From IMG/VR virus record IMGVR_UViG_3300027759_000043: 64,000 bases of DNA, one strand, 5' to 3'. This DNA comes from a virus. Its lineage: Duplodnaviria > Caudoviricetes. Below, one piece after another: positions 1-64,000 of this stretch. The position numbers were made by a program, and so were the translations under genes. Every line of letters begins with the position of its first letter. Position 1 is the stretch's first letter. The notes under the pieces were generated by a model, which saw nothing but the letters and a program-made list of their open reading frames with translations, made no database searches and had not been told where the DNA came from.

Positions 1-2
1 AT

Positions 3-461
3 ATCAAGCAAACTTTGCCCCACAGTAGTACAATATTTTCAAACGGTTATCCAATAGCAGATTGTAATCTTCCTGCTTGTTATGATTCCTATATTCAGTT
101 GGTAGTAGAGACTACCATAATTGAAAAAATGTTTGTGAGTGAAAAAACTTGGAAGCCAATTGCCTCTGGACAACTTTTTTTAATCTTTGGCAATCCCGGA
201 ACAGTAAGTTATCTCAGAAATCAAGGAGTGGATGTATTTGACGATTTGATAGATCACAGTTACGATCACACACTAGATTGGAAATTGAGACTACATCAAA
301 TACATCAACAATTGGAAATTTTGATTTGTCAAGATCTGCGAAAAATCTATCAAGACACACGCGAGCGACGTGAGATCAACAGGCAAAAATTTCTTTCAGG
401 AGCCTTTGATCAACGTAATCACTATTTAGAACAATGCATCAAGACGTACCTACAAATCTAA
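3..461 (+). CDS. Glycosyltransferase-like protein (GT10-like 'ETxF..EKTxKPI..PF' family), 5'-truncated by window edge
   Basis: Frame open to window start; VVETT..SEKTWKPIASGQLFLIFG..G.DVFDDLIDHSYD motif shared with five paralogs at 45.8-61.7 kb. Confidence 0.55.
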   Translation: MKQTLPHSSTIFSNGYPIADCNLPACYDSYIQLVVETTIIEKMFVSEKTWKPIASGQLFLIFGNPGTVSYLRNQGVDVFDDLIDHSYDHTLDWKLRLHQIHQQLEILICQDLRKIYQDTRERREINRQKFLSGAFDQRNHYLEQCIKTYLQI

Positions 462-502
462 ATTGCTATTAGTTTTTATCTTAAATAAATTATCAATCAA
501 AG

Positions 503-1117
503 ATGATCAAACTAGAAGATTACTCAAATCCTTTCCAAGCAATATTTGACTTTGAAACAGCAGTGGCCAAATTTACTGGCGCACCTTATTGTATCTCTAC
601 AGATTGTTGTACTCATGCAATCGAAATAGCATTTAGACTAAGTGACTATGAAGATTGGGTCACATTCCCTGCGTATACATATCTTAGTGTTCCTATGACC
701 ATGCACAAGTTAAATATTCCGTATCAGTTGACCGACAACAAATGGAAAGACTACTATAAGTTTGAAGGCAGTCGCGTATGGGACTGTGCTCGTTATTTTA
801 AACCGGATATGTATGTGGCAGGAAGCATACAGTGCATTAGTTTTGGACGGAGTAAACCGTTGGAAATTGGCCAAGGTGGATGTATACTAACCGATGATGC
901 TGAAATATATCGCAAGGCCAGCATGATGCGGTACGATGGTCGAGATCTGCGCATCGGCCCATGGATTGAACAAAAAGAATTTCAAGTAGGTTATCATTAT
1001 TACATGCGGCCTGAAGAATGTGTCACTGGACTTAACTTACTGGCAGAAAAAAAATTTACCACGCAACTGGATAAACATTTTGTTTATCCAGATGTTAGCA
1101 GTATATCCATTAAGTAG
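503..1117 (+). CDS. Short DegT/DnrJ/EryC1/StrS-family PLP aminotransferase-like protein
   Basis: FETAVAKFTGAPYCIST, DCAR and SFGRSKPLEIGQGG (PLP lysine) motifs; only 204 aa. Confidence 0.75.
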   Translation: MIKLEDYSNPFQAIFDFETAVAKFTGAPYCISTDCCTHAIEIAFRLSDYEDWVTFPAYTYLSVPMTMHKLNIPYQLTDNKWKDYYKFEGSRVWDCARYFKPDMYVAGSIQCISFGRSKPLEIGQGGCILTDDAEIYRKASMMRYDGRDLRIGPWIEQKEFQVGYHYYMRPEECVTGLNLLAEKKFTTQLDKHFVYPDVSSISIK

Positions 1118-1128
1118 ACTTTGCACGT

Positions 1129-1731
1129 ATGAAAATACTATTATTAGGAGATAGTTTTGGGGCAGATTGGACTGTGAAATATCCAGATCAAGTGGGCTGG
1201 CCTAATTTGCTGTCCAGAGAGTATGAGGTGGATAATCAATGCCAGGCAGGTAGTAGTGAATTCCGAATTCAGACACAATTGGTCAAACATTCATCAGATG
1301 ATGTTACACACTGCATTGTGGTTCATACAAGTCCCTATCGATTGCCAGTGGAACACAATCCACTGCACAAAGACGACTGCTTGCATCATTCTTGCGATTT
1401 TATATATAGTGATGTGGCAGAATCCGATAACTCTCAAGTTAACTGTGTTAAAGAATATTATGAAAAATATTTTTTTGATGAGTTCTTTTTGTACATACAC
1501 AAGTTGATTGTCAGCGATATCAGTCGCACTCTCAAAGAAAAAAATATACCTAGTTTGCACATCACATTCTTTGACAATGGTGATGAGCAGATTGACATCA
1601 ACTATAATAAGTTGTTTGTTAAATCCCCGGGAGTGATAAATCATTTGTCATCTGAGGCAAATAAACAAGTATTTGATGATATAAAAAAATGGATCGACAA
1701 TGTTGATGCTATTTTACCTTTTGTCAAATAA
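1129..1731 (+). CDS. SGNH/GDSL hydrolase-like protein
   Basis: N-terminal LLGDSF, GSSE block, C-terminal NHLS. Confidence 0.6.
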   Translation: MKILLLGDSFGADWTVKYPDQVGWPNLLSREYEVDNQCQAGSSEFRIQTQLVKHSSDDVTHCIVVHTSPYRLPVEHNPLHKDDCLHHSCDFIYSDVAESDNSQVNCVKEYYEKYFFDEFFLYIHKLIVSDISRTLKEKNIPSLHITFFDNGDEQIDINYNKLFVKSPGVINHLSSEANKQVFDDIKKWIDNVDAILPFVK

Positions 1732-1745
1732 GATAAAAATCTTTC

Positions 1746-1774
1746 TTGACAACACAATCTAAATACTATACAAT
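1746..1774 (+). promoter_or_regulatory. sigma70-type promoter of folE with embedded TAAATA
   Basis: TTGACA(1746)-17 nt-TACAAT(1769); TAAATA at 1760. Confidence 0.7.
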
Positions 1775-1812
1775 ACAACAAAGACATCTACGTTTTGTAA
1801 CTTGGAGAAAAA

Positions 1813-2550
1813 ATGACAGAACCAGTAACACTCAACAATGTTGACAACAAAGGCTACGAAGAGGCATACCTAGCAGACGCTATCCGTTGCAAAATGCAAC
1901 GTGATAACAAACGTTTTTGGGCCGGAGACAACATCAGTGATTATGTAAACGAACAAACCAAAACACAACTGATCGACGAAGCAACCAAGGCATTTGAAGG
2001 TGTTTTGGATGCATTGCTAATCGATCGTGAGAATGATCCCAACAGCAAAGGTACAGCACGACGTTTGGCCAAGATGTACTTTAATGAAATAATGGCAGGT
2101 AGATATGAACAGTCACCAAACGCTACGGCTTTCCCAAATGATACAGACGGTGCATACGAAGGCATGTTGGTCGTTCGTTCAGAACTCAAAAGCATGTGCT
2201 CGCACCATCACCAACCTGTGTCGGGTGTGGCTTATATTGGAATCATTGCTGGACCCAAACTTATCGGACTCAGCAAGTATACACGTATCGCTCAGTGGTG
2301 TGCTCGGAGAGGAACCTTACAAGAAGAACTATGCATGGATATTGCTCGAGAGATTGGAACTGCCACTGGGTCATCCGATGTTGCGGTTTATATACAGGCT
2401 ACCCACGGATGTTGTGAGAATCGCGGTATTATGGCACACAGTAGTCTCACGCAAACTACAGTACTCCATGGTGCATTCAAGACCGACCCAAGTGTGAAGA
2501 AAGAATTTTTTGACAACATCAAACTTCAACAAGAGTTTGCACCAAGGTAA
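1813..2550 (+). CDS. folE: GTP cyclohydrolase I (type 1)
   Basis: CSHHHQP, GLSKYTRI, LQEEL, HGCCENRG motifs; SD GGAG. Confidence 0.95.
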   Translation: MTEPVTLNNVDNKGYEEAYLADAIRCKMQRDNKRFWAGDNISDYVNEQTKTQLIDEATKAFEGVLDALLIDRENDPNSKGTARRLAKMYFNEIMAGRYEQSPNATAFPNDTDGAYEGMLVVRSELKSMCSHHHQPVSGVAYIGIIAGPKLIGLSKYTRIAQWCARRGTLQEELCMDIAREIGTATGSSDVAVYIQATHGCCENRGIMAHSSLTQTTVLHGAFKTDPSVKKEFFDNIKLQQEFAPR

Positions 2551-2553
2551 CTT

Positions 2554-2748
2554 GTGTTAGAATTAATTATTGCCGTGACAATAGGGTTTATGTTGGGCTT
2601 GACCTATCGTCAAGAACGCCTAATCCATCAATACTACAAAACACGAGACGAAATAGAACAAGAACTTTTCAAAGAGTTATCGTACTATCGAAATCTCAGT
2701 GAGAGTTTAAAACAAGATTTACACGAACTTAAAACGAGGAAAAAATGA
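2554..2748 (+). CDS. Hypothetical protein with N-terminal hydrophobic segment
   Basis: ORF track; tight packing after folE. Confidence 0.6.
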   Translation: MLELIIAVTIGFMLGLTYRQERLIHQYYKTRDEIEQELFKELSYYRNLSESLKQDLHELKTRKK

Positions 2749-2858
2749 GTTGCATTTCCAATCACGACGGATCTATTCAACTGCCTGTGGAACCAGGGCT
2801 GTTGGAATGGTTACAACAACACTATCCACATTCACAATATCATTTGACTACTATATGA
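2745..2858 (+). CDS. 37-aa hypothetical protein (MSCISNHDGSIQLPVEPGLLEWLQQHYPHSQYHLTTI), below ORF-track cutoff
   Basis: SD GAGGA; ATGA overlaps with both neighbours. Confidence 0.6.
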   Translation: MSCISNHDGSIQLPVEPGLLEWLQQHYPHSQYHLTTI

Positions 2859-3256
2859 AATACCAAACACTAGAATCAGCACAGGCCGCTGGAGCGGCAC
2901 CTTGGGATCTAAAGATAGATGAACTGTCGGACTTTCATGTCACTGTGTTCCGAGATCGCTTCCCAGTCACTAACGGTCATTTGCTGTTTGTGCCCAACTT
3001 CAACACACCTGAAGTGATCAACGAAGCATTTTACAGTGCTCAATTGGCTGGAGAGTCAATGATTAACTTGGGTGAGTGTGATGCCTACAACATTGGTATC
3101 AATCAAGGACCAGCCGCTGGACAAACTGTAATGTATCCACATGTTCATTTGATTCCTCGCAAAACTGGTGACTGCACAGACCCTATTGGTGGTGTGCGTG
3201 GGGTCATTCCTGCACAACAAAACTATAAAACTGGTGGCTACAAACAGCCAGTATAA
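2855..3256 (+). CDS. HIT-family hydrolase
   Basis: FPVTNGHLLFVP and GQTVMYPHVHLIPR; start reassigned to ATG 2855. Confidence 0.85.
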   Translation: MKYQTLESAQAAGAAPWDLKIDELSDFHVTVFRDRFPVTNGHLLFVPNFNTPEVINEAFYSAQLAGESMINLGECDAYNIGINQGPAAGQTVMYPHVHLIPRKTGDCTDPIGGVRGVIPAQQNYKTGGYKQPV

Positions 3257-3325
3257 ATATTTCTTTAAGCGGTATTGACGTCACATACTCTGCCGCCTAG
3301 ACTATAATTGACATATAAGGATAAC
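3254..3325 (+). repeat. Degenerate copy of the queD leader (4025-4105)
   Basis: Shared TAAATATT..AGCGGT..GAC.TCA..ACTCTGC.G.CTA..CTATAATT.ACATA..GGA. Confidence 0.6.
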
Positions 3326-4027
3326 ATGGTAAATCAGTTGCAACTTAATCCATATAACGAAGAAATATGTAGAGAAGTTGTTGAATTTTTTAAAGAGAAA
3401 ATCAAAAACAAATACGGAAAGTTTACAGTAAATGATTTCCGTAAATTTTATAAGTCCGACGATAATGCGCATTCTTGCGAGACTCCCAGGTACTCAGTGG
3501 TATTCGGACTTATTCCGTGTTCATCTTTTTATTATCTAAATAAATTATTAGAAATAGAACCATTGGAAATTGCAGACATCGGGTGTGGTATGAATTTTTT
3601 TAAAGATATAGTTCCCGGAATCACAGGTTTCGATGGACATGGAAAATGGCGTGATGTCAATGACGTATTTGATGATGACTTTATTACCGGACATACAGAT
3701 TTTTTCCAGTGTGCATTTTCTATCGATGCGCTACATTTTGTTCCAATAACAAATTTTTATAAACGAGTGTTAGATTTTGCAAATATTATAAAACCCAGAG
3801 GCAGAGGATATCTTGCGATGAATATGGCTCGGATGGTTGAACAGACAGATAAAAAAATTTTAAAAGAGTTGTTTAATACCGAAGACCCCAATAACAATCA
3901 ACTTTCGGACTATATAAATCAAAAAATTAAAATGTTACCTTTAAATTTTTTAGTTATTGATAATTTAATTACAGAAATATACGATGAACCTATAGATGGA
4001 AATATTAGATTAGTATTTGAAAAATAA
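3326..4027 (+). CDS. Class I SAM-dependent methyltransferase-like protein (AT-rich)
   Basis: IADIGCG motif I, ITGFD, FSIDALHF. Confidence 0.6.
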   Translation: MVNQLQLNPYNEEICREVVEFFKEKIKNKYGKFTVNDFRKFYKSDDNAHSCETPRYSVVFGLIPCSSFYYLNKLLEIEPLEIADIGCGMNFFKDIVPGITGFDGHGKWRDVNDVFDDDFITGHTDFFQCAFSIDALHFVPITNFYKRVLDFANIIKPRGRGYLAMNMARMVEQTDKKILKELFNTEDPNNNQLSDYINQKIKMLPLNFLVIDNLITEIYDEPIDGNIRLVFEK

Positions 4028-4105
4028 ATATTCAGCGGTCTCGGACATCATTCCCGCTTTACAAACTCTGCTGTCTATGCTATAATTTAACATAGGAGAA
4101 ACAGC
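4025..4105 (+). promoter_or_regulatory. queD leader: TAAATA promoter, preQ1-I-like aptamer candidate, SD-sequestering hairpin and nested sigma70 promoter
   Basis: P1 AGCGG/CCGCT; hairpin GCTGTCTATG(4070-79)/CATAG..ACAGC(4091-4105); TTTACA(4058)-17-TATAAT(4081). Confidence 0.5.
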
Positions 4106-4603
4106 ATGACACCCGTAACTTACAAATACACTTCAACCAAAGAATACCACGATGCATTTCCGTGCGCCTACAGACAATGGAGAGCCGACAGCCATTGTAA
4201 TTTGATACACGGCTATTCGTTCTCAATGAAGTTTTACTTTGGTACAAACGACCTAGACGTTCGTAACTGGGCCGCTGATTATGGTGGTCTCAAAGAACTT
4301 AAAAACGTACTAGAAGATCAATTTGATCACACATTGTTGGTTGCTGAAGATGATCCTGAACTGGAACTCTACAAAGAAATGCAACGTCGCAACATTGCCA
4401 AACTAACTATATTACCCCGACTTGGATGCGAAGGTCTTGCTGACCAACTGTACCGGTTTGTTAATGGCGTTTACATTCCTGACTTTTGGGGGCAGGGTGA
4501 AGCAGAGCGACTCTGGTGCTATCGTGTAGAAGTACGCGAAACACAGAGTAATATGGCTTTCCGAGAAGGCCATAGAGAATGGAATGAAGATTTATTTGCA
4601 TGA
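4106..4603 (+). CDS. queD: 6-carboxy-5,6,7,8-tetrahydropterin synthase
   Basis: HCNLIHGYS, DYGGLK, FDHTLL, V.VRET; folE/queE context. Confidence 0.85.
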   Translation: MTPVTYKYTSTKEYHDAFPCAYRQWRADSHCNLIHGYSFSMKFYFGTNDLDVRNWAADYGGLKELKNVLEDQFDHTLLVAEDDPELELYKEMQRRNIAKLTILPRLGCEGLADQLYRFVNGVYIPDFWGQGEAERLWCYRVEVRETQSNMAFREGHREWNEDLFA

Positions 4604-5427
4604 GCACGGATATTTCAATTTTGTTGCCCACACGTGGTAGATCAGACATGCTCATGCGTAGTCTCTCCAGCCTACATGATTTGGCCACTGACTTTTCCAC
4701 AATCGAACTTGTACTAGGTATGGACAATAATGATACCATTGGACTTGAATATCTGTTGCATCATGTCATACCCTGGATTGAAACACATAATATATCACAC
4801 AAGATTGTGATATTTGAGCCCATGGGCTATCACAATCTGCATCGCTATCTAAACGGCCTGGCTGAAAACAGCCAAGGTGGGTGGATGTTCTTCTGGAACG
4901 ATGATGCTGTAATGACGACTCAAGGATGGGATACTTACATACGTGCCAAGATTGGCGAATTTAAATTGTTAAGTGTAATAACACACAACGAACATCCTTA
5001 TTCAATTTTTCCTATCATTCCACGTGCGTGGTTTGAAACACTGGGACACATTAGTCAACACAGCCTCAATGATGCCTGGGTCAGTTGTATTGCCTATGCT
5101 CTGGACATCTTTGAACGCTTGCCCATCTACTGTAATCATGAACGTGCTGACCTCACAGGTACCAACAATGATGCAACTTATCAGCAGAGAATAGTACTTG
5201 AAGGCGATCGGAGTAATCCTCTAGACTTTAACTATCCAAGCGTGGTTGAACTTAGAATGCAAGATGCAGCCAAACTGGCGCAATGGTTGCAGGATGTGAA
5301 GAATCAAGACATGAGTTTCTTTGCAGAGTGTTGCGAAGGCACAAGAGATCCCTGGGTCAAAATGCGGGCTAACGACCCTAATCAACAAGTTATTAGTATG
5401 ACTGTGGACCGATTAAATAAAGCATGA
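4600..5427 (+). CDS. GT-A fold (GT2-like) glycosyltransferase
   Basis: ISILLPTRGR, FFWNDD (DxD-like); paralog of 7360-8199. Confidence 0.7.
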   Translation: MSTDISILLPTRGRSDMLMRSLSSLHDLATDFSTIELVLGMDNNDTIGLEYLLHHVIPWIETHNISHKIVIFEPMGYHNLHRYLNGLAENSQGGWMFFWNDDAVMTTQGWDTYIRAKIGEFKLLSVITHNEHPYSIFPIIPRAWFETLGHISQHSLNDAWVSCIAYALDIFERLPIYCNHERADLTGTNNDATYQQRIVLEGDRSNPLDFNYPSVVELRMQDAAKLAQWLQDVKNQDMSFFAECCEGTRDPWVKMRANDPNQQVISMTVDRLNKA

Positions 5428-7373
5428 CCAAAAGAACTATAAGTTTTGTACAGCCTAACTTTCAACAAGGCCCCAAAGAGTTTAATGCTTATTATTTGCC
5501 CTATTCAGCAGGGGTAATATTGAGTTATGCCATGGGTTTTGAGCACATACGTGCGGCATGGGCTATAGATCAATTGATCTGGCGCAGAGAAGATATTGAA
5601 GAACTTGCACCTCGGTTGGCCAAGAATGACGTTGTGGCATTCAGTACCTATGTGTGGAATCATAGGTACAACTACAAACTGGCTAGACGCATTAAAGAAA
5701 TCAATCCTGCTGTAACGATCATATTTGGTGGACCTGAGCCTGCCATCGAAGATCCCGAATTGTTTAACAAAGAACCTTTCATGGATTTAGTCAGCAAGAT
5801 GGAAGGTGAGATCACATTCAAACGCATACTAGAAGACTTTGATACTGATTTCAGTCACATACCAGGCCTGTTGATCAACACTCCCACAGGCTTGGTCAAC
5901 ACCGGAGACTGTGCTAGAATTGACGATCTAGATCAAATTCCTAGTCCTTATCTTACAGGCATCTTTGATAAAATCATTGAAGAAAATCCTGACGTGATCT
6001 GGAATGCCACACTAGAAACCAATCGCGGATGTCCATATCAGTGTACTTTTTGCGATTGGGGTAGTCTAACTTACAATAAGGTCAAGAAGTTTGAACTTAC
6101 CCGAGTGTTCCATGAAATGGACTGGATCGGTGCCAACTGTGGCTTTGTCACAATCACTGATGCCAACTTTGGTATGTTTGTGGAACGTGACAACATGATT
6201 GTGGACAAACTGATTGAAGTACAGAAACGTTGGGGACGCCTGGCATCATTCTCCATGACCTGGGCCAAGAATCAAAAGAACGAAGTTGTGGACATTGTGA
6301 AGAAGTTGATTGAAGAAAGTCCAAACTTTGGCCAAGGTCTTACTGTTAGTGTACAAAGTATGGATCACGACGTGTTGGAAAACATCAAACGTAGAAATCT
6401 GGATCAACACAAGATTGACGAAATCTTTGCCTTGTGTGATCGCAACAACATTCCTGTGTATACTGAGTTAATTCTAGGCTTGCCCGGAGAAACTGTTCGA
6501 ACTTGGAAAGATGCATTTTGGAAAATCTTCCGTGCCGGCAATCACACAGGCATAAACATTCTCCAAGCACAGTTATTGGAAAATGCCGAAATGAATCTTC
6601 TCCAAAAGCGCATGTGGAAGATTGATTCAGTTCCAGTGTACGATTACATGAGTGGCAGTTACGGTGATGCCGACCTTAACGAATGTGTGGATGTGGTGGT
6701 GAGTACCAAGGACATTCCCAAGGAAGAAATGTTAGACACCTTGGTCTGGAATAGTTTTATTCAGACATTTCATATCAATGGCCTAACCACCTACATTGCT
6801 AGATACCTGGACAAAGCACATGGCATTGAATACAGCCAGTTTTATGATGACTTGTATCAGTGGGTGCAAAAGGACGACTGGTTCCGTGAACAGTTTGCTG
6901 ACACACGCAACTATTTTGCCAACTGGACCCGACAAGGATCCATTGATCATCCTCCTATTGGCAACATTCAAGTGTTTGGATGGAATCTAGTGCATCGTAC
7001 TACTTTGTATATGCAAAAACAAGATCGAGTGGCCTATGTGTTCGATAGTGTTGACAGATTTGTAAAAAGCCATTATAATATTGACAAGGACATATTAGAT
7101 CAACTCATGCAGTTTCAGCGGAACTATGTGATTGACTATCGTGACCTTAAATCTTTGCCGATAAAACAACAGTTTGATTATGATTTCCTTGGCTACATTT
7201 TAGACAACGAACCAATCAAGCAAAAATGTACATACATGTTTGATACTCCAGAAGATCAAGACATGAGCATGGATCGTTTTCTTGAAAACATGTATTTTGC
7301 TAGAAAGAGAAACTTTGGAAAAACAACTATCACCCGAGACAGCATCCACAACGTCGAACTTGCCCGAGCGTGA
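5424..7373 (+). CDS. Cobalamin-binding radical SAM protein (649 aa)
   Basis: N-terminal B12-binding-like block (VAFSTYVWN..IIFGGP), ETNRGCPYQCTFC, ELILGLPGET. Confidence 0.85.
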   Translation: MTKRTISFVQPNFQQGPKEFNAYYLPYSAGVILSYAMGFEHIRAAWAIDQLIWRREDIEELAPRLAKNDVVAFSTYVWNHRYNYKLARRIKEINPAVTIIFGGPEPAIEDPELFNKEPFMDLVSKMEGEITFKRILEDFDTDFSHIPGLLINTPTGLVNTGDCARIDDLDQIPSPYLTGIFDKIIEENPDVIWNATLETNRGCPYQCTFCDWGSLTYNKVKKFELTRVFHEMDWIGANCGFVTITDANFGMFVERDNMIVDKLIEVQKRWGRLASFSMTWAKNQKNEVVDIVKKLIEESPNFGQGLTVSVQSMDHDVLENIKRRNLDQHKIDEIFALCDRNNIPVYTELILGLPGETVRTWKDAFWKIFRAGNHTGINILQAQLLENAEMNLLQKRMWKIDSVPVYDYMSGSYGDADLNECVDVVVSTKDIPKEEMLDTLVWNSFIQTFHINGLTTYIARYLDKAHGIEYSQFYDDLYQWVQKDDWFREQFADTRNYFANWTRQGSIDHPPIGNIQVFGWNLVHRTTLYMQKQDRVAYVFDSVDRFVKSHYNIDKDILDQLMQFQRNYVIDYRDLKSLPIKQQFDYDFLGYILDNEPIKQKCTYMFDTPEDQDMSMDRFLENMYFARKRNFGKTTITRDSIHNVELARA

Positions 7374-8199
7374 CCCCACACTAGATATCAGTATTTTGTT
7401 GCCCGTACGTGGCAGGCCTGAGCCCATGGAAAAGTGTTTACACACACTTATCGATCGAGCAAAAAATCCCGAACGTATTGAAGTGTTAATTGCATTTGAT
7501 GATGATGACACAGACACTATTGAATATTTTGTGGACAATATCACACCCTACTTGGATGATATGGGTGTGCGTTACAGTGCCTTGCAATTCAAACGCCTGG
7601 GATATATCAGGCTTAATGAATATCTAAACGAATTGGCCAAACACAGTCATGGTGCTTGGATGTTCTTCTGGAACGATGATGCTGTGATGACCACGCAGGA
7701 TTGGGATCAAGCGATCATGGACCATGATGATGAATTTGCACTGTTACGGGCAGAAACCAATCATGAACATCCTTATGCAATATTTCCCATTGTGCCACGC
7801 AAGTGGGTTGAAATTACCGGACACTTGAGTCCACATCAAATCAATGATGCTTGGGTAAGTCAAGTGGCTTGGATGCTGGACATTGTTATAACTATACCGG
7901 TCATGATCAATCATGAACGCTATGACCTTACTGGCAAGAACGGCGATGATGTTTACAAAAATCGCCCCATGTTGGAAGGTAACCCATCAAATCCCAAAGA
8001 CTTCAATCACATCACATGGCGCAAGATCAGAATCGACGAGTGCATGAAGTTGGCTCAGCATATTGCGCCACTAGGGCATGACATGAATCATTTCAAGTGG
8101 GGCATCGAAGGTGTTGATGACAAAGGCAATGAATATGACATCTGGTGCAAGATGAATCTCGCAGACCCGCACAAGCGATTAAAACAATGGCGAAACTAA
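7360..8199 (+). CDS. GT-A fold (GT2-like) glycosyltransferase, paralog of 4600-5427
   Basis: DISILLPVRGR, FFWNDDAVMTTQ, NHEHPY, NDAWVS; start uncertain (TTG 7360 vs ATG 7282). Confidence 0.7.
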   Translation: MPERDPTLDISILLPVRGRPEPMEKCLHTLIDRAKNPERIEVLIAFDDDDTDTIEYFVDNITPYLDDMGVRYSALQFKRLGYIRLNEYLNELAKHSHGAWMFFWNDDAVMTTQDWDQAIMDHDDEFALLRAETNHEHPYAIFPIVPRKWVEITGHLSPHQINDAWVSQVAWMLDIVITIPVMINHERYDLTGKNGDDVYKNRPMLEGNPSNPKDFNHITWRKIRIDECMKLAQHIAPLGHDMNHFKWGIEGVDDKGNEYDIWCKMNLADPHKRLKQWRN

Positions 8200-8200
8200 C

Positions 8201-8983
8201 ATGAACAATGATCAACTGATTGACCGCATTAAAAATTACTGGAACACCCAACCCTGTAATGTCAAACACAGCCTAAGTGAACCTGGTACAGAGCAATACT
8301 GGAATGAAATAAGTGAGCGTAGATATTTTGTTGAACCGCACCTTCGCGACTTAGCCAGTTTTCATTTGTGGCGCGGCAAACGTGTGTTAGAAGTAGGTTC
8401 GGGTATTGGATCAGATGCTGTGGAGTTTGTGCGCCATGGTGCTGAGTATGTGGGCATTGATCTCTCAGCAGAATCTGTGGCCATGAGCCGTCAACGTTTT
8501 GACTTGTTTGGACTTGAAGGCGAGTTTCATGTGATGGATGCCGCTGACACCGAGGCTATGGCTGCGTTGGGACAGTTTGATTTGGTATATTCATGTGGTG
8601 TGTTACATCATTATCCGGACATGACCACTTGTCTTGACAACATTCACACAGCACTTGAACCGGATGGTGAGTTCAGAATGTTAGTGTACGCAAAGAATTC
8701 CTGGAAATATGCCATGATCCGAAAAGGTCTGGACCAGTTTGAAGCACAAGCAGGCTGTCCATATGCACAGGCTTACTCAAACGAGGACATATACAATCTC
8801 CTAAATGGCAAATTTGAGGTGCTAAGGATTAGACAATCGCATTGTTTCATGTATAATGTACCTAAGTATAGACAAGGTATCTATGAACTAGAACCTTGGT
8901 TTGCAGCCATGTCGGAAGAAATGCGCGAGGCTGTAAAAGAATATCTAGGTTGGCATTTATTGGTTAAAGCAAAGAAAATATGA
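8201..8983 (+). CDS. Class I SAM-dependent methyltransferase
   Basis: VLEVGSGIG, YVGIDLS, FDLVYSCGVLHH. Confidence 0.85.
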   Translation: MNNDQLIDRIKNYWNTQPCNVKHSLSEPGTEQYWNEISERRYFVEPHLRDLASFHLWRGKRVLEVGSGIGSDAVEFVRHGAEYVGIDLSAESVAMSRQRFDLFGLEGEFHVMDAADTEAMAALGQFDLVYSCGVLHHYPDMTTCLDNIHTALEPDGEFRMLVYAKNSWKYAMIRKGLDQFEAQAGCPYAQAYSNEDIYNLLNGKFEVLRIRQSHCFMYNVPKYRQGIYELEPWFAAMSEEMREAVKEYLGWHLLVKAKKI

Positions 8984-9831
8984 GCAAACTCAAAATAGCA
9001 GAACTGTTTTATAGTATTCAAGGTGAAGGCAGATATATGGGGGTGCCCAGTGTATTCCTTCGAACCTTCGGGTGTAATTTTTCTTGCAGGGGATTTGGCA
9101 TGTCTCGAGGAGAACTTAGTGATGAAGCAGAACTTATTGATCCTACTAACTATACCGACTACAATGAATTGCCTTTGGTATCAACCGGATGTGACAGTTA
9201 TGCAAGTTGGGATCCTAGATTCAAAGATTTGAGTCCCATGTTAGAAACCAATGCTATTGTTGATCGTATCATGCAAATACTTCCGCACAAGCGTTGGGAA
9301 GATGAGCATCTTGTGATCACAGGTGGTGAGCCACTGTTAGGATGGCAACGTGCTTATCCGGACTTGTTGAATCATCCAAGCATGGGCAGACTTCGAGAAA
9401 TCACATTTGAAACTAATGGCACTCAGAGGTTAGATGATCAATTCAAACAACACTTACACACCTGGACCTCTCATCATGGTCAAGACTTCTATAGAGAAGT
9501 CACATTTAGTGTGAGTGCTAAACTACCTGGATCAGGTGAGTCATGGTCGGATGCTATCTGTCCAGATGTGGTATGTGAATATGAAGAATATGGTTATACA
9601 TACTTGAAATTGGTCGTAGCAACAGAACAGGATCTAGTAGATGCAGAACAAGCAGTTGAAGAATATCGTGCGGCTGGGTTTACAGGTCCTGTGTATGTTA
9701 TGCCTGTTGGTGGTGTTGAACGGGTGTATACCCTTAACAATCGTGCAGTGGCAGAAATGGCAATGCGAAAAGGCTGGCGGTACAGTGATAGACTACAAGT
9801 GCCACTATTTAAAAACGAATGGGGGACCTGA
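8980..9831 (+). CDS. queE: 7-carboxy-7-deazaguanine synthase (radical SAM)
   Basis: IAELFYSIQGEG..G.PSVFLRTFGCNFSC...CDS, ITGGEP, FETNGT, QVPLF terminus. Confidence 0.85.
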   Translation: MSKLKIAELFYSIQGEGRYMGVPSVFLRTFGCNFSCRGFGMSRGELSDEAELIDPTNYTDYNELPLVSTGCDSYASWDPRFKDLSPMLETNAIVDRIMQILPHKRWEDEHLVITGGEPLLGWQRAYPDLLNHPSMGRLREITFETNGTQRLDDQFKQHLHTWTSHHGQDFYREVTFSVSAKLPGSGESWSDAICPDVVCEYEEYGYTYLKLVVATEQDLVDAEQAVEEYRAAGFTGPVYVMPVGGVERVYTLNNRAVAEMAMRKGWRYSDRLQVPLFKNEWGT

Positions 9832-10223
9832 TGGGGATACGTGATTGGTTTAAGAAAAAGCCCGAGCCTGCACCAAAGGTCCGGTCTGAACCCAAACCCA
9901 AAGAACCAGTCAAGACTGAAAAGCAGTTGGCTACAGAGCGTGGCGAGCCTTGGGTGGCAATCTTAAGCATGGACATTGATCCTGAAAACTTGCATCAAGG
10001 CGCATTTGAACTAGACTGGAATGACAAGTTCATATTCAATCTTATTCGTGCGGGGTACCAACTCAAGAAAGAAGACACTGACGGAGAAATTGTGGATCGC
10101 TGGTTCCAAAATGTTTGCCGACATGTTGTAATGGAAACTTGGGAACAAGAAGAAGCCATGAAGAAATCAGGCATTTATGTTCGTGCCACAGATATTGGTA
10201 ACGGACGCACGGAAGTTTCATGA
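9831..10223 (+). CDS. Hypothetical protein
   Basis: TGATG overlap with queE; start reassigned to 9831. Confidence 0.7.
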   Translation: MGIRDWFKKKPEPAPKVRSEPKPKEPVKTEKQLATERGEPWVAILSMDIDPENLHQGAFELDWNDKFIFNLIRAGYQLKKEDTDGEIVDRWFQNVCRHVVMETWEQEEAMKKSGIYVRATDIGNGRTEVS

Positions 10224-10909
10224 TCTCGGAAATTTTTGTTAATGGTGACAGTTTCTCTGCCCCTGCCCAGGACGTTGTGCCGTATTCCGTACATCTTGGA
10301 CAAATGTTCAATGTTCCGGTTACAAATTTTGCTGTGGCAGGCAGTTCAAATGACAGATTATTTCGTTCTACGTTAGAATATTGTCTAAATCTTTCGGATC
10401 AACAAACACCATTGATAGTGATTGGATTTAGTTTTGTTGACAGGGAAGAAACTTGGATCGATGAGCCTTCCAAATGGCATGAACAAGCGAGAGATTTTAC
10501 TGGGTCAAAATTTCTAAGCACTATGTGGTTAACCAATCAAACTGTAGATGAAACCACTATGCATCTGATCATAGATCAAAATATAAATCAACAAATGATA
10601 AATTTTTATACTAAATTGTTCATGTTTACTCAAACTTTAAAACAATTAAAGATACCGTATTTTTTATTTTCAGCGGCAAACAATCAAGATTTTAGAAAAT
10701 TAGATTGGTCATGTTTAAAAAATTTAAACATGTATAATTATGTTCAGAGTGATGCTTGTGTGCTTGATATACATGGTTTCAACATGAGAATTTGGGCCGA
10801 AACCAATCAGGTACCCATTAATACTTATCACTATTTGTATAATGACGGTCATAAAAAATTTGCCGAATTTTTACATGGTCAAATAAATGATACTTTATGT
10901 AAACGGTGA
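10220..10909 (+). CDS. SGNH hydrolase-like protein
   Basis: VNGDSFS, GSSNDR, C-terminal H..DGH. Confidence 0.6.
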   Translation: MISEIFVNGDSFSAPAQDVVPYSVHLGQMFNVPVTNFAVAGSSNDRLFRSTLEYCLNLSDQQTPLIVIGFSFVDREETWIDEPSKWHEQARDFTGSKFLSTMWLTNQTVDETTMHLIIDQNINQQMINFYTKLFMFTQTLKQLKIPYFLFSAANNQDFRKLDWSCLKNLNMYNYVQSDACVLDIHGFNMRIWAETNQVPINTYHYLYNDGHKKFAEFLHGQINDTLCKR

Positions 10910-11588
10910 TAGTCACACTGCGGCTGCCGAAGCAGTGAACTCTTATGCCTTTGCAGAAGATGATGGCTTGTATTACGGTCTGGGTCGTAGGCCACATCCA
11001 GACAACGAGCGTGTGAGTTGGGGTTGTGAACTGGCCAATCATCTCCGAGCCATATTGCATTGTGATGCAGAAAGTGCCTCCAGCAATGCTCGTATCATGC
11101 GCACCACACGGGCTTGGTTGCAACAGCAAGACAGTCTTGAAGATACCTTGGTCATTATACAGTGGTCAACTTGGGAACGTCAAGAATGGTTGCATGACAG
11201 TACATGGTATCAAGTGAATGCTAGTGGTCTAGATGATGTGCCCGAATCATTACAAGATCGTTATCGAAGATTCATTGTTGATGTTGATTGGGCCGAAGCA
11301 AGACAACATGCACACAGCCAAATTTGGCAGTTTCATAGAGAACTGCACCTCAACGGTGTTCGCCATGTGTTCTTTAATGGTAACTCAGATTTCTCAGGTG
11401 TACCAAATCGCCACGACTGGGGCGTCAACTACATGGCACCATATGATCCGGCCAATACCTATGACAGTGTGCTGAAAAACAACAGTTTCAAAACGGTACG
11501 CCCAGATTCCTGGCATTTTGGTGAGGCGGCCCATTGCTTTTGGGCCCAACATGTGCTAAACTACATCAAACACAACAACTTGGTTTAA
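10887..11588 (+). CDS. SGNH hydrolase-like protein
   Basis: VNGDSHT, ASSNARI, WHFGEAAH. Confidence 0.6.
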   Translation: MILYVNGDSHTAAAEAVNSYAFAEDDGLYYGLGRRPHPDNERVSWGCELANHLRAILHCDAESASSNARIMRTTRAWLQQQDSLEDTLVIIQWSTWERQEWLHDSTWYQVNASGLDDVPESLQDRYRRFIVDVDWAEARQHAHSQIWQFHRELHLNGVRHVFFNGNSDFSGVPNRHDWGVNYMAPYDPANTYDSVLKNNSFKTVRPDSWHFGEAAHCFWAQHVLNYIKHNNLV

Positions 11589-11590
11589 AC

Positions 11591-12613
11591 ATGAAATACT
11601 TGCTGATTGATACTGCCAACACATTTTTTCGTGCCCGTCATTCGGCTTTTAGGGCCGCAGATCCCTGGGAAAAGGTAGGTTATGCGTTACACATTGTGAT
11701 GAGTAGTATCAACAAGGTACACCGCAAATTCAACGCAGATCACGTGGTGTTCGCACTAGAGGGTCGCTCATGGCGCAAAGACTATTACGAGCCCTACAAG
11801 AAAAATCGTGCTGTGGCCCGTGCCGCACTGACAGAAACTGAACGGGAAGAAGATCAGTTGTTCTGGGAGACGTTTGATGGCCTGACTAAATACTTGGGTG
11901 ACAGCACAAACTGTAGTGTTATACGTCATCCCGAAGCAGAAGCAGATGATGTTATTGCTCGCTGGATTGCATTGCATCCACTAGATGAACACTACATCAT
12001 CAGTTCAGACACAGACTTTATACAATTGCTTGCCCCCAATGTCAGCCAATACAATGGTATAACTGACGAACTTCACACCTTGGAAGGAATCTTTGATGCT
12101 AAAGGTCGACAGGTCATTGATAAAAAAACTAAACAACCAAAAACGGTTCCGGATCCAGCCTGGTTGTTATTTGAGAAGTGTATGCGTGGGGACTCCTCCG
12201 ACAATGTTTTTAGTGCATATCCGGGAGTACGTGAGAAAGGCACAAAGAATAAAGTTGGTCTCCGTGAAGCCTACGCGGATCGCGGTAATAAAGGCTACAA
12301 CTGGAACAATCTCATGTTGCAACGTTGGACCGACCACAATGGAACGGAACATCGTGTGAAAGATGATTATGAACGCAACTGTGTGCTAGTGGATCTCACA
12401 GCACAACCTGCAGAGATCAAACACAAAGTAGACACGGCCATACACGAACAAATCTCACACAAGGATATTGGTCAGGTGGGTGCAAGATTTATGAAATTTT
12501 GCGGCAAGTATGAGTTGAACAAACTTTCAGAGTCAGCAGAACAATATGCTCGCTGGCTCAATGAAACTTACAAAGGGCATTTAGATGAACATCATAGCAA
12601 AACCGGTAGTTGA
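11591..12613 (+). CDS. rnh: T4-type RNase H / 5'-3' flap exonuclease
   Basis: LLIDTAN, SWRKDYY..YKKNR, EADDVIA, ISSDTDFIQL, GDSSDNV. Confidence 0.85.
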   Translation: MKYLLIDTANTFFRARHSAFRAADPWEKVGYALHIVMSSINKVHRKFNADHVVFALEGRSWRKDYYEPYKKNRAVARAALTETEREEDQLFWETFDGLTKYLGDSTNCSVIRHPEAEADDVIARWIALHPLDEHYIISSDTDFIQLLAPNVSQYNGITDELHTLEGIFDAKGRQVIDKKTKQPKTVPDPAWLLFEKCMRGDSSDNVFSAYPGVREKGTKNKVGLREAYADRGNKGYNWNNLMLQRWTDHNGTEHRVKDDYERNCVLVDLTAQPAEIKHKVDTAIHEQISHKDIGQVGARFMKFCGKYELNKLSESAEQYARWLNETYKGHLDEHHSKTGS

Positions 12614-13043
12614 CAATCAGTTCTGGATATTAAAACAGGACGACCGTAAGGTAGGTAACATCGAAGCCACTGATGATGGCTTTGCTGTCAAGATTGACAA
12701 CAAGGTCACTAGTTTCAAAACCATCAACATGATTCGGCAACGAGTCAACATTGAGTTTGAGGCCATTGGTAACAAACCCAACCGGGAACCGGCCAGTTAT
12801 CAGGTGCAAGGGTATCCATCAAACAGTCGTGTGTACAATCCTGTTTGGGACGTACAACAAGGCTTGCCGTTGTTTACTAAAAAACGCAAATCAAAAAGTT
12901 GGTTTGCTGCCGGTTGGTATCAGGTGCGCCAACGTAAAACTTGGTCAGTGGTACAGAGCCCCAAACTAATCACCTTGGAACGCTATGCTTACCAAGGTCC
13001 TTTCCATACACAAGACGAGGCAAAAAATGAACCCCTTCCGTGA
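12585..13043 (+). CDS. Hypothetical protein
   Basis: ORF track; operon packing. Confidence 0.65.
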   Translation: MNIIAKPVVDNQFWILKQDDRKVGNIEATDDGFAVKIDNKVTSFKTINMIRQRVNIEFEAIGNKPNREPASYQVQGYPSNSRVYNPVWDVQQGLPLFTKKRKSKSWFAAGWYQVRQRKTWSVVQSPKLITLERYAYQGPFHTQDEAKNEPLP

Positions 13044-13395
13044 TCAGCAGAAGTTTATGATAGCCTGTGACCAATCAGTTGACGGGCCGCCAGGTGCTCA
13101 GTTTGATATGTATTGCAACCTCATTGAAGAAGAACACAAAGAACTACTAGCCGCATTGACCGCCAATGATGATGTGGAAGCACTGGATGCGTTGATTGAC
13201 ATCTTGGTTGTGACAATTGGTGCTATTCATTCAGCAGGCTTTGATGCCGAAGGTGCTTGGAAAGAAGTCATGCGCACCAACTTTGCCAAGATTGACCACG
13301 AAACAGGCAAGGTTCGTAAACGTGAAGATGGCAAGGTACTCAAGCCCTTGGGTTGGGCACCACCTGATTTGAAACCTTTCTTGAAGCGTCAATGA
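13027..13395 (+). CDS. MazG-like / all-alpha NTP pyrophosphohydrolase
   Basis: IEEEHKEL..EALDALIDILVV..N.AK..REDGKVLKP. Confidence 0.75.
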   Translation: MNPFRDQQKFMIACDQSVDGPPGAQFDMYCNLIEEEHKELLAALTANDDVEALDALIDILVVTIGAIHSAGFDAEGAWKEVMRTNFAKIDHETGKVRKREDGKVLKPLGWAPPDLKPFLKRQ

Positions 13396-13601
13396 GTCTA
13401 CACATAAACCGGTTCATCGACAACATCAAAGCACATGAAAGTCGCAATGCCCGGGAATTCATGTGCCCCATGCGAGATGCCAAAGATCTGCATGCCGATA
13501 TAACCAAATTGTTGTTGATAATCACTAACTTACAGTCTCAAGTTCAGGCTCTACAACAAGAGTCTGTGATCACTGTGGAAGTGGTCGGTCAGGACTTCTA
13601 A
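13392..13601 (+). CDS. Hypothetical protein
   Basis: ATGA overlap with upstream gene. Confidence 0.6.
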   Translation: MSLHINRFIDNIKAHESRNAREFMCPMRDAKDLHADITKLLLIITNLQSQVQALQQESVITVEVVGQDF

Positions 13602-13644
13602 AACTACGTATATTTTAAGATAAATAAATGTAGGAGTTTAATGA

Positions 13645-13941
13645 ATGAGCCGCCCCAAACCACAAATACTGATTGAGCACACCAACAAGCAGACCTACAA
13701 GACTGAACAGGTTCTTGCGGCCGAAGGCATTTGGGCGGTGTTCTTTGATAACCAACCTATCAATCTCAAAACTGCCAACTTGTTGACACAGTACCCAGGT
13801 CCCAAGTACAAAAAGGTCAGTTTCTCCAACAGCGGTCATGCCATCAACTTGGCTCGCAAACTCAACGTGCAGTTCAAGACCGACAAGTTCACTGTGGTGT
13901 TGTTAAAGAGCGGGGATAAGATCTATCCCAATGCGCGATAA
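13645..13941 (+). CDS. Hypothetical protein
   Basis: TAAATA and SD AGGAG upstream. Confidence 0.65.
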   Translation: MSRPKPQILIEHTNKQTYKTEQVLAAEGIWAVFFDNQPINLKTANLLTQYPGPKYKKVSFSNSGHAINLARKLNVQFKTDKFTVVLLKSGDKIYPNAR

Positions 13942-14290
13942 ACTTGCTGTCACCCAAGCCTTAATTGCTCAACTCAAACCTGATGACCGGCCTGGCATTA
14001 ACTCGGCCATGCGTGACTGGTGGCAGAATCTTAGAGATGGTTCGGGACTACGATTGACTGCAGAAGGTCACTTAGTGATGAAGCAGTTGGGTGTGGAGAG
14101 TTATCACTTTGATATCCGGCCAGACCATCTCACTCCTAGACTGTTGGTGCAGTTGGACCAACGCTTGCATGATCCATATTTTCTCAAAGCCGATCGACGC
14201 CAACCTTGGATCGAGTTCTACGGCAGTCGCGAAGCATTACTTGCTAACTTGTACGGCGATTTGAGCCGATTCCTAGAAAATTATAGTTAA
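13931..14290 (+). CDS. Hypothetical protein
   Basis: ORF track; overlap with upstream gene. Confidence 0.6.
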   Translation: MRDKLAVTQALIAQLKPDDRPGINSAMRDWWQNLRDGSGLRLTAEGHLVMKQLGVESYHFDIRPDHLTPRLLVQLDQRLHDPYFLKADRRQPWIEFYGSREALLANLYGDLSRFLENYS

Positions 14291-14294
14291 ACCC

Positions 14295-14379
14295 AAAGTA
14301 TTACTTTTTGTAACCTAAAAAAGTAGTACTTTTGTAGCAGTAGATTTTGATTGACCAAATAATGCTCTTTTGCTATAAT
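14295..14379 (+). promoter_or_regulatory. Stem-loop plus early promoter
   Basis: 15-bp stem 14295-14309/14318-14332; TTGACC(14351)-17-TATAAT(14374). Confidence 0.75.
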
Positions 14380-14385
14380 ACTTGT

Positions 14386-14733
14386 ATGGAACTTAAAAAG
14401 CAATCACGTAAAAAACGCACAGATCGTACACACATCGTGTACATGCTCACAAGCGGCAACGATTTTTATATTGGCGTTACTGCTAAGACTGCGGGCACAA
14501 TAAAAAAGAGCGTGATGACACGATGCATGAAGCACTTGTACCGAGCACGAAGCGAAGACAAGTCGTGGTTGCTTTACGAGACCATGCGCGAGCGCGGCGT
14601 AGGCAGTTTCTCTGTTGGCGTACTAGCAGTCTTGCGCGGTAAAACTCAAGCACATACATTCGAGCGCGAATTAATACGAAAGTACGCACCTAATTTGAAC
14701 ACAGATGTACGTGCTAAAACGGTTGACCAATAA
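14386..14733 (+). CDS. GIY-YIG family endonuclease (stand-alone, probably leaderless)
   Basis: IVYML..FYIGVT, R...H, E..LI..LN; ATG 6 nt after TATAAT. Confidence 0.7.
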   Translation: MELKKQSRKKRTDRTHIVYMLTSGNDFYIGVTAKTAGTIKKSVMTRCMKHLYRARSEDKSWLLYETMRERGVGSFSVGVLAVLRGKTQAHTFERELIRKYAPNLNTDVRAKTVDQ

Positions 14734-14784
14734 TTGGATATTTGCTATAATACTTGTATAGAAACTAAAAAGGAACCCAAAATG
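14723..14784 (+). promoter_or_regulatory. Repeated early promoter/SD cassette
   Basis: AAACGGTTGACC-17-TATAAT..AAAAGGAACCCAAAATG; similar copies at 15023-15084 and 34575-34637. Confidence 0.8.
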
Positions 14785-15018
14785 TTAAACACAATAACTT
14801 ATCGTAGTACACTTTCCAGGAATTTTGTTGCTACTAAGTCTAATAGACCCAACCAGCAGGACTTTACGCAAATTAGTGCAGAGCCCTGTTTAGTTTACAA
14901 AGACTATGTAATTCGTGCTACAGTAGAGGACACAGAAGGTAAACGTTTTGTTTGCATTTTTACTCCACAAGGTAAACTTAAACAGTACCATCAAATTCAC
15001 GCAGATGTGCTGGTTTAA
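14782..15018 (+). CDS. Hypothetical early protein
   Basis: Start reassigned downstream of promoter/SD cassette. Confidence 0.65.
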   Translation: MLNTITYRSTLSRNFVATKSNRPNQQDFTQISAEPCLVYKDYVIRATVEDTEGKRFVCIFTPQGKLKQYHQIHADVLV

Positions 15019-15022
15019 ACGG

Positions 15023-15084
15023 TTGACCAGAAATTGCCCATTTGCTATAATATACACATAAAGACACAAAAGGAACCCAAAATG
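15023..15084 (+). promoter_or_regulatory. Repeated early promoter/SD cassette
   Basis: TTGACC(15023)-17-TATAAT(15046)..AAAAGGAACCCAAAATG, exactly 300 nt after previous copy. Confidence 0.8.
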
Positions 15085-15345
15085 AGTTGGAACAGTTTTA
15101 TTGCACAAGTAGCCGAAGATCAAGCAAACGCACTAGTATTTGGCCACAGTCGCCGCATTACCGGTGCTGGGCAAGCCGCTTATATACGCTACGGCAAGGG
15201 CCTACGTGCATTGCATAATGCATTAGACAAAGCCCTGCCTGCCGCTATAGACCGTGCAAAAGCCAAGAAAAATGCAAGTCACATTGCCGAATTGGAACGT
15301 GCTGGTTTTACAGTAACTAAAAACACAGAAACAGTAGGAGCCTAA
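15082..15345 (+). CDS. Hypothetical early protein, paralog of 34635-34895
   Basis: Shared C-terminus IAELERAG(F/Y)TVTKNTETVGA. Confidence 0.7.
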   Translation: MSWNSFIAQVAEDQANALVFGHSRRITGAGQAAYIRYGKGLRALHNALDKALPAAIDRAKAKKNASHIAELERAGFTVTKNTETVGA

Positions 15346-15346
15346 T

Positions 15347-15694
15347 ATGTCAGTCACAGTCAACGGTGTCAAAGTAGACACAATCGTAGCCGAAGCCAAG
15401 TCAGCCGCTAGACAGGCCGCTGAAAAGTTTTTCCAAGAAAAACTTGGCGGACGAGATCAGTATGCTTGTGGCTTTGCTTGGGTCGACATATTTGGTGTTC
15501 GAGGCAATACCAAACTGGGTCGGGCTTTAAAAGAAGCAGGCGTGAGCAAGAGTCATACAGGTGCTTTCCAAATTTGGAATCCAGCAGACATGTACGTGCA
15601 AAACGTAGACACACTGGCGGCAGGTGCCCAAGCGGCGGCTGATGTTTTTAAGAAATACGGCTTTACTGCATACGCTGGTAGCCGATTAGATTAA
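15347..15694 (+). CDS. Hypothetical early protein
   Basis: SD AGGAG in upstream tail. Confidence 0.7.
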   Translation: MSVTVNGVKVDTIVAEAKSAARQAAEKFFQEKLGGRDQYACGFAWVDIFGVRGNTKLGRALKEAGVSKSHTGAFQIWNPADMYVQNVDTLAAGAQAAADVFKKYGFTAYAGSRLD

Positions 15695-15703
15695 GGAAAT
15701 CGC

Positions 15704-15886
15704 ATGAGACTATCACCACTTGACGAGCGTATGAACGCAGACATTGATGCATTGATTGCCAAATTGCAAGAAGCCAAAACAAGTAGAACCTATTTACAAC
15801 GTGCCAGTCTTGTGGGCAAGGTTGCTGAGCAGTGCCAAAGTTATGAATTTTATTGGGAAGATAGACTTCTCAGTTTAATGGACTAA
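15704..15886 (+). CDS. Hypothetical protein
   Basis: SD AAGGA; ORF track. Confidence 0.6.
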   Translation: MRLSPLDERMNADIDALIAKLQEAKTSRTYLQRASLVGKVAEQCQSYEFYWEDRLLSLMD

Positions 15887-15888
15887 CC

Positions 15889-16110
15889 GTGCAAAAGCGG
15901 GTCAAACAATTGATGGCACAGACGCTAGACGAAAAGTTCAGCCATACCTGGACCACCATGACGCCCGAAGACTTGGAAAAGTTCACGACCCACTTTGCTC
16001 GACTGCTAATTAAGGACTGTGCCGATACTGCCTATCGATTTGATGGGCTTACACTAGGGCAAGGCTATACCGTTGCCAAGCATCTTAGAAAACACTTTGA
16101 GGTTGAATAA
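15889..16110 (+). CDS. Hypothetical protein
   Basis: ORF track; packing. Confidence 0.55.
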   Translation: MQKRVKQLMAQTLDEKFSHTWTTMTPEDLEKFTTHFARLLIKDCADTAYRFDGLTLGQGYTVAKHLRKHFEVE

Positions 16111-16307
16111 TGTACGAACTAATATTTACATTTTTGGTTGTGACCAAGGCCGGGATTCCGGGCTTTCACATAGAACAAATCAGCCGCTTTCGAGAAATAG
16201 AGGACTGTGAAAAAACTCGGACTTCCATGGTCACATACATGGACCAATTGGTACGAGAGAACAAAATGTTTCCCGGCGTGTTTGAATGCCGAAAGGTACA
16301 GCGATGA
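16110..16307 (+). CDS. Hypothetical protein
   Basis: TAATG overlap. Confidence 0.6.
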   Translation: MYELIFTFLVVTKAGIPGFHIEQISRFREIEDCEKTRTSMVTYMDQLVRENKMFPGVFECRKVQR

Positions 16308-16573
16308 ACAAAGAAATTACACTCACACCCGCAGGCGGCCGATTCTATCGTGCCATGACCTTCCACTGGATTACTGTGGCCATATGTATGCCACCCTTGG
16401 CTGTAGCCATGATTGCGGCCATACTGAATCCGTTTTGGTTTCGTGACTCAATGTTCAACTGGGTAGAACGTATAGTTAACCAATTTACTCGTTGGCGTAA
16501 CAACGTGAAATACCGCATCTATCTCAACTGTGACCCTGTAGTGTGGCACACCCTCAAAGGCGACTTGAAGTGA
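16304..16573 (+). CDS. Hypothetical membrane protein
   Basis: ATGA overlap; hydrophobic segment WITVAICMPPLAVAMIAAIL. Confidence 0.6.
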   Translation: MNKEITLTPAGGRFYRAMTFHWITVAICMPPLAVAMIAAILNPFWFRDSMFNWVERIVNQFTRWRNNVKYRIYLNCDPVVWHTLKGDLK

Positions 16574-16878
16574 ACAAAGTTGTTCGGGATGGCCAAGTGG
16601 CGGTGATCTATTCGCCTAAATACGGCGGAGGCTGGAGTACATGGAATCCCAAGCATCCTGAAATCTTGTTTGACCCTGCCATTGTTGATTTTGTGGAAAA
16701 AGAACAATGGGAAGAATTGCAGGTATATGTCACGCTCCGGTACCCGGACGTTTATGTTGGTGGTATAGAAGGATTGACGATTGAATGGATTCCTGAAGGC
16801 TCTTTCTTTCGTGTGAATGAGTATGATGGTGCTGAAACTATCGAAACCAGAAACGAAATTAGGTGGGTTCAGGCCTAA
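16570..16878 (+). CDS. Hypothetical protein
   Basis: GTGA overlap; VAVIYSPKYGGGWSTW..EYDGAE. Confidence 0.65.
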   Translation: MNKVVRDGQVAVIYSPKYGGGWSTWNPKHPEILFDPAIVDFVEKEQWEELQVYVTLRYPDVYVGGIEGLTIEWIPEGSFFRVNEYDGAETIETRNEIRWVQA

Positions 16879-16895
16879 TAATAAATAGGCACATC

Positions 16896-17378
16896 ATGAC
16901 CAAGGTAAATTCTAGTCCCCAACGACACACATTTCAACACTCTCGTGATGAGTTGGATGAGGTGTTGAAATCCATACGGGACCAAGATCGTAAAAACTTG
17001 GTCAACCCTGAATGGCAGAAAGACAACTTGGAATGGGATTTGCGTAGTACCAAATGGATCTGCGACAGTGCCAAAAGTACCAAGACCTACGCTCAAAACT
17101 TGTATGCGGCCTTGTGCAACAATGACTTTCAAAAGAATGAAGTATGGCCCAGGCTTGAAAATAAAATATGGAGTTGCAGTTGGCGCCATGCTGGGGGTAT
17201 TGTTGCTGACATGCGTGAAGAAGGCGACTATGTTGAGTGGTACTGCTCAGGCATACAAGGCGACCCTGATGATGATTGGGTAGATCTAGGACATGTGCCA
17301 GAAGGCACAGTAACAGATCGAATACGTGAAGACTTATTCCGCTTGGGTTGGATTATTTTAAATTTTGATTTAAAATAA
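16896..17378 (+). CDS. Hypothetical protein
   Basis: TAAATA at 16882, ATG 8 nt later. Confidence 0.65.
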   Translation: MTKVNSSPQRHTFQHSRDELDEVLKSIRDQDRKNLVNPEWQKDNLEWDLRSTKWICDSAKSTKTYAQNLYAALCNNDFQKNEVWPRLENKIWSCSWRHAGGIVADMREEGDYVEWYCSGIQGDPDDDWVDLGHVPEGTVTDRIREDLFRLGWIILNFDLK

Positions 17379-17406
17379 TAAATACAGCATAAGGGGAAAT
17401 AAAATT

Positions 17407-17655
17407 ATGTCTACATCTACAGAGGTTGTTTGGCAAGTTGGTACACCAAGTAGTACAGATCAGTCTGCCATACATGTTCAAGCAGAAACAATGGCAAGTG
17501 AGGGAAAAACTGATAATGTTGCTGTTGACCAACTGAACGTTCCAGAAGTTGGCCAACTAACAGTTACTCGTACCTGGACCACTACTGCTGATGCAGAAGA
17601 ATGGGTTGCATTTATTCTTACATACAATCCAATTTCTGCTGAGATTACTACTTAA
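17407..17655 (+). CDS. Hypothetical protein (Thr/Val-rich)
   Basis: TAAATA and AAGGGG upstream. Confidence 0.6.
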   Translation: MSTSTEVVWQVGTPSSTDQSAIHVQAETMASEGKTDNVAVDQLNVPEVGQLTVTRTWTTTADAEEWVAFILTYNPISAEITT

Positions 17656-17692
17656 ATCTGGCAGAAAACACCATACAATTAAATAGGCACCT

Positions 17693-17965
17693 TTGACAGT
17701 TAATATTGATTTTTACAAACTCAAACTTGTTCAAGATATAATTCAGTCTATAGCAGATGCACGATCAACACTACTAGACGAACTTTTGATCCATGCATCT
17801 GATCCTACAATTAAGATGCGTAGATTTCGTATGCTGAAACAACTAAGTCAATTTGAATCACAAATAATTGAAAAAATTTGGCTATTTGAAACTGATGATT
17901 GCGCAGATCTACTTCAAATAAATTTGCCAAAAGAAATTTATTCGGTAGTATCTAGAGATGCTTGA
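17693..17965 (+). CDS. Hypothetical protein
   Basis: TAAATA at 17680, TTG start 7 nt later. Confidence 0.55.
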   Translation: MTVNIDFYKLKLVQDIIQSIADARSTLLDELLIHASDPTIKMRRFRMLKQLSQFESQIIEKIWLFETDDCADLLQINLPKEIYSVVSRDA

Positions 17966-19121
17966 TAAAAATAGTAAGGTGCTGGCAGTTAACGCAGATT
18001 ACCTGCCTCGATTATTTCAATACTATAACATCTCAACTGAGCAGGTGGGTAGAATTATCAAGATAAAAGATTTCTTAGATTACAACTATCTAATAGATAT
18101 CAACAAAATCTTTAGTCTGAATCCAGAGTGGTATCCAATTGACAGAACTGGATGTGTCCATCATCCACTAAATTGGGAACAGTTAAATATTTGGCAAGCA
18201 CCATCGATTCAACTTTCATTAGAACAAGCATTAGAATCCAGGGTTGAGGAACTTAGTAAACTTGATCAAAAAATTAATTTATACTGGAGTGGAGGGATTG
18301 ATTCAACTACAATGGTAACTGCTTTTTTAAAGCATAGTAAAAATCTTAATCAATTACGTATTATATATTCTCCTTGGTCTACATATGAACACCCGGGATA
18401 TGTTGATTTTTTAAAAAAATTTTCAAGACTTGAGTTAATAGATCAAAGTGGTGAATATTATCTCAGCAGTGATCTAGATGGAATACATGTTACCGGCGAC
18501 GGTGGAGATGAATACAATGCCAGTGTAGACGAAAGTTTTTTGAAAATGCACGGATATCAGACTCTATATCGCAATTGGATAGATTTTTTTAGAGAGCAAG
18601 GAGCCTCGGAGATTCTAATAAATTTCTGTGTTGAATATTTTGCAAAGGCACAACGTCCCATTGAATCAGTATTAGAAGCACGTTGGTGGTTTTACATGAT
18701 TTGTAAAAATCGATCAATATTAAATCAAAGCAAGTTGCCATTTTTTATCAATAAAAATAAAAATTTTGATCCATCAAGATTACAAGGTTTTTTTGATGGT
18801 GACAAATATGCATCCTATATATACTGGAACACTGATAAAATTATGCCAACCGACAAATACAGTAGTTGGAAACAAGAATTAAAAAAATACTGTTACCAAT
18901 TCGATAGTATGGAAACGTGGTATCTTGACAAGACCAAATTTGGTAGCGGCCAATTTGATAGGTATGTTTTTAAAAAAAATATTCTTAATGACACTAGATG
19001 GATTTTTATACTTAATGATGGCACTAGAATTTCTACTCCAAACTTGCCATTATTAAGTAAAAAAGAACTTGATCGCCATTACGGTGAGTCGCTTCGGATA
19101 CTGTTCAATGAACCCAAATAA
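17958..19121 (+). CDS. PP-loop (adenine nucleotide alpha hydrolase-like) protein, asparagine-synthetase-like
   Basis: LYWSGGIDST PP-loop; VTGDGGDE. Confidence 0.6.
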   Translation: MLDKNSKVLAVNADYLPRLFQYYNISTEQVGRIIKIKDFLDYNYLIDINKIFSLNPEWYPIDRTGCVHHPLNWEQLNIWQAPSIQLSLEQALESRVEELSKLDQKINLYWSGGIDSTTMVTAFLKHSKNLNQLRIIYSPWSTYEHPGYVDFLKKFSRLELIDQSGEYYLSSDLDGIHVTGDGGDEYNASVDESFLKMHGYQTLYRNWIDFFREQGASEILINFCVEYFAKAQRPIESVLEARWWFYMICKNRSILNQSKLPFFINKNKNFDPSRLQGFFDGDKYASYIYWNTDKIMPTDKYSSWKQELKKYCYQFDSMETWYLDKTKFGSGQFDRYVFKKNILNDTRWIFILNDGTRISTPNLPLLSKKELDRHYGESLRILFNEPK

Positions 19122-20115
19122 ATTCTATGCCCCTTGGCACCCTCTCAAACATGTGATTCTTGGCGCTAGTTATAGTCCAGAATTTTATGATCCCATAAAA
19201 GATTCTTGTGTTAGGGACAGTTTACAAAAAATTGCACAAGAAACTGAAGAAGATTATTTAAATATCGAGATGGTACTAAAAACATTTGGCATACAGGTTG
19301 ATCGTCCTCAAATTAATCAACTTAGCACCATAATGGATTATGTTGACCTCAATGGTAAACTCACGTATAGCAGTTCAAAAAGTTATACATTGATTCCAAG
19401 ACCCCCAATGCAACCTAGAGACAGTTTGTTGATAATAGGAGAACAAGTATTACTCACCAGACAAGAGGCCAGTTGGTTTATAAATGACCTAGTAGACAAT
19501 TATCAATGTAGTGTATTAGAGTTTGACGCACCAATGATCACTGTAGTAGGCGATGCCATCGTGGTAGACTGCAAAGAACAACCGTGGTTGTATCAATATT
19601 TTGTTAAAAAATTTCCTCACTATCATATAATACCGGCTGCCATCGGCGGACACAATGATGCGGTGTATTGTTTGCCCAAACCAGGAGTTGTTGTTAGCAC
19701 ACATCATCATACCAACTATGAAGACACATTTCCTGGTTGGACAGTAAAGTTCATTGAAAATCAAAGTTGGAATGCTATTCCAAATTGGCGCAAATTAAAA
19801 CATAGCAACCAAGGTCGATGGTGGAGTCCTGAATCAAAACAAAATACGGAGTTTAGTAATTTTGTTAATACTTGGTTAACACACTGGTTAGGCTACGTTG
19901 AAGAAACTGTGTTTGACGTTAATATGTTGCAAATAGATGAAAAAACAATACTAGTCAACAACTACAACAAAGAAATGTTTGAATTTTTTAAACTTCATAA
20001 AATTGAACCCGTTATTACTCCGTTCAGACATAGATTTTTTTGGGACGGTGGGATACATTGCATTACCAATGACTTGTATCGAGAAGGCGTAAAAGAAAAC
20101 TATGTCAAATTTTAA
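19108..20115 (+). CDS. Amidinotransferase (pentein superfamily)
   Basis: PRDSLLIIG, GGHND, FDVNML, DGGIHCIT (catalytic Cys). Confidence 0.75.
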   Translation: MNPNKFYAPWHPLKHVILGASYSPEFYDPIKDSCVRDSLQKIAQETEEDYLNIEMVLKTFGIQVDRPQINQLSTIMDYVDLNGKLTYSSSKSYTLIPRPPMQPRDSLLIIGEQVLLTRQEASWFINDLVDNYQCSVLEFDAPMITVVGDAIVVDCKEQPWLYQYFVKKFPHYHIIPAAIGGHNDAVYCLPKPGVVVSTHHHTNYEDTFPGWTVKFIENQSWNAIPNWRKLKHSNQGRWWSPESKQNTEFSNFVNTWLTHWLGYVEETVFDVNMLQIDEKTILVNNYNKEMFEFFKLHKIEPVITPFRHRFFWDGGIHCITNDLYREGVKENYVKF

Positions 20116-20653
20116 TAATATATTTGATAATAAAATAAAATATAAAAAACAAGTTGATATCAACTTGTCCATCACCACCGGTTATACAATTAACTATGAC
20201 AATTACATAGATCGTCGAGATCAATCCAATGAATTTGATGTTCCTTGGGATCTACTCAGACTTACTATTGCAATTGATGATGTTGTGTTGTACCAAGGCA
20301 CTGTGGACCTTAATGGGGTGCAGTTGCATCATGTTATAATAGATACTGATCAATCACAACAACATCGAATAACATTTACTGTAGATGGGTTTACATCTCA
20401 ACATTCCTTTATCCACCAGGACCAAGAAATAAATGCTCAGATTCTAATAGATCAATTTGAAATTGCAAATTTAGACATAAGAGAAGTAGTGTCTGTCTAT
20501 GGAATCAGGACCTTAGACAATCAGCCAGGATCAAATTTTACAGCACACGAGATGTTACATGGTGATGGTACCCTGAGTTTGGAATTTGATACACCAATAT
20601 ATCCTTGGTTGTTAAGTAATTTTTCCAACATTCTACATTCCAAATCTCGATAA
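20102..20653 (+). CDS. Hypothetical protein (AT-rich)
   Basis: ORF track; overlap with upstream gene. Confidence 0.6.
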   Translation: MSNFNNIFDNKIKYKKQVDINLSITTGYTINYDNYIDRRDQSNEFDVPWDLLRLTIAIDDVVLYQGTVDLNGVQLHHVIIDTDQSQQHRITFTVDGFTSQHSFIHQDQEINAQILIDQFEIANLDIREVVSVYGIRTLDNQPGSNFTAHEMLHGDGTLSLEFDTPIYPWLLSNFSNILHSKSR

Positions 20654-20732
20654 AATTCCTATTATCAACATAGAAAATTACAATAGCAAAAATCTTGTTT
20701 CTGCTTGACTTCATTGATATATACTATTACAA
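20648..20732 (+). promoter_or_regulatory. Putative OxyR-like box and sigma70 promoter of ahpC operon
   Basis: CGAT-N7-CTAT-N7-ATAG-N7-CAAT (20648-20684); TTGACT(20705)-16-TACAAT(20727). Confidence 0.4.
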
Positions 20733-20779
20733 TAAACACTCAGTACAAACACTGAGTTCATTTTTAATAGGAGAAAACA

Positions 20780-21319
20780 ATGAAAACTGTAGGCGATCGA
20801 TTAACACCATTTGCTGTTACTGGCGTCAAGCCCGGACAACCCGAAGATGCTTTCTATACCATTACCGACGAGTCATTCGAAGGCAAGTGGAAAGTGATTG
20901 TGTACTATCCAAAAGACTTCACATTCGTTTGTCCTACAGAAATTGTAGCATACGACAAATTGGCACAAGACTTTGCTGACCGTGACGCAGTCCTGCTTAC
21001 AGGTTCAACAGACAACGAGTTCTGCAAAGTGGCATGGCAAAAGAGCCACGATGACTTGCGCAAGATCACACATCACCAGTTTGCTGACACACAGCGTGGC
21101 GAGTTGGGCCTGATTGAACAATTAGGTGTATTTTATGCTCCAGCAGGTGCCGCACTACGTGCCACATTCATCATTGACCCAGAGAACGTTATCCAACACG
21201 TGACTGTCAACAACTTAAACGTTGGTCGTAGCCCAGAAGAAACACTTCGTGTATTAGATGCGCTACAAACTGGCGAACTATGTGCTTGTAACCGCACAGT
21301 CGGTGGCGAAACACTATAA
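20780..21319 (+). CDS. ahpC: Peroxiredoxin AhpC
   Basis: YYPKDFTFVCPTEI, RATFIIDP, LDALQTGELCAC. Confidence 0.95.
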   Translation: MKTVGDRLTPFAVTGVKPGQPEDAFYTITDESFEGKWKVIVYYPKDFTFVCPTEIVAYDKLAQDFADRDAVLLTGSTDNEFCKVAWQKSHDDLRKITHHQFADTQRGELGLIEQLGVFYAPAGAALRATFIIDPENVIQHVTVNNLNVGRSPEETLRVLDALQTGELCACNRTVGGETL

Positions 21320-21939
21320 TGTTAGAAACCATATGCGACACCTTGGTTGAAGCATATAGACGCAACTGGATTACCAGTCGTGATGGCAATGTGAGTATTC
21401 GTCATCACGACCGTGATCACTTTTATATCACACCCAGTGGCGTCCGTAAGCAAACACTACAACCAGATCAGTTTAAAAAGATTAGTATCCACGGACTGTT
21501 ATGGCAAGAAGATCACTATACTGATATCAGTGCTAATCTAAAGCCCAGTGGAGAGATTCCGTTACACTTTGGATTACAAAGATGTATGGGCCAACATAGT
21601 AAGGATGTCAGGGTAGTTGTTCACCTACATCCTACTTACTGTATTGCGGCCATGCATGCCGGTATTGACCTTAGTACCATTAGTAATGCGTTTCCAGAAC
21701 TTAATCGTTATACCAAAGTAGCACCAAATGTAGGTGATGTTGCTCCTATCAGCCAAGAACTTGCCGATCGTTGTCACGAAAATCTACAATTAGATGACCG
21801 TGGTAATATTGCGCATGACATTGTGGGCATCAAAGGACACGGTGTTGTGGCCATTGACACAAGCCCATGGAGGGCGTTTGAACACATTGAACGATTGGAA
21901 CACATTTGTCAAATCGTATTAGCATCAGGGAGATATTGA
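21319..21939 (+). CDS. Class II aldolase/adducin-family protein
   Basis: RDGNVS, ITPSG, PSGE..H, VVHLHP, IKGHG. Confidence 0.85.
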   Translation: MLETICDTLVEAYRRNWITSRDGNVSIRHHDRDHFYITPSGVRKQTLQPDQFKKISIHGLLWQEDHYTDISANLKPSGEIPLHFGLQRCMGQHSKDVRVVVHLHPTYCIAAMHAGIDLSTISNAFPELNRYTKVAPNVGDVAPISQELADRCHENLQLDDRGNIAHDIVGIKGHGVVAIDTSPWRAFEHIERLEHICQIVLASGRY

Positions 21940-21940
21940 A

Positions 21941-22447
21941 ATGAGTTTTATTGAATCAGTTAAATCAGCGTTGCCAAACTACGCAAAGGACACCAAGTTA
22001 AATCTTGATGCTGTTCTTTTGCGTAGTACATTAGATGCAGATGTGGCCATTGGTTGTGCTGTGGCCGCACTGGCCGCAACTGGTAACGGTAAAATCCTAT
22101 CAGTAATTTTGGCAGATGCACCTGTACATGCTGAATCGGCAATGACAGCGGCCAGCATCATGGCCCAAAACAACGTTTGGTACCCCTACGTTGAAATGGC
22201 TGACGACGCAAGTCTAACGGGCCTACCGGCTCAGTTACGTATGAACGCTATTGCCGGTCATGGTGGAACTACCAAGTCAAACTTTGAAGCATTCTCTTTG
22301 GCTGCCTCGATTGTGGGCAAGTGCCATTTTTGTGTGAAAGCGCACTATGAGACCTTGAAAAAGGAAGGGTACTCTGTAGAACAACTTCGTGACATTGGTC
22401 GCATTGCCGCAGTAATGAATTCGGTAGCCCGGGTCTTAAATAGTTAA
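21941..22447 (+). CDS. ahpD: Alkylhydroperoxidase reductase AhpD
   Basis: YAKDTKLNL, MAQNNVWY, S..GKCHFCVKAH. Confidence 0.9.
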   Translation: MSFIESVKSALPNYAKDTKLNLDAVLLRSTLDADVAIGCAVAALAATGNGKILSVILADAPVHAESAMTAASIMAQNNVWYPYVEMADDASLTGLPAQLRMNAIAGHGGTTKSNFEAFSLAASIVGKCHFCVKAHYETLKKEGYSVEQLRDIGRIAAVMNSVARVLNS

Positions 22448-22461
22448 TACAAAAGTAGCAG

Positions 22462-22490
22462 TTGACAACAATCAGTTCTTCTGCTATAAT
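22462..22490 (+). promoter_or_regulatory. sigma70 promoter
   Basis: TTGACA-17-TATAAT. Confidence 0.8.
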
Positions 22491-22518
22491 ACACAATTAA
22501 CTATAAAAGGAGAAACAC

Positions 22519-23124
22519 ATGCCAGCAATATTTTTGGTCAGCGACACGCACTTTGGCCACGCCGGTGTGTGTCGCTTCACACACCCCGACGATCCTGAAG
22601 TGAAATTGCGTCCCTGGTCAGATCCAGATGAGATGGATGAAGAAATGATCCGGCGTTGGAACGACCGTGTGCGTCCTAATGACAAGGTGTATCACTTGGG
22701 CGATGTAGTTATTAACCGCAAAGCCTTGAAGACGTTGTCCAGGTTGAACGGTGACAAGGTGTTGATCCGTGGCAACCACGACATCTTCCGTGATGACGAG
22801 TACCGCGAATACTTTCGTGAGTTACGTGCATACCATGTAATGAACGGAATGATCTTGAGTCATATTCCTGTGCATGAGGCTTCATTGGGTCGCTTTGGTG
22901 TTAACATTCACGGACACTTGCATGCCAGTCGTGTGAAGAAAGCACGTGGTGTTGATGCCAAGACTGGTGCTACATTGTACAGCACTGAGATTGATCCAAG
23001 ATACCATTGCGTTTGTGTGGAACTTACAGACTTTACACCTATCTTGTTTGAAGATGTGATCCGACGCATCGAAGCAGAAGGTGGGGTAGTTGGTTTCAAA
23101 TCCGGCAACGGTCCTGCTATGTAG
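22519..23124 (+). CDS. Calcineurin-like metallophosphoesterase
   Basis: SDTHFGH, HLGD, GNHD, SHIP, HGHLH. Confidence 0.9.
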   Translation: MPAIFLVSDTHFGHAGVCRFTHPDDPEVKLRPWSDPDEMDEEMIRRWNDRVRPNDKVYHLGDVVINRKALKTLSRLNGDKVLIRGNHDIFRDDEYREYFRELRAYHVMNGMILSHIPVHEASLGRFGVNIHGHLHASRVKKARGVDAKTGATLYSTEIDPRYHCVCVELTDFTPILFEDVIRRIEAEGGVVGFKSGNGPAM

Positions 23125-23127
23125 AGG

Positions 23128-23156
23128 TTGACAGATCATAAATAAACCTGTACAAT
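23128..23156 (+). promoter_or_regulatory. sigma70 promoter of leader peptide
   Basis: TTGACA(23128)-17-TACAAT(23151). Confidence 0.8.
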
Positions 23157-23165
23157 AAACACAAC

Positions 23166-23297
23166 ATGAAACATTCTGCACACAATTCAAATTATCTACC
23201 CACACTAGGTCTAGGCACCTGTGCCGCCTTGTGGTCTACGACTGAGAACAATGGCAGTGAATCAGATGAGATCAGGGTCCGAGGAGACAGGGTATAG
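23166..23297 (+). CDS. 43-aa putative leader peptide (MKHSAHNSNYLPTLGLGTCAALWSTTENNGSESDEIRVRGDRV)
   Basis: ATG near predicted TSS; ends just before terminator; contains antiterminator-complementary CAGGGTCC. Confidence 0.5.
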   Translation: MKHSAHNSNYLPTLGLGTCAALWSTTENNGSESDEIRVRGDRV

Positions 23298-23322
23298 TTT
23301 AACAACTTACTCAAACTTCAAA

Positions 23323-23358
23323 GGACCCTGGATTAAAAACCCAGGGTTTTTTGTTTTT
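23323..23358 (+). terminator. Intrinsic terminator (possible attenuator)
   Basis: ACCCTGG/CCAGGGT stem followed by long T tract. Confidence 0.85.
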
Positions 23359-23369
23359 AGGAGAAAAAT

Positions 23370-23417
23370 ATGAGCACAGAAGAATATTGGCGATGGATTC
23401 ACGATAACGTACAATAG
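23370..23417 (+). CDS. 15-aa micro-ORF MSTEEYWRWIHDNVQ
   Basis: Strong SD AGGAG with correct spacing, directly after terminator. Confidence 0.35.
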   Translation: MSTEEYWRWIHDNVQ

Positions 23418-23455
23418 AGCGTTATCGAAGTGTAGTAGAAATACAACACATGGTG

Positions 23456-23484
23456 TTGACTAATAAATGAAAGACTGCTACAAT
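23456..23484 (+). promoter_or_regulatory. sigma70 promoter of tRNA/ncRNA array
   Basis: TTGACT(23456)-17-TACAAT(23479). Confidence 0.75.
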
Positions 23485-23568
23485 AGAACTTAACAAAGCA
23501 ACAAAGTAGATCGATACTGGTTGCAACAGATCTTTAAAAATCTCATTCATGTAGTCCTGCATTGCAGG

Positions 23569-23789
23569 CACTATATGAGAACACATTAGGGTTACCAGAC
23601 CCGTTAGAGGCATTGGTAGAAGTGAATCGACACCGGCGGGTGTCCGCTTGCTATCAGTCATGAGGCCGGCTCTCACCGTGAGGTGATCCAGAAAAGCGGC
23701 GGATCGTCTGGCAGTAATGACCGTGGTGACTTGGCCTCGCAAGCCAAGCAGAACGAGATCCACAACGGTTCCCAAATGTTTTTTCATAT
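23569..23789 (+). ncRNA. Structured ncRNA candidate Z (~220 nt, long closing stem)
   Basis: ATATGAGAACACATTAGGG pairs with CCCAAATGTTTTTTCATAT; internal hairpins GACACC/GGTGTC, GATCC/GGATC, CTTGGC/GCCAAG. Confidence 0.65.
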
Positions 23790-23865
23790 GGTGGGTTCAT
23801 CTAGAGGCCTAGGATAGTGCCCTTTCACGGCATTCACACCGGTTCGAATCCGGTACCCACTACCA
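23790..23865 (+). tRNA. tRNA-Glu(TTC)
   Basis: GGTGGGT/ACCCACT acceptor, GTGCC-CTTTCAC-GGCAT, GGTTCGAATCC, encoded CCA. Confidence 0.95.
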
Positions 23866-23945
23866 TATAGAAACATATTGCCGAGGAGCGACGTCTTTAC
23901 CATGGGCTCCGACCATAACGAGAGGTAGTGTGTTTCTATATGGTA
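23861..23945 (+). ncRNA. Structured ncRNA candidate A (19-bp closing stem)
   Basis: TACCATATAGAAACATATT/AGTGTGTTTCTATATGGTA with G-U pairs; inner GGAGC/GCTCC hairpin. Confidence 0.65.
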
Positions 23946-24068
23946 ACCATATAGAAGTATTCTTGGCATAAGTCAAAGCAGGAGAAGAAGCCTAGTATCT
24001 GCAGATGCGAAAGTTTCAGTGGTGCAAATCCCCTCCTAGGCCTGCCGTCGAGAGTGCTTCTATATGGT
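23946..24068 (+). ncRNA. Structured ncRNA candidate B (19-bp closing stem, tRNA-like T-arm)
   Basis: ACCATATAGAAGTATTCTT/GAGAGTGCTTCTATATGGT; GCAGG/CCTGC; GCCTAG/CTAGGC; GGTGCAAATCC loop. Confidence 0.7.
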
Positions 24069-24070
24069 AG

Positions 24071-24225
24071 ATGTTATAGTCAAGCATCGATAAGGTATCG
24101 TGTATGGACGCATACACTATTCGGGTCACAGCGGCCGGCGACTGATCCTAATATAACTGCATTCGGCTTTTGCACTCTTAGCGGAGGACGCATAAATTGG
24201 CATTCTCGGTGCTTGACTATAATAT
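24071..24225 (+). ncRNA. Structured ncRNA candidate C (20-bp closing stem, multibranch)
   Basis: ATGTTATAGTCAAGCATCGA/TCGGTGCTTGACTATAATAT; inner GTGTATG/CATACAC, GGGTCA/TGATCC, TGCA/TGCA. Confidence 0.65.
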
Positions 24226-24227
24226 TT

Positions 24228-24302
24228 GGTCCGATAGTATATCGGTTAGTATTTCGCACTGTCACTGCGAGGAGACGGGTTCGATTCCCGTTCGGACCGC
24301 CA
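24228..24302 (+). tRNA. tRNA-Asp(GTC)
   Basis: GGTCCGA/TCGGACC, TCGCA-CTGTCAC-TGCGA, CCA. Confidence 0.95.
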
Positions 24303-24309
24303 AGTTTTT

Positions 24310-24374
24310 GAGAGCCGCATCGCCCTGATACTTCCCTCGGTAACGAGACACTAGGTCTTGCAACAGCGGCTCTC
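24310..24374 (+). ncRNA. Small structured element D (9-bp closing stem)
   Basis: GAGAGCCGC/GCGGCTCTC; CTCG-GTAA-CGAG GNRA hairpin. Confidence 0.5.
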
Positions 24375-24392
24375 CCCTTTAAGGAGTTGACT

Positions 24393-24629
24393 GTGACTGA
24401 TACATTAAACAACTTGTCAGCAGGCATTACTGCTACTATTGACGACATAGTAGGCAATCACAGTTACACTGATAGATTAAAGAGCATGGGGTTCCGATCA
24501 GGACAAAGTATTCAAGTTCTTAGACGAACTCCGCATTGTATGCATGTGCGAGTGGGTTTCAGTGAGTGGGCCATACGCAACCAAGATGCAAAGTTAGTAA
24601 AAATTATTCCCCGAGAGCAATCTAGGTGA
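24393..24629 (+). CDS. feoA: Stand-alone FeoA (SH3-like) domain protein
   Basis: RLKSMGFRSGQSIQVLRR..HVRVG..AIRNQDA; SD AAGGAG then GTG 24393; stop lies inside tRNA-Asn. Confidence 0.75.
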   Translation: MTDTLNNLSAGITATIDDIVGNHSYTDRLKSMGFRSGQSIQVLRRTPHCMHVRVGFSEWAIRNQDAKLVKIIPREQSR

Positions 24630-24683
24630 AGGCGGCGGACTGTTAATCCGTGAAGCCTGGTTCGAATCCAGGTCGGGGAGCCA
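24608..24683 (+). tRNA. tRNA-Asn(GTT)
   Basis: TCCCCGA/TCGGGGA, GCGGA-CTGTTAA-TCCGT, G73, CCA. Confidence 0.93.
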
Positions 24684-24703
24684 ACCTCTTAATAAGTATC
24701 GTT

Positions 24704-25366
24704 ATGACATTCGAAGATTTATGTATATTATTTTACTATCCTCCTTCTGCTGGTGGTAAGTTTATTATCAACAGTTTGAGTCTTAGTAAAAATTGTGTGT
24801 TACATTCTAATGAACTTGCGCAATGGGAACTAGATCAAACTGATATTGATTTGTTATACAAAAAAAAATTAGAAACTATCTTAAAAACTGTTCCTGAAAA
24901 TGCACTAGATGGCACTTGGCAAAAATATGAATTAGGAGACTCTTGGTTTCAAGACAAAAATCTAACGATAACACCAGATCTTCAGAAGATTATCAATAGT
25001 TCAAAACATTTTTGTTCCATATATCATAACGTTGACGAACTTCGATTAATTTTATCAATGTATCCAAGAACTCGTGTTGTAAAACTTACCAACTATGTTA
25101 ACTGGATGATTTACTGTAGTGCAAAAACAAGAATAACAGATATTGATGAAAAAAGAATCCATTGGTCGTTTATTGATAAAAATGAAATAGAATCTCCGAC
25201 AGTTGACTGGATTCTTATCGATATCGATAATTCAATAAGATCTATGGCCGTGATGCAACAGCAAATAGAAATACTTTATAACAAATTAGGATTCGACGAC
25301 TTTGACGAATCACGGTGGCGGCAGTACTATATCAAGTATGCTCAAAGTCACAAATTGGCTCCGTAG
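24704..25366 (+). CDS. Hypothetical AT-rich protein inserted between tRNAs
   Basis: TAAGTA at 24693, ATG 5 nt later; YYPPSAGGKF motif resembles YFPGAGGNF of 29296-29946; stop inside tRNA-Trp. Confidence 0.65.
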   Translation: MTFEDLCILFYYPPSAGGKFIINSLSLSKNCVLHSNELAQWELDQTDIDLLYKKKLETILKTVPENALDGTWQKYELGDSWFQDKNLTITPDLQKIINSSKHFCSIYHNVDELRLILSMYPRTRVVKLTNYVNWMIYCSAKTRITDIDEKRIHWSFIDKNEIESPTVDWILIDIDNSIRSMAVMQQQIEILYNKLGFDDFDESRWRQYYIKYAQSHKLAP

Positions 25367-25433
25367 TTCAGTCCGGCAGAACGTTGGTCTCCAAAACCAA
25401 ATGTCAGAGGTTCAAATCCTTTCGGGGTCGCCA
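25357..25433 (+). tRNA. tRNA-Trp(CCA)
   Basis: GGCTCCG/CGGGGTC, TTGGT-CTCCAAA-ACCAA, CCA. Confidence 0.92.
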
Positions 25434-25438
25434 TACAT

Positions 25439-25526
25439 GGAGGTATCGCATAGCGGTCGATTGCACGGGACTGTAAATCCTGCGTCCCAAGGGACCTCGG
25501 TGGTTCAAATCCATCTACCTCCACCA
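25439..25526 (+). tRNA. tRNA-Tyr(GTA)
   Basis: GGAGGTA/TACCTCC, CTGTAAA loop, long variable arm GTCCC/GGGAC, CCA. Confidence 0.95.
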
Positions 25527-25529
25527 TAT

Positions 25530-25603
25530 GCCTCGTTAGTTTAATGATAGAACTCCGTCTTTACACGGCGGTTACGGCAGTTCGATTTTGTCACGAGGTA
25601 TCA
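25530..25603 (+). tRNA. tRNA-Val(TAC), wobble-rich T arm, ends TCA
   Basis: GCCTCGT/ACGAGGT, CCGTC-TTTACAC-GGCGG; no encoded CCA. Confidence 0.75.
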
Positions 25604-25610
25604 TTGCTTA

Positions 25611-25794
25611 TATAAATAACTTGAGCAACGCCAGCAAGGGCTGACGTCGGACTTGATATTGACGCCTAGGGTAGAGAAACCCTTTTACTAGTGTGTTACA
25701 CGTAGAACGCCAATTCCCGTAAACATATTTCTATGTAAAGCCAGAAACATCAACAAACACTATAACAAAGTGTAAATTACTTTTTGGAACTATT
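25611..25794 (+). promoter_or_regulatory. TATAAATA late promoter followed by long structured leader of tctC-like gene
   Basis: TATAAATA at 25611; hairpins CAGC/GCTG, CGTC/GACG, AGGGT/ACCCT, GTGT/ACAC. Confidence 0.5.
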
Positions 25795-26676
25795 ATGAAA
25801 AAACTTTACATACTCTTATGCTCTGTTCTGTATTTTTGTATTGCAAGCGCGGCACCTGTTAACATTATTTTACCAGTGCCGCCAGGCGGTGTCATGACCG
25901 ATCTTGCAATGGCTCTGAGTCAAACGTTGACCGATGAAGGCATTGAAAATTTTGTATCGTATCTGCCCGGTGCAGATGGTGACATTGCATATAATACTGT
26001 GCTAAAACAACAAGATAATGTTATCTTTGAAGTTGCAGTGGCACACTCAGTATTCAGCAACGTTCTTCGTGACCGAGACAATATCTACACCAAGAATATG
26101 ACAATGATTGCACCTGTTATCCGTTCACCACTTGGATTTGTGTCTAATAACAAAAACTTTGGCTCATTTCGCGAGTTGATTGAGTATGCAAAATTAAATC
26201 CTTTGCCTTGCGGAGTAAGTGCGCCACATGGTTCAGCAGAACTAGCACGTATAAACAAAAAGTATGGAACAAGATTTGAATCAGTTCCTTACAAAGGCAA
26301 TAGTCAGTTGCGCCCTGATCTAGTAGAAGGCACATTAAGATGTGCCCTTGACAGTGTAGGATCTCACATTCCTTTGCACAATGACGGCAAACTCAAAATC
26401 CTGTCAGTTACTCATGCCACGCGAGGACTGGATGTTCTAATGATGGATCGAGTACTGCCTGGATACACATTCGATAATTGGTTTGGATTTGCTATTCCCA
26501 AGGATAGCAACATATTAAAAGACGAGCGTGTGATGAAAGTTGTTAACAACTTACACAAGTCTAAAAAACTTGAGCCATTACTTGATGCTGGATTTTTACA
26601 TGCTGTTCCACAATCAAACATCGAAAAGATCATGGATCAACAAACTGATCAGTACCGCCAACAGTTGAAAAAGTAA
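25795..26676 (+). CDS. tctC: Bug/TctC-family tripartite tricarboxylate transporter substrate-binding protein
   Basis: Signal peptide, PPGG..D..A, PGADG.IA, VPYKG, DLVEG, DNWFGFAIPK. Confidence 0.8.
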   Translation: MKKLYILLCSVLYFCIASAAPVNIILPVPPGGVMTDLAMALSQTLTDEGIENFVSYLPGADGDIAYNTVLKQQDNVIFEVAVAHSVFSNVLRDRDNIYTKNMTMIAPVIRSPLGFVSNNKNFGSFRELIEYAKLNPLPCGVSAPHGSAELARINKKYGTRFESVPYKGNSQLRPDLVEGTLRCALDSVGSHIPLHNDGKLKILSVTHATRGLDVLMMDRVLPGYTFDNWFGFAIPKDSNILKDERVMKVVNNLHKSKKLEPLLDAGFLHAVPQSNIEKIMDQQTDQYRQQLKK

Positions 26677-26677
26677 T

Positions 26678-27796
26678 ATGTACGCTTACAAGATCGACAA
26701 TCAGTTTTTTAACAATATCTATTTGGCCTTACACGAGGCAAGAAAAACTCGCAAGCAGATAGAATTTTACTGTAACGATCAAGAGTTTGACAAGTACAAC
26801 TGGACAAGCGAACCAGAAGCAACGTTAGATTTTCTCATGTCGGTCTATGCCACAAGACTGCGAAATCAACACAAACGTTTGATAATGGCATACAGTGGTG
26901 GAACAGATAGTCACACCATATACAATGTTTTTAAAAACAACAATATTCACATTGACGAGATTGTTGTCAAGACAGAGAAAAGTTCCAATCATCTTCCTAC
27001 TGCTACTGCGGATTGGTTAAGAAACAATCATTGGGATAAGACCACACTGATCACCGAGGTTGATAATTTTGATCAAGACCTCAAACTAAAAGAATCACCT
27101 GATGAAGACTGGATCTGGCGTAACGAGCGTAGCCTGTTCATGTACGGAATATCTCCAATGGGCCAAGGCATTATTGATCGGCTTGAACAGCGTTATGGAA
27201 ACACTGACTTTCGTTTGATTTGCGGGGTCGAAAAACCACGACTGATTTACAGAAACAAACATTGGTATCACCGTCAGATGGGCTTGTGTTTCCATCAAAT
27301 CATGGGCCACGAAAAAATTGTTCCGTTCTTTATGGAACCGTTGATTGCAATCAAACAAGCGCACATGTGCAAGCAAGCAGTCAAGCAATTGATTGCTGTA
27401 AACAAATTACCGTTGTATGACAACGATTGGGCTGAAGCCAAGTGGAATAAAACTCCCGAAGGATATCGTGCATGGTGCAACGGCACCGGACGTCACGATG
27501 AATTGTTTCTAGGTGTGAGTCCTGCACAAAAGGCGCTGAATGAAGTATTAGATCGAGTCGAATTTAACTTGTCTGGCAACTGGAAAAAAATGAACAATTC
27601 TAAAGATTTTAGATTATTGTATGACTTGCAAGATTCCAAACAGACTGCTGTAAACTATACCAAAGGCTTTTTGAACTTGTCAAGTGAGTTTGGATTCATT
27701 GGATGGCTTCAAGAAAACGGTTGGCTACGAAACTCTGAATCAGAATTACGTAGACTAAATTTTGTATGGTCCAAAGAATATGATTTGGGCCCGTAA
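26678..27796 (+). CDS. PP-loop (adenine nucleotide alpha hydrolase-like) protein
   Basis: MAYSGGTDSHT; G.EKPRL. Confidence 0.6.
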   Translation: MYAYKIDNQFFNNIYLALHEARKTRKQIEFYCNDQEFDKYNWTSEPEATLDFLMSVYATRLRNQHKRLIMAYSGGTDSHTIYNVFKNNNIHIDEIVVKTEKSSNHLPTATADWLRNNHWDKTTLITEVDNFDQDLKLKESPDEDWIWRNERSLFMYGISPMGQGIIDRLEQRYGNTDFRLICGVEKPRLIYRNKHWYHRQMGLCFHQIMGHEKIVPFFMEPLIAIKQAHMCKQAVKQLIAVNKLPLYDNDWAEAKWNKTPEGYRAWCNGTGRHDELFLGVSPAQKALNEVLDRVEFNLSGNWKKMNNSKDFRLLYDLQDSKQTAVNYTKGFLNLSSEFGFIGWLQENGWLRNSESELRRLNFVWSKEYDLGP

Positions 27797-27809
27797 AAAA
27801 GGATAAAAT

Positions 27810-28466
27810 ATGGACATAGGCGTTGATTATAAAAGACTAAGCGATTTTCCAGTGAAAATTCTTCAGCCACTACAAGAACTGGCATCAACAATGGATTGGT
27901 CATTACCGGACTTTGATAGGAACGGTGATTATTTGAACAACGCCATTGTTAGGGTGCCATATGGTATTCGCAAAGAACCACTGCAATCATTGACGCCAAT
28001 TATTCAACAGTTTTTAGATGCGTTTGCTCCCATTGACGCCTACATGAAAACGTTGTATCCACAACATGTATTCATCAAATGCGAAATGAACTGGCTCAAG
28101 CCTGGCGAAGTAGTGCCAATTCATAAAGATAATTGTTGGTGGCACAAACATTGTCCTCGTGTGCATGTTCCTGTAATCACAAACAAGCAATGTGGTTGGG
28201 TAGTAGAAGGACGTTTGCATCATCTACCAGTGGGCAGTTACTATGAAGTCAACAATAGAAAATTCCATTCTGCTGTTAACAATGGCAACAATGGTAGGTT
28301 GCACCTGGTGTTTGATATCATGGAACAATCGGTGTATGATAATGCTGTTGCCGCAGGAATCGACATTAGTCATCAAGACATTGTTGATCATAAACTGAGC
28401 AGTTGGGATCAATTGCCTAACGACAAAGATAACCGTCTGTTGGCTTCACTGGGGTTTGTTTTATAA
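27810..28466 (+). CDS. Aspartyl/asparaginyl beta-hydroxylase-like 2OG-Fe(II) oxygenase
   Basis: IHKD..RVHVPVITN..EVNNRKFHSAVN..RLHLVFD. Confidence 0.8.
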   Translation: MDIGVDYKRLSDFPVKILQPLQELASTMDWSLPDFDRNGDYLNNAIVRVPYGIRKEPLQSLTPIIQQFLDAFAPIDAYMKTLYPQHVFIKCEMNWLKPGEVVPIHKDNCWWHKHCPRVHVPVITNKQCGWVVEGRLHHLPVGSYYEVNNRKFHSAVNNGNNGRLHLVFDIMEQSVYDNAVAAGIDISHQDIVDHKLSSWDQLPNDKDNRLLASLGFVL

Positions 28467-28480
28467 AACTCTTTGTTGTG

Positions 28481-28509
28481 TTGACAAACAACAACTAATC
28501 GTATATAAT
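28481..28509 (+). promoter_or_regulatory. sigma70 promoter of second tRNA block
   Basis: TTGACA-17-TATAAT. Confidence 0.8.
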
Positions 28510-28528
28510 ACATGATAATAGAAACAAC

Positions 28529-28606
28529 GCACTGGTGGCAGAGTGGTCCAATGCATGGGATTGCAAATCCCAAAAGCCGCTGGTTCAAATCCAGCCCAGT
28601 GCTCCA
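28529..28606 (+). tRNA. tRNA-Cys(GCA)
   Basis: GCACTGG/CCAGTGC, TGGGA-TTGCAAA-TCCCA, U73, CCA. Confidence 0.95.
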
Positions 28607-28610
28607 AACG

Positions 28611-28841
28611 TTCCAGCGTCACTGGATAGTCTGACCCAGACGATGAGAAGTACAATGACATGTACGGGTGGTTCTGAAGAGGCAAATCTTCACATGGTAA
28701 CATGCGGTCCAACCTAACCGGCGTTAGCAACACGATAGCGGTCCCTGTCGGGAAGCGGGTGGAAGGAGTACAAGTTGCGGTGTGTAGTGGAAAGACTATC
28801 ACTCAATGCTCTATAATTACCGCCGGGGGACGCAGAGCATC
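28611..28841 (+). ncRNA. Structured ncRNA candidate E (~230 nt, many hairpins, possible pseudoknot)
   Basis: TCCAG/CTGGA, GTCT/AGAC, GTACA/TGTAC, TGAAGA/TCTTCA, CATG-GTAA-CATG, CTAAC/GTTAG; GTCCCT/GGGGAC crossing ATGCTCT/AGAGCAT. Confidence 0.65.
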
Positions 28842-28848
28842 TTATTAC

Positions 28849-28923
28849 CGCGGGATGGAGAAGCGGTAACTCGTCAGGCTCATAACCTGAAGATCGGCGG
28901 TTCGATTCCGTCTCCCGCAACCA
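28849..28923 (+). tRNA. tRNA-Met(CAT), initiator-like
   Basis: C1xA72 mismatch, TCAGG-CTCATAA-CCTGA, CCA. Confidence 0.92.
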
Positions 28924-28924
28924 A

Positions 28925-28998
28925 GCCCTTTTAGTTTAATGGTAAAACAGTTGATTTGTAATCATCAGACGTTAGTTCGATTCTATCAAGGGGCGCCA
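28925..28998 (+). tRNA. tRNA-Thr(TGT)
   Basis: GCCCTTT/AAGGGGC, TTTGTAA loop; one U-U mismatch each in anticodon and T stems. Confidence 0.8.
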
Positions 28999-29012
28999 TA
29001 CTAGGAAACATT

Positions 29013-29261
29013 ATGTTAGAATATGTCATCACCTTCTTTGCAGTATTTGCCACTGACTTGATCTATGTGTACTTTGTGAAATCAATTCAAGACAATCGTC
29101 CGCTGATGGCGGCTTGGTGGAGTATGGCGGTGACCTTTACTGCCAGTGTGGCAGTGATCAATTACACTGCGGATCACTGGGCCTTGATTCCGGCTTTGTT
29201 AGGTGCTTATTGCGGTACCTTGTTTGGCATGTGGATCAAGCGAAGAATCAACTCCGATTAG
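29013..29261 (+). CDS. Small membrane protein
   Basis: Three hydrophobic segments; SD AGGA. Confidence 0.7.
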   Translation: MLEYVITFFAVFATDLIYVYFVKSIQDNRPLMAAWWSMAVTFTASVAVINYTADHWALIPALLGAYCGTLFGMWIKRRINSD

Positions 29262-29295
29262 CATAACCCGGCAGCGCCTGTGATTTGAGACTAAT

Positions 29296-29946
29296 TCAAA
29301 TAAATGGGTCGACTCGTAATGATCGCCATTCCTGATAATAAAGTATACTACAATCAATTTCAGGAGTTAACTTTAATGCATCACAAACCATCAAGTATTG
29401 TTCCATGAAATAATCCACGCCTTTAAGAATTTGTGTCATTGACATTGTGACTGTAATCGGCAGCGCCTTTATTGTGATTTCTTCTGTGTATTGTTCATCG
29501 GTTATTTGATAGGAGGGTAAGAATATGCCAAACTGTTTAAAATAATTGAAAGAATTTTCTATCCAATGTCCATATTTTCCACAGTCAAGTTCAAGGAAAA
29601 CAATTTTTTCAAGATAAGATAATCTATCCTGATAAGTGTTAGTATGGTTTGTAACAATAGACCAATCAAAGCAAGAGTCCATCAATGGATTTTTATAATA
29701 AAAGTCTGGAGCAAAAAAATCATCACGATTATTATGAAATCTTTTAAAATCCTCCAAAGATTTGAAGCGCACCAGGTCTTTTCGTTGTTTTGCTGACATT
29801 GATTTTATTTGAATTATTTCTTCATCTGAACAGACACTAATTGGTTTGTGATAATATGGAACTGTTTCTTTGCTCAACGACAGACAAAATTTTATAAAAT
29901 TTCCTCCAGCGCCGGGAAAATAAATTACAGAGCAAGGTTTTATCAT
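29296..29946 (-). CDS. Hypothetical AT-rich protein
   Basis: TAAGTA 5 nt upstream on minus strand; YFPGAGGNF. Confidence 0.65.
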   Translation of the reverse strand: MIKPCSVIYFPGAGGNFIKFCLSLSKETVPYYHKPISVCSDEEIIQIKSMSAKQRKDLVRFKSLEDFKRFHNNRDDFFAPDFYYKNPLMDSCFDWSIVTNHTNTYQDRLSYLEKIVFLELDCGKYGHWIENSFNYFKQFGIFLPSYQITDEQYTEEITIKALPITVTMSMTQILKGVDYFMEQYLMVCDALKLTPEIDCSILYYQEWRSLRVDPFI

Positions 29947-29969
29947 AGGATTACTTATAGAGTTACATA

Positions 29970-30053
29970 GCGAGCATGAGAGAATTGGTAGATTCCAAGA
30001 ACTTACAATTCACTGCGAGATACGTCTCAATTCGACTCCGGGTGCTTGCACCA
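29970..30053 (+). pseudogene. Degenerate tRNA-Leu-type gene with TAC anticodon
   Basis: GCGAGCA/TGCTTGC+ACCA, Leu-like D loop and long variable region; loop CTTACAA; broken anticodon and T stems. Confidence 0.7.
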
Positions 30054-30203
30054 GGTGGTATCTAATTTAAACTCACGTTTGGGATTTATTAGCATAGGGT
30101 CTATCACAAAATCTCTACGCACAGTAGAAAACCAGTGTTCACGATACTGGCCTTGAGCCGCTTTGTACAATTCTTCAATGCCATGTTCAGTATCAAATCT
30201 CAT
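30027..30203 (-). CDS. 58-aa ORF (MRFDTEHGIEELYKAAQGQYREHWFSTVRRDFVIDPMLINPKREFKLDTTWCKHPESN), antisense to pseudo-tRNA
   Basis: TAAATA 5 nt upstream of ATG; missed by the 60-aa cutoff. Confidence 0.55.
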   Translation of the reverse strand: MRFDTEHGIEELYKAAQGQYREHWFSTVRRDFVIDPMLINPKREFKLDTTWCKHPESN

Positions 30204-30250
30204 AGCAATATTTATTACAAGTATTGCTCTCTCTAATGCTAACTAATAGC

Positions 30251-30898
30251 ATGATCAAAAGAATTGTTGCATATGGGGACAGTATTACCTATGGATACGA
30301 CTTGCCTGACTGTGACGATTGCCCTAGCAATTTAACTTATGCCGCACTAGTGGCCAAGCATTACGGACTAGAGTATGAATGTCGTGCAGTAGGATCAAAC
30401 GCCAATCAAAGTATCACAAGAAATCTACTAGATTCAGAAATACTATCAACAGATCTAGTGATAATCATGTGGACTTTTATAGATCGTAAAGATTTTTTAT
30501 TTGATGGTGCACTAGGATGGCGCAGTATTTCCGTACACCATACATCTCAGTATCCTTTTGCAAGTGAGTATTATAGATATATCGATACCTCACTTGATTA
30601 CGAACTGTACTTGACTCATAAAGAAATTGTAATTGTGCAAAAATATTTAGAAGCAAATCACATACCTTTTTTATTTTTGTCTGCTACTGATACTATTCTC
30701 AAAAGTTTAAATTGGGATAATACAAATCTATTGCACCTAATAGACAGATCAAAATGGGTAATACCTTTCCAAGGTCAAGGATTTTACGATTGGACCAAAG
30801 ATCAACGTTTAACAGTGCCCAAAGGAGGACATCCAAACGAATCGGCCAATCGTATTCTTGCTGATTACATAATCAGTCAGGATTTAATTAGTAAGTGA
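30251..30898 (+). CDS. SGNH hydrolase-like protein
   Basis: AYGDSITYG, GSNANQ, GGHP. Confidence 0.65.
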   Translation: MIKRIVAYGDSITYGYDLPDCDDCPSNLTYAALVAKHYGLEYECRAVGSNANQSITRNLLDSEILSTDLVIIMWTFIDRKDFLFDGALGWRSISVHHTSQYPFASEYYRYIDTSLDYELYLTHKEIVIVQKYLEANHIPFLFLSATDTILKSLNWDNTNLLHLIDRSKWVIPFQGQGFYDWTKDQRLTVPKGGHPNESANRILADYIISQDLISK

Positions 30899-30907
30899 AA
30901 ATATAAA

Positions 30908-30997
30908 GGAGACGTGGCCGAGTGGCCTATGGCACCGGATTACTAACCCGGCGAGGTAGCAATACCTCCGTGAGTTCGAATCTCACCGTCTCCGCCA
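30908..30997 (+). tRNA. tRNA-Ser body with ACT anticodon
   Basis: GGAGACG/CGTCTCC, G73, long arm GAGGTA-GCAA-TACCTC, perfect T arm; loop TTACTAA; A31-C39 mismatch. Confidence 0.85.
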
Positions 30998-31003
30998 GTC
31001 AAA

Positions 31004-31077
31004 GCGGGATTAGTTTAATGGTAAAACGAGATCCTTCCAAGTTCAAGTCAGCGGTTCGATTCCGCTATCCCGCTCCA
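31004..31077 (+). tRNA. tRNA-Gly(TCC)
   Basis: GCGGGAT/ATCCCGC, CTTCCAA loop, U73, CCA; weak anticodon stem. Confidence 0.85.
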
Positions 31078-31079
31078 GA

Positions 31080-31781
31080 CTATTTCACAGTGGCCAACCG
31101 CAAGGCCCTGAGGATGCAGATGTACATCCAACCTACATCAAACTCCCACCAGTTTCGACTGAGTCGGGCACTGGCCGGGTCCAGGTGATGATTGTTGTGC
31201 AATTCTTCACCGCCAACCACAATGCCCCAAGGCACAAGATTACGACTGAGATCTCGAGTTTCTCCGTTCCTGTATCCTGCCCAATGACCTAGACCATTGA
31301 TGACTCCGGCGGCCCAGAGTGGTATCCATATCATTTGAATGCCCCAGATCACAGGTCCCCACCAACCAAACATTACTGTATTGAACACAAGGACCAGGCC
31401 AATGCCAAGTCTACTGTGAGGAGTGTATATGTTGCGCTCCACCCAATCAGCAGGAGTGCCACGACCATATGTACTAACCATATCTTTATCTTTTGATGCC
31501 TCATGATATAATACTGCTCCTCGAAAAAATACTTGCACAATTCCATACACATGTGGTGAGTGTGGGTCGCCTGCTCGATCACTGTATCTGTGATGCTTGC
31601 GGTGTATGGCCACCCATTGTTTGGTGACCATGCCTGTTGTGAGCCACAGCCATGCTCGCATGAAATGTTCAATCATGGGATGAAACTCTACTGATTTGTG
31701 TGCTTGGCCACGATGTAGGTACAATGTCACACATGCTATAGTGATGTGTGTTACGATTAGGGTGTATAATAATTCAGTCAT
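31080..31781 (-). CDS. Fatty acid (acyl-CoA/acyl-lipid delta-9 type) desaturase
   Basis: His boxes HRGQAH, HRKHH, HNNHH; SPH; WEFDVGW. Confidence 0.9.
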   Translation of the reverse strand: MTELLYTLIVTHITIACVTLYLHRGQAHKSVEFHPMIEHFMRAWLWLTTGMVTKQWVAIHRKHHRYSDRAGDPHSPHVYGIVQVFFRGAVLYHEASKDKDMVSTYGRGTPADWVERNIYTPHSRLGIGLVLVFNTVMFGWWGPVIWGIQMIWIPLWAAGVINGLGHWAGYRNGETRDLSRNLVPWGIVVGGEELHNNHHLDPASARLSRNWWEFDVGWMYICILRALRLATVK

Positions 31782-31843
31782 GTATTACTTAGCGGTTTTA
31801 CAACGCAGGTTCGGCTATAAGTACAATAGTTAGGGAATTTACC

Positions 31844-32032
31844 ATGAGCCGGACATTGATCTGGGTTTTATCGTTTAGTGTGCTAGGGCCAGTGCCTGAA
31901 CACGGCGAACAAGCCAAGTTCAAAACTCAAGCCGAATGCGAGCAGGCCCGGGATCAAAAACGCGAAGAATTCCGATCCCAAAACAAACGGATCGTGGCGT
32001 CTTGTCATCTCAGCACAAAGGTTGACAAATAA
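31844..32032 (+). CDS. Small hypothetical (possibly secreted) protein
   Basis: Hydrophobic N-terminus, two Cys; TAAGTA upstream. Confidence 0.55.
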   Translation: MSRTLIWVLSFSVLGPVPEHGEQAKFKTQAECEQARDQKREEFRSQNKRIVASCHLSTKVDK

Positions 32033-32050
32033 TCAAAATAAATATATACT
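32022..32050 (+). promoter_or_regulatory. sigma70 promoter of tmRNA
   Basis: TTGACA(32022)-17-TATACT(32045). Confidence 0.8.
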
Positions 32051-32056
32051 GCTAGT

Positions 32057-32339
32057 TATTGCTGTATGAAGCAGATAAAAATGGATTCAAGACTCGGGGG
32101 CAGTGCCCGAATGGTCCACCAGAAGCATAATCGATTGGCTCATAGCCAGTTGAGACATAAGAAACATGATTGTGCTTCTGGTGGGCCATACACAGGATCG
32201 ATTGGGTCAGAAGTATTGAAGTGGACAGCACATCAGAGTAGATGTTAAAACTAAAAAAAAGTAAACGCAAACGACTCACAGTTCGCATTGGCCGCGTAAA
32301 GTAGCCTAGGGTAGGAAATACCTCGTAACAGAAACCACC
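32057..32339 (+). ncRNA. ssrA: Two-piece (circularly permuted) tmRNA, tag ANDSQFALAA
   Basis: Acceptor piece ends TCGGG-GGCAGTG-CCCGA-ATGGTCC-A-CCA (32121); 17-bp intervening hairpin; coding piece starts GGGCCAT (32183) giving G3-U70; tag ORF 32267-32299. Confidence 0.9.
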
Positions 32340-32367
32340 AAGCCCGCTTCGGCGGGCTTTTTCTTTT
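32340..32367 (+). terminator. Intrinsic terminator
   Basis: AAGCCCGC-TTCG-GCGGGCTT followed by T tract. Confidence 0.9.
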
Positions 32368-32380
32368 ATAAATATCCCTG

Positions 32381-33112
32381 ATGAAACCTGTCTTAATCCT
32401 GCAACACCAAACACCTGAGCGACCTGCTTATCTTGTGACATGGTTGACGCAACACAATATTGAATATGAAACACGCTGTGCTGGTGCAGGTCAAGAATTC
32501 CCCCAATCAATAGAACCTTATTCAGCCTTGGCTGTGATGGGTGGCGGTATGAGTGCTAATGATCCGTTATTGTCAAACCGTCAAGCCGAGATCTTAATCC
32601 TGCAGGCCATGCGCCGGGATCGTCCAGTAATAGGACATTGCTTGGGTGGGCAACTCATGAGTCGCGCACTGGGTGGTGTTATCAGCACATCACCACAGCC
32701 TGAAATAGGTTGGCAACCCATTGACTATGAACAGGTTCCCGAAGTAACAGAGTGGTTTGGTAACAATCCTACTCCACGTGTGATACAGTGGCACTATGAA
32801 ACTTTCAGCATACCTGAAGGTGCCACACGGCTAGCAGGTTCCACAGCCTGTCCAAATCAAGCCTGGGCCATGGGTCCACATTTGGCCATGCAGTTTCACA
32901 TAGAAATGGATGAGATCAAAGCACGGGAATGGGTCGGAGATGAAGATCCCAAATGGGCCGCGGCCCGAGCACAATACGTTACTGTGCAAGACAGTCAAGC
33001 AATTGTGGCGGGAATCCAACCACATTTGACACAGCATCAAGCCACTGCTGATCATGTTTACCGAACTTGGCTAAAAAACACAAATTGGAACGCTGCCTTG
33101 TCAACTAACTAG
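32381..33112 (+). CDS. Type 1 glutamine amidotransferase (GMP-synthase-like GATase)
   Basis: VMGGGMS, GHCLGGQL, QWHYETF, QFHIE. Confidence 0.85.
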   Translation: MKPVLILQHQTPERPAYLVTWLTQHNIEYETRCAGAGQEFPQSIEPYSALAVMGGGMSANDPLLSNRQAEILILQAMRRDRPVIGHCLGGQLMSRALGGVISTSPQPEIGWQPIDYEQVPEVTEWFGNNPTPRVIQWHYETFSIPEGATRLAGSTACPNQAWAMGPHLAMQFHIEMDEIKAREWVGDEDPKWAAARAQYVTVQDSQAIVAGIQPHLTQHQATADHVYRTWLKNTNWNAALSTN

Positions 33113-33124
33113 AGCCCTAAGGCG

Positions 33125-33307
33125 TTGTATATGTATGTCAAGGAGACATTGATGATACATGCTACCAAATGTGACAGTCAGGACAAGCCCGGCAAAAATG
33201 AAATACCAAAGTCCATGATCAACTGGATGCGAGTTCGAGATTGTCCAGACTGTGATCGCAAACGAACCACTGTTTGTAAAGATCCCACTTGCAGTCGTCG
33301 AAAGTAA
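33125..33307 (+). CDS. Small Cys-rich hypothetical protein
   Basis: CPDC and C..PTC; start uncertain. Confidence 0.45.
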   Translation: MYMYVKETLMIHATKCDSQDKPGKNEIPKSMINWMRVRDCPDCDRKRTTVCKDPTCSRRK

Positions 33308-33356
33308 TCCTACCAAACCGGTTGATTTCCTACACAATTCCTGTATAATACCATGT

Positions 33357-33599
33357 ATGGGAACGCAAACAGACTATTTCGAACGCATAGGTTACCGGGC
33401 CCAGTACCAGATAGGCGATAGAGTATTTGGGCACTGGAACTCAATTCCGTTTGTGGGCACTGTGGGCAACGACCGCGTGATTGACAAGACCGGCCCACAA
33501 GTGACCATTCATTTAGATCTACCCATACATCATGACCAACAAACACGCAATGTGGTTATTGTTCAACACAAAGATATCACCAAACTTAAAGAAATGTAA
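33357..33599 (+). CDS. Hypothetical protein (probably leaderless)
   Basis: TATAAT at 33344, ATG 7 nt later. Confidence 0.6.
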   Translation: MGTQTDYFERIGYRAQYQIGDRVFGHWNSIPFVGTVGNDRVIDKTGPQVTIHLDLPIHHDQQTRNVVIVQHKDITKLKEM

Positions 33600-33608
33600 A
33601 GGAAACCC

Positions 33609-33848
33609 ATGTCAAGACTCAGCAGTGAATTAGCAGTGGAACGAATTGGCAATCGTTATGATTTGATCCTAGTGGCCAGTCGACGTGCCCGAGAACTCAG
33701 CCGCGGCGATCGGCCCCGGGTTGATCCAGGACAGAGCAATATCAGCACAGCCCTGCTGGAAATCGAGCAAGGTGCTGTAGATCGCAGTTATCTCTATAAA
33801 AATCAAGATTTAGCCGCCACAAGCCATCATAGGAAATATCAATCATGA
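33609..33848 (+). CDS. rpoZ: RNA polymerase omega subunit-like protein
   Basis: NRYDLILVASRRARELSRG..TALLEIEQG. Confidence 0.8.
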   Translation: MSRLSSELAVERIGNRYDLILVASRRARELSRGDRPRVDPGQSNISTALLEIEQGAVDRSYLYKNQDLAATSHHRKYQS

Positions 33849-34006
33849 TCAAACCCGGAAGCACTTATAAAATGAGTCGTGCCAATAAAGTGATGTTGGC
33901 TTCATATGTTGACCGTAACAAGCGTGGCGAAATCAAACGCACAGTGATTCAGGCAGATCTTTATGGTCGTCAGTTCACGCCCAAAAATCGTGACACGAAT
34001 AAATAA
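33845..34006 (+). CDS. 53-aa basic hypothetical protein, below ORF-track cutoff
   Basis: ATGA overlap with rpoZ; MIKPGSTYKMSRANKVML.. Confidence 0.55.
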   Translation: MIKPGSTYKMSRANKVMLASYVDRNKRGEIKRTVIQADLYGRQFTPKNRDTNK

Positions 34007-34022
34007 ACACTATAGTTGTCTC

Positions 34023-34472
34023 ATGTATAAATCACGATATATACAGTATATACATCTGCCAACAATACCTCAAGATATTGTAGCAGAGGCGGTGTCCAAT
34101 ATTCCGTTGCACCTTAATAATAGCATTCCTAGTATTAATGACACTTATTATTGGTCCGATTTTGACAACAGACAATTAGATTCTTGGTGCAAGTCCAATA
34201 TCTGTCAGGATATATACTTTGCTTTTCAACTCATAACCGGCAACTTGTCATTGCACAAGGACAATATAACAAAGACTAAATTCAATTATCTTATACAAAC
34301 TGGCGGTGATTCAGTAATCACTACGTTTTATAACAACAATAAAGAAATAATTGAGTCCTATTCGATAGAGATCAACCGTTGGCATATAATCAAAGTTGAC
34401 ACATATCATAGTGTAAGCAATGTGCAACCTGGGCAAATAAGATTTTCAGTTACTGGTCGAATTTTTGAATAA
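34023..34472 (+). CDS. Cupin/2OG-oxygenase-like hypothetical protein (AT-rich)
   Basis: LHKD..WH..YHSV..R..V; start reassigned to ATG 34023. Confidence 0.5.
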   Translation: MYKSRYIQYIHLPTIPQDIVAEAVSNIPLHLNNSIPSINDTYYWSDFDNRQLDSWCKSNICQDIYFAFQLITGNLSLHKDNITKTKFNYLIQTGGDSVITTFYNNNKEIIESYSIEINRWHIIKVDTYHSVSNVQPGQIRFSVTGRIFE

Positions 34473-34505
34473 ACCAATTTAGCCAAAATCAAAAATTAAG
34501 CCCAA

Positions 34506-34637
34506 AGTATTACCTTAAAAAAGTAATACTCTAGTACTACAAAAACCCTGCAGAAATGTGGGGTATTTTTTTGGTTGACCGAATATTCCCTTTTTGCTAT
34601 AATACTTGTATAGAAACTAAAAAGGAGTCAAAAAATG
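34506..34637 (+). promoter_or_regulatory. Stem-loop plus early promoter/SD cassette
   Basis: AGTATTAC/GTAATACT hairpin; TTGACC(34575)-17-TATAAT(34598); ACTTGTATAGAAACTAAAAAGGA identical to the 14.75 kb copy. Confidence 0.8.
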
Positions 34638-34895
34638 AGTTATATGTCCACTGTACGTGCATTCGCAGAAGATGCCGCCCGTTCCCAAGTTTACGGGGGA
34701 CAACGCCGTCTTCAAAGTTACGGTCAAACCAGTTACATGCTGGGCGTAGGTATTGTGCGTTTTCGCAATGCAATTGACAAAGTAATGCCACAATATGTTG
34801 CAAAATTTGAAGCAGAAAAAATTGCTAGACAAATTGCCGAATTAGAGCGTGCCGGTTATACAGTAACCAAAAACACAGAAACAGTAGGAGCCTAA
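34635..34895 (+). CDS. Hypothetical early protein, paralog of 15082-15345
   Basis: 3' 63 nt match 15283-15345 at 58/63 positions. Confidence 0.7.
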   Translation: MSYMSTVRAFAEDAARSQVYGGQRRLQSYGQTSYMLGVGIVRFRNAIDKVMPQYVAKFEAEKIARQIAELERAGYTVTKNTETVGA

Positions 34896-34897
34896 AA

Positions 34898-35362
34898 ATG
34901 GGAACTCGTAGTCGTATCGCAGTCATGCATGGTGAAGTCTGTAAATCAGTTTATTGCCATTGGGATGGCTATTTGGAACACAACGGTGCTATCTTGCAGG
35001 AACACTATGATTCAAGCAAGGCCAATCAGTTGGTTGCCATGGGCGACTTGAGTAGCCTGCGTCCCGAGATTGGTGTCAAGCATCCTTTCTCTAGTTTGGA
35101 TCCCGAAGCCGGTAGCGACTACGATCAACGCTATGGCAACATGTGTACCTTTTACGATCGTGATCGTGGTGAAACAGACTGCACTTGGAGCGTTGATCAT
35201 ACGTTTGAAGACTTTTTGGCCCGTGCCCGAGATTGCTGTGCCGAGTTTTACTATGTGATGAAAGATGGTGAGTGGTATGTGGGCGACACTTATGGCTCAA
35301 CTGAGTTAAGTAATCGATTAACGCCACTTGCCCAAGCCATGCAAGCCGTAGAAACTGTTTGA
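34898..35362 (+). CDS. Hypothetical early protein
   Basis: MGTRSRI..YCHWDGY; SD AGGAG. Confidence 0.7.
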   Translation: MGTRSRIAVMHGEVCKSVYCHWDGYLEHNGAILQEHYDSSKANQLVAMGDLSSLRPEIGVKHPFSSLDPEAGSDYDQRYGNMCTFYDRDRGETDCTWSVDHTFEDFLARARDCCAEFYYVMKDGEWYVGDTYGSTELSNRLTPLAQAMQAVETV

Positions 35363-35417
35363 CACAAAATTGCATTTCGCATATAATTGACTTATCTTAA
35401 CTAGCAAAGGAAACACA

Positions 35418-36500
35418 ATGTCAGAATCCCGTACAGTCACAGCCGTGCAGGCTCGTAAAAGTTTGCTCCGTGCATTCAAGGTTCAACGTCCCTTGTTCTT
35501 GTGGGGGCCTCCCGGTATTGGCAAGAGTGAACTGGTAGAAGGTATCACTCGAGAACTTGGTGGCTTGATGATTGACTTGCGTTTGGGACAAATGGAGCCA
35601 ACAGACATCCGTGGTATTCCTTTTTACAACAAGGACATTGGCAAGATGGACTGGGCTGAGCCTGTGGAACTGCCTGATGAGGCCACTGCCAGCCAGTATC
35701 CTGTTGTGGTGTTGTTCCTAGACGAACTTAACTCAGCCGCACCCTCTGTCCAGAGTGCCGCTTATCAACTAATTTTGAATCGACGCATTGGCAAGTATAA
35801 GTTACCTGACAATGTTGTGATGGTTGCCGCAGGTAACCGTGAAAGCGACAAAGGTGTTACTTATAGAATGCCAACTCCCTTGGCAAATCGCTTTATCCAC
35901 CAAGAAATGAAGGTGGACTTTCCTTCCTGGCAAGAGTGGGCGGTGAACAACAACATCCACAAAGACGTGGTGGGTTACTTGAGTTTTGCCAAGCAAGACT
36001 TATATGACTTTGATGCCAAGAGTGCAAGCCGTGCATTTGCTACACCACGCTCTTGGACCTTTGTGAGCCAGTTACTGGACGAGGAAGAAGACAATGACAC
36101 TGTGACCAACTTGATTGCTGGTACAGTTGGCGAGGGTCTTGCTGTGAAGTTCATGGCACACCGCAAGGTTGCAAGCAAGATGCCTAACCCCAGCGACATC
36201 TTGAGTGGCAAGGTCAAGGACTTGAATGTAAAAGAAGTCAGTGCCATGTACAGCCTGGTGATCTCCATGTGCTATGAACTTAAAGGTGCAGTGGAGACCA
36301 AAGTAGAGGACAAGAAGTTCCATGAAATGAGTGACAACTTCTTTGGTTACATGATGAAGAACTTTGAGACCGAGTTGGTTGTGATGGGTGCTAGAATTGC
36401 ACTTACCACATACAACTTACCGTTCCAACCCAGCAAGTTGAAGAACTTTGATGAGTTCCATCAGCGTTATGGCAAGTACATCTTGCAGGCGTCAGCCTAA
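35418..36500 (+). CDS. MoxR-like AAA+ ATPase
   Basis: Walker A GPPGIGKS, Walker B FLDE, AAGNR, LANRF, TPRSW. Confidence 0.9.
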   Translation: MSESRTVTAVQARKSLLRAFKVQRPLFLWGPPGIGKSELVEGITRELGGLMIDLRLGQMEPTDIRGIPFYNKDIGKMDWAEPVELPDEATASQYPVVVLFLDELNSAAPSVQSAAYQLILNRRIGKYKLPDNVVMVAAGNRESDKGVTYRMPTPLANRFIHQEMKVDFPSWQEWAVNNNIHKDVVGYLSFAKQDLYDFDAKSASRAFATPRSWTFVSQLLDEEEDNDTVTNLIAGTVGEGLAVKFMAHRKVASKMPNPSDILSGKVKDLNVKEVSAMYSLVISMCYELKGAVETKVEDKKFHEMSDNFFGYMMKNFETELVVMGARIALTTYNLPFQPSKLKNFDEFHQRYGKYILQASA

Positions 36501-36524
36501 TCAATACAGAAAGATAGTACATAC

Positions 36525-37271
36525 ATGGTAGCCAAAATTAGAAAATTGACATTTAGTCCGGCGTTTCCGCAAACTCATTCAACAAAATTTACCAATTTAT
36601 TGGTCAGTGGTGGAAGTTATGTCTGGAATAATTCTGAAGATCATGTGTGTACTTGGCCTTACGTGTTGAAAGATCTAGCGGGCTTTCAAGAAGTGTATGA
36701 TTGCAGTCAGAGCGGAGCGGGTCCAACTCATGTGTTCAATAGTATAATCAATGAGATAGAAACAAATAAAGATTTGAACTCTGATAACACAATAATAATT
36801 GTCATGCTGTCAGACATGTCTATTACTGATACTATTACAATCAAAAGTATTACAAAAACATGGCACCACATGAGCAATTATGATTTCAATGATCAATTTA
36901 GTACGTTGACCTTGTTTAAAGAAATTGCTCATAAAGATTCTTCAAATTCTTCTTTAGAAAAACTTTGTGTTGAGTATGCTAAACATATTGATTTTGATGC
37001 TCAAGTTTATGAGAACTTGATCAAAATCAAAGCATTACATGCCTATCTCAATGCAAAAAAATTCCAAACAATTTATCTGCATTGGAATACTGCAGAGATA
37101 CCGGATTTAAACAATTATTTGGATCAAATCGAGTCGTTGGACCATTGGACTCAACATAACAATATGAGAATACCTGGAGATCCGCATCCTGCACCCGAGG
37201 CACACCTGACTTGGACTAGAAATGTATTGGTTCCGTATCTTGAAGATAAAAAACTAATAGATAAAATATAA
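36525..37271 (+). CDS. SGNH hydrolase-like protein (AT-rich) splitting the AAA/VWA pair
   Basis: LVSGGSY, GAGP, DPHP..AH. Confidence 0.5.
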   Translation: MVAKIRKLTFSPAFPQTHSTKFTNLLVSGGSYVWNNSEDHVCTWPYVLKDLAGFQEVYDCSQSGAGPTHVFNSIINEIETNKDLNSDNTIIIVMLSDMSITDTITIKSITKTWHHMSNYDFNDQFSTLTLFKEIAHKDSSNSSLEKLCVEYAKHIDFDAQVYENLIKIKALHAYLNAKKFQTIYLHWNTAEIPDLNNYLDQIESLDHWTQHNNMRIPGDPHPAPEAHLTWTRNVLVPYLEDKKLIDKI

Positions 37272-37359
37272 ATGATCCGGTTATAAAAAGTATTATTTTT
37301 GTGTTTGACTATAAATTCATGAAATGCTATAATATACACATACACAACAAAGGACACCA

Positions 37360-38628
37360 ATGACAACAACCACAGTATCAAAAGAAGACGCTAAAAAGTT
37401 CGCTAATCTTATTGGGCCAATGGATGCCAAACTAGATCGCGAAGTACGTGAAATTTTAATTACTGCTCGTGTGGGCCTGTTGTTAAAAGCGTCATTCTTT
37501 GGCAACCTTGCTACTCGTTTAAAACTAGTAAACGCAGATGAGTGGTGTGCTACTGCCGCAACAGACGGCCGCAATTTCTACTACAATAGTCGTTTCATTA
37601 AAATGTTGAGGCCCAAAGAAGTTGAGTTCCTGTTTGGACATGAGGTATTGCATTGTGTTTATGATCACTTTGGACGTAGAGGTGATCGCGATCCACAGTT
37701 GTGGAACATTGCAGACGACTTCTGTGTGAACGCAGACTTGAAGAAACACCATGTGGGCGAGTTTATTACGTCAGTGCCATGTTTGTATGATCACAAATAT
37801 GACGGCATGAGTGCAGAAGAAGTGTATGATATCTTGTATGAAAAAGCAGACAAGATTGATATCAGTAGCCTGTTGGACAAGATGATCGACGAGCACATGG
37901 ATGGTGACGACGAGCAAGATGGTGGTGGCAATGGTGACCAAGAAGGCAAAGGTCGTCCACGTTTGAGTAAAGAAGAACGTCAACAGATCAAGGATGAAAT
38001 CAAAGAAGCCATGTTGGCAGCCGCAAGTGCAAGTGATGCAGGCAACATTCCAGCAGGTGTCAAGCGTCTTATACAAGAGTTGACCGAGCCCAAGATGAAC
38101 TGGCGTGAACTTTTGCGTATGCAATTGGAGAGCACTATCAAATCGGACTTTACTTGGATGCGGGCTAGTCGCAAAGGTTGGCACATGGATGCTGTGATGC
38201 CGGGCATGAAGGTAGATCCCATGATTGATATTGCTATTGCAATTGACGCATCAGGTTCAATTGGTGAACGCATGCTCAAGGACTTTTTAGGTGAGATCCA
38301 AGGCATTATGGATTCGTTCCCTGCGTATCGTATTCATTTGTTTACATTTGACACTGATGCATACAATCCTGCACAATATGATTCAGATAACTTGGATGAC
38401 ATTTGTGACTATGAAGTTGCAGGTGGCGGCGGTACTGACTTTGATTGTATCTTCAAGTATTTGAAAGACAATGAGATTGAACCCAAGCGTCTTGTGGTGT
38501 TTACAGACGGCTACCCATTTGGTTCGTGGGGTGATGAGAACTATGCAGACACTGTTTGGATCTTGCACGGTACTACGACTATTGAACCACCCTGGGGCCA
38601 ATATGCCTACTACGACGAGGCCGAGTAA
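37360..38628 (+). CDS. Metallopeptidase-like + VWA-like domain protein (DUF2201-type)
   Basis: HEVLH, acidic linker, IDASGSI (MIDAS), GGGTDF, VFTDG. Confidence 0.85.
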   Translation: MTTTTVSKEDAKKFANLIGPMDAKLDREVREILITARVGLLLKASFFGNLATRLKLVNADEWCATAATDGRNFYYNSRFIKMLRPKEVEFLFGHEVLHCVYDHFGRRGDRDPQLWNIADDFCVNADLKKHHVGEFITSVPCLYDHKYDGMSAEEVYDILYEKADKIDISSLLDKMIDEHMDGDDEQDGGGNGDQEGKGRPRLSKEERQQIKDEIKEAMLAAASASDAGNIPAGVKRLIQELTEPKMNWRELLRMQLESTIKSDFTWMRASRKGWHMDAVMPGMKVDPMIDIAIAIDASGSIGERMLKDFLGEIQGIMDSFPAYRIHLFTFDTDAYNPAQYDSDNLDDICDYEVAGGGGTDFDCIFKYLKDNEIEPKRLVVFTDGYPFGSWGDENYADTVWILHGTTTIEPPWGQYAYYDEAE

Positions 38629-38843
38629 TGGACCCGCGCATTGAAGAACTTGCACTCAAGTGCGGTGCTTGGAATCAAGTGTATGGCAACAGAACATTCA
38701 TGATTGACGAGCACTTTGATATTGAGAAGTTCGCCCAGTTGATTGTTCGGGAATGTGCCGCAGAAGCCGACAAGCAAACCATTTACTGTAGAGGTATTCC
38801 TTGGGGTAGATGGATTAAAGAACATTTTGGACTCCAAAATTAG
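38628..38843 (+). CDS. Hypothetical protein
   Basis: TAATG overlap. Confidence 0.6.
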   Translation: MDPRIEELALKCGAWNQVYGNRTFMIDEHFDIEKFAQLIVRECAAEADKQTIYCRGIPWGRWIKEHFGLQN

Positions 38844-38859
38844 GAGTGCCAATTTTACC

Positions 38860-38897
38860 AAAATCCCCGTAAAAAAATGACTACGGGGATTTTTTGT
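38860..38897. terminator. Intrinsic terminator, possibly bidirectional
   Basis: AAAATCCCCGTA/TACGGGGATTTT with T tract. Confidence 0.8.
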
Positions 38898-38910
38898 TGT
38901 AAATATCTAC

Positions 38911-39153
38911 ATGAACGACACAAATGAATCAACACAATTCACTATTGCTGATCTTGCTGGAATACGCAACATCATCGACCTGGCTTGCCAGCGTGGCGCT
39001 TTTCGTGGGGAAGAAATGAAGGACGTGGGGTTGGTATTTGAACGCCTCACTAACTTTATTATCAGTGCCCAGGAAGCCGCCGAAGCACAAGCCCAGGCTC
39101 CGGACGCTGAACAAGAGCCTACCGAGCCAGCCACACCAACTCAAGGAGAATAG
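38911..39153 (+). CDS. Hypothetical protein
   Basis: TAAATA at 38900, ATG 5 nt later. Confidence 0.7.
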   Translation: MNDTNESTQFTIADLAGIRNIIDLACQRGAFRGEEMKDVGLVFERLTNFIISAQEAAEAQAQAPDAEQEPTEPATPTQGE

Positions 39154-39154
39154 C

Positions 39155-39892
39155 ATGGCATTTTTAAAACACATAGGCAAACATGGCGACCGTAAGGTTG
39201 TTATTATTTTTAGACAGATTCCAGGTGACGAGCACATGTGCTTGTGCATCTATCCAGACTTGTTGGCATCACACTGGCACGATACCATTATGAAGGTATT
39301 GGAAAGTCCCGTGGGGCAGGCCGCTGAAGAGTTTGCTGACGCACTCAACCGCAACCTCCTACCTGATGGTCGTAACATCCTGGGCGCATTACACGCTGAG
39401 CGCATGATGAAACGTGTGAACACCGAACAAGTGTTAATGACCCCCACCATCAACAGCAACGTCAAACTTGTGGAACTCAACAAGATCCTTAACGAGATGA
39501 AAAAGGGTGAAGACGCTGTGCGCAAGATGGCCGAGATTGACGGGGCAAGAGGCTTGGTTGATCCCAAACAAAAACGTGCCGCTGAAGCACAATACAAATC
39601 CGAACAACAAGCACCCAAGGCACAGTCAGGTTATACTGCCGCGCCAACAGATGGTGCTTTAGATGACAAGAGTCTGGCTGCCAACATGCTGACACAGGCT
39701 GTTCGTATGCATAATGAAGCCACTAGCATGATCAATGAAGCCGCACGTATGCGCAAAGAAGCAGAGAAAATGTTTCCTGGTGTTAAAATGATGGACCTTC
39801 CCAAGATGGCACCAATGCCCACAGTAGAAACAGAAGCACCTGCGCCTAAAAAGCGTGGACGTAAACCTGCTGTGGCTCATGCAACTCAGTGA
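39155..39892 (+). CDS. Hypothetical protein
   Basis: SD AAGGAG; start reassigned to 39155. Confidence 0.75.
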   Translation: MAFLKHIGKHGDRKVVIIFRQIPGDEHMCLCIYPDLLASHWHDTIMKVLESPVGQAAEEFADALNRNLLPDGRNILGALHAERMMKRVNTEQVLMTPTINSNVKLVELNKILNEMKKGEDAVRKMAEIDGARGLVDPKQKRAAEAQYKSEQQAPKAQSGYTAAPTDGALDDKSLAANMLTQAVRMHNEATSMINEAARMRKEAEKMFPGVKMMDLPKMAPMPTVETEAPAPKKRGRKPAVAHATQ

Positions 39893-40181
39893 TGAATTTC
39901 TTGAGCAATGGGATCATATAATTTCTGGCGTAGACAAAACTGAAGTTCCGTTAGAGTGCATTAACAAAATTGTTATTCGCTTGCAAGGTGGTCGTCAAAA
40001 GACCATCAACCTTGCTCGACTCAAACGTGATGGTTTTGATCTTGAAGAAATTGAATCGTATCTCACTAGAAACCTTGTTGAACTTGGAGATATGGTGCGC
40101 GACATAGACTTCTTGGTAGATGTCAACGCTGTGGCTCGCCTGGTACAACCAGAAACCGATAAACTTTTAAAAGATCTATGA
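39879..40181 (+). CDS. Hypothetical protein
   Basis: Overlapping operon packing. Confidence 0.65.
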   Translation: MQLSDEFLEQWDHIISGVDKTEVPLECINKIVIRLQGGRQKTINLARLKRDGFDLEEIESYLTRNLVELGDMVRDIDFLVDVNAVARLVQPETDKLLKDL

Positions 40182-40849
40182 ATGTCCGACTTGTCTCGTA
40201 TTCACAACCAACACTTGAGTTCGCAAATCTTGGCATATCAGACGCCCAAGAACTCATTGCCTATTGCGCTAGAGTCTCAAACCCTTCAAACCAATTCAAC
40301 AATGAAACAAGCGAACGACTCATCCGATACCTCGTTAAACACCAACACTGGAGCCCACTCGAAATGGTCAGTGCTTGCATGGAAATTACGACAACACGAG
40401 ATATTGCACGGCAAATCCTCAGACACAGAAGTTTCAGTTTCCAAGAGTTCTCTCAACGATATGCTGACCCGACAAAAGATCTTGAGTTTGTTACCCGCAG
40501 TGGACGACTCCAAGACCCACAAAATCGACAGAACAGTATAGAGCATGACGACCACTTGTTGGAAAACGAGTGGTATCGTGCGCAACAAAGAGTTATCTAT
40601 GCGGCTCAACGTGAATACGAATGGGCTATCAAGAACGGTATTGCCAAAGAACAGGCCCGTGCTGTGCTACCCGAAGGCCTAATTCAAAGTCGCATCTACA
40701 TGAATGGTACACTACGTAGTTGGATTCACTTCGTTGAGTTGAGAAGTGCCAACGGCACACAATTAGAGCATCAACAGGTGGCTGTGGCCTGTGCTCAAGC
40801 CATTGCCGCAATCTTCCCAATGGCTACCGATCTAGTTGCAAAAACTTGA
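40178..40849 (+). CDS. thyX: Flavin-dependent thymidylate synthase
   Basis: HWSPLE, RHRSFSFQEFSQRY, ARAVLP, GTLRSW. Confidence 0.95.
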   Translation: MNVRLVSYSQPTLEFANLGISDAQELIAYCARVSNPSNQFNNETSERLIRYLVKHQHWSPLEMVSACMEITTTRDIARQILRHRSFSFQEFSQRYADPTKDLEFVTRSGRLQDPQNRQNSIEHDDHLLENEWYRAQQRVIYAAQREYEWAIKNGIAKEQARAVLPEGLIQSRIYMNGTLRSWIHFVELRSANGTQLEHQQVAVACAQAIAAIFPMATDLVAKT

Positions 40850-40869
40850 TCCATCTGCTATACTAATGT

Positions 40870-41202
40870 ATGGCTATTACTAACTATCAGCCCACACATT
40901 CCGATCTATCCAAACCCCGCGAAGTCAAAGTAATTGATGGTGTTGCAATTGCATATAGCGATGTGGTTGTGCATCACTTCCCTATGGGCGATGTAGAGGA
41001 TCCGGACTTGTATGCGGCACAACCTTTATATGAATGGCAACAGAGCGAAGTGGGCGCATGGGTAATGGCTCATGCTGTGGAGCCTCCTTTTTGGACCAGA
41101 CAACCAGACATGGACTCATACGGGTATCGCTATTATATTGTGGCTAGATTGAAAGAAGCAGATCAAACTTATTTTAAATTAAAGTGGAGTAATATCAAAT
41201 GA
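40870..41202 (+). CDS. Hypothetical protein (probably leaderless)
   Basis: TTGCAA(40836)-17-TATACT(40859), ATG 5 nt later. Confidence 0.65.
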   Translation: MAITNYQPTHSDLSKPREVKVIDGVAIAYSDVVVHHFPMGDVEDPDLYAAQPLYEWQQSEVGAWVMAHAVEPPFWTRQPDMDSYGYRYYIVARLKEADQTYFKLKWSNIK

Positions 41203-42167
41203 AATTTTTAGTAACAGGCGGCTTGGGTCTTATTGGACACAACGTAGTCCAACGACTACAAAAACGCGGCGAAGATGTTGTGATTGTAGATAACCGCACC
41301 ACGTATGGTATCGTACCACAAGACGAACTAGATTACTTGATGGCAGAACGTTGGAAAAAGATTGACCCAACAGATGTATACTATACAGATATTGCTGATG
41401 GTGCCAAGTTTGATCAAATTGTAAAGAATCACAAACCCGAAGTGATCATACACATGGCGAGTTTTCCTAGACAGAAAGTTGTTAATTCCAACCCTGCGGC
41501 TGGCGCCAGGATTATGATGGAAGGCTTGATGAACATTTGTGAGAGTGCCAAAAAGCACGGTGTTGAGCGTGTGGTATATATAAGTTCGAGCATGGTGTAC
41601 GGGGACTTTGAAGACCAAGTGGAGGAAGAAGCAGAGTGCAAGCCCATTGGCCAATACGGCATCATGAAACTGGCAGGAGAAGACATTGTCCGAGACTACC
41701 ATAGACGCGGCGCTTTTGATTACGCTATTGTTCGCCCTAGTGCTGTGTATGGCCCACTTGATGTGGAGGACCGGGTGGTTGCAAAGTTTATGCTCCAGGC
41801 CATGCGTGGTGAGGTTCTCCGAGTTAACGGAGCCTCGGAAACACTTGACTTCACGTATGTTGATGATGCGGCAGATGGTATTGTTGCGGCGGCCACAAGA
41901 ATTATGGCGGCAAATCGTACATATAATATTACCCGATCACATTCGGTAAGTTTGCTAGAAGCCGCCGAAATGATTGTGAAGATTGTGGGTAAGGGTACTA
42001 TTGAGTGTCGTGATAGAGATGCAGACTTCCCCACACGTGGTGCATTGTGTATTGATCGCGCACGAGTGATCCTGGGCTTTGATCCCCGAGTAGACGTTGA
42101 AGAAGGATTCCAAAATTACTACAACTGGCTTAACAATTCCGTTTACTGGTCTAAGAAAACAGTATAA
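41199..42167 (+). CDS. NAD-dependent NDP-sugar epimerase/dehydratase
   Basis: VTGGLGLIG, ISSSMVYG, YGIMK (YxxxK), DFTYVDD. Confidence 0.9.
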   Translation: MKFLVTGGLGLIGHNVVQRLQKRGEDVVIVDNRTTYGIVPQDELDYLMAERWKKIDPTDVYYTDIADGAKFDQIVKNHKPEVIIHMASFPRQKVVNSNPAAGARIMMEGLMNICESAKKHGVERVVYISSSMVYGDFEDQVEEEAECKPIGQYGIMKLAGEDIVRDYHRRGAFDYAIVRPSAVYGPLDVEDRVVAKFMLQAMRGEVLRVNGASETLDFTYVDDAADGIVAAATRIMAANRTYNITRSHSVSLLEAAEMIVKIVGKGTIECRDRDADFPTRGALCIDRARVILGFDPRVDVEEGFQNYYNWLNNSVYWSKKTV

Positions 42168-43212
42168 TAATCTCCGCACAGAAATCCTGGACGCCACAGA
42201 TGAAGTGTTGCGTTCGGGTATTCTCATGGGCGGTAACTATACTGCTGAGTTTGAAAACTGGCTGGCCCAAAAGAATCATGTGAGTTATGCTGTGACTTGC
42301 CACTCAGGCACACAAGCACTTGAGATATTGGCTGGTTTCTACCGCGATATGGACTTGGCGTTTATTAAGCCTCCCACAGTGATTGTGCCAGCACTAACGT
42401 ATCCGGCCACTGCTAATGCTTTCCTACGAGCAGGTTGGTCGGTCATAATTGGGGACACTGACTACTACGGTCAGATTGATGTGAGAAAAATGATCAATGA
42501 CTTGGACACACACTATCATGCTGTGTGTGCTGTTGGCCTGTATGGTGCGGCCCTACGTGACATGCGGCCAGTCGAAAGTCGTGCTTTGTTAATTGAAGAT
42601 GCGGCTCAGCACTGGTTAAGCGACGGGTGTAAGAGACAAGGTAGTGCCACTGCTATCAGTTTTGATCCCACAAAGAACTTGGCCAACTATGGCAATGGTG
42701 GTGCCATAGTGTCAGATGATCGTAATCTCTTGGACTATGCAAGAAACTGGGTCAACAATGGCAAGCATACTAGACACGCTGAAACTGGCACAAACTCAAG
42801 AATGAGTGAAACAGATTGTGCTCAGATGATGATCAAGACACGTTATATTGATGCTTGGCAAAAACGACGGGCTGAGATTGCCAATCACTGGATCGAACGA
42901 TTAAAGAACACAGGCATACGTACCCTAATAGATGATACCAACTTTTCAACGCATTGTTATCATAAGTTTGTAATTGAAGTGGATGCCAGAGATATTGTGC
43001 AACGTAATCTTGCCATACGCAAGATCGAAACCAAGGTACACTATGCTGAACCCTTGCACGAACTGCTTGCATACAGAAGTCTTGCTGGTCCTGACTTGTT
43101 GAGTCCGGCAAGTGCGCTGAGTCGGCGTTGTCTAAGTCTTCCTATCTACCCTGAGTTGTCAGACTTGGAAGTAGAATACATTATTGATCAGTTGTTAGAT
43201 TGTGTCAACTAA
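42097..43212 (+). CDS. DegT/DnrJ/EryC1/StrS-family sugar aminotransferase
   Basis: SGTQAL, IEDAAQ, SFDPTKNL..GNGG, NSRM, LSLPIYP; start uncertain. Confidence 0.9.
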   Translation: MKKDSKITTTGLTIPFTGLRKQYNNLRTEILDATDEVLRSGILMGGNYTAEFENWLAQKNHVSYAVTCHSGTQALEILAGFYRDMDLAFIKPPTVIVPALTYPATANAFLRAGWSVIIGDTDYYGQIDVRKMINDLDTHYHAVCAVGLYGAALRDMRPVESRALLIEDAAQHWLSDGCKRQGSATAISFDPTKNLANYGNGGAIVSDDRNLLDYARNWVNNGKHTRHAETGTNSRMSETDCAQMMIKTRYIDAWQKRRAEIANHWIERLKNTGIRTLIDDTNFSTHCYHKFVIEVDARDIVQRNLAIRKIETKVHYAEPLHELLAYRSLAGPDLLSPASALSRRCLSLPIYPELSDLEVEYIIDQLLDCVN

Positions 43213-44025
43213 ATGATTAAAATTGATTTTCACGGCAGTACCCACGGGCATTTTTTAGAATATGTTGCCAACGTTTATATTATGCAAACTGTGGCAAGTC
43301 AGGCCAGCATATTTAAACCACCCACTTATTCAGCACATGCACCAGATCAAAATTATCTAGAAAATCGTATGATCAGGTGTGGACATTACTCAGATACAAA
43401 TTATCCCCAGTATGAAATCAATAACGATGATCAAGTAATTCGAATAATAATTGATACAAATAGTGACAATATGTTTTTTGTGTCACTGACTAATTTGATG
43501 TTTAAAGCAGGTGACGTGGGTCTTGAAAAACAACTATTATCTATACCTGAGCATGTAAGAAAAAACAAAGTTGAATATAGGAATAATTGGTACAGCAAAT
43601 TTAATGAGAGAGATACATACGTAAATCATTATACTAATTTTATACCGCTCACTAATCCTGTATTTAATTTTCACTTTGAATCATTTTTTTCCTTCAAAGA
43701 TTTTTGCACAGAGTTAGAACAACTGGCTATGTTTCTCAATCAAACATTTTTTCCTGATGCTTCCTTGTACAATCTTTGGTCAGAATTTATAAGTTATAAT
43801 CAAGGTTGGCAGTCGCATATCAAATGTAATCAACTGTTAGAAAATATGTTTGCTGGAAAGTCTACTAATATAGACTGTACTGTGATTGAAGAAGGATGGA
43901 TAAATTACAATTTATCCAAGACCTGCAGAATGTATGGAGGTCAAATGTTTGAGCAGGAAGAATACCCAACAAACACAGAATTAGCATACAAAATTATTCA
44001 GGATCACCTTAGTACTTTGAGATAA
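43213..44025 (+). CDS. Hypothetical protein (AT-rich)
   Basis: ORF track. Confidence 0.6.
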   Translation: MIKIDFHGSTHGHFLEYVANVYIMQTVASQASIFKPPTYSAHAPDQNYLENRMIRCGHYSDTNYPQYEINNDDQVIRIIIDTNSDNMFFVSLTNLMFKAGDVGLEKQLLSIPEHVRKNKVEYRNNWYSKFNERDTYVNHYTNFIPLTNPVFNFHFESFFSFKDFCTELEQLAMFLNQTFFPDASLYNLWSEFISYNQGWQSHIKCNQLLENMFAGKSTNIDCTVIEEGWINYNLSKTCRMYGGQMFEQEEYPTNTELAYKIIQDHLSTLR

Positions 44026-44030
44026 AATTA

Positions 44031-45839
44031 TCAATCAGTTGTTAGAGATCGTTTGATAAACGCATACGTGGCCAGCCAACTCCACTCATAACTCTTTTTA
44101 AGGGCCTCAAAATCCCCACCAACTTCTTCGTAATATTCAACAGCATCTTGAGCGCCTTTAGAACTCCACTGGCCTGCACCGTGGTCTACTTTGAGCCAGG
44201 CATTTAATCTGTATTCGTTTTCTACGTCAGGTAAACTGGCCCGCAATTTTAAACATTCTCTAAATGCTGTGCGCCAGGCAACCCAGTTTGAGGTGTAGTA
44301 TATGGCTTCGCCTGACAGTACAGGTACTACTTCGTGCGGTTGATCTAGTGTAAAGTCCAAGCCTGTGCCTGTATTCTCCAGCACTAATTTCTTGTTGTAA
44401 GCAATCATGCCTTGATGACCGTATTCAAGATCGTTGATGGTGTTTTTTGCGTGAAAGATATAGTGCTTGGCCTGTTGCATACGGTCAGGTTGCCAGGACC
44501 AATCAAAGTGTTGATTCACTCGCAATTTAGCAAACACAGCAAAGAACCAAGGCGTGGTGCTCATTCGGGCCGCGGCATGATAGGCCGCCACACGACCTGT
44601 TACTCCATCCGACCAGTGTATGCGATTGGGCACATGTCTAGCCACAGTTTCCAACCAACTGTATAATTCAATGGCATCTTTCTCACCGTTGCTGATAAAC
44701 ACAATGTCTAGGGACTGATCTTTTAATACACGAAGCGTTTTGTCTATGTAGGCGTAATCGTACAACTGTGTCTTTATCTCACCCACTGCGGCACGGGGCA
44801 CAATCACGCTGGCTGCCCCTGTACTTAACGGCACAATAGTTTTGGTTTCTTGACGCCATAGCGGAACTGTGGCCAAGTTTTCATGCACGTAATCTGTTGT
44901 GGTATACACAGCAAGTGGCCCATCAAACGGCAATGCTCGAACTGCTTCGGCTTGACTGTCATAGTTGTGTTCCACAACAGGCATAGGTCTACGTGGCACG
45001 CTGGTTGCAACAAAGTTACAGTCATACCATTCCAACAAAGCCGCACGTTCAGCACGGTGAGCAAATGTAGGCACATGCATGAAGAATGTATCACCAAACT
45101 TTTCTCCATCTGACGCAAATACATGTAGCATACTGGCTTGCCATTGCTCAGGATGCCAAGAGAAATCAAAGTTGCTGTAGTCACAAATGCTAGAACAAAT
45201 CCACACAAACTCGTGTTCATCACCTATGCTCTTGGCCAAGCGGATCAAGGTATCCTTGTAATTGTCAAAGTAACGCACACGTCGTGTGGTGTTAGCAATA
45301 TTACCGGCCGCACCATCCATATGATCAATTTCGTATATGGCTGTGGCCACTCTGCTGGTTGTCACACGTATTTGATCTACAAACTTTAGATCGACAGCAC
45401 CGGGCACATGATACTGTGGACCTCCTGTGCGTTGATGTTGTGTACCAAATTGATATATGTAGGGTGGCTCTGTAGAATCTGGGTGCCAACTCCAATCAAA
45501 ACTGTTAGTATCAATTCCTTTAGGAACTTTCCAACAATCTTTTTCTTTGTGTATGCGATTTACTATTGGTGCGGTATGATAATTAGTATCAGTATAGCCT
45601 TCTCTAGGCACAAGATATATGCCTGAATCTTTTTGCCATTGACTGGCCCAAGCATGACGTTGATGTGCTTGCCACGGCACCGGTTCCCAAAGAAAATCCC
45701 AGTCACTGAGATCCGCTAAGTATGTGACCCACCAAAAATACCTAGTACGGCATTGTTGTTGGGATTGTTCAATTGATTCTACCAACCGCTCGTGCGGAAA
45801 TAAACAAGGCTTAGTGCCAGTATAAAATATATCAAACAT
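44031..45839 (-). CDS. Large GT-like protein with Trp-rich internal repeats
   Basis: D(W/F)xW(H/Q/E)P repeats; C-terminal domain similar to 62352-63278. Confidence 0.55.
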   Translation of the reverse strand: MFDIFYTGTKPCLFPHERLVESIEQSQQQCRTRYFWWVTYLADLSDWDFLWEPVPWQAHQRHAWASQWQKDSGIYLVPREGYTDTNYHTAPIVNRIHKEKDCWKVPKGIDTNSFDWSWHPDSTEPPYIYQFGTQHQRTGGPQYHVPGAVDLKFVDQIRVTTSRVATAIYEIDHMDGAAGNIANTTRRVRYFDNYKDTLIRLAKSIGDEHEFVWICSSICDYSNFDFSWHPEQWQASMLHVFASDGEKFGDTFFMHVPTFAHRAERAALLEWYDCNFVATSVPRRPMPVVEHNYDSQAEAVRALPFDGPLAVYTTTDYVHENLATVPLWRQETKTIVPLSTGAASVIVPRAAVGEIKTQLYDYAYIDKTLRVLKDQSLDIVFISNGEKDAIELYSWLETVARHVPNRIHWSDGVTGRVAAYHAAARMSTTPWFFAVFAKLRVNQHFDWSWQPDRMQQAKHYIFHAKNTINDLEYGHQGMIAYNKKLVLENTGTGLDFTLDQPHEVVPVLSGEAIYYTSNWVAWRTAFRECLKLRASLPDVENEYRLNAWLKVDHGAGQWSSKGAQDAVEYYEEVGGDFEALKKSYEWSWLATYAFIKRSLTTD

Positions 45840-46992
45840 GATCAGAATAGACGAAATTTACGAAAATACATTTTTACCTTGGGTAAGAAAAAACTGCCCC
45901 GACACTGCAATATTTTACTGCGATCCATTTGGGCGTAGCGATCATGATAGTATCCTGTGCAGAGGCTTGCCAGACGGTGGAGAGAAAAATAGCATATTCT
46001 TTTTTGATCAAGAGCCTGTACAACTTAGTATTCATTTACCTACTTTTCAGTCTTTCAATTTGAGAAATGTACAAGGTATTAAAGAAAAAAAATTTGTAGT
46101 AACCAGCGAAACCAACAGTGACAATGTAGATTATATATGCAAAGCGTTTGAATTGCAACCTTTTTATTATTTCTTTCACGGCTGGGCCGCACTAGACTGG
46201 TATCGAGGGTACGATCGAACCTTTTTAATAACTCCCCCTGAACAACGGCATATTAAGAAAACTTTCTTCAGTGCCAATCGAATTATTGGAGGCGAACGTA
46301 GTCATCGGGTGGTTCAATTGTATCATTTTAAATTGTTTGATCTGATGCATAATCATATCAGTGCGCCACTAATATGTCCGGTGGAAAATCAACATATCGC
46401 TGATATTGCTGACTTCTATAAACATAGGTATCCTGAAAATTATCCAATCAGAGGGACAGATTATAGAGGCGGCATAATAGAAATAATTGCCCAAATGGAT
46501 TTGCCAAAATTATTTCCTGGGGAAGATACTCAACGTATGAGTAGTTGTTGGCTGGATCAATTTGAATTATGTGCAGAGAGTCTTATATATCATGTAAGTG
46601 AAACAATATTTTTTGGACGTAGACAACATCTAACTGAGAAAACTTTTAAACCCATAGCACTAGGTATGCCTTTTGTATTGAGTGCCCCTGCAGGTAGTCT
46701 AGCATATCTTCAACAATATGGTTTCAAAACGTTTGACACTATTTGGGATGAGCATTACGACACTGTAAAAGATGATAGTCTTCGAATTGGAATTCTAACT
46801 CGATTGTTAAAAAAAATAGATCAACAAAGTGAACAAGAAAAAAACGAAATGTTTAAAAAATGCATTCCAATTATAGAGCATAACTGGAATCACTTTTATC
46901 ATGGTGGATTTGAAAAAATCTTGTGGGCAGAATTGACTGCAATGCTAGACAATCTTAAGGTAGCCGTACAAGGTGATTTATCTAGCCATTGA
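45838..46992 (+). CDS. GT10-like glycosyltransferase family protein
   Basis: VSETIF..LTEKTFKPI..PF..GFKTF..WDEHYD. Confidence 0.6.
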   Translation: MIRIDEIYENTFLPWVRKNCPDTAIFYCDPFGRSDHDSILCRGLPDGGEKNSIFFFDQEPVQLSIHLPTFQSFNLRNVQGIKEKKFVVTSETNSDNVDYICKAFELQPFYYFFHGWAALDWYRGYDRTFLITPPEQRHIKKTFFSANRIIGGERSHRVVQLYHFKLFDLMHNHISAPLICPVENQHIADIADFYKHRYPENYPIRGTDYRGGIIEIIAQMDLPKLFPGEDTQRMSSCWLDQFELCAESLIYHVSETIFFGRRQHLTEKTFKPIALGMPFVLSAPAGSLAYLQQYGFKTFDTIWDEHYDTVKDDSLRIGILTRLLKKIDQQSEQEKNEMFKKCIPIIEHNWNHFYHGGFEKILWAELTAMLDNLKVAVQGDLSSH

Positions 46993-48160
46993 TCATAGAG
47001 ATCCTGCGACAGGTAGGCCCATGCCCAATGGTATTCCATTGAGCCAACATCATTTGATCGAACTCATGGATGGTTATAGACTAGACTATCCTAGAATCAT
47101 ATATTACCTGCATCAGTGTCAGATTCCTATGAAAATAGTTTCAACAGTTGATGCACCTGCAGGTGCTTGGTACCCTGTTGTACTTGGATGGTTTGATTTT
47201 TCAGCAGACTATCTTGCCATGATTGATACTGCCGCATACAAGTATATCAAACAAAAACAAATGAAGTTGATATTTACGTATCATGAAGGTGATAATCCTG
47301 CTTGTATACGAGAACGTATCAATCATTTGTGTGCTGACCATGCAATAGATCCTGAACAGGTATGGTTGATAAGTGGTAACACATCGGCTGATCTTGTGCC
47401 CGGTTGTGTGTACTGGCCTGAGTTAGAATTTATGTATTGGCGCACCGTGGATCGATCAGCAGGTGCCCGGTATCATCTGCGCCCAAGAAGTCGAGCGTTT
47501 ACTGGCCTATGTAGAATAGACAAACTGTGGCGCAAAGTATTCATGAGCGAACTATGGGCCGATGATTTACATAAAAATGGATATTTTAGTTACAATCAAC
47601 ATCTATTAGGCGGTGAGGATGACTATTTTGGTTGTGCGTTGAACAACAGTTATTTGTCTAACAAACAATCGCAAGTTGACCAATTTATCGCCGCAGGACC
47701 ATTTCGTGTGGACCAACTAAACACAGACTCTCATAACAACTATGCGGCCAATATGACCAACCTCTATGAGGACAGTTATTTCAATATTGTGTTGGAAACC
47801 ATGATTGATGTGGACGATTCAGGTGGGGAGTTTCTGACAGAAAAAACATTCAAGCCTATATTCAACAATCAATTTTTTATCACGGTTAGCGGCGCCAATC
47901 ATATGGCACATCTACGTGAACTAGGGTATCAATCTTTTGGTCTTGTGATAGATGAACACTATGACACAATAGAAAACAATCAAGAGCGATTTGAAGCGGT
48001 GCTGGCGCTTACTAAAGATTTGTGTGCTAGACCATTGACAGAGTTGCACTCGATCTATCAGCAGTTACAACCGGAAATCACACACAACCATCAAGTATTT
48101 GTAGCAGGTATGGGTCACCGACTACAAGCAGTGGTTGATCGCATCAACTGCAAACCTTAA
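46973..48160 (+). CDS. GT10-like glycosyltransferase family protein
   Basis: VLETM..LTEKTFKPI..LGYQSF..IDEHYD. Confidence 0.6.
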   Translation: MIYLAIDHRDPATGRPMPNGIPLSQHHLIELMDGYRLDYPRIIYYLHQCQIPMKIVSTVDAPAGAWYPVVLGWFDFSADYLAMIDTAAYKYIKQKQMKLIFTYHEGDNPACIRERINHLCADHAIDPEQVWLISGNTSADLVPGCVYWPELEFMYWRTVDRSAGARYHLRPRSRAFTGLCRIDKLWRKVFMSELWADDLHKNGYFSYNQHLLGGEDDYFGCALNNSYLSNKQSQVDQFIAAGPFRVDQLNTDSHNNYAANMTNLYEDSYFNIVLETMIDVDDSGGEFLTEKTFKPIFNNQFFITVSGANHMAHLRELGYQSFGLVIDEHYDTIENNQERFEAVLALTKDLCARPLTELHSIYQQLQPEITHNHQVFVAGMGHRLQAVVDRINCKP

Positions 48161-49622
48161 CACTATACAACTGCTCAAAACGATCTGCATCTGCACGATC
48201 ATTCACCATGGGTTCGCCACGTATGTTAAGACTGGTGTTCAACAACATAGGGCATCCTGTTAACACGTACCATTTCTCTAGTAGTTCTCTTATGCCCGAA
48301 CCGTCCCGCGCCACAGTCTGTACTCGGCTGGTACCATCAACATGACATATAGCAGGAGTAAGGTCAGGCTGGCGACACCTAGCGACTGACTGCATATAAG
48401 GACTATGATGCCAACCCACTGGCATATCAAAATAGTCATGAACCACCTCAGCCAATATAACCGGGGCAAAAGGCCTAAACTGTTGTCTACGTTTGATTTC
48501 ATTCACTTTCTCCTTGATCTCGCTGCCTCTAGGGTCTGCAAGGAGGCTACGGTTTCCCAGTGCGCGGGGGCCGAACTCGGCTCTTCCTGATGCCACTCCG
48601 ACAATTTTGTCACTAACAAGCCGATCCAACAACTGGTTAACAGGATAAACACCTGGAATGCAATGGCCGAGATAACTGTCCCGCCAGTTAATTCTACTCC
48701 CAAGAGCCAAAGCGGCAGCACCGAGACTGCTACCAGCATCACCGGGGCAAGGCATAATCCAGATTTTGTCAAAGTAATCTCCTAACATGCGGTTGGCTGT
48801 GCAATTTAGTGCCACCCCACCCATATATACCAGATTTGAACTAAAACCTGTGTTTCTGGCACGAATCATTACTTGTCGAATAAGATCCTCTGCTACCAGT
48901 TGCCCAGAGGCCGCAATGTTTTCATTGCTGGCGCCCTTTAAGAAATCCTCACTCATTCCTGTGTGAAAGTTTTGCTTTAGTTCAATATCACGATCGTTTG
49001 CAATCACATGTGAACGCATGTCATGATACCACGTGTTACGACCCCAGGCAGCCATGCCCATAGTGATGTATTCTTCGTCTAGTGGGTGTAGGCCAATACG
49101 CTGGGTGACTGCACTGTAAAATAACCCAATGCTGTGTGGATAAACCTGTCTCCACAATCTCTTGTACCGGGCCTGGCCTTTTGAATCATATTCTGCACCC
49201 CATATACTAATAGTATCCCATTCACCAATTGCATCTATTACCACTACTGTGGCACGTTCAAAAGGTGACGTTTGAAAACCCCCTGCCGCATGCGATAAAT
49301 GATGATTATAACTATGCACCTTTGTGGGTTCAATTTGTCTACCCAGTTGTTTCTTTAATATCTGCTGGGTGGTGAGTTTGTCCCATTCAATACCTTGACC
49401 TGCGTACCATTGTCGTGCTTGTTTTGCCCAAGGGCGTTCATAGTAAGCAACCACTTCAGGACCATATGCAAGAACTTCGTCTAGCAGACCTTGACAAAAG
49501 TCTGCATCATTTTTCTTTTTGCTATAACGCTCTGAATGGCCGGCAAACAATATCTCCCCGTCAAGGCTTATGACTGTTGCAGCCGCATCATGAAAGCCAG
49601 CAGAGATGCCCAGGATGTTCAT
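48144..49622 (-). CDS. Carbamoyltransferase (NodU/CmcH/TobZ family)
   Basis: GISAGFHDAA, HHLSHA, DAIGE, GGVALNC, GPRALGNRS, RPFAP, LNTSLN. Confidence 0.92.
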   Translation of the reverse strand: MNILGISAGFHDAAATVISLDGEILFAGHSERYSKKKNDADFCQGLLDEVLAYGPEVVAYYERPWAKQARQWYAGQGIEWDKLTTQQILKKQLGRQIEPTKVHSYNHHLSHAAGGFQTSPFERATVVVIDAIGEWDTISIWGAEYDSKGQARYKRLWRQVYPHSIGLFYSAVTQRIGLHPLDEEYITMGMAAWGRNTWYHDMRSHVIANDRDIELKQNFHTGMSEDFLKGASNENIAASGQLVAEDLIRQVMIRARNTGFSSNLVYMGGVALNCTANRMLGDYFDKIWIMPCPGDAGSSLGAAALALGSRINWRDSYLGHCIPGVYPVNQLLDRLVSDKIVGVASGRAEFGPRALGNRSLLADPRGSEIKEKVNEIKRRQQFRPFAPVILAEVVHDYFDMPVGWHHSPYMQSVARCRQPDLTPAICHVDGTSRVQTVARDGSGIRELLEKWYVLTGCPMLLNTSLNIRGEPMVNDRADADRFEQLYSVKVCS

Positions 49623-49720
49623 TTGTAGATAAATGGATCTCGCTTGCGTAGTTCTTTTAATTTTTTACGATAACGAATTTCTAATGTAATTCTTGCCCAA
49701 AGTCTTTTAAACCAATTCAT
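49619..49720 (-). CDS. 33-aa basic peptide MNWFKRLWARITLEIRYRKKLKELRKRDPFIYK
   Basis: Exactly fills the gap with ATGA overlaps on both sides. Confidence 0.7.
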   Translation of the reverse strand: MNWFKRLWARITLEIRYRKKLKELRKRDPFIYK

Positions 49721-50754
49721 TTTATATTCCTAATTTGTTGTTCTGCGTAGTCTGGATCACTCCAGTGATACTCATATGTAGCCTGTGCTGTACTGGTACG
49801 TATTTTATACACGTTTTGATGTTGACTCAATTGCGAGTATATGTTGTCCCAGTCTTCTGTACCAAACGACCTCGAGAGATCAACTTGCCCGATGCAAGGG
49901 TGGCCGATTGTAAGACTTGCATCATCTGGGTCAAATCCATTCCGTTCAAGCCATAGTCGAAATTCTGCCAACTGCTTGATTTGCCAAGGGAATGAGCCGG
50001 GATCACGGGCCCATTCAATATCAAAGTCACCAGCCGCTTGAGTCTGGACACGTAGTCCTGTAGTAACCAATTCTGAAATTCTCGAATCTCTACCTTCATC
50101 TTGAAATACCTCCCAGTGATGCTTGCCCACTGCTTTATTTACACCCACATACACACCGCCCAATTTTCTGTTGATTGTGTCTATACCAAACAATTCTAAA
50201 TCTTCAGCATCTAATTCATAGCGCGGAGCGTTTAACCAACACATGAGTTGTGATGGTCTGCGCCATTCAGGTGCAGTTCGGGCTTTGCGTATGCTAAGTA
50301 CCAGGCTTTCAAACTCATGACATAGCAAATTTAACTGGCGTATGTGCCAACGTGTGTAGTCATCGGCTGAATCATAATAGGAACTCATGGCTCCGGCTGT
50401 TCCTTGTAAGTCTTCAAAGTAACGATGCAGTTGATTCATGTGTGCATGATCCACCCCTCCATTGTCAGCAACGGTGTTGGCCGGGGAGAAGAAGTCTTGT
50501 ATGGTATAGCCTAGGTTGGCTGAGTTGATGGCGTGTATACTGCGATTGATTTGAGTACACAGGTATTCAGGATTGCGAGCACTTTCAGCCCAACCCAACC
50601 AGCAGTAATTCTTTTCCAAATGTAGATTATTTTGAATAATATTATTCAACGCCGCAAGCCATTTACGGCTGAGACTGTTGTCCTCGACATCTATGTGTAC
50701 CGTTAAAATTTCATTGTTATGACCGCGCAGGTCCATTTCGATATGATCAAGCAA
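49717..50754 (-). CDS. Hypothetical protein in radical SAM cluster
   Basis: 345-aa ORF; NQLHRYFE and LNLLCHEFE His-containing helices. Confidence 0.65.
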   Translation of the reverse strand: MLDHIEMDLRGHNNEILTVHIDVEDNSLSRKWLAALNNIIQNNLHLEKNYCWLGWAESARNPEYLCTQINRSIHAINSANLGYTIQDFFSPANTVADNGGVDHAHMNQLHRYFEDLQGTAGAMSSYYDSADDYTRWHIRQLNLLCHEFESLVLSIRKARTAPEWRRPSQLMCWLNAPRYELDAEDLELFGIDTINRKLGGVYVGVNKAVGKHHWEVFQDEGRDSRISELVTTGLRVQTQAAGDFDIEWARDPGSFPWQIKQLAEFRLWLERNGFDPDDASLTIGHPCIGQVDLSRSFGTEDWDNIYSQLSQHQNVYKIRTSTAQATYEYHWSDPDYAEQQIRNIK

Positions 50755-52036
50755 TTTTCATCCACCATTCTAGTACTTCTGGTCGCGAGCCCAGGATATC
50801 TGTCATTGTTACTGACTGTGTTCTTATCTGTTCTAATTGTAAAACACGAACCTTGCCCTTGACAAGAGCCGCTTGGTATTGATCCGGCCACTGTTCTGCA
50901 AATGTGGGCCGGGTCTTTAATTGTAACAGTACATCACGCATGGCACCTGCGGAGCGGCCTGCTAGTTCGTCAACCCATGGATCCAGCACGGCTCTAGGCA
51001 ATGCTAGTGGACTCATAATGATATCTGGCGAGAAACTAAAGATAACTTTGGCCAGTAGTTCTACTCCAAACTGTCGCGCCAATTGTTGTATCGCATCAAC
51101 TTCGAGCATTCCGGGCAACGTGAGTGTAAAATCAATGCGCATTTGTCTGGGGGTTGTTGCGTAACGTAGTCCGTGTTCAAAATTACGCTTGAACTGTTCA
51201 TAATCCAATCCTGTACGAATATATTCCCCAATCTCGTTAGTTCCATCCAATGAAGCACATATTTGCCAGTCCCGGACATGGCTGAGAATATCGCCAAAAA
51301 GATCCATGCCGCGATAATTAATTCTGCTAAGGTTTGTATTATATCTAGCATACAGTCGAGGTCCATCTCCTAATTCAATTATTCGTCGCATGTAACGCCA
51401 ATGCTGTTCATACATTAGGGGTTCACCGCCAACCCAGTATATTTCTTCTACTGCATGTCGTTCCACGGCGGCAGCAAATTCGGCTTCAACCTGATTCTCC
51501 TGAAAGTGTGCGATCTGTCCACGTATATCTGTTCGCATCCAATTGTTCTTTGGATTTGATAAGTCAACCATGTTGTTCTGTTTTTGTTCACTTTCCCAGG
51601 CCGAGGATAGCATGTCGCCACAGGTTCTGCATTTGAAGTTACACAAGTTGCTGAACCTATAATCCCACGACACAGGAGCCATAGTTGTAGAACCATCCTC
51701 ACTAGTGGATGCAAATATCTCGGGTAATTTATGCTGAAATAAATGGTCGAAGTATGTTCGATATACATTGGTGTTTAAAAGTCGATCGTTGCAGACTTCG
51801 CATTCGGGCAGGGTTTCTCCAGCCATCATTCTGCGGCGCACTGACTTCATATGCTCTGAATTCCAGTGACCCTCTAGTGTAATGGGAATATACTTTCCTG
51901 TGCCCGAACTCGTATCTATATACTGCTCAAAGTTCTGCGCTGGTTCTCTTGACGCACAACACATCCTGCGTTCGGTCTGCGGTGAAAGATATGTATGCAC
52001 CCAGGGCGCAAGACACATGGTATCAGGTTTCTGCAT
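50747..52036 (-). CDS. Radical SAM protein with N-terminal twitch/SPASM-like domain
   Basis: CLAPW..MCC; CNFKCRTC; GGEPL. Confidence 0.85.
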   Translation of the reverse strand: MQKPDTMCLAPWVHTYLSPQTERRMCCASREPAQNFEQYIDTSSGTGKYIPITLEGHWNSEHMKSVRRRMMAGETLPECEVCNDRLLNTNVYRTYFDHLFQHKLPEIFASTSEDGSTTMAPVSWDYRFSNLCNFKCRTCGDMLSSAWESEQKQNNMVDLSNPKNNWMRTDIRGQIAHFQENQVEAEFAAAVERHAVEEIYWVGGEPLMYEQHWRYMRRIIELGDGPRLYARYNTNLSRINYRGMDLFGDILSHVRDWQICASLDGTNEIGEYIRTGLDYEQFKRNFEHGLRYATTPRQMRIDFTLTLPGMLEVDAIQQLARQFGVELLAKVIFSFSPDIIMSPLALPRAVLDPWVDELAGRSAGAMRDVLLQLKTRPTFAEQWPDQYQAALVKGKVRVLQLEQIRTQSVTMTDILGSRPEVLEWWMKIA

Positions 52037-52955
52037 ATGATATCAAAGGTTCAACAATTTCTTTAAATATACGTTGTTCTACTAATTCTTTATTAAAAAA
52101 TAAATTATGATTGTGTTTGAGTTTGCCAATGGTAATAGAATCATATGGAATTTTATAAAAGTTATCTATGTTTGCTATAACAGTATTTAATCTTGCATCA
52201 AAATCTTCTATGTTGTCATATGATTCGTCAAATATATTATCATATGTTTCAAATCCCAATTCTTTTAATCTTTTTAATGTATGATGTTGTCCAATAATTA
52301 AAAATGGATGATAATAAGCGCATGCCTTGAATGTTTTGTCAGTGGGCCACCAGCAGTCCCCAATTTGGCTAGTTTCCACTACGGTGCTAAAATAAGTGTC
52401 ATCGTACCACTCAGAGTTGAAAAATCGTTGATAATTTGGATCTATTGTTGTTGTATCATTGGGTAGTTTTTTGTCTTGATAACTCCATATGAAATTTTCA
52501 AGCCTGGCCCCTAGTAAATCAATTATTGCTTTTCGTTCTTTGCTTGGTCGTCTGACCGACATAAATGATAGTTTTTTATATGTTTTCTTAGGTACATAAT
52601 TATGATATCCTAAATGTTGCCACCATAAACTTTCGTTATACCAACACCAATTTTTATTATTCAATTCATAATAGTTGTTGCTGTATTCCGATCTGGGGAG
52701 TTCCCAAAGATTGTCAATTATCACAATGTGACCTGAATTTTTTAACTGGCGACTATATTTGTCATCAGCGTTCATCCACCAGACTGCAAAAAGGGTTGAT
52801 TTGTCATATGTTTTTTCACTATCAAACCATTCAATATCAAAATATTCTTGCCAAAAACTTTCTAGATAGAAACTAGTAAAACTAGTGAATTCGTCTGGTC
52901 TCAAAATTAACTTGACTTTAGACATAGTTAAGTAATTTTGCCAGTTCAGGGGCAA
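52023..52955 (-). CDS. GT10-like glycosyltransferase family protein (AT-rich)
   Basis: VVETS..TDKTFKA..PF..GFETY..FDESYD. Confidence 0.55.
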   Translation of the reverse strand: MPLNWQNYLTMSKVKLILRPDEFTSFTSFYLESFWQEYFDIEWFDSEKTYDKSTLFAVWWMNADDKYSRQLKNSGHIVIIDNLWELPRSEYSNNYYELNNKNWCWYNESLWWQHLGYHNYVPKKTYKKLSFMSVRRPSKERKAIIDLLGARLENFIWSYQDKKLPNDTTTIDPNYQRFFNSEWYDDTYFSTVVETSQIGDCWWPTDKTFKACAYYHPFLIIGQHHTLKRLKELGFETYDNIFDESYDNIEDFDARLNTVIANIDNFYKIPYDSITIGKLKHNHNLFFNKELVEQRIFKEIVEPLISYAET

Positions 52956-54123
52956 CAGTGGCTAAATTTTGTTCACGGCGGCTGTCTAATTTTTGTATTT
53001 GCTTTCGAATTTCAACACCATCAGTTGATTGGCCACGTATCATGAAATCAATGATGCCCGCAAAGTCTTCCTTGTACTTAGACGGACTTAATGCAGTATT
53101 TAAATGATTAGCGACGGCTTGTTTTGCAGAATCAGGCAATGCGCCAATGGAAAAATACGGTGCATCATGCATGATATTCCAGTATACAAAATCAAAGCCT
53201 TGTACACTGATCCAGTGTGCCAGTTGGTCGATATAACGAACATTGAATATATTCACGGTGGAACAACATTGCAGTTGAATATTAGAATGCTGCCGACGTA
53301 TTTGACGGAACAGTTCAAGATTTCTTTGAACATCAACCCATTTAGCACCAGTGCGCTGATATTCAAATCGTTCACACAAGTCATCGATACTAAATGCAAT
53401 CTCCACTGTTTTAAAATGCTTCCAAATTTCAATAGCATCCGCTGGATACTGAGTGCCATTGGTATTGTAGTGTATTTCGACTTGGTGTGCTATGCCACGG
53501 TCCACTATGCCTTGTAACATAGTAAAATGTTCTTCAATCATAAAGGGCTCGCCGCCTGTAAATTCAATGTAACGAATGTCGTTAAGTACTGAATCAATCT
53601 GTGTCCAAAATTGATCATTTTCTCTGGGCCAACGTCCGGCCTTTAACATTTGATAAGCAAAACTTGTCTTGCTGTGCGCTTCTATTGAAGTTGCGATTTC
53701 TTCTACAGCAAAACTACTGCTAGACCAAGACCCGCATATACGGCATTTGAGATTGCAGATGTTGCCCAATTTAAGGTCAAGGAACATGAGTGGCTTGGCG
53801 TCCCGAGTCCATTCCGTACTAATGCCCATGTGCTTGAGTCTGTCTAGTGTGTGCATACGTTTACTAGTACGCCCAGCGTCTTCCTCATTCCAACACTTGC
53901 GGCAAGTGGCGGGTTGTTTTCCTGCTAAGAATGCTTGTCGCAATTGGTACATGTATTCGCTATTTTGAATATCTCGAAAATTAGCAGACTTCAAGTTAAA
54001 CTTGACACTATTACTGTCTACAATTTCATCATCGGCCAAGCAACAGGGACGCACTGTACCTATAGGGCTGGCTTCTAGGCTTACCCAGGGCAATACACAA
54101 AATTTATCGTGTGGTAAATTCAT
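52918..54123 (-). CDS. Radical SAM protein with N-terminal twitch/SPASM-like domain
   Basis: CVLPW..PCC; CNLKCRIC; TGGEP. Confidence 0.85.
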   Translation of the reverse strand: MNLPHDKFCVLPWVSLEASPIGTVRPCCLADDEIVDSNSVKFNLKSANFRDIQNSEYMYQLRQAFLAGKQPATCRKCWNEEDAGRTSKRMHTLDRLKHMGISTEWTRDAKPLMFLDLKLGNICNLKCRICGSWSSSSFAVEEIATSIEAHSKTSFAYQMLKAGRWPRENDQFWTQIDSVLNDIRYIEFTGGEPFMIEEHFTMLQGIVDRGIAHQVEIHYNTNGTQYPADAIEIWKHFKTVEIAFSIDDLCERFEYQRTGAKWVDVQRNLELFRQIRRQHSNIQLQCCSTVNIFNVRYIDQLAHWISVQGFDFVYWNIMHDAPYFSIGALPDSAKQAVANHLNTALSPSKYKEDFAGIIDFMIRGQSTDGVEIRKQIQKLDSRREQNLATVAPELAKLLNYV

Positions 54124-55382
54124 TTCAAAACCTTGAGTTCAGGAAGCACGTCCAAGACGTTTTCATTTCTAATGTCATCCAGTTCGTGCGTTTTACGCCA
54201 GAATGTGTCGATCAACTGTGTATTGTCTGTTGCGTTCATGAATTGAATGGCTGATTGAAATCCTTGCGTGGCACGACCCAATGGATCTCTATCACTCATC
54301 CAGGACAAATGCTTACGGTATTTTTCTTCTAGTCGTTGTTTGTACTCAACCGTAGCAATATCTATTCTATAGTATGCTGGATCTTGCAAAATGTTTACAT
54401 TTAAATCTTGTGGCTGAATTAGTCCAGCGGCACACCATTCTCTGTGAAAGTCTGGCAAATGCCAAGCATTTAATATGCTGAGTGTGGGCGAAATGTAAAA
54501 GTCTACATTGGGACACGTTGCAATCATTCTGTGACGATTCTGCACAACGTCCGACCATCGGGTACCTTTGCGTATGTATTCGGCAGGATGGCCCATGCCG
54601 TCCAATGACGCACCCACTGCCACTGAGTCAAACTGTCGCCAGTATTCAAATACTGAACGGCCTTTTAGATCTATGTGCGTGAAATTTGTATTGTAGATTA
54701 ATCGTACATCAAAGCGTTTTCTCTTTACCAGTTCTTCTAAGATGTTGTAGTGTTCTTCCATCAGCAATGGCTCGCCACCTGCGAAGTAGATTTGTTCTAC
54801 ATAGTCCAAATGCGGTTCTAATTGTGTCCACATGTCTGTTTCTGTGCGCCCTGCATAGTTAAGAACTGCGTTGCGATCTTTCCATTCAGGGCCTGCTAAT
54901 TTCACTTGATCCTGGTACCATTGGCTTGAAAAGATATGCCCACATGAGCGACATTTTAAATTGCAAAGATTGCTGAAACGAATATCCCAATAGGTCATTT
55001 CAAACGGATTAGCATCTAATTTTTTAACATGATGCCCGTGATGTTTATTTGCTGATCGGCGTCCTGAAAAGAATCCCGATTGTTCTTGTTCATAACAACG
55101 TACACAAGCGGCATGTGGCGTTTCACTCAGCATATCAGCACGTAACTGTTGCATAGGCTTGTCCTGCCATATTTCTTCAAGCGTGTTTGTTCTACAGTTG
55201 CCCACTACTCCTGGCTTCATTTCAGCATGACAGCAAGGATATGCTTCACCTGTGGGATATGCATGCAAATGAATCCAAGGATAGATACAGAATGTCTTGG
55301 AGTCTTCTAGCAAGAAACGTTCACGCTCGGTGAGTTCTGTGGCACGTACTAGATCAGTAGAGTTATACTTGTATTGCGTCAT
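54120..55382 (-). CDS. Radical SAM protein with N-terminal twitch/SPASM-like domain
   Basis: CIYPW..PCC; CNLKCRSC; AGGEP. Confidence 0.85.
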   Translation of the reverse strand: MTQYKYNSTDLVRATELTERERFLLEDSKTFCIYPWIHLHAYPTGEAYPCCHAEMKPGVVGNCRTNTLEEIWQDKPMQQLRADMLSETPHAACVRCYEQEQSGFFSGRRSANKHHGHHVKKLDANPFEMTYWDIRFSNLCNLKCRSCGHIFSSQWYQDQVKLAGPEWKDRNAVLNYAGRTETDMWTQLEPHLDYVEQIYFAGGEPLLMEEHYNILEELVKRKRFDVRLIYNTNFTHIDLKGRSVFEYWRQFDSVAVGASLDGMGHPAEYIRKGTRWSDVVQNRHRMIATCPNVDFYISPTLSILNAWHLPDFHREWCAAGLIQPQDLNVNILQDPAYYRIDIATVEYKQRLEEKYRKHLSWMSDRDPLGRATQGFQSAIQFMNATDNTQLIDTFWRKTHELDDIRNENVLDVLPELKVLK

Positions 55383-56700
55383 ACCATTCTTTTAATTCAG
55401 GAAATACAGCACTAAAGTCTTTGCCACGACGTTGATCGTATTGTGTATAGAACTGTTTAAAGTCATTCAATAACCGGGGCCGATCAAATGCTTCTGAGTG
55501 CGGGGTCTTGACCACATCCAAATAATCAATCAAGCGTTGGGTGTGATTGACTTCGTGTTCGTGAATGAACTCACTATCAGCCCAGTGCGCCAACCAGGTC
55601 TCCAAGCGTTGTCTATACACTATGCGCTGGGCATCAGGCAATACCAGCGGCGACTGAAAACTGGGAAAGCGCAAGATATTTAATGTAAACGAAACAGCAT
55701 CTTGACCGTATTCCAGTTTCCAATTCATTATGCACTCTAGTAATTGATCCAAGGTGCTTAAACATAGTGCGTTGACAGTACACATAACATGTATACCACG
55801 GAACTGTCCTGAATCTAGCAAGCGTTCTACGTTGTTAGCCCATTCATCCCACACAAGTCCATCACGTATATATTCTGCCTGAGTTGATATTGACTCATTG
55901 CTGGTGTACAAGTCGATTGCCATTCCGGCTGTGCTGGCAAGCAGTCGGTCAACATCAACTTCGGTTCCCAAGTTACTATTGATAGCCAAACGTGTGTGAC
56001 TCTTGCCCTGATTTGTTTTAAACCAATCAATAAGGCGCCAGGTGTGGGCCGACATGAGGGGCTCTCCTCCGGTGATTCTAAGTTCCTGGAGTGTATGATG
56101 TAGGTCTGATTCCCACCATGCGAAAAATGCATCAATGTAGGGATTACTCTCCGTGATCTTAAACAACTGAGCACTATCATGGGTGTGGGTAAAGTGATTG
56201 CGCCCGTCACTAACAAGATTGTTGTAGGGTCCGTTGCGTCGAATATCACTAACCCAAGTTGTGCTAAAAGCAGGGTTGCAGTAACTGCAAGCAAATTGAC
56301 AAGTACGATCAAAAGCAATTTCCAGTGTACGGAGATTGATCTCTTGCATTGCAGGAGTATTAAATGCGTCATGTAAGGCCTCTATGGGATATATTTTACT
56401 CTTGTACACACGGTCACTAACAGCATCCTTGCCCATGTCCTCAATCTTCCAGCAGTATTCACAACCTTTAGGTCGTTCACCTGCAAGCATTTTACGTCTG
56501 TCTTCTTTCTTTTGATCAGTATTGTGCAACAGCCTAGGGTTGGCCTGGACTTTATCAATGTCCACCAAATGGGCTGGAGGGTGGTGACAACTTGTGGTCA
56601 TACCAGAGCCTAACCAAATAGTGGCATTGTACCATTTGGCCGCACAAAAACTATCAGATAGTTTGTCTAAAACTTCATGTTTGAATTCTAAATCGTTCAC
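55363..56700 (-). CDS. Radical SAM protein (CAAKW subtype)
   Basis: CAAKW..SCHH; CQFACSYC; TGGEP. Confidence 0.85.
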   Translation of the reverse strand: MNDLEFKHEVLDKLSDSFCAAKWYNATIWLGSGMTTSCHHPPAHLVDIDKVQANPRLLHNTDQKKEDRRKMLAGERPKGCEYCWKIEDMGKDAVSDRVYKSKIYPIEALHDAFNTPAMQEINLRTLEIAFDRTCQFACSYCNPAFSTTWVSDIRRNGPYNNLVSDGRNHFTHTHDSAQLFKITESNPYIDAFFAWWESDLHHTLQELRITGGEPLMSAHTWRLIDWFKTNQGKSHTRLAINSNLGTEVDVDRLLASTAGMAIDLYTSNESISTQAEYIRDGLVWDEWANNVERLLDSGQFRGIHVMCTVNALCLSTLDQLLECIMNWKLEYGQDAVSFTLNILRFPSFQSPLVLPDAQRIVYRQRLETWLAHWADSEFIHEHEVNHTQRLIDYLDVVKTPHSEAFDRPRLLNDFKQFYTQYDQRRGKDFSAVFPELKEWYDAIQV

Positions 56701-57956
56701 AAATTATTTTGGATAAAATTAACAAAACGGTCAGGAAATTCGCTAAAGATTCTAGGTCCTTCTGCCGCCAAGTGTTGTTGATTATACTTAGTTACTGCTC
56801 GACTTGCAACCAGAAATTCCGCCAGATTGCTCTCACATAAGTCTTGCACCACTTGGGCTATTCGATCCAATCGATCTTGATTGTTGTCTATTGAGTCAAA
56901 TGATTCATCAATCAGGTGATCAAATGTTTGGAATCCTGCGCGACGCAAGTCGCGATAAAAACCGCAATTGGCCACTGCCACAAAAGGATGACCCATGGCA
57001 ATGGGTTTGTAAATTTTTTCACTACGCAGGCTGTAAGGGTAGTCAAACACAGTTTCTGACACCAAACTGAAATAGGTATCTATGTAGGGTTCAGCACGAA
57101 TATACACGTCGCCCCATTTGTTATCAAACAATTCGTGTTTGACAAATGCATGTTGATATTGGTCTTTTTGTCCTGCATGAAATTGTTCTACTTCATATTC
57201 GGCGGGTAACAGTTGTATCTTGTTGGGTCTCTCAAACAGATCAGTCGAATAGGTGTGATGGTATACTGGGGTAGTGTCCAAGTTGGTCCAAAGTGCATGT
57301 GCCAACAGGCCAGCATCACGCATGAGTTCTATCATGTATTTTCTGTGTGGTCTCGTGCGTCCATTCAAGAAAAGAAACTTATAGGGTTTGTGTAATTTGT
57401 TATAGATTTCACCTACACGAGCACCTTGTTTGGCATTGCTTTCATAACAGGTTGCTCTGTAAGCATAATGATCGTACACCATGCAGTTGAGTTCAGGCTC
57501 CATATCTCCGCACCCAACTAATAATAATTTCTTGTTTCGAATTAGATCTATCAATCCTAGTCGTTGGCATTGTAATTTAAGAGTAATCGATCCTTCTGAT
57601 GGATTGGCCAGTACGGGTAAGCAAATCTCTGCAAGTTGTTTCACACGATCTGCATAACGATTTACAGTTTGTCTGGCCAGCACAACAATGTCATTAGGCT
57701 GGGGTTCGTATTGCTCAAAATCCCAAAATGTATCATCTACGAGATGTTGTATTTCTGTGTGTATCTCGCAGGAAGTATCGCATACAAGTCTGTGGTTACC
57801 TAGCATGATATCTGCACTCGTCCCACCACGACCGCATTTCAGGGAATGTGTTTGAGAAGTCTGTGCCACGTCGACGATCATGTTCCGCAAAGAATCTGTA
57901 AAAGTCTGCACGTGCCTTGGAGTGATCTTGTGCTTGCGCACTGCGCATCCAAGCAA
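56697..57956 (-). CDS. GT10-like glycosyltransferase family protein
   Basis: VSETVF..SEKIYKPI..PF..GFQTF..IDESFD; true start probably near 57806. Confidence 0.55.
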   Translation of the reverse strand: MLGCAVRKHKITPRHVQTFTDSLRNMIVDVAQTSQTHSLKCGRGGTSADIMLGNHRLVCDTSCEIHTEIQHLVDDTFWDFEQYEPQPNDIVVLARQTVNRYADRVKQLAEICLPVLANPSEGSITLKLQCQRLGLIDLIRNKKLLLVGCGDMEPELNCMVYDHYAYRATCYESNAKQGARVGEIYNKLHKPYKFLFLNGRTRPHRKYMIELMRDAGLLAHALWTNLDTTPVYHHTYSTDLFERPNKIQLLPAEYEVEQFHAGQKDQYQHAFVKHELFDNKWGDVYIRAEPYIDTYFSLVSETVFDYPYSLRSEKIYKPIAMGHPFVAVANCGFYRDLRRAGFQTFDHLIDESFDSIDNNQDRLDRIAQVVQDLCESNLAEFLVASRAVTKYNQQHLAAEGPRIFSEFPDRFVNFIQNNL

Positions 57957-59169
57957 TGTCTCTATCCAATCGAGCCACTTCGTAGTCTTTGAATCCTTGG
58001 TGCGGGTATCGTGGATCTTCCATGTGTTCTAGCATGAACTGTTTGACTTCTTCCAATTTAAGAGCATAACTCTCAGGTAATATTTGTAAACTCTGCCAAC
58101 TGGGTGTGCGTAGTACAGGAGTATCAAACCATACTCGCTGATAAGTTCGGCTATGTGTTCTTCTCAAAAATAATATCCAACCCAGTAAAGATTTTAATCC
58201 TGTTACAGAGAGATTGTTCATGGTAATGATAAATGTGAGACTGTTATAACTAGGCACTTTGGTCAAGTAGCGGTTCACATTGTCGAACATTCGCATGTAG
58301 TCAAGTCCATGGCGTATGTATTCGGCTTGTGCTGGTATTCCAGAGTCCACACTCACATACTGCATAAAGTGTTCAATGCGTCCGTCACAAATGTTCTTTA
58401 CGTAGTCAAGGTATCGTTTGAACAATTCAGGTTCTACAGAGAAGTTACTGGTAACGTTCAGATGTAGTTTTTTACTAGGGTTAGCCAACACATAATCAAA
58501 CACCCGATAAGTGTTCTTGTCCATTAGCGGCTCGCCACCGGTCATACGGAAGTGTTCTAGTTCAGGGTATAGCGTCGGCCACCAAGACCAAAATGCTTCA
58601 ACATACGGATTGTGTTCGCGAACTGGGATGGGTTGTCTATTACCCATAAAATGCGATGGATCATTATGGGTAGTACTAGTTGGATAGCCACCATCACGGG
58701 CAACTTCATCAGCCCAACTACTACTAAACTGAGGACTACAATAACTACACTTGAGGTTACAAGCATGGTTAAAGTTGACTTCCACATAAGAAGGAATAAC
58801 ATCTTCATCTCCTGAGGAGTTTTTAATTTTTTCAAAGTCTACTGCGGCCCAGGGCTCACCTGAACGATAATGCCTGTCACTTAGTTTGCCTTGGTCTTCC
58901 ATGTTCCAACAATAGGAACATTCTGCAGGACGCTCCTGACGCAACATTATTCGACGCTGTTCTTTTTTGTGTTCAGTATTGTGCAAGGCCGCAGGATTGG
59001 CGGCAATGGCCACAGAATCTATAGCATGCAAGGGCGGATGGTAACAGGAGTTGTTGAGTCCTGTGGGCAAGTGTAAACTCACTTGTTTCCATTTGGCCAA
59101 GCACAGTGCATGTCCCAGTTGAGCCTGCATGTGTTCTGCGGCATTTAAAAAATTTGATTTTTCAGCCAT
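57796..59169 (-). CDS. Radical SAM protein (CLAKW subtype)
   Basis: CLAKW..SCYH; CNLKCSYC; TGGEP. Confidence 0.85.
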   Translation of the reverse strand: MAEKSNFLNAAEHMQAQLGHALCLAKWKQVSLHLPTGLNNSCYHPPLHAIDSVAIAANPAALHNTEHKKEQRRIMLRQERPAECSYCWNMEDQGKLSDRHYRSGEPWAAVDFEKIKNSSGDEDVIPSYVEVNFNHACNLKCSYCSPQFSSSWADEVARDGGYPTSTTHNDPSHFMGNRQPIPVREHNPYVEAFWSWWPTLYPELEHFRMTGGEPLMDKNTYRVFDYVLANPSKKLHLNVTSNFSVEPELFKRYLDYVKNICDGRIEHFMQYVSVDSGIPAQAEYIRHGLDYMRMFDNVNRYLTKVPSYNSLTFIITMNNLSVTGLKSLLGWILFLRRTHSRTYQRVWFDTPVLRTPSWQSLQILPESYALKLEEVKQFMLEHMEDPRYPHQGFKDYEVARLDRDIAWMRSAQAQDHSKARADFYRFFAEHDRRRGTDFSNTFPEMRSWWDECRYHAR

Positions 59170-59849
59170 TGTTCCACTCTAGGTTTTAGATATTGTGCAA
59201 ATTCTTCATTGGCTTTGGGAGTAGGATGTTCATGACAAAAATATCCCTCATCTTCCCACCAACACCATTCTTTGATCTGTTCATCCCAAGCGAAGGTAGC
59301 GGCACGGCCTGGCCTAATACCATTACTATGCATGCGCCAGCCCACATCACTGGCTCCCCAGCCATGCACAAACCACTGCGAATTTAAAGTTTGTGCTATC
59401 CATTGTTGCCAACTGGCACATAACACATCAAACCCATATTCCTGTGCTAGTGTTGTGTCAACGTCACTGAGACCTCCAATAAATGCAATAGGATTTTCTA
59501 CTCTTGCTCGAATCTCACTCATTATAGCATGATTTAGCCTAGTACGCAACTCAAACATGTCCTCTCGTTCGATCCATTCGTGAGGCGGTGCATTTTGTAT
59601 GCGTCCGTAATCTCTGCCGGGCTCGGTCCATACCCAAATCACAGGTACTGTAGACGGAACACGCATGTCGATCAATTTATCCAAGCAAGCAAGATTGCCT
59701 TGTCCTGGGCTCAAACAATGCTGATAAGGCCAAGGCCAATGGTCGGCCAGCCTAACATCGCCGGGCAATGGTTGTTGATTACCTTTGTCGTAATTGCTAT
59801 CAGTAAACCCTTTGAGTGCCCAACTATCTCCGGCAAATATGTATGTCAT
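59145..59849 (-). CDS. SGNH hydrolase-like protein
   Basis: FAGDSW, GQGN, HEHP..AN. Confidence 0.6.
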   Translation of the reverse strand: MTYIFAGDSWALKGFTDSNYDKGNQQPLPGDVRLADHWPWPYQHCLSPGQGNLACLDKLIDMRVPSTVPVIWVWTEPGRDYGRIQNAPPHEWIEREDMFELRTRLNHAIMSEIRARVENPIAFIGGLSDVDTTLAQEYGFDVLCASWQQWIAQTLNSQWFVHGWGASDVGWRMHSNGIRPGRAATFAWDEQIKEWCWWEDEGYFCHEHPTPKANEEFAQYLKPRVEQWLKNQIF

Positions 59850-60709
59850 TTTAGATCCTTTTTGTGTTGAGCAAAAATTTGATCACCGTGATATTGTTCG
59901 GGACAAAAACGACATTGATCAATGGGCTGGTTAAGATTGGCAATAAATTGCTGTTTGACTTCAGCACTGTCATTGATTTGTAAAGGGCGATAACTCAGCA
60001 TGAGATCACGATCCTCAGTCGTCAACGCCAACTTATTTTGTTCATCAAATTCAGGTAATACAGCCGCCACACCACATTTATACAATCCGCCACGTATGAA
60101 ATGATGACAAGTTTTCATGTGACAAATATCATGTGCTTTGACAGGATCGCTTTGATGCAGAGTCAGCACATTGTCTTGTTTGACAATAGCACCTTGATGG
60201 AACCACCAATTGTATTCTATTTTGACCCTCACACCATTGGCATCTGTTATCATCATGTATTGTTGATAAGGATTGTCACTGTTAAAACTCACCTGATGTG
60301 GTGCTTGGGTAAAGTCTTTTACTTTTTGTATGACTTCTTTCTTGTGCTGTTTGTTGTGTATTCCGACCCATAATACAATATTAGGGTGTTGTTGCAGTAT
60401 TGAATACAATTTTGGTTGCCGATCAAGCCGTAATCCATTGCTGATAATTCTTATTGCCTTTTTAGGCCATAACTGATTTATACCCACAACCCATTCTATA
60501 AAAGTAGGATTAAGTAATGGTTCACCACCTAGGATTCCTATACTGCCGATGTCAACCTGTCTGGACCATTGTTGATAAGTTTCAGCATAATCGCCCCAAC
60601 TTTGATACCCATTGAATTGGTAATTGTTAAATCGATTGCAACCCGGACAAGCCAAATTACAAACATTTATCATGTAAAATTCTGCATATGGTATAAACAA
60701 TTTAGACAT
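59846..60709 (-). CDS. Radical SAM protein with C-terminal Cys cluster
   Basis: CNLACPGC, LGGEP, C..CHHF..LYKC..CRFC. Confidence 0.8.
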   Translation of the reverse strand: MSKLFIPYAEFYMINVCNLACPGCNRFNNYQFNGYQSWGDYAETYQQWSRQVDIGSIGILGGEPLLNPTFIEWVVGINQLWPKKAIRIISNGLRLDRQPKLYSILQQHPNIVLWVGIHNKQHKKEVIQKVKDFTQAPHQVSFNSDNPYQQYMMITDANGVRVKIEYNWWFHQGAIVKQDNVLTLHQSDPVKAHDICHMKTCHHFIRGGLYKCGVAAVLPEFDEQNKLALTTEDRDLMLSYRPLQINDSAEVKQQFIANLNQPIDQCRFCPEQYHGDQIFAQHKKDLK

Positions 60710-61661
60710 ACAATTGTTGTGTTTCTAGACTTTTCATCAGATGATAATTGTGATCAACTGTTTGTTTCATATCTGCGTACATAGATTCAAGTTCACTGAT
60801 TGACAATTGACTTATACGATCTATTATTTTAGGAATTTCTGTCAGTTGCCACCCTTCGGGATCTTCGCTATAACCTTCGTCCCACCATTGGCCAAAAGTT
60901 TTAAATCCTAATTTTTGTAGTCTTGATAAAAAGTTTTGTGGTCCATGCACAATAAAAGGTGTACGCATCAACATAGGACGCCAAATTTTTTCATCAATAT
61001 AAAATGTATTACCGGACCAATAGGTCAGGTTAACAACTTCAACAAAAAATTCTGGATATAATTTAGTGATGTTAAATGTTGCAGGACTCAAAATAGGGTA
61101 TTGATCAATTTTGTCAGATGTGATAGGCGCAGACTTTATCAATTCTATTGCACTATCAACACAATCCCAGCCATGCTGAGAAAACATCAAATCTTCTAGC
61201 CCTATAAAAGGTCGATGATACTTTTCTGTTGTATCACAATGATACGTTTGTAAAGTTCTTTCACGGTGGTTTCGATAAAGATAACTGCCTAGATACAATC
61301 TAGGACCATTACCGTGTCCTATAAAATGCCCAAAGTGCTTTTGTATTTGTTTACCAACACTGGGAGGTGTATATTTTTGTGCAGTATTTAGATAATACAC
61401 CTGGGGATTAATTATAATATTATAAATGTGATGTTTTTCTACTAGGTTACAGGTAGTTAGGTAAATTTGATTACCTGGGTAATTAAATCTACTGCACATG
61501 TTGTCTAACAGATCATACAAACCGAGACTAATGGCACACGGTCCTTCTCCATTGGCTTTGAGATCTATTCTTGGTAATTGTAGACTCATGGCATGTGCCA
61601 AGTCAATTACAAGTTGATCTCTATTCCAAATAGTACTATTGCTGTTGGCAAATACGATCAT
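60702..61661 (-). CDS. GT10-like glycosyltransferase family protein
   Basis: VEVVNLT..DEKIWRP..PF..GFKTF..WDEGY. Confidence 0.55.
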   Translation of the reverse strand: MIVFANSNSTIWNRDQLVIDLAHAMSLQLPRIDLKANGEGPCAISLGLYDLLDNMCSRFNYPGNQIYLTTCNLVEKHHIYNIIINPQVYYLNTAQKYTPPSVGKQIQKHFGHFIGHGNGPRLYLGSYLYRNHRERTLQTYHCDTTEKYHRPFIGLEDLMFSQHGWDCVDSAIELIKSAPITSDKIDQYPILSPATFNITKLYPEFFVEVVNLTYWSGNTFYIDEKIWRPMLMRTPFIVHGPQNFLSRLQKLGFKTFGQWWDEGYSEDPEGWQLTEIPKIIDRISQLSISELESMYADMKQTVDHNYHLMKSLETQQLYV

Positions 61662-62350
61662 TCAAAATACTTTTTAATGTAGTCAAACGTCTGACTTTGT
61701 GAGAAATTATAACGACCAAATGGTGGTTTCTCACATGATAAATTGTACGGCTCACAAGATGCACTGTTGACTGAGATATTAGGAAAAAATCGATCAATTA
61801 TTATTTGATCTTTGATGGGTTCGCTCACAAGATTTATGTCTTGAATATTGTTGTTGATAATAGTGTTTATATCTTCAACTAATTTATCTAAAGGATAATA
61901 TTGTCTAACTGTATTGGCATTGATTTTATCCAAATACAAACTGTGTTTTAAATCATACAGTATATTTTTTCTAATGTCACTGTGAATCAATGTACACAAT
62001 CTTATCACATGATGATTGTTGAATTGAGTTTTGACAAATTTTTCAAGTTGTCCTCGATTGTGACCATAAACAGTTTCTGGCGCATGTAACACATCAACAG
62101 AACTTATCAAAACAAATCTATCTACTGTGATTGTTTTAAGATAGTCTATTAGCAAACGTATGTTGGATTGATCTTGCTCTGGATACTTGTTGGCCAAAAG
62201 CCTATTGCTCGAGGGAGCGGCGCAATACAAGACATCAAAGTGCTTGCCTTGTATGTCTGAAATGTTTGAAGTGTTGTATTCTAAATCAAATAAAATAGTA
62301 GATTTAAGTACTCCGCCAATCAAGCCTGTATTTCCAATCAACCCAATCAT
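61658..62350 (-). CDS. Rossmann-fold sugar epimerase/reductase (RmlD-like)
   Basis: LIGNTGLIGG, LISSVDV, YG.NR; start reassigned to 62350. Confidence 0.7.
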   Translation of the reverse strand: MIGLIGNTGLIGGVLKSTILFDLEYNTSNISDIQGKHFDVLYCAAPSSNRLLANKYPEQDQSNIRLLIDYLKTITVDRFVLISSVDVLHAPETVYGHNRGQLEKFVKTQFNNHHVIRLCTLIHSDIRKNILYDLKHSLYLDKINANTVRQYYPLDKLVEDINTIINNNIQDINLVSEPIKDQIIIDRFFPNISVNSASCEPYNLSCEKPPFGRYNFSQSQTFDYIKKYFE

Positions 62351-62351
62351 G

Positions 62352-63278
62352 CTACCAACCTTCTTGTGCTCTAATAACATCAATTTCTCGCACCATGATG
62401 CCTTGGTTGTGCCAGTTGCTACGATAGTGGTGTTTAAAGAACCGGCTGGCTTCTGCTGTGAGCATGTGCATGGGCAAGTCCAGTTGTGTGGCCAAATCAT
62501 CTGCCAGTCGATTGGCAATGATTTCTGGTTGATCGTTTTCCACGGTCTTGAAAAGTTCAGCCAGTGCCGCAAAGTTTTGTACCTGTAAGTAATCCCAGTT
62601 AGTAAGCATGGTCATGTATGTGCCTTGCCTTGCACCTGCAATGCTCCAGTAACCATAATCTACATCACCGCCCACATTGTGCCAAATGGTCAAATGATCT
62701 AAGTTTCTTTGATGCACACGATCACGGAATTCACTCACAGTGGGTCTTGCTCCGCGATTCAAACACATTTTGACGCCTTCGCGGAATCCGGCACGCCAGG
62801 CGTGAAATGCTGATCCATTTGGATATGTTACACTATAGCAGTCATGCATGGCCCAGTACAAGGGATCAAAACAAAATTCTATTTGTGTTTCTGTGCGACC
62901 ATCTGTGGCTTCGTGTGTGCGCATGTTGCGTACAAATTCACGTGTCCAGGAACTTAGGCCACCATTGCCGTACATGAGTCCGTTTATATGATTACGTGCT
63001 CTCCATCTAAACACAGCCTGCTCATAATCACCAGCAGGAAAATCCAATGTTTGATTAAAAAACGCCGGGTCCGGGAGGTTGTCTCCATCAATGAGAATAA
63101 ATCTTTCTGTATCACTTGCATCAGCGGCTGCCTTGTGTGCCGCGTCAGAGCCGAATACACCATCAATTCTTTGGGCCCATGGAACCATGTTTTTGATCTT
63201 GACCCAGAATTCTTCTTTTTGTGGCTCATCATATGATAGGTAAATGCAATCTAAATCTGCTATGTCAATCTTGCTCAT
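62352..63278 (-). CDS. GT-A-like glycosyltransferase
   Basis: IYLSYDE, FILIDGDN (DxD), YGNGG, AWRAGFREGVK. Confidence 0.6.
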   Translation of the reverse strand: MSKIDIADLDCIYLSYDEPQKEEFWVKIKNMVPWAQRIDGVFGSDAAHKAAADASDTERFILIDGDNLPDPAFFNQTLDFPAGDYEQAVFRWRARNHINGLMYGNGGLSSWTREFVRNMRTHEATDGRTETQIEFCFDPLYWAMHDCYSVTYPNGSAFHAWRAGFREGVKMCLNRGARPTVSEFRDRVHQRNLDHLTIWHNVGGDVDYGYWSIAGARQGTYMTMLTNWDYLQVQNFAALAELFKTVENDQPEIIANRLADDLATQLDLPMHMLTAEASRFFKHHYRSNWHNQGIMVREIDVIRAQEGW

Positions 63279-63639
63279 ATTGTTTTAATTTCCATTGTTG
63301 GTTGGATTTTTGCTCACTCACAACAACAGCAACATCATTAGGGTAACACGGTGTTCCTGTGCTACTGGGCACCAATTTTGGTGGTCCAGGTCTTTTGCGT
63401 GGTGTTAACACACCATTAACCACACGCACCTGCAGGTCTCTTAATGCAAACTGTTCCGGAGTAAGATCAATGTACTTACCGGGTTGATCTTCATGGCTGT
63501 AAAACAATGGCATGCCCTGATCATCGTAGTAAAGTCTGTGGTAAACTGTTTTGATTTCAGGCCACTCAATGGCGTTCCAAAAGTCTAAGAATTCTTGTTC
63601 AGTCATTTCGCCAATCCTTTTGATGATAATGCACTGCAC
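63265..63639 (-). CDS. Hypothetical protein
   Basis: YRLYYDDQG.PLFYS; start uncertain. Confidence 0.6.
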   Translation of the reverse strand: MQCIIIKRIGEMTEQEFLDFWNAIEWPEIKTVYHRLYYDDQGMPLFYSHEDQPGKYIDLTPEQFALRDLQVRVVNGVLTPRKRPGPPKLVPSSTGTPCYPNDVAVVVSEQKSNQQWKLKQYEQD

Positions 63640-64000
63640 CCCACTGAGCCACTGTGTTGAATCTCAAAGGATTATTTTCCCAAATTAACTCCTGTGTCCA
63701 ATTTTGCGTGTGCGTAGGAATCATATGGCGTTTCATATGCACAATCCGGGGATAACTTGCAAACGGCATAGTTACTTGTTCTGGTCCCATAATTTGTGCG
63801 GCCATAGCATATACTAAATCTGTAGAAGCCTCTTCATCTGGAAACTTTAGTAATGTTCGATATTCAGTCCAGTTTTCAAAAATATTTCGCACCAATTGAA
63901 AAAACTCTTTTGCTGTTTGACTCACTCGCCAATAGGTTATGGCATTGTAAACATCGGGCAAGTGGTTGGCATCAAACACTTTTCTATAATATCTACTGGT
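63599..64000 (-). CDS. Glycosyltransferase-like protein, 5'-truncated by window edge
   Basis: Frame open to 64000; LPDVYNA, TDLVYA, HMK, HYH. Confidence 0.45.
   Translation of the reverse strand, partial: TSRYYRKVFDANHLPDVYNAITYWRVSQTAKEFFQLVRNIFENWTEYRTLLKFPDEEASTDLVYAMAAQIMGPEQVTMPFASYPRIVHMKRHMIPTHTQNWTQELIWENNPLRFNTVAQWGAVHYHQKDWRND

Follow-up and report, generated by a model that had tools for sequence, protein, structure and literature searches.

Several ornate RNAs without known function are encoded between the tRNA genes of phages. manA (RF01745) is an RNA of about 200 nt with many short hairpins that lies between phage tRNA genes, as in S-CREM1, and its consensus carries GUGGU and ACCA loops, which by our numbering of the loops correspond to the L5-L7' intermolecular kiss (bioRxiv 10.64898/2026.07.01.735769). 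GOLLD (RF02032) and ROOL (RF03087) are ornate RNAs of phage tRNA islands, 500-800 nt in length, and like manA they share the tRNA-array setting considered here and assemble into oligomers consisting of RNA only (PMC12286853). The role of these three RNAs is an open problem, as they are highly structured and some of them are abundant and form cages. The species 1 and 2 RNAs of phage T4 (rnaC and rnaD, 139 and 119 nt) are stable non-coding RNAs in a phage tRNA cluster, also without known function, and the theta ribozymes are phage RNAs with two pseudoknots that lie within 5 nt of tRNA 3' ends (PMC10879173). In this study, we describe an uncatalogued RNA family with a new fold that falls within this broad, already known kind of ornate RNAs in phage tRNA arrays.

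The window, a stretch of 64,000 nt from the IMG/VR virus record IMGVR_UViG_3300027759_000043, contains 11 tRNAs and a permuted tmRNA of betaproteobacterial type amid phage-type genes. The ATPase encoded in the window shares 51% identity with that of the Pseudomonas jumbo phage PA5oct, and genes on uncultured viral contigs (lengths up to 364 kb) reach 70-91%. From this we infer that the source is an uncultured jumbo phage, the host of which probably belongs to the Betaproteobacteria. The two-piece tmRNA (32009-32362) has a promoter-like site and a terminator of its own and gives a hint to the host. The predicted promoter at 28481-28509 heads a run of tRNA-Cys, the RNA studied here, tRNA-Met and tRNA-Thr. 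The features of this region, all on the plus strand, are as follows.

28481..28509, + strand: predicted sigma70-type promoter (TTGACA, 17 nt, TATAAT; 12/12 consensus match)
28529..28606, + strand: tRNA-Cys(GCA) with encoded CCA; the next base is the RNA start
28607..28839, + strand: gene of the structured RNA, spanning 233 nt here
28607..28611, + strand: 5-nt leader; C at -3 from P2 in 240/245 and A at -4 in 222/245 homologues
28612..28626, + strand: hairpin P2, followed by a near-invariant UA at 28627-28
28629..28641, + strand: hairpin P3, stem with 35 and 27 compensatory changes
28650..28665, + strand: hairpin P4, the last base of which (C28665) co-changes with A28711 of loop 5
28666..28672, + strand: near-invariant GGGUGGU tract, identical in 243/250 homologues, partly fixed by the search patterns
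28675..28704, + strand: optional two-hairpin insertion, present in 38/250 homologues
28705..28720, + strand: hairpin P5, 13-17 compensatory changes per stem pair
28722..28738, + strand: hairpin P6 with 7-nt loop and 4-nt linker; 14/14 stem changes compensatory
28739..28835, + strand: 3' arm, comprising P7, two bulges, P8, an internal loop, P9 and a variable tip
28739-46 with 28826-35, + strand: P7, two of its pairs with 22 and 10 independent compensatory changes
28755-58 with 28820-23, + strand: P8, 13 compensatory changes
28759-64 / 28813-19, + strand: arm internal loop between P8 and P9
28765-70 with 28807-12, + strand: P9, all six pairs in 139/180 homologues, 16-25 compensatory changes at three pairs
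28836..28839, + strand: single-stranded AGC(A) tail directly after the P7 closing pair, in 247/250 homologues (truncation or mis-parsing accounts for the other 3; AGC was favoured by the step that located the ends)
28849..28923, + strand: tRNA-Met(CAT), initiator-like with a C1-A72 mismatch

Short sequence patterns retrieved more than 120 viral loci; patterns that left out the common form brought in divergent members, and 2 further members were obtained by searching related phage records, picked by their ATPase, with a model. Altogether about 250 non-redundant full-length copies of roughly 150-280 nt were collected from viral and metagenome contigs. Selection relied on one half of the RNA in some sets and on the other half in others, so that a 3'-selected set reveals conservation of the 5' half and 5'-selected sets that of the 3' half. 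The family model gives 183.5 bits for the copy in the window, which is itself included in the model. Lengths of the homologues are spread evenly over the three frames (87/70/89), and therefore the RNA is non-coding, in agreement with an earlier sequence-only reading of the locus, which saw no credible ORF. Among 50 related records 8 carry the RNA, each in one copy, including 3 of 5 near-complete ones, and it is absent under two models from two near-complete relatives with 46 and 40 tRNAs. This argues for an accessory gene, which occurs as a single copy in large, tRNA-rich uncultured phages and takes various places within their tRNA arrays. BLAST searches of GenBank phages and plasmids gave nothing beyond chance matches, and in the cultured relatives PA5oct, Phosso, Atu_ph07, SCTP-2 and XacN1 no full match but one 10-bit fragment was detected. 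In GTDB genomes, a pattern covering only the commonest subtype gave one true match. The matching contig, from a Haliscomenobacter metagenome bin (L162), encodes the RNA together with an array of tRNAs and a permuted tmRNA and is probably a misbinned phage fragment. No Rfam 15 family matched the RNA at the gathering cut-off or at E<=10, which is what the sequence-only reading had put up for checking, nor the shortest homologues at E<=1. Likewise, no description of the RNA was found in the papers searched by motif strings or keywords, a coverage that leaves out most subscription papers. A fragment of it may be among the 8,495 candidate RNA models of 29-151 nt built from IMG/VR viruses (Fremin et al. 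2023; PMC10690425).

Single-sequence folding of the stretch was no better than that of shuffled sequences (z -0.61), and a perfect 7-bp complement as described in the sequence-only reading is present in 63% of shuffles; the evidence behind that reading was thus at chance level when taken alone. In a MAFFT alignment of 55 diverse members, a model of 45 pairs is 93% paired and 32 of the pairs show a compensatory change, while none of 500 shuffles reached this level and slid controls gave 37-48%. Because the model was derived from the same sequences, compensatory changes were also counted as independent events on a tree of 180 members. The covarying structure is a series of hairpins. The conserved core comprises the 5' domain, P7, P8 and the AGC tail, and its bases are conserved beyond the needs of pairing, while the stems vary freely. 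The comparative analysis identifies one real, conserved and tightly folded RNA of about 230 bases. The hairpins proposed earlier for the 5' half recur in the covariation of the homologues, and so does, more generally, the notion of a structured, multiply knotted non-coding RNA. No support was obtained for a helix closing the RNA end to end. Pairing of the leader (CGU) with the linker (ACG) was rejected, as leader variants are uncompensated, and inspection of variants did not fit K-turn, L1-binding site or sarcin-ricin readings of the loops.

The RNA begins directly after the CCA of tRNA-Cys, so that its 5' boundary is 28607 and not 28611 as read before. For the 5-nt leader no partner helix was supported. 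Within the 5' domain, the long-range tertiary contact between C28665 and A28711 stands out by its strong covariation: 11 of 14-15 changes fall on the same branch, with C/A alternating with A/U (CA in 172 and AU in 61 of 250 homologues). The lone crossing pair between C28731, the last base of loop 6, and G28738, the base before P7, has 8 of 9 changes compensatory; its states are UA (228), CG (16) and UG (6), with Y and R fixed here by the search patterns. The GGGUGGU tract is complementary to loop 3 as well as to loop 5. Pseudoknot 1 would join the P3 loop ACCC (28634-37) to its complement at 28666-69, and here an A-U pair is replaced by G-C in 4 sequences (2 tree events). The P5 loop ACC (28712-14) is complementary to GGU at 28670-72, giving a proposed pseudoknot 2 in a register that is not fixed; since its pairs are nearly invariant, covariation does not prove it. 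In the tract, the sole co-change, seen in 4 sequences and amounting to 2 tree events, links U4 with the A in each of the two loops. Targeted scans in which positive controls worked gave no variants at G3 and G5 of the tract or at the G of loop 6. Two GGU/ACC pseudoknots in candidate registers are likely on weak covariation, and loop 6 may form a GC/GC pair with the tail. The GGTGG/CCAACC helix that had been proposed to close two hairpins into a junction survives in part: the G-rich tract is complementary to ACC at 28712-14, but 28709-10 vary freely.

In the 3' half, the motifs GTCCCT (28741-46), GGGGAC (28826-31), ATGCTCT (28806-12) and AGAGCAT (28834-40) are present where the sequence-only reading had placed them. 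Its helix between GTCCCT and GGGGAC corresponds to P7 and holds, with the 22 and 10 compensatory changes listed above, and the one between GCGG and CCGC holds with 13/13 compensatory changes. Everything past P8 is absent from the shortest homologues, a natural form of about 150 nt, and in some members the arm shrinks to a small hairpin. In one subfamily (L282, L283, L296, L307, L361, L366 and L499) a larger conserved branched module replaces the arm tip, and such a module also occurs in L001, L022, L313 and L367.

Among the described systems, manA resembles the RNA in size and setting, and its GUGGU and ACCA loops recall the GGU and ACC of the family. However, identity with manA was rejected because neither model matches in the other direction. 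The manA model (gathering cut-off 55.2 bits) matched none of five phage records with the studied RNA at E<=10 and gave no match in the window, whereas a true manA scores 96.6 with it; in the reverse test, model R1 reached at most 1.7 bits on the S-CREM1 manA locus. manA also differs in its 5'-3' closing helix, in having GUGGU as a hairpin loop and in lacking the long 3' arm and the AGC tail. GOLLD and ROOL are three to four times longer than the family (~150-280 nt), and their Rfam models gave no match over the studied RNA. Theta ribozymes are much shorter and adopt a nested HDV fold starting with a paired G1, whereas the studied RNA starts with an unpaired leader and an isolated hairpin; a nested HDV-type double pseudoknot was not found, and no HDV-type model matched. 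rnaC of T4 ends in a T-arm-like element that is lacking here, and identity with rnaC or rnaD was rejected at a best family-model score of 3 bits. RNase P RNA and T-boxes share a GGU/UGGN-like tract and, with most members of the family, a T-loop-pair-like internal loop; yet the studied RNA has no Rfam match, P4 core, specifier or antiterminator stem, and the loop is dispensable. The family thus adds an unrelated fold to these RNAs. Its small size (~150 nt at the shortest), deep sampling and tertiary contacts that show up in the covariation make it readily amenable to self-cleavage assays, probing and cryo-EM.

A tRNA lies within 700 nt of 148/180 copies, always on the same strand. Upstream neighbours are 14 types of tRNA, stop codons of ORFs, other RNAs or promoters, and downstream neighbours are 13 types of tRNA, promoters or many unrelated ORFs. 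Such a shuffled context fits a free-standing gene and not a leader. In homologue L338, P2 follows a consensus -10 box by 11 nt, and this copy may therefore be transcribed from its own start. We tentatively prefer, at somewhat short of even chances, a stand-alone accessory RNA that would be cut from the tRNA precursor and act in trans, perhaps oligomerising like manA. Sequence conservation, the stems, two covarying long-range contacts, a 5' core that is conserved while the 3' arm can be trimmed, and the movable placement in tRNA arrays are established. The host-type promoter at 28481-509 would drive co-transcription of the RNA, and the ordinary tRNA processing of the host would release it, namely by 3'-trailer cutting after tRNA-Cys and RNase P cleavage at tRNA-Met, the latter presumably freeing its 3' end. 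An invariant surface of the compact folded body might then bind a host macromolecule during infection, most plausibly a part of the translation or tRNA machinery or an anti-phage RNA-binding protein. With two GGU triplets in the tract and ACC in two loops, pairing between molecules is conceivable, and it is tempting to speculate that one GGU/ACC pairing forms between molecules and leads to oligomers as in manA; given that homology to manA is not detectable, this analogy rests on a short motif and the shared setting.

The position of the 5' end has to be counted against a purely trans-acting RNA, since tight 5' spacing and a conserved leader fit a self-cleaving RNA equally well. In 86/88 non-redundant tRNA junctions the leader begins 0-3 nt and P2 5-8 nt past CCA, as compared to 279/497 tRNA-tRNA spacers in the same 5-8 nt range; the 5' end thus lies within 5 nt of a tRNA 3' end, as in theta ribozymes, and stop codons are mostly found 6-9 nt upstream of P2. 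The RNA could therefore be a new self-cleaving ribozyme that works like theta ribozymes with a different fold. By cutting within its 5' leader it would release itself and at the same time trim the 3' end of the upstream tRNA. The near-invariant C and A of the leader and the knotted, invariant core would suit this, as would the absence of the leader consensus from L338, the copy with an apparent promoter of its own. This spacing and the conserved leader keep the ribozyme under consideration as the main rival, though an unlikely one. Only a single copy is present per genome beside dozens of tRNAs, a tRNA is close upstream in just 79/180 copies, and relatives with 40-46 tRNAs do without the RNA. 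Moreover, no Rfam ribozyme model matches even the shortest homologues at E<=1, conservation extends to the AGC tail and the 3' arm, a long way from the 5' end, and in L338 the core is complete although there is apparently nothing to cut. Ribozyme classes are seldom discovered, and earlier ones came from the same type of comparative signal; a new class of large ribozymes with a previously unseen multi-pseudoknot fold that cuts its own 5' leader, or else an RNA machine binding tRNA ends, is a minority possibility. If it were true, jumbo phages would thereby process the transcripts of their tRNA arrays. A tRNA-binding RNA is an improbable further candidate, in which the second GGU would pair with the 3'-ACC of tRNA and the arm internal loop would grip the elbow as an interdigitated double T-loop. 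L15 of RNase P and the UGGN of T-boxes pair with the 3' end of tRNA, GGGUGGU is what we take to be the start of the T-box consensus, and the strands of the arm loop presumably resemble the T-loops of RNase P and the L1 stalk. U7 is changed to C in 3 sequences without compensation in either ACC loop, and both loops co-change with U4; the latter represents only 2 tree events. The interdigitated double T-loop is a described motif (PMC4919913). Two conserved five-base T-loops are not found in every member of the family: the internal loop is missing in about 14% of homologues including the shortest, a G occupies position 5 of the UGGAA-type loop in 71/246, and at least 14 lack one base in the other strand. 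A double T-loop as the core function is thus not supported.

A sponge for a small molecule, for instance a nucleotide defence signal, rather than a gene switch has little probability in our estimation. P6, the lone crossing pair and a 3-nt linker would create a tight H-type pocket with conserved loop bases and the AGC tail as its lining, a pocket that we assume to resemble compact riboswitch aptamers, but the neighbouring genes give no clue to a ligand and no Rfam aptamer matches. A cis-acting riboswitch or leader of a downstream gene is highly improbable. A ribosome-binding-like site with an ATG lies within 50 nt of 48/246 copies; however, the downstream ORFs encode many unrelated proteins, most copies precede tRNAs, other RNAs or promoters, and neither consistent downstream genes nor a conserved expression platform was seen. 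A 3' pseudoknot, as proposed in the sequence-only reading, or a switch through pairing of ATGCTCT with AGAGCAT across P7, possibly in two separate RNAs, is very improbable. The 7-bp complement is perfect in the window, and at least 5 of the 7 pairs are possible in 119/180 homologues. Yet all 7 pairs are retained in just 7/180, the middle pair in 17.5%, each pair has 0-1 compensatory changes, and 60% of cells pair, a level that 485/500 shuffles also attain. The covariation by which that reading proposed to judge its crossing helix is thus absent. Both strands are used by covarying helices, 28807-12 pairing instead with 28765-70 in the local stem P9, and the 5' strand is missing from the shortest homologues. 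A fixed 4-nt linker connects the two halves in every case, and the last loop of the 5' domain reaches into it through a covarying pair, which speaks against two RNAs. What stands is a multiply knotted RNA outside the Rfam families; the 3' knot that was named is wrong, the knots are likely to be located in the 5' half, and the suggested ribozyme or ligand-binding function is a candidate role.

Along with the stand-alone accessory RNA that we favour, several other elements were observed in the same arrays. A small ORF starting with MARITS lies downstream of homologues L267, L283, L344 and L361, and the tRNA array of another homologue also encodes a GOLLD RNA (L110:1587-2052), about 1 kb further downstream. 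In the window, ARAGORN calls a tRNA-Ser with the unusual anticodon ACT at 30908-30997. Ahead of the tRNA array, a 43-codon ORF followed by a terminator-like hairpin and a U-run (23166-23355) resembles a leader-peptide attenuator. Non-coding elements of the array include a GC-rich one of about 200 nt before tRNA-Glu (23575-23785; motif in 36 fetched loci) and two tandem long-stemmed elements that start at the CCA of tRNA-Glu (23866-24075). A conserved non-coding element without Rfam match precedes tRNA-Asp (24075-24225; motif in 37 fetched loci) and in other phages is often found just downstream of the studied RNA. Directly after tRNA-Asp lies a second small conserved RNA, also without Rfam match (24308-24378), the core motif of which occurs in 58 fetched loci, often directly upstream of the studied RNA (for example in L054, L105 and L300).

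Follow-up and report, generated by a model that had tools for sequence, protein, structure and literature searches.

tmRNA is an RNA that frees stalled ribosomes, and the bacterial lineages that carry it in a two-piece form are thought to have arisen independently. Transcripts of permuted tmRNA genes are cut by tRNA-processing enzymes, which yields two base-paired pieces (PMC11915505). Phages carry such genes as well: the tmRNA database holds 79 phage tmRNA sequences, from a survey that combined ARAGORN with BLAST against its own database (PMC11915505), and 53 of 133 unique phage tmRNAs are two-piece, 50 of these 53 coming from aquatic phages (PMC9004378). The statement in the initial annotation of the locus studied here, that phage tmRNAs are usually one-piece, was thus overstated. 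The closest described gene is the two-piece ssrA of the marine T4-like phage Melnitz and of related virome contigs, for which an alphaproteobacterial origin has been argued (PMC9004378). A glutamine riboswitch accompanies the Melnitz gene but is not a defining feature of the Melnitz-type group (PMC9004378).

More distant phage systems include the one-piece tmRNAs of the Bxz1 group of mycobacteriophages and of Bacillus phage G, which are likewise phage-borne ssrA genes without a phage SmpB, and the RNA of mycobacteriophage DS6A, which is phage-borne, also without a phage SmpB, and consists of the tRNA-like domain alone, lacking the message (PMC4131195). These have either the standard gene order or no message, and they belong to unrelated phage groups with unrelated hosts. 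A role as a decoy has been discussed for the DS6A RNA (PMC4131195). In addition, phages often integrate into ssrA and carry ssrA fragments (PMC9004378, PMC4131195).

Here we describe a circularly permuted tmRNA gene in a 64,000-nucleotide stretch of phage DNA (Duplodnaviria; Caudoviricetes; IMG/VR record IMGVR_UViG_3300027759_000043), the whole of which is referred to below as the window. We estimate a probability of roughly 0.8 that this gene is a working phage tmRNA of the two-piece form. Since phage-borne two-piece tmRNAs are already documented, the gene itself is no surprise. The patchwork make-up of the family to which it belongs, with alpha-like and beta-like parts, seems to be the one part that is undescribed, and it allows ideas on how permuted tmRNA genes arose and were exchanged to be tested. 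Moreover, an alpha-style tRNA end that must work with the SmpB of the infected host represents a natural experiment on tmRNA-SmpB matching.

Architecture of the gene

An Rfam scan of the window returned two tmRNA models at the locus, beta_tmRNA over positions 32009 to 32362 (101.1 bits, cut-off of 84, E = 1.4e-29) and tmRNA_permuted (RF04321) over positions 32060 to 32299 (95.2 bits, cut-off of 47, E = 3.5e-17), the latter over the full model length. These scores lie well outside chance expectation and bear out the initial annotation, which had described a complete two-piece tmRNA gene in a phage, and the promoter, acceptor piece, coding piece, tag, and terminator that it listed were all found in place (Table 1). 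ARAGORN did not call the gene at default settings; with the lowered threshold (-ps), it reported a permuted tmRNA with identical parts and the tag ANDSQFALAA.

Table 1. Features of the two-piece tmRNA locus (positions in the window)
Feature	Position	Strand	Basis and remarks
Whole two-piece tmRNA (ssrA) gene, circularly permuted	32022-32367	+	Rfam and direct reading
Sigma-70-type promoter	32022-32050	+	-35 TTGACA 32022-32027, 17-nt spacer, -10 TATACT 32045-32050; 11 of 12 consensus positions
Acceptor (3') piece	about 32058-32121	+	Rfam alignments; 5' end deduced from the promoter
P2b and P2a strands, acceptor piece	32060-65 (P2b); 32084-90 (P2a)	+	Covariation
T arm	32094-32110	+	Stem 32094-98/32106-10; loop GGCAGUG 32099-32105
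Acceptor 3' strand, discriminator, CCA	32111-17; A 32118; encoded CCA 32119-21	+	Read from sequence
Intervening segment (spacer), 61 nt	32122-32182	+	MFE fold; predicted to be removed
Coding (5') piece	32183-32335	+	Rfam, ARAGORN -ps, covariation
Acceptor 5' strand GGGCCAU	32183-89	+	Pairs with 32111-17, including G3.U70
D-loop-like AGGAUCGA	32193-32200	+	Within coding piece
P2a and P2b strands, coding piece	32202-08 (P2a); 32225-30 (P2b)	+	Pair with acceptor piece (32084-90 and 32060-65)
PK1-position hairpin	32231-44	+	Within coding piece
Tag reading frame	32267-32299	+	Resume codon GCA 32267-69, ANDSQFALAA, stop UAA 32297-99
3' hairpin and conserved tail	32309-23; 32324-33	+	Within coding piece
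Intrinsic terminator	32340-32367	+	G/C-rich 8-bp stem (32340-32359), UUCG loop, U run

The order of the parts is that of a permuted gene, with the acceptor piece upstream, followed by the spacer and the coding piece, and the two pieces are joined by helices P2a and P2b. The tRNA-Ala-like domain is complete, with a 7-bp acceptor stem that includes G3.U70, the discriminator A, CCA, and a T arm. The tag frame has no start signal; it opens on an alanine resume codon and closes with an LAA-type hydrophobic degron. Upstream of the resume codon, U is retained at position -5 and A at position -4, as in Escherichia coli. In the Rfam alignments, the terminator corresponds to the terminal hairpin of the beta_tmRNA model. 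Two open reading frames that overlap the gene, 32052 to 32510 on the minus strand and 32066 to 32248 on the plus strand, had no match in a Pfam search.

The predicted MFE fold is more stable than that of shuffled sequence (z = -5.2). It contains a 22-bp helix (32111-32132/32168-32189), composed of the 7-bp acceptor stem and a continuous 15-bp extension into the spacer in which ACCA is paired to UGGU, and beyond this helix lies a distal 8-bp hairpin (32133-40/32144-51). The intervening hairpin reported in the initial annotation is therefore present, but its size is not the 17 bp given there: 15 bp run on from the acceptor stem and 8 bp form the distal hairpin. A pseudoknot at the PK1 position was considered as well; a consistent partner was sought among the family members and none was found, and we take this element in the window as a plain 4-bp hairpin.

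Alpha-like and beta-like halves

To place the gene among two-piece tmRNAs, we used lineage signatures derived from the bacterial genomes sampled in this analysis. Among 151 Alphaproteobacteria, 146 passed the alpha_tmRNA cut-off (a tally that includes one unpublished genome, G048, and is the only claim resting on it), and full-length alpha genes scored 123 to 313 bits, the only lower passes being a second match in one genome and a partial match. The beta_tmRNA model was passed by only 3 of 151 Burkholderiales, and a family-level search added seven more; real beta genes score 169 to 331 bits with this model. The T loop separates the two groups in this sample: each of the 37 alpha genes examined has GGCRGUR, whereas none of the 10 beta genes does, all of them having the canonical UUCRAYU. 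This confirms the earlier view that a GGCRGUA-like T loop is an alpha signature, and the GGCAGUG of the window belongs to that type. The last A of CCA is not encoded in 8 of the 10 beta genes but is encoded in the alpha and phage genes. The tags differ too, as all 33 alpha tags that were read begin with ANDN and are mostly 12 to 13 residues long, whereas Burkholderiales tags have ten residues and are of the ANDERFALAA type.

When the two halves of the window gene were searched separately, they gave different answers. The best match of the tRNA-like half (32040 to 32200) was alpha_tmRNA, with 37.0 bits (E = 1e-9) and no beta match listed, and the best match of the message half (32205 to 32365) was beta_tmRNA, with 61.3 bits (E = 9e-19). 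Local alignment of gene parts against 37 alpha and 9 beta genes, in which shuffled segments reach about 11 to 16, gave best scores of 24 (alpha) versus 12 (beta) for the T arm, 16 versus 10 for the 5' acceptor and D-loop region, 18 versus 10 for the 3' hairpin and tail, and 16 to 17 versus 22 to 24 for the resume and tag region. Therefore, the tRNA-like half is alpha-like and the message half is beta-like. The initial designation of the gene as alphaproteobacterial-type stands for the tRNA-like half; it does not hold for the gene as a whole, which is not alpha-type and for which the best full-length model was beta_tmRNA.

The same intermediate position was seen in the phage relatives. All 20 family members that were scored passed tmRNA_permuted (75 to 133 bits), and the best lineage model was beta_tmRNA in 5 (84 to 129 bits) and alpha_tmRNA in 13 (52 to 90 bits), while 2 reached neither cut-off. 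In one complete phage genome of the family (G004, described below), the two models were nearly level, at 82.1 bits for alpha and 84.0 bits for beta. Only the best model per clan is reported for the window, so that its full-length alpha_tmRNA score lies below 101.1 bits (the alpha cut-off is 50). In the comparison with alpha, beta, and cyanobacterial models that had been suggested along with the initial annotation, beta_tmRNA was thus the best model for the window, and cyano_tmRNA, run on the relatives, gave no tmRNA match. Overall, the window and its relatives score far below real alpha and real beta genes, and the phage lineage sits between the two bacterial models, far below both.

The likenesses to each bacterial lineage can be listed by part. 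With alphaproteobacterial two-piece tmRNAs (RF01849, e.g., that of Caulobacter), the window gene shares the permuted order, the GGCRGUR T loop, the AGGAUCGA D-loop region, the encoded CCA, and a 3' hairpin with a CGYAACAGAA tail; it differs in its P2 strands and PK1 region, which are unlike those of alpha genes, and the related phage genes reach only 52 to 90 bits with the alpha model. With betaproteobacterial two-piece tmRNAs (RF01850), it aligns at the resume context, at the 10-residue tag of the AND..FALAA type, and at the terminal hairpin, and it differs in the T loop and in the encoded end of CCA.

Because the beta-like part of the window gene is mostly the resume and tag stretch, the resemblance could partly reflect selection for the same peptide. 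In three other family loci (L016, L025, and L030), on the other hand, the whole PK1-to-tag module is clearly beta-like; for L025 and L016, the scores of this module were 36 to 42 with beta two-piece genes, 27 to 28 with one-piece tmRNAs of Burkholderiales, and no higher than 24 with alpha genes. Since the beta-like region of these three loci includes the noncoding PK1 region, the pattern points to a real exchange. That the freshwater family as a whole is a true recombinant, with a tRNA-like domain and 3' hairpin derived from the alpha lineage and a PK1-to-tag module from the beta lineage, is a reading that we offer tentatively and consider rather unlikely. If it were correct, phages would shuttle and reassort tmRNA modules between bacterial classes, bacterial two-piece lineages may have traded segments with phage genes or may even have obtained the permuted gene from phages, and the exchanged module would adapt the degradation tag to whichever host the phage currently infects.

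Relationship to Melnitz-type phage tmRNAs

We compared the window gene with the Melnitz ssrA (MZ577097.1, 45984 to 46436), which is carried by a Methylophilales phage and, with related pelagimyophages, provides the closest parallel: both are two-piece genes in aquatic phages, Melnitz being without SmpB and the phage of the window probably so. Both T loops are alpha-type (GGCAGUA in Melnitz and GGCAGUG in the window), the spacers are closed by a stem of the same kind, with ACCA at the start and GAU at the end just before G1, and the 3' hairpins and tails are similar. The two genes differ in the tag, which in Melnitz is alpha-like, begins with ANDN, and has 14 residues, compared with 10 in the window, and in the best-scoring model, which is alpha_tmRNA for Melnitz (106.7 bits) and beta_tmRNA for the window. 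The Melnitz gene has a glutamine riboswitch at its 3' end (52.8 bits), whereas the window had no Rfam match to this riboswitch. The window gene is too diverged for blastn to match cultured-phage records. Judged from its sequence, it is a diverged freshwater relative of the published Melnitz-type two-piece tmRNAs, which belong to an aquatic T4-like phage lineage. Its tRNA-like domain and 3' hairpin are most likely of alpha origin, and its resume and tag module is beta-like.

A large family in freshwater phages

A T-arm pattern search of IMG/VR found at least 120 contigs with related genes. A coding-piece pattern that is independent of the T loop added 18 contigs, which brings the IMG/VR total for the family to at least 138; among these 18, the readable T arms had the loop GGCAGUG at 13 loci and GGCGGUA at 1 locus. 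Many of the family contigs are from freshwater phages of 100 to 370 kb, several contigs being 100 to 374 kb long, and DNA of the window is present in freshwater metagenomes from many studies. The site of the tmRNA gene, after a tRNA cluster, is common to the 352,754-bp phage G004, which is complete, to the 320-kb phage G005, which is 92% complete, and to a 125-kb contig, and the genes around the tmRNA in the window share 65 to 81% nucleotide identity with these three relatives. Of the 84 distinct upstream regions in the family, about 36 have a promoter at the equivalent place that matches at least 10 of 12 consensus positions; elsewhere in the family, tRNA genes precede the tmRNA gene in place of the promoter. 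For the neighboring omega-subunit gene, the best scores were 37.6 bits among 61 Burkholderiales genomes and 34.3 bits among 61 Alphaproteobacteria genomes, values that do not decide between the two groups as hosts.

Neither the whole gene nor the coding piece had a blastn match among 50,697 phage records, and the T arm alone gave weak matches in phages of Rhodobacterales. The family is very large in freshwater giant phages, and it is without a cultured-phage record in this blastn comparison. ARAGORN called only 24 of the 120 family loci among the matches listed at its default settings and 83 of the 120 at the lowered threshold. Surveys based on ARAGORN may therefore undercount the family, and it may be for this reason that the family has been little noticed.

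One genome per species was scanned with a loosened T-arm pattern for 185,579 species, and 27 matches were obtained. Eight of these are genuine alpha tmRNAs of Micavibrio-like bacteria (two were scored and reached 207 to 220 bits with alpha_tmRNA), and one lies on a phage-like contig of 1.8 kb that had been assigned to a Bacteroidetes MAG. The remaining matches are chance occurrences inside protein genes.

Conservation of helices and tag

Among 123 parsed family genes, the tRNA-like domain together with P2 occurs in 65 distinct versions. All seven pairs of the acceptor stem are paired in 65 of 65 versions, with G3.U70 invariant and with compensatory changes at base pairs 6 and 7. Compensatory changes were also found at pairs 1 to 3 of the T stem and at four positions of helix P2a. 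Helix P2b is paired in about 45 to 50 of the 65 versions, the rest having other leader types that the alignment did not place. The two helices between the pieces, already proposed from the window alone, therefore exist and covary across the family.

The ten-codon tags of the family occur in 43 distinct nucleotide versions, 12 of which encode exactly ANDSQFALAA. Differences from the window tag number 175 at third codon positions, compared with 67 at first and 60 at second positions; residues 1 to 3 and residue 10 are constant although their codons vary, and all three stop codons are used. The tag frame is under coding-type conservation.

SmpB, tag fate, and RNA from lake water

A tblastn search of the window with four bacterial SmpB proteins found none, in agreement with the initial annotation, and the search for smpB was extended beyond the window, as had been recommended, by examining relatives. 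Searches for SmpB (PF01668), with working controls, found nothing in G004 (100% complete), G005 (92% complete), or three partial relatives. Given its absence from the window and from near-complete relatives, the phage most likely depends on the SmpB of its host.

The C-terminal LAA of proteobacterial tags directs proteins to ClpXP-type proteases. The window tag retains AND at its start and ALAA at its end; it differs at two positions from the ANDERFALAA of the sampled Burkholderiales and at three positions from the E. coli tag. It reads as a canonical proteobacterial degron, and the altered protease routing that had been suggested for it finds no support in these features.

Lake metatranscriptomes contain RNA-library contigs of the coding piece. 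Contigs from three lake-water metatranscriptome runs, belonging to three studies, match positions 32197 to 32335, and some are identical over 63 to 70 nt, although close relatives are merged in these assembled contigs and DNA may be present in an RNA library. Their cover is confined to the coding piece, with none on the tRNA-like parts, the spacer, the terminator, or the flanking genes, and we attach no meaning to these gaps; stretches that are structured, modified, or shared within the family assemble poorly, and the contigs show neither ends nor levels. In two runs, adapter letters directly follow positions 32332 and 32335, which gives a weak hint of an RNA 3' end before the terminator hairpin. 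Overall, the lake RNA contigs lend modest support to expression of the family in nature.

Predicted function and alternative explanations

If the gene works as its architecture suggests, the host RNA polymerase would transcribe a single precursor, from the sigma-70-type promoter to the terminator, and this precursor would fold such that the acceptor stem continues into the long helix that closes the spacer. The spacer would then be removed by tRNA-processing enzymes, with RNase P cutting before G32183 and an endonuclease opening the other end; RNase III is a candidate for the latter step because the helix is a perfect 22 bp. Exonucleases would subsequently trim back to the encoded CCA at 32121. 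The expected products are an acceptor piece of ~64 nt and a coding piece of ~150 nt, held together by the acceptor stem, P2a, and P2b. The alanyl-tRNA synthetase of the host would charge this RNA through the identity elements G3.U70 and A73, and host SmpB and EF-Tu would bring the charged RNA to ribosomes stuck on broken mRNAs. Translation would resume at the GCA at 32267, add ANDSQFALAA, and stop at the UAA, freeing the ribosome, and the LAA end of the tagged peptide would direct it to ClpXP-type proteases of the host. The phage would probably benefit because ribosome rescue could continue during its shut-off of host transcription and degradation of mRNA.

An alternative function, proposed for Melnitz by Buchholz et al. 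(PMC9004378), is that the RNA serves host takeover rather than housekeeping rescue. The window gene has properties that would suit such a role, as its promoter is of the early, host-polymerase type and its tag is a full degron under coding selection. However, tmRNA acts only on stalled ribosomes, and an additional mechanism, of which no sign is seen, would be required to single out host proteins. Sequence alone cannot separate takeover from plain rescue, and the two are not mutually exclusive; we regard takeover as the main role of this RNA as improbable.

It is less probable still, indeed very unlikely, that the RNA acts as a decoy, titrating the SmpB of the host or competing with its tmRNA and thereby inhibiting host trans-translation. 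A phage without its own SmpB, as the searches of the window and its relatives indicate, is the setting in which a decoy would be conceivable, and such a role has been discussed for a molecule with the tRNA-like domain only (PMC4131195). A decoy has no need of a message, however, and this family conserves the ten-codon frame together with its resume context and stop codon, in a pattern across codon positions that translated sequences typically show. The third-position bias and the 12 nucleotide versions of one peptide argue against a decoy and against a dead remnant. That the gene is an inert remnant, i.e., a piece of host ssrA acquired by imprecise excision or a copy of an attachment site, has almost nothing to recommend it beyond the frequency with which phages integrate into ssrA and carry its fragments (PMC9004378, PMC4131195), since neither piece is truncated, the gene has a promoter and a terminator of its own, covariation of the helices extends over at least 65 versions, synteny is kept in large related phage genomes of lytic type, and the only occurrence of the exact T-arm pattern in this architecture among the 185,579 species genomes, besides the Micavibrio-like alpha tmRNAs, was the one 1.8-kb phage-like contig.

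The spacer and its closing stem

In a working two-piece tmRNA, the spacer would be the part that is discarded. The family has 83 distinct spacers of 25 to 382 nt (median, 87 nt). Nearly all have an A-rich run right after ACCA and GAU at the end just before G1, and nearly all are closed by a covarying stem of 10 to 15 bp around a variable interior. Pairing between the discriminator A and the base that precedes G1 is possible in 81 of the 83 versions, and this base is U in every version listed; U at this position is the base that bacterial RNase P prefers. At 61 nt, the spacer of the window is short and could not accommodate a gene.

A motif scan for the spacer stem across the window gave counts at chance level. 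By eye, two hairpin cassettes were seen behind a tRNA-Glu gene, at 23866 to 24070, with the CCA-to-UGG closure and a core similar to that of the tmRNA spacer. Because of this shared closure and similar core, the tmRNA spacer looks like another of the hairpins with which the phage would process its tRNA ends.

Tag and spacer variation among related tmRNA genes

The spacer between the acceptor and coding pieces of the two-piece tmRNA gene appears to accommodate cargo of different kinds, because the 96-nt spacer of the tmRNA gene in one related phage contig (L058) holds stretches resembling tRNA T arms and because other spacers are as long as 382 nt. The tags vary as well, and those in four related contigs (L044, L047, L073, and L037) comprise 27 to 29 residues with a C terminus of LAV or VLA, much longer than the usual ten-residue tag of the family, which ends in ALAA. 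Within the window, the two hairpin cassettes located 3' of tRNA-Glu have a stem core like that of the tmRNA spacer stem, and they are closed by pairing of the tRNA's CCA with UGG. GOLLD RNA had no match in the window and was found amid tRNA genes in the related contig L013, where the tmRNA gene lies 1.5 kb upstream of it.

Features in the window and in L013
Feature	Location	Strand	Match
Hairpin cassettes (two)	23866-24070	+	
Fatty acid desaturase homologue	31080-31781	-	PF00487, E 2e-12
RNA polymerase omega/Rpb6 family ORF, 79 residues	33609-33848	+	PF01192, E 3.8e-12
MoxR-like AAA ATPase; DUF2201 metallopeptidase/VWA protein	35418-36500 and 37360-38628	+	phrog_1297; phrog_1314
Radical-SAM proteins (several) and NodU/CmcH-type carbamoyltransferase	44031-57956; 5424-7373	mostly -; +	
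GOLLD RNA	L013:2633-3098	+	RF02032, 202 bits

Protein-coding genes

The radical-SAM and carbamoyltransferase genes look like a modification or biosynthesis cluster, and one of the radical-SAM proteins carries a B12-binding domain. The MoxR-like ATPase gene lies near that of the DUF2201 protein, in a region that retains 70 to 81% nucleotide identity across related giant phages. The omega-like ORF shares only 30 to 46% identity with its top matches in sampled Burkholderiales and Alphaproteobacteria alike. The desaturase homologue is flanked by the tRNA cluster and the tmRNA gene and is encoded on the opposite strand.
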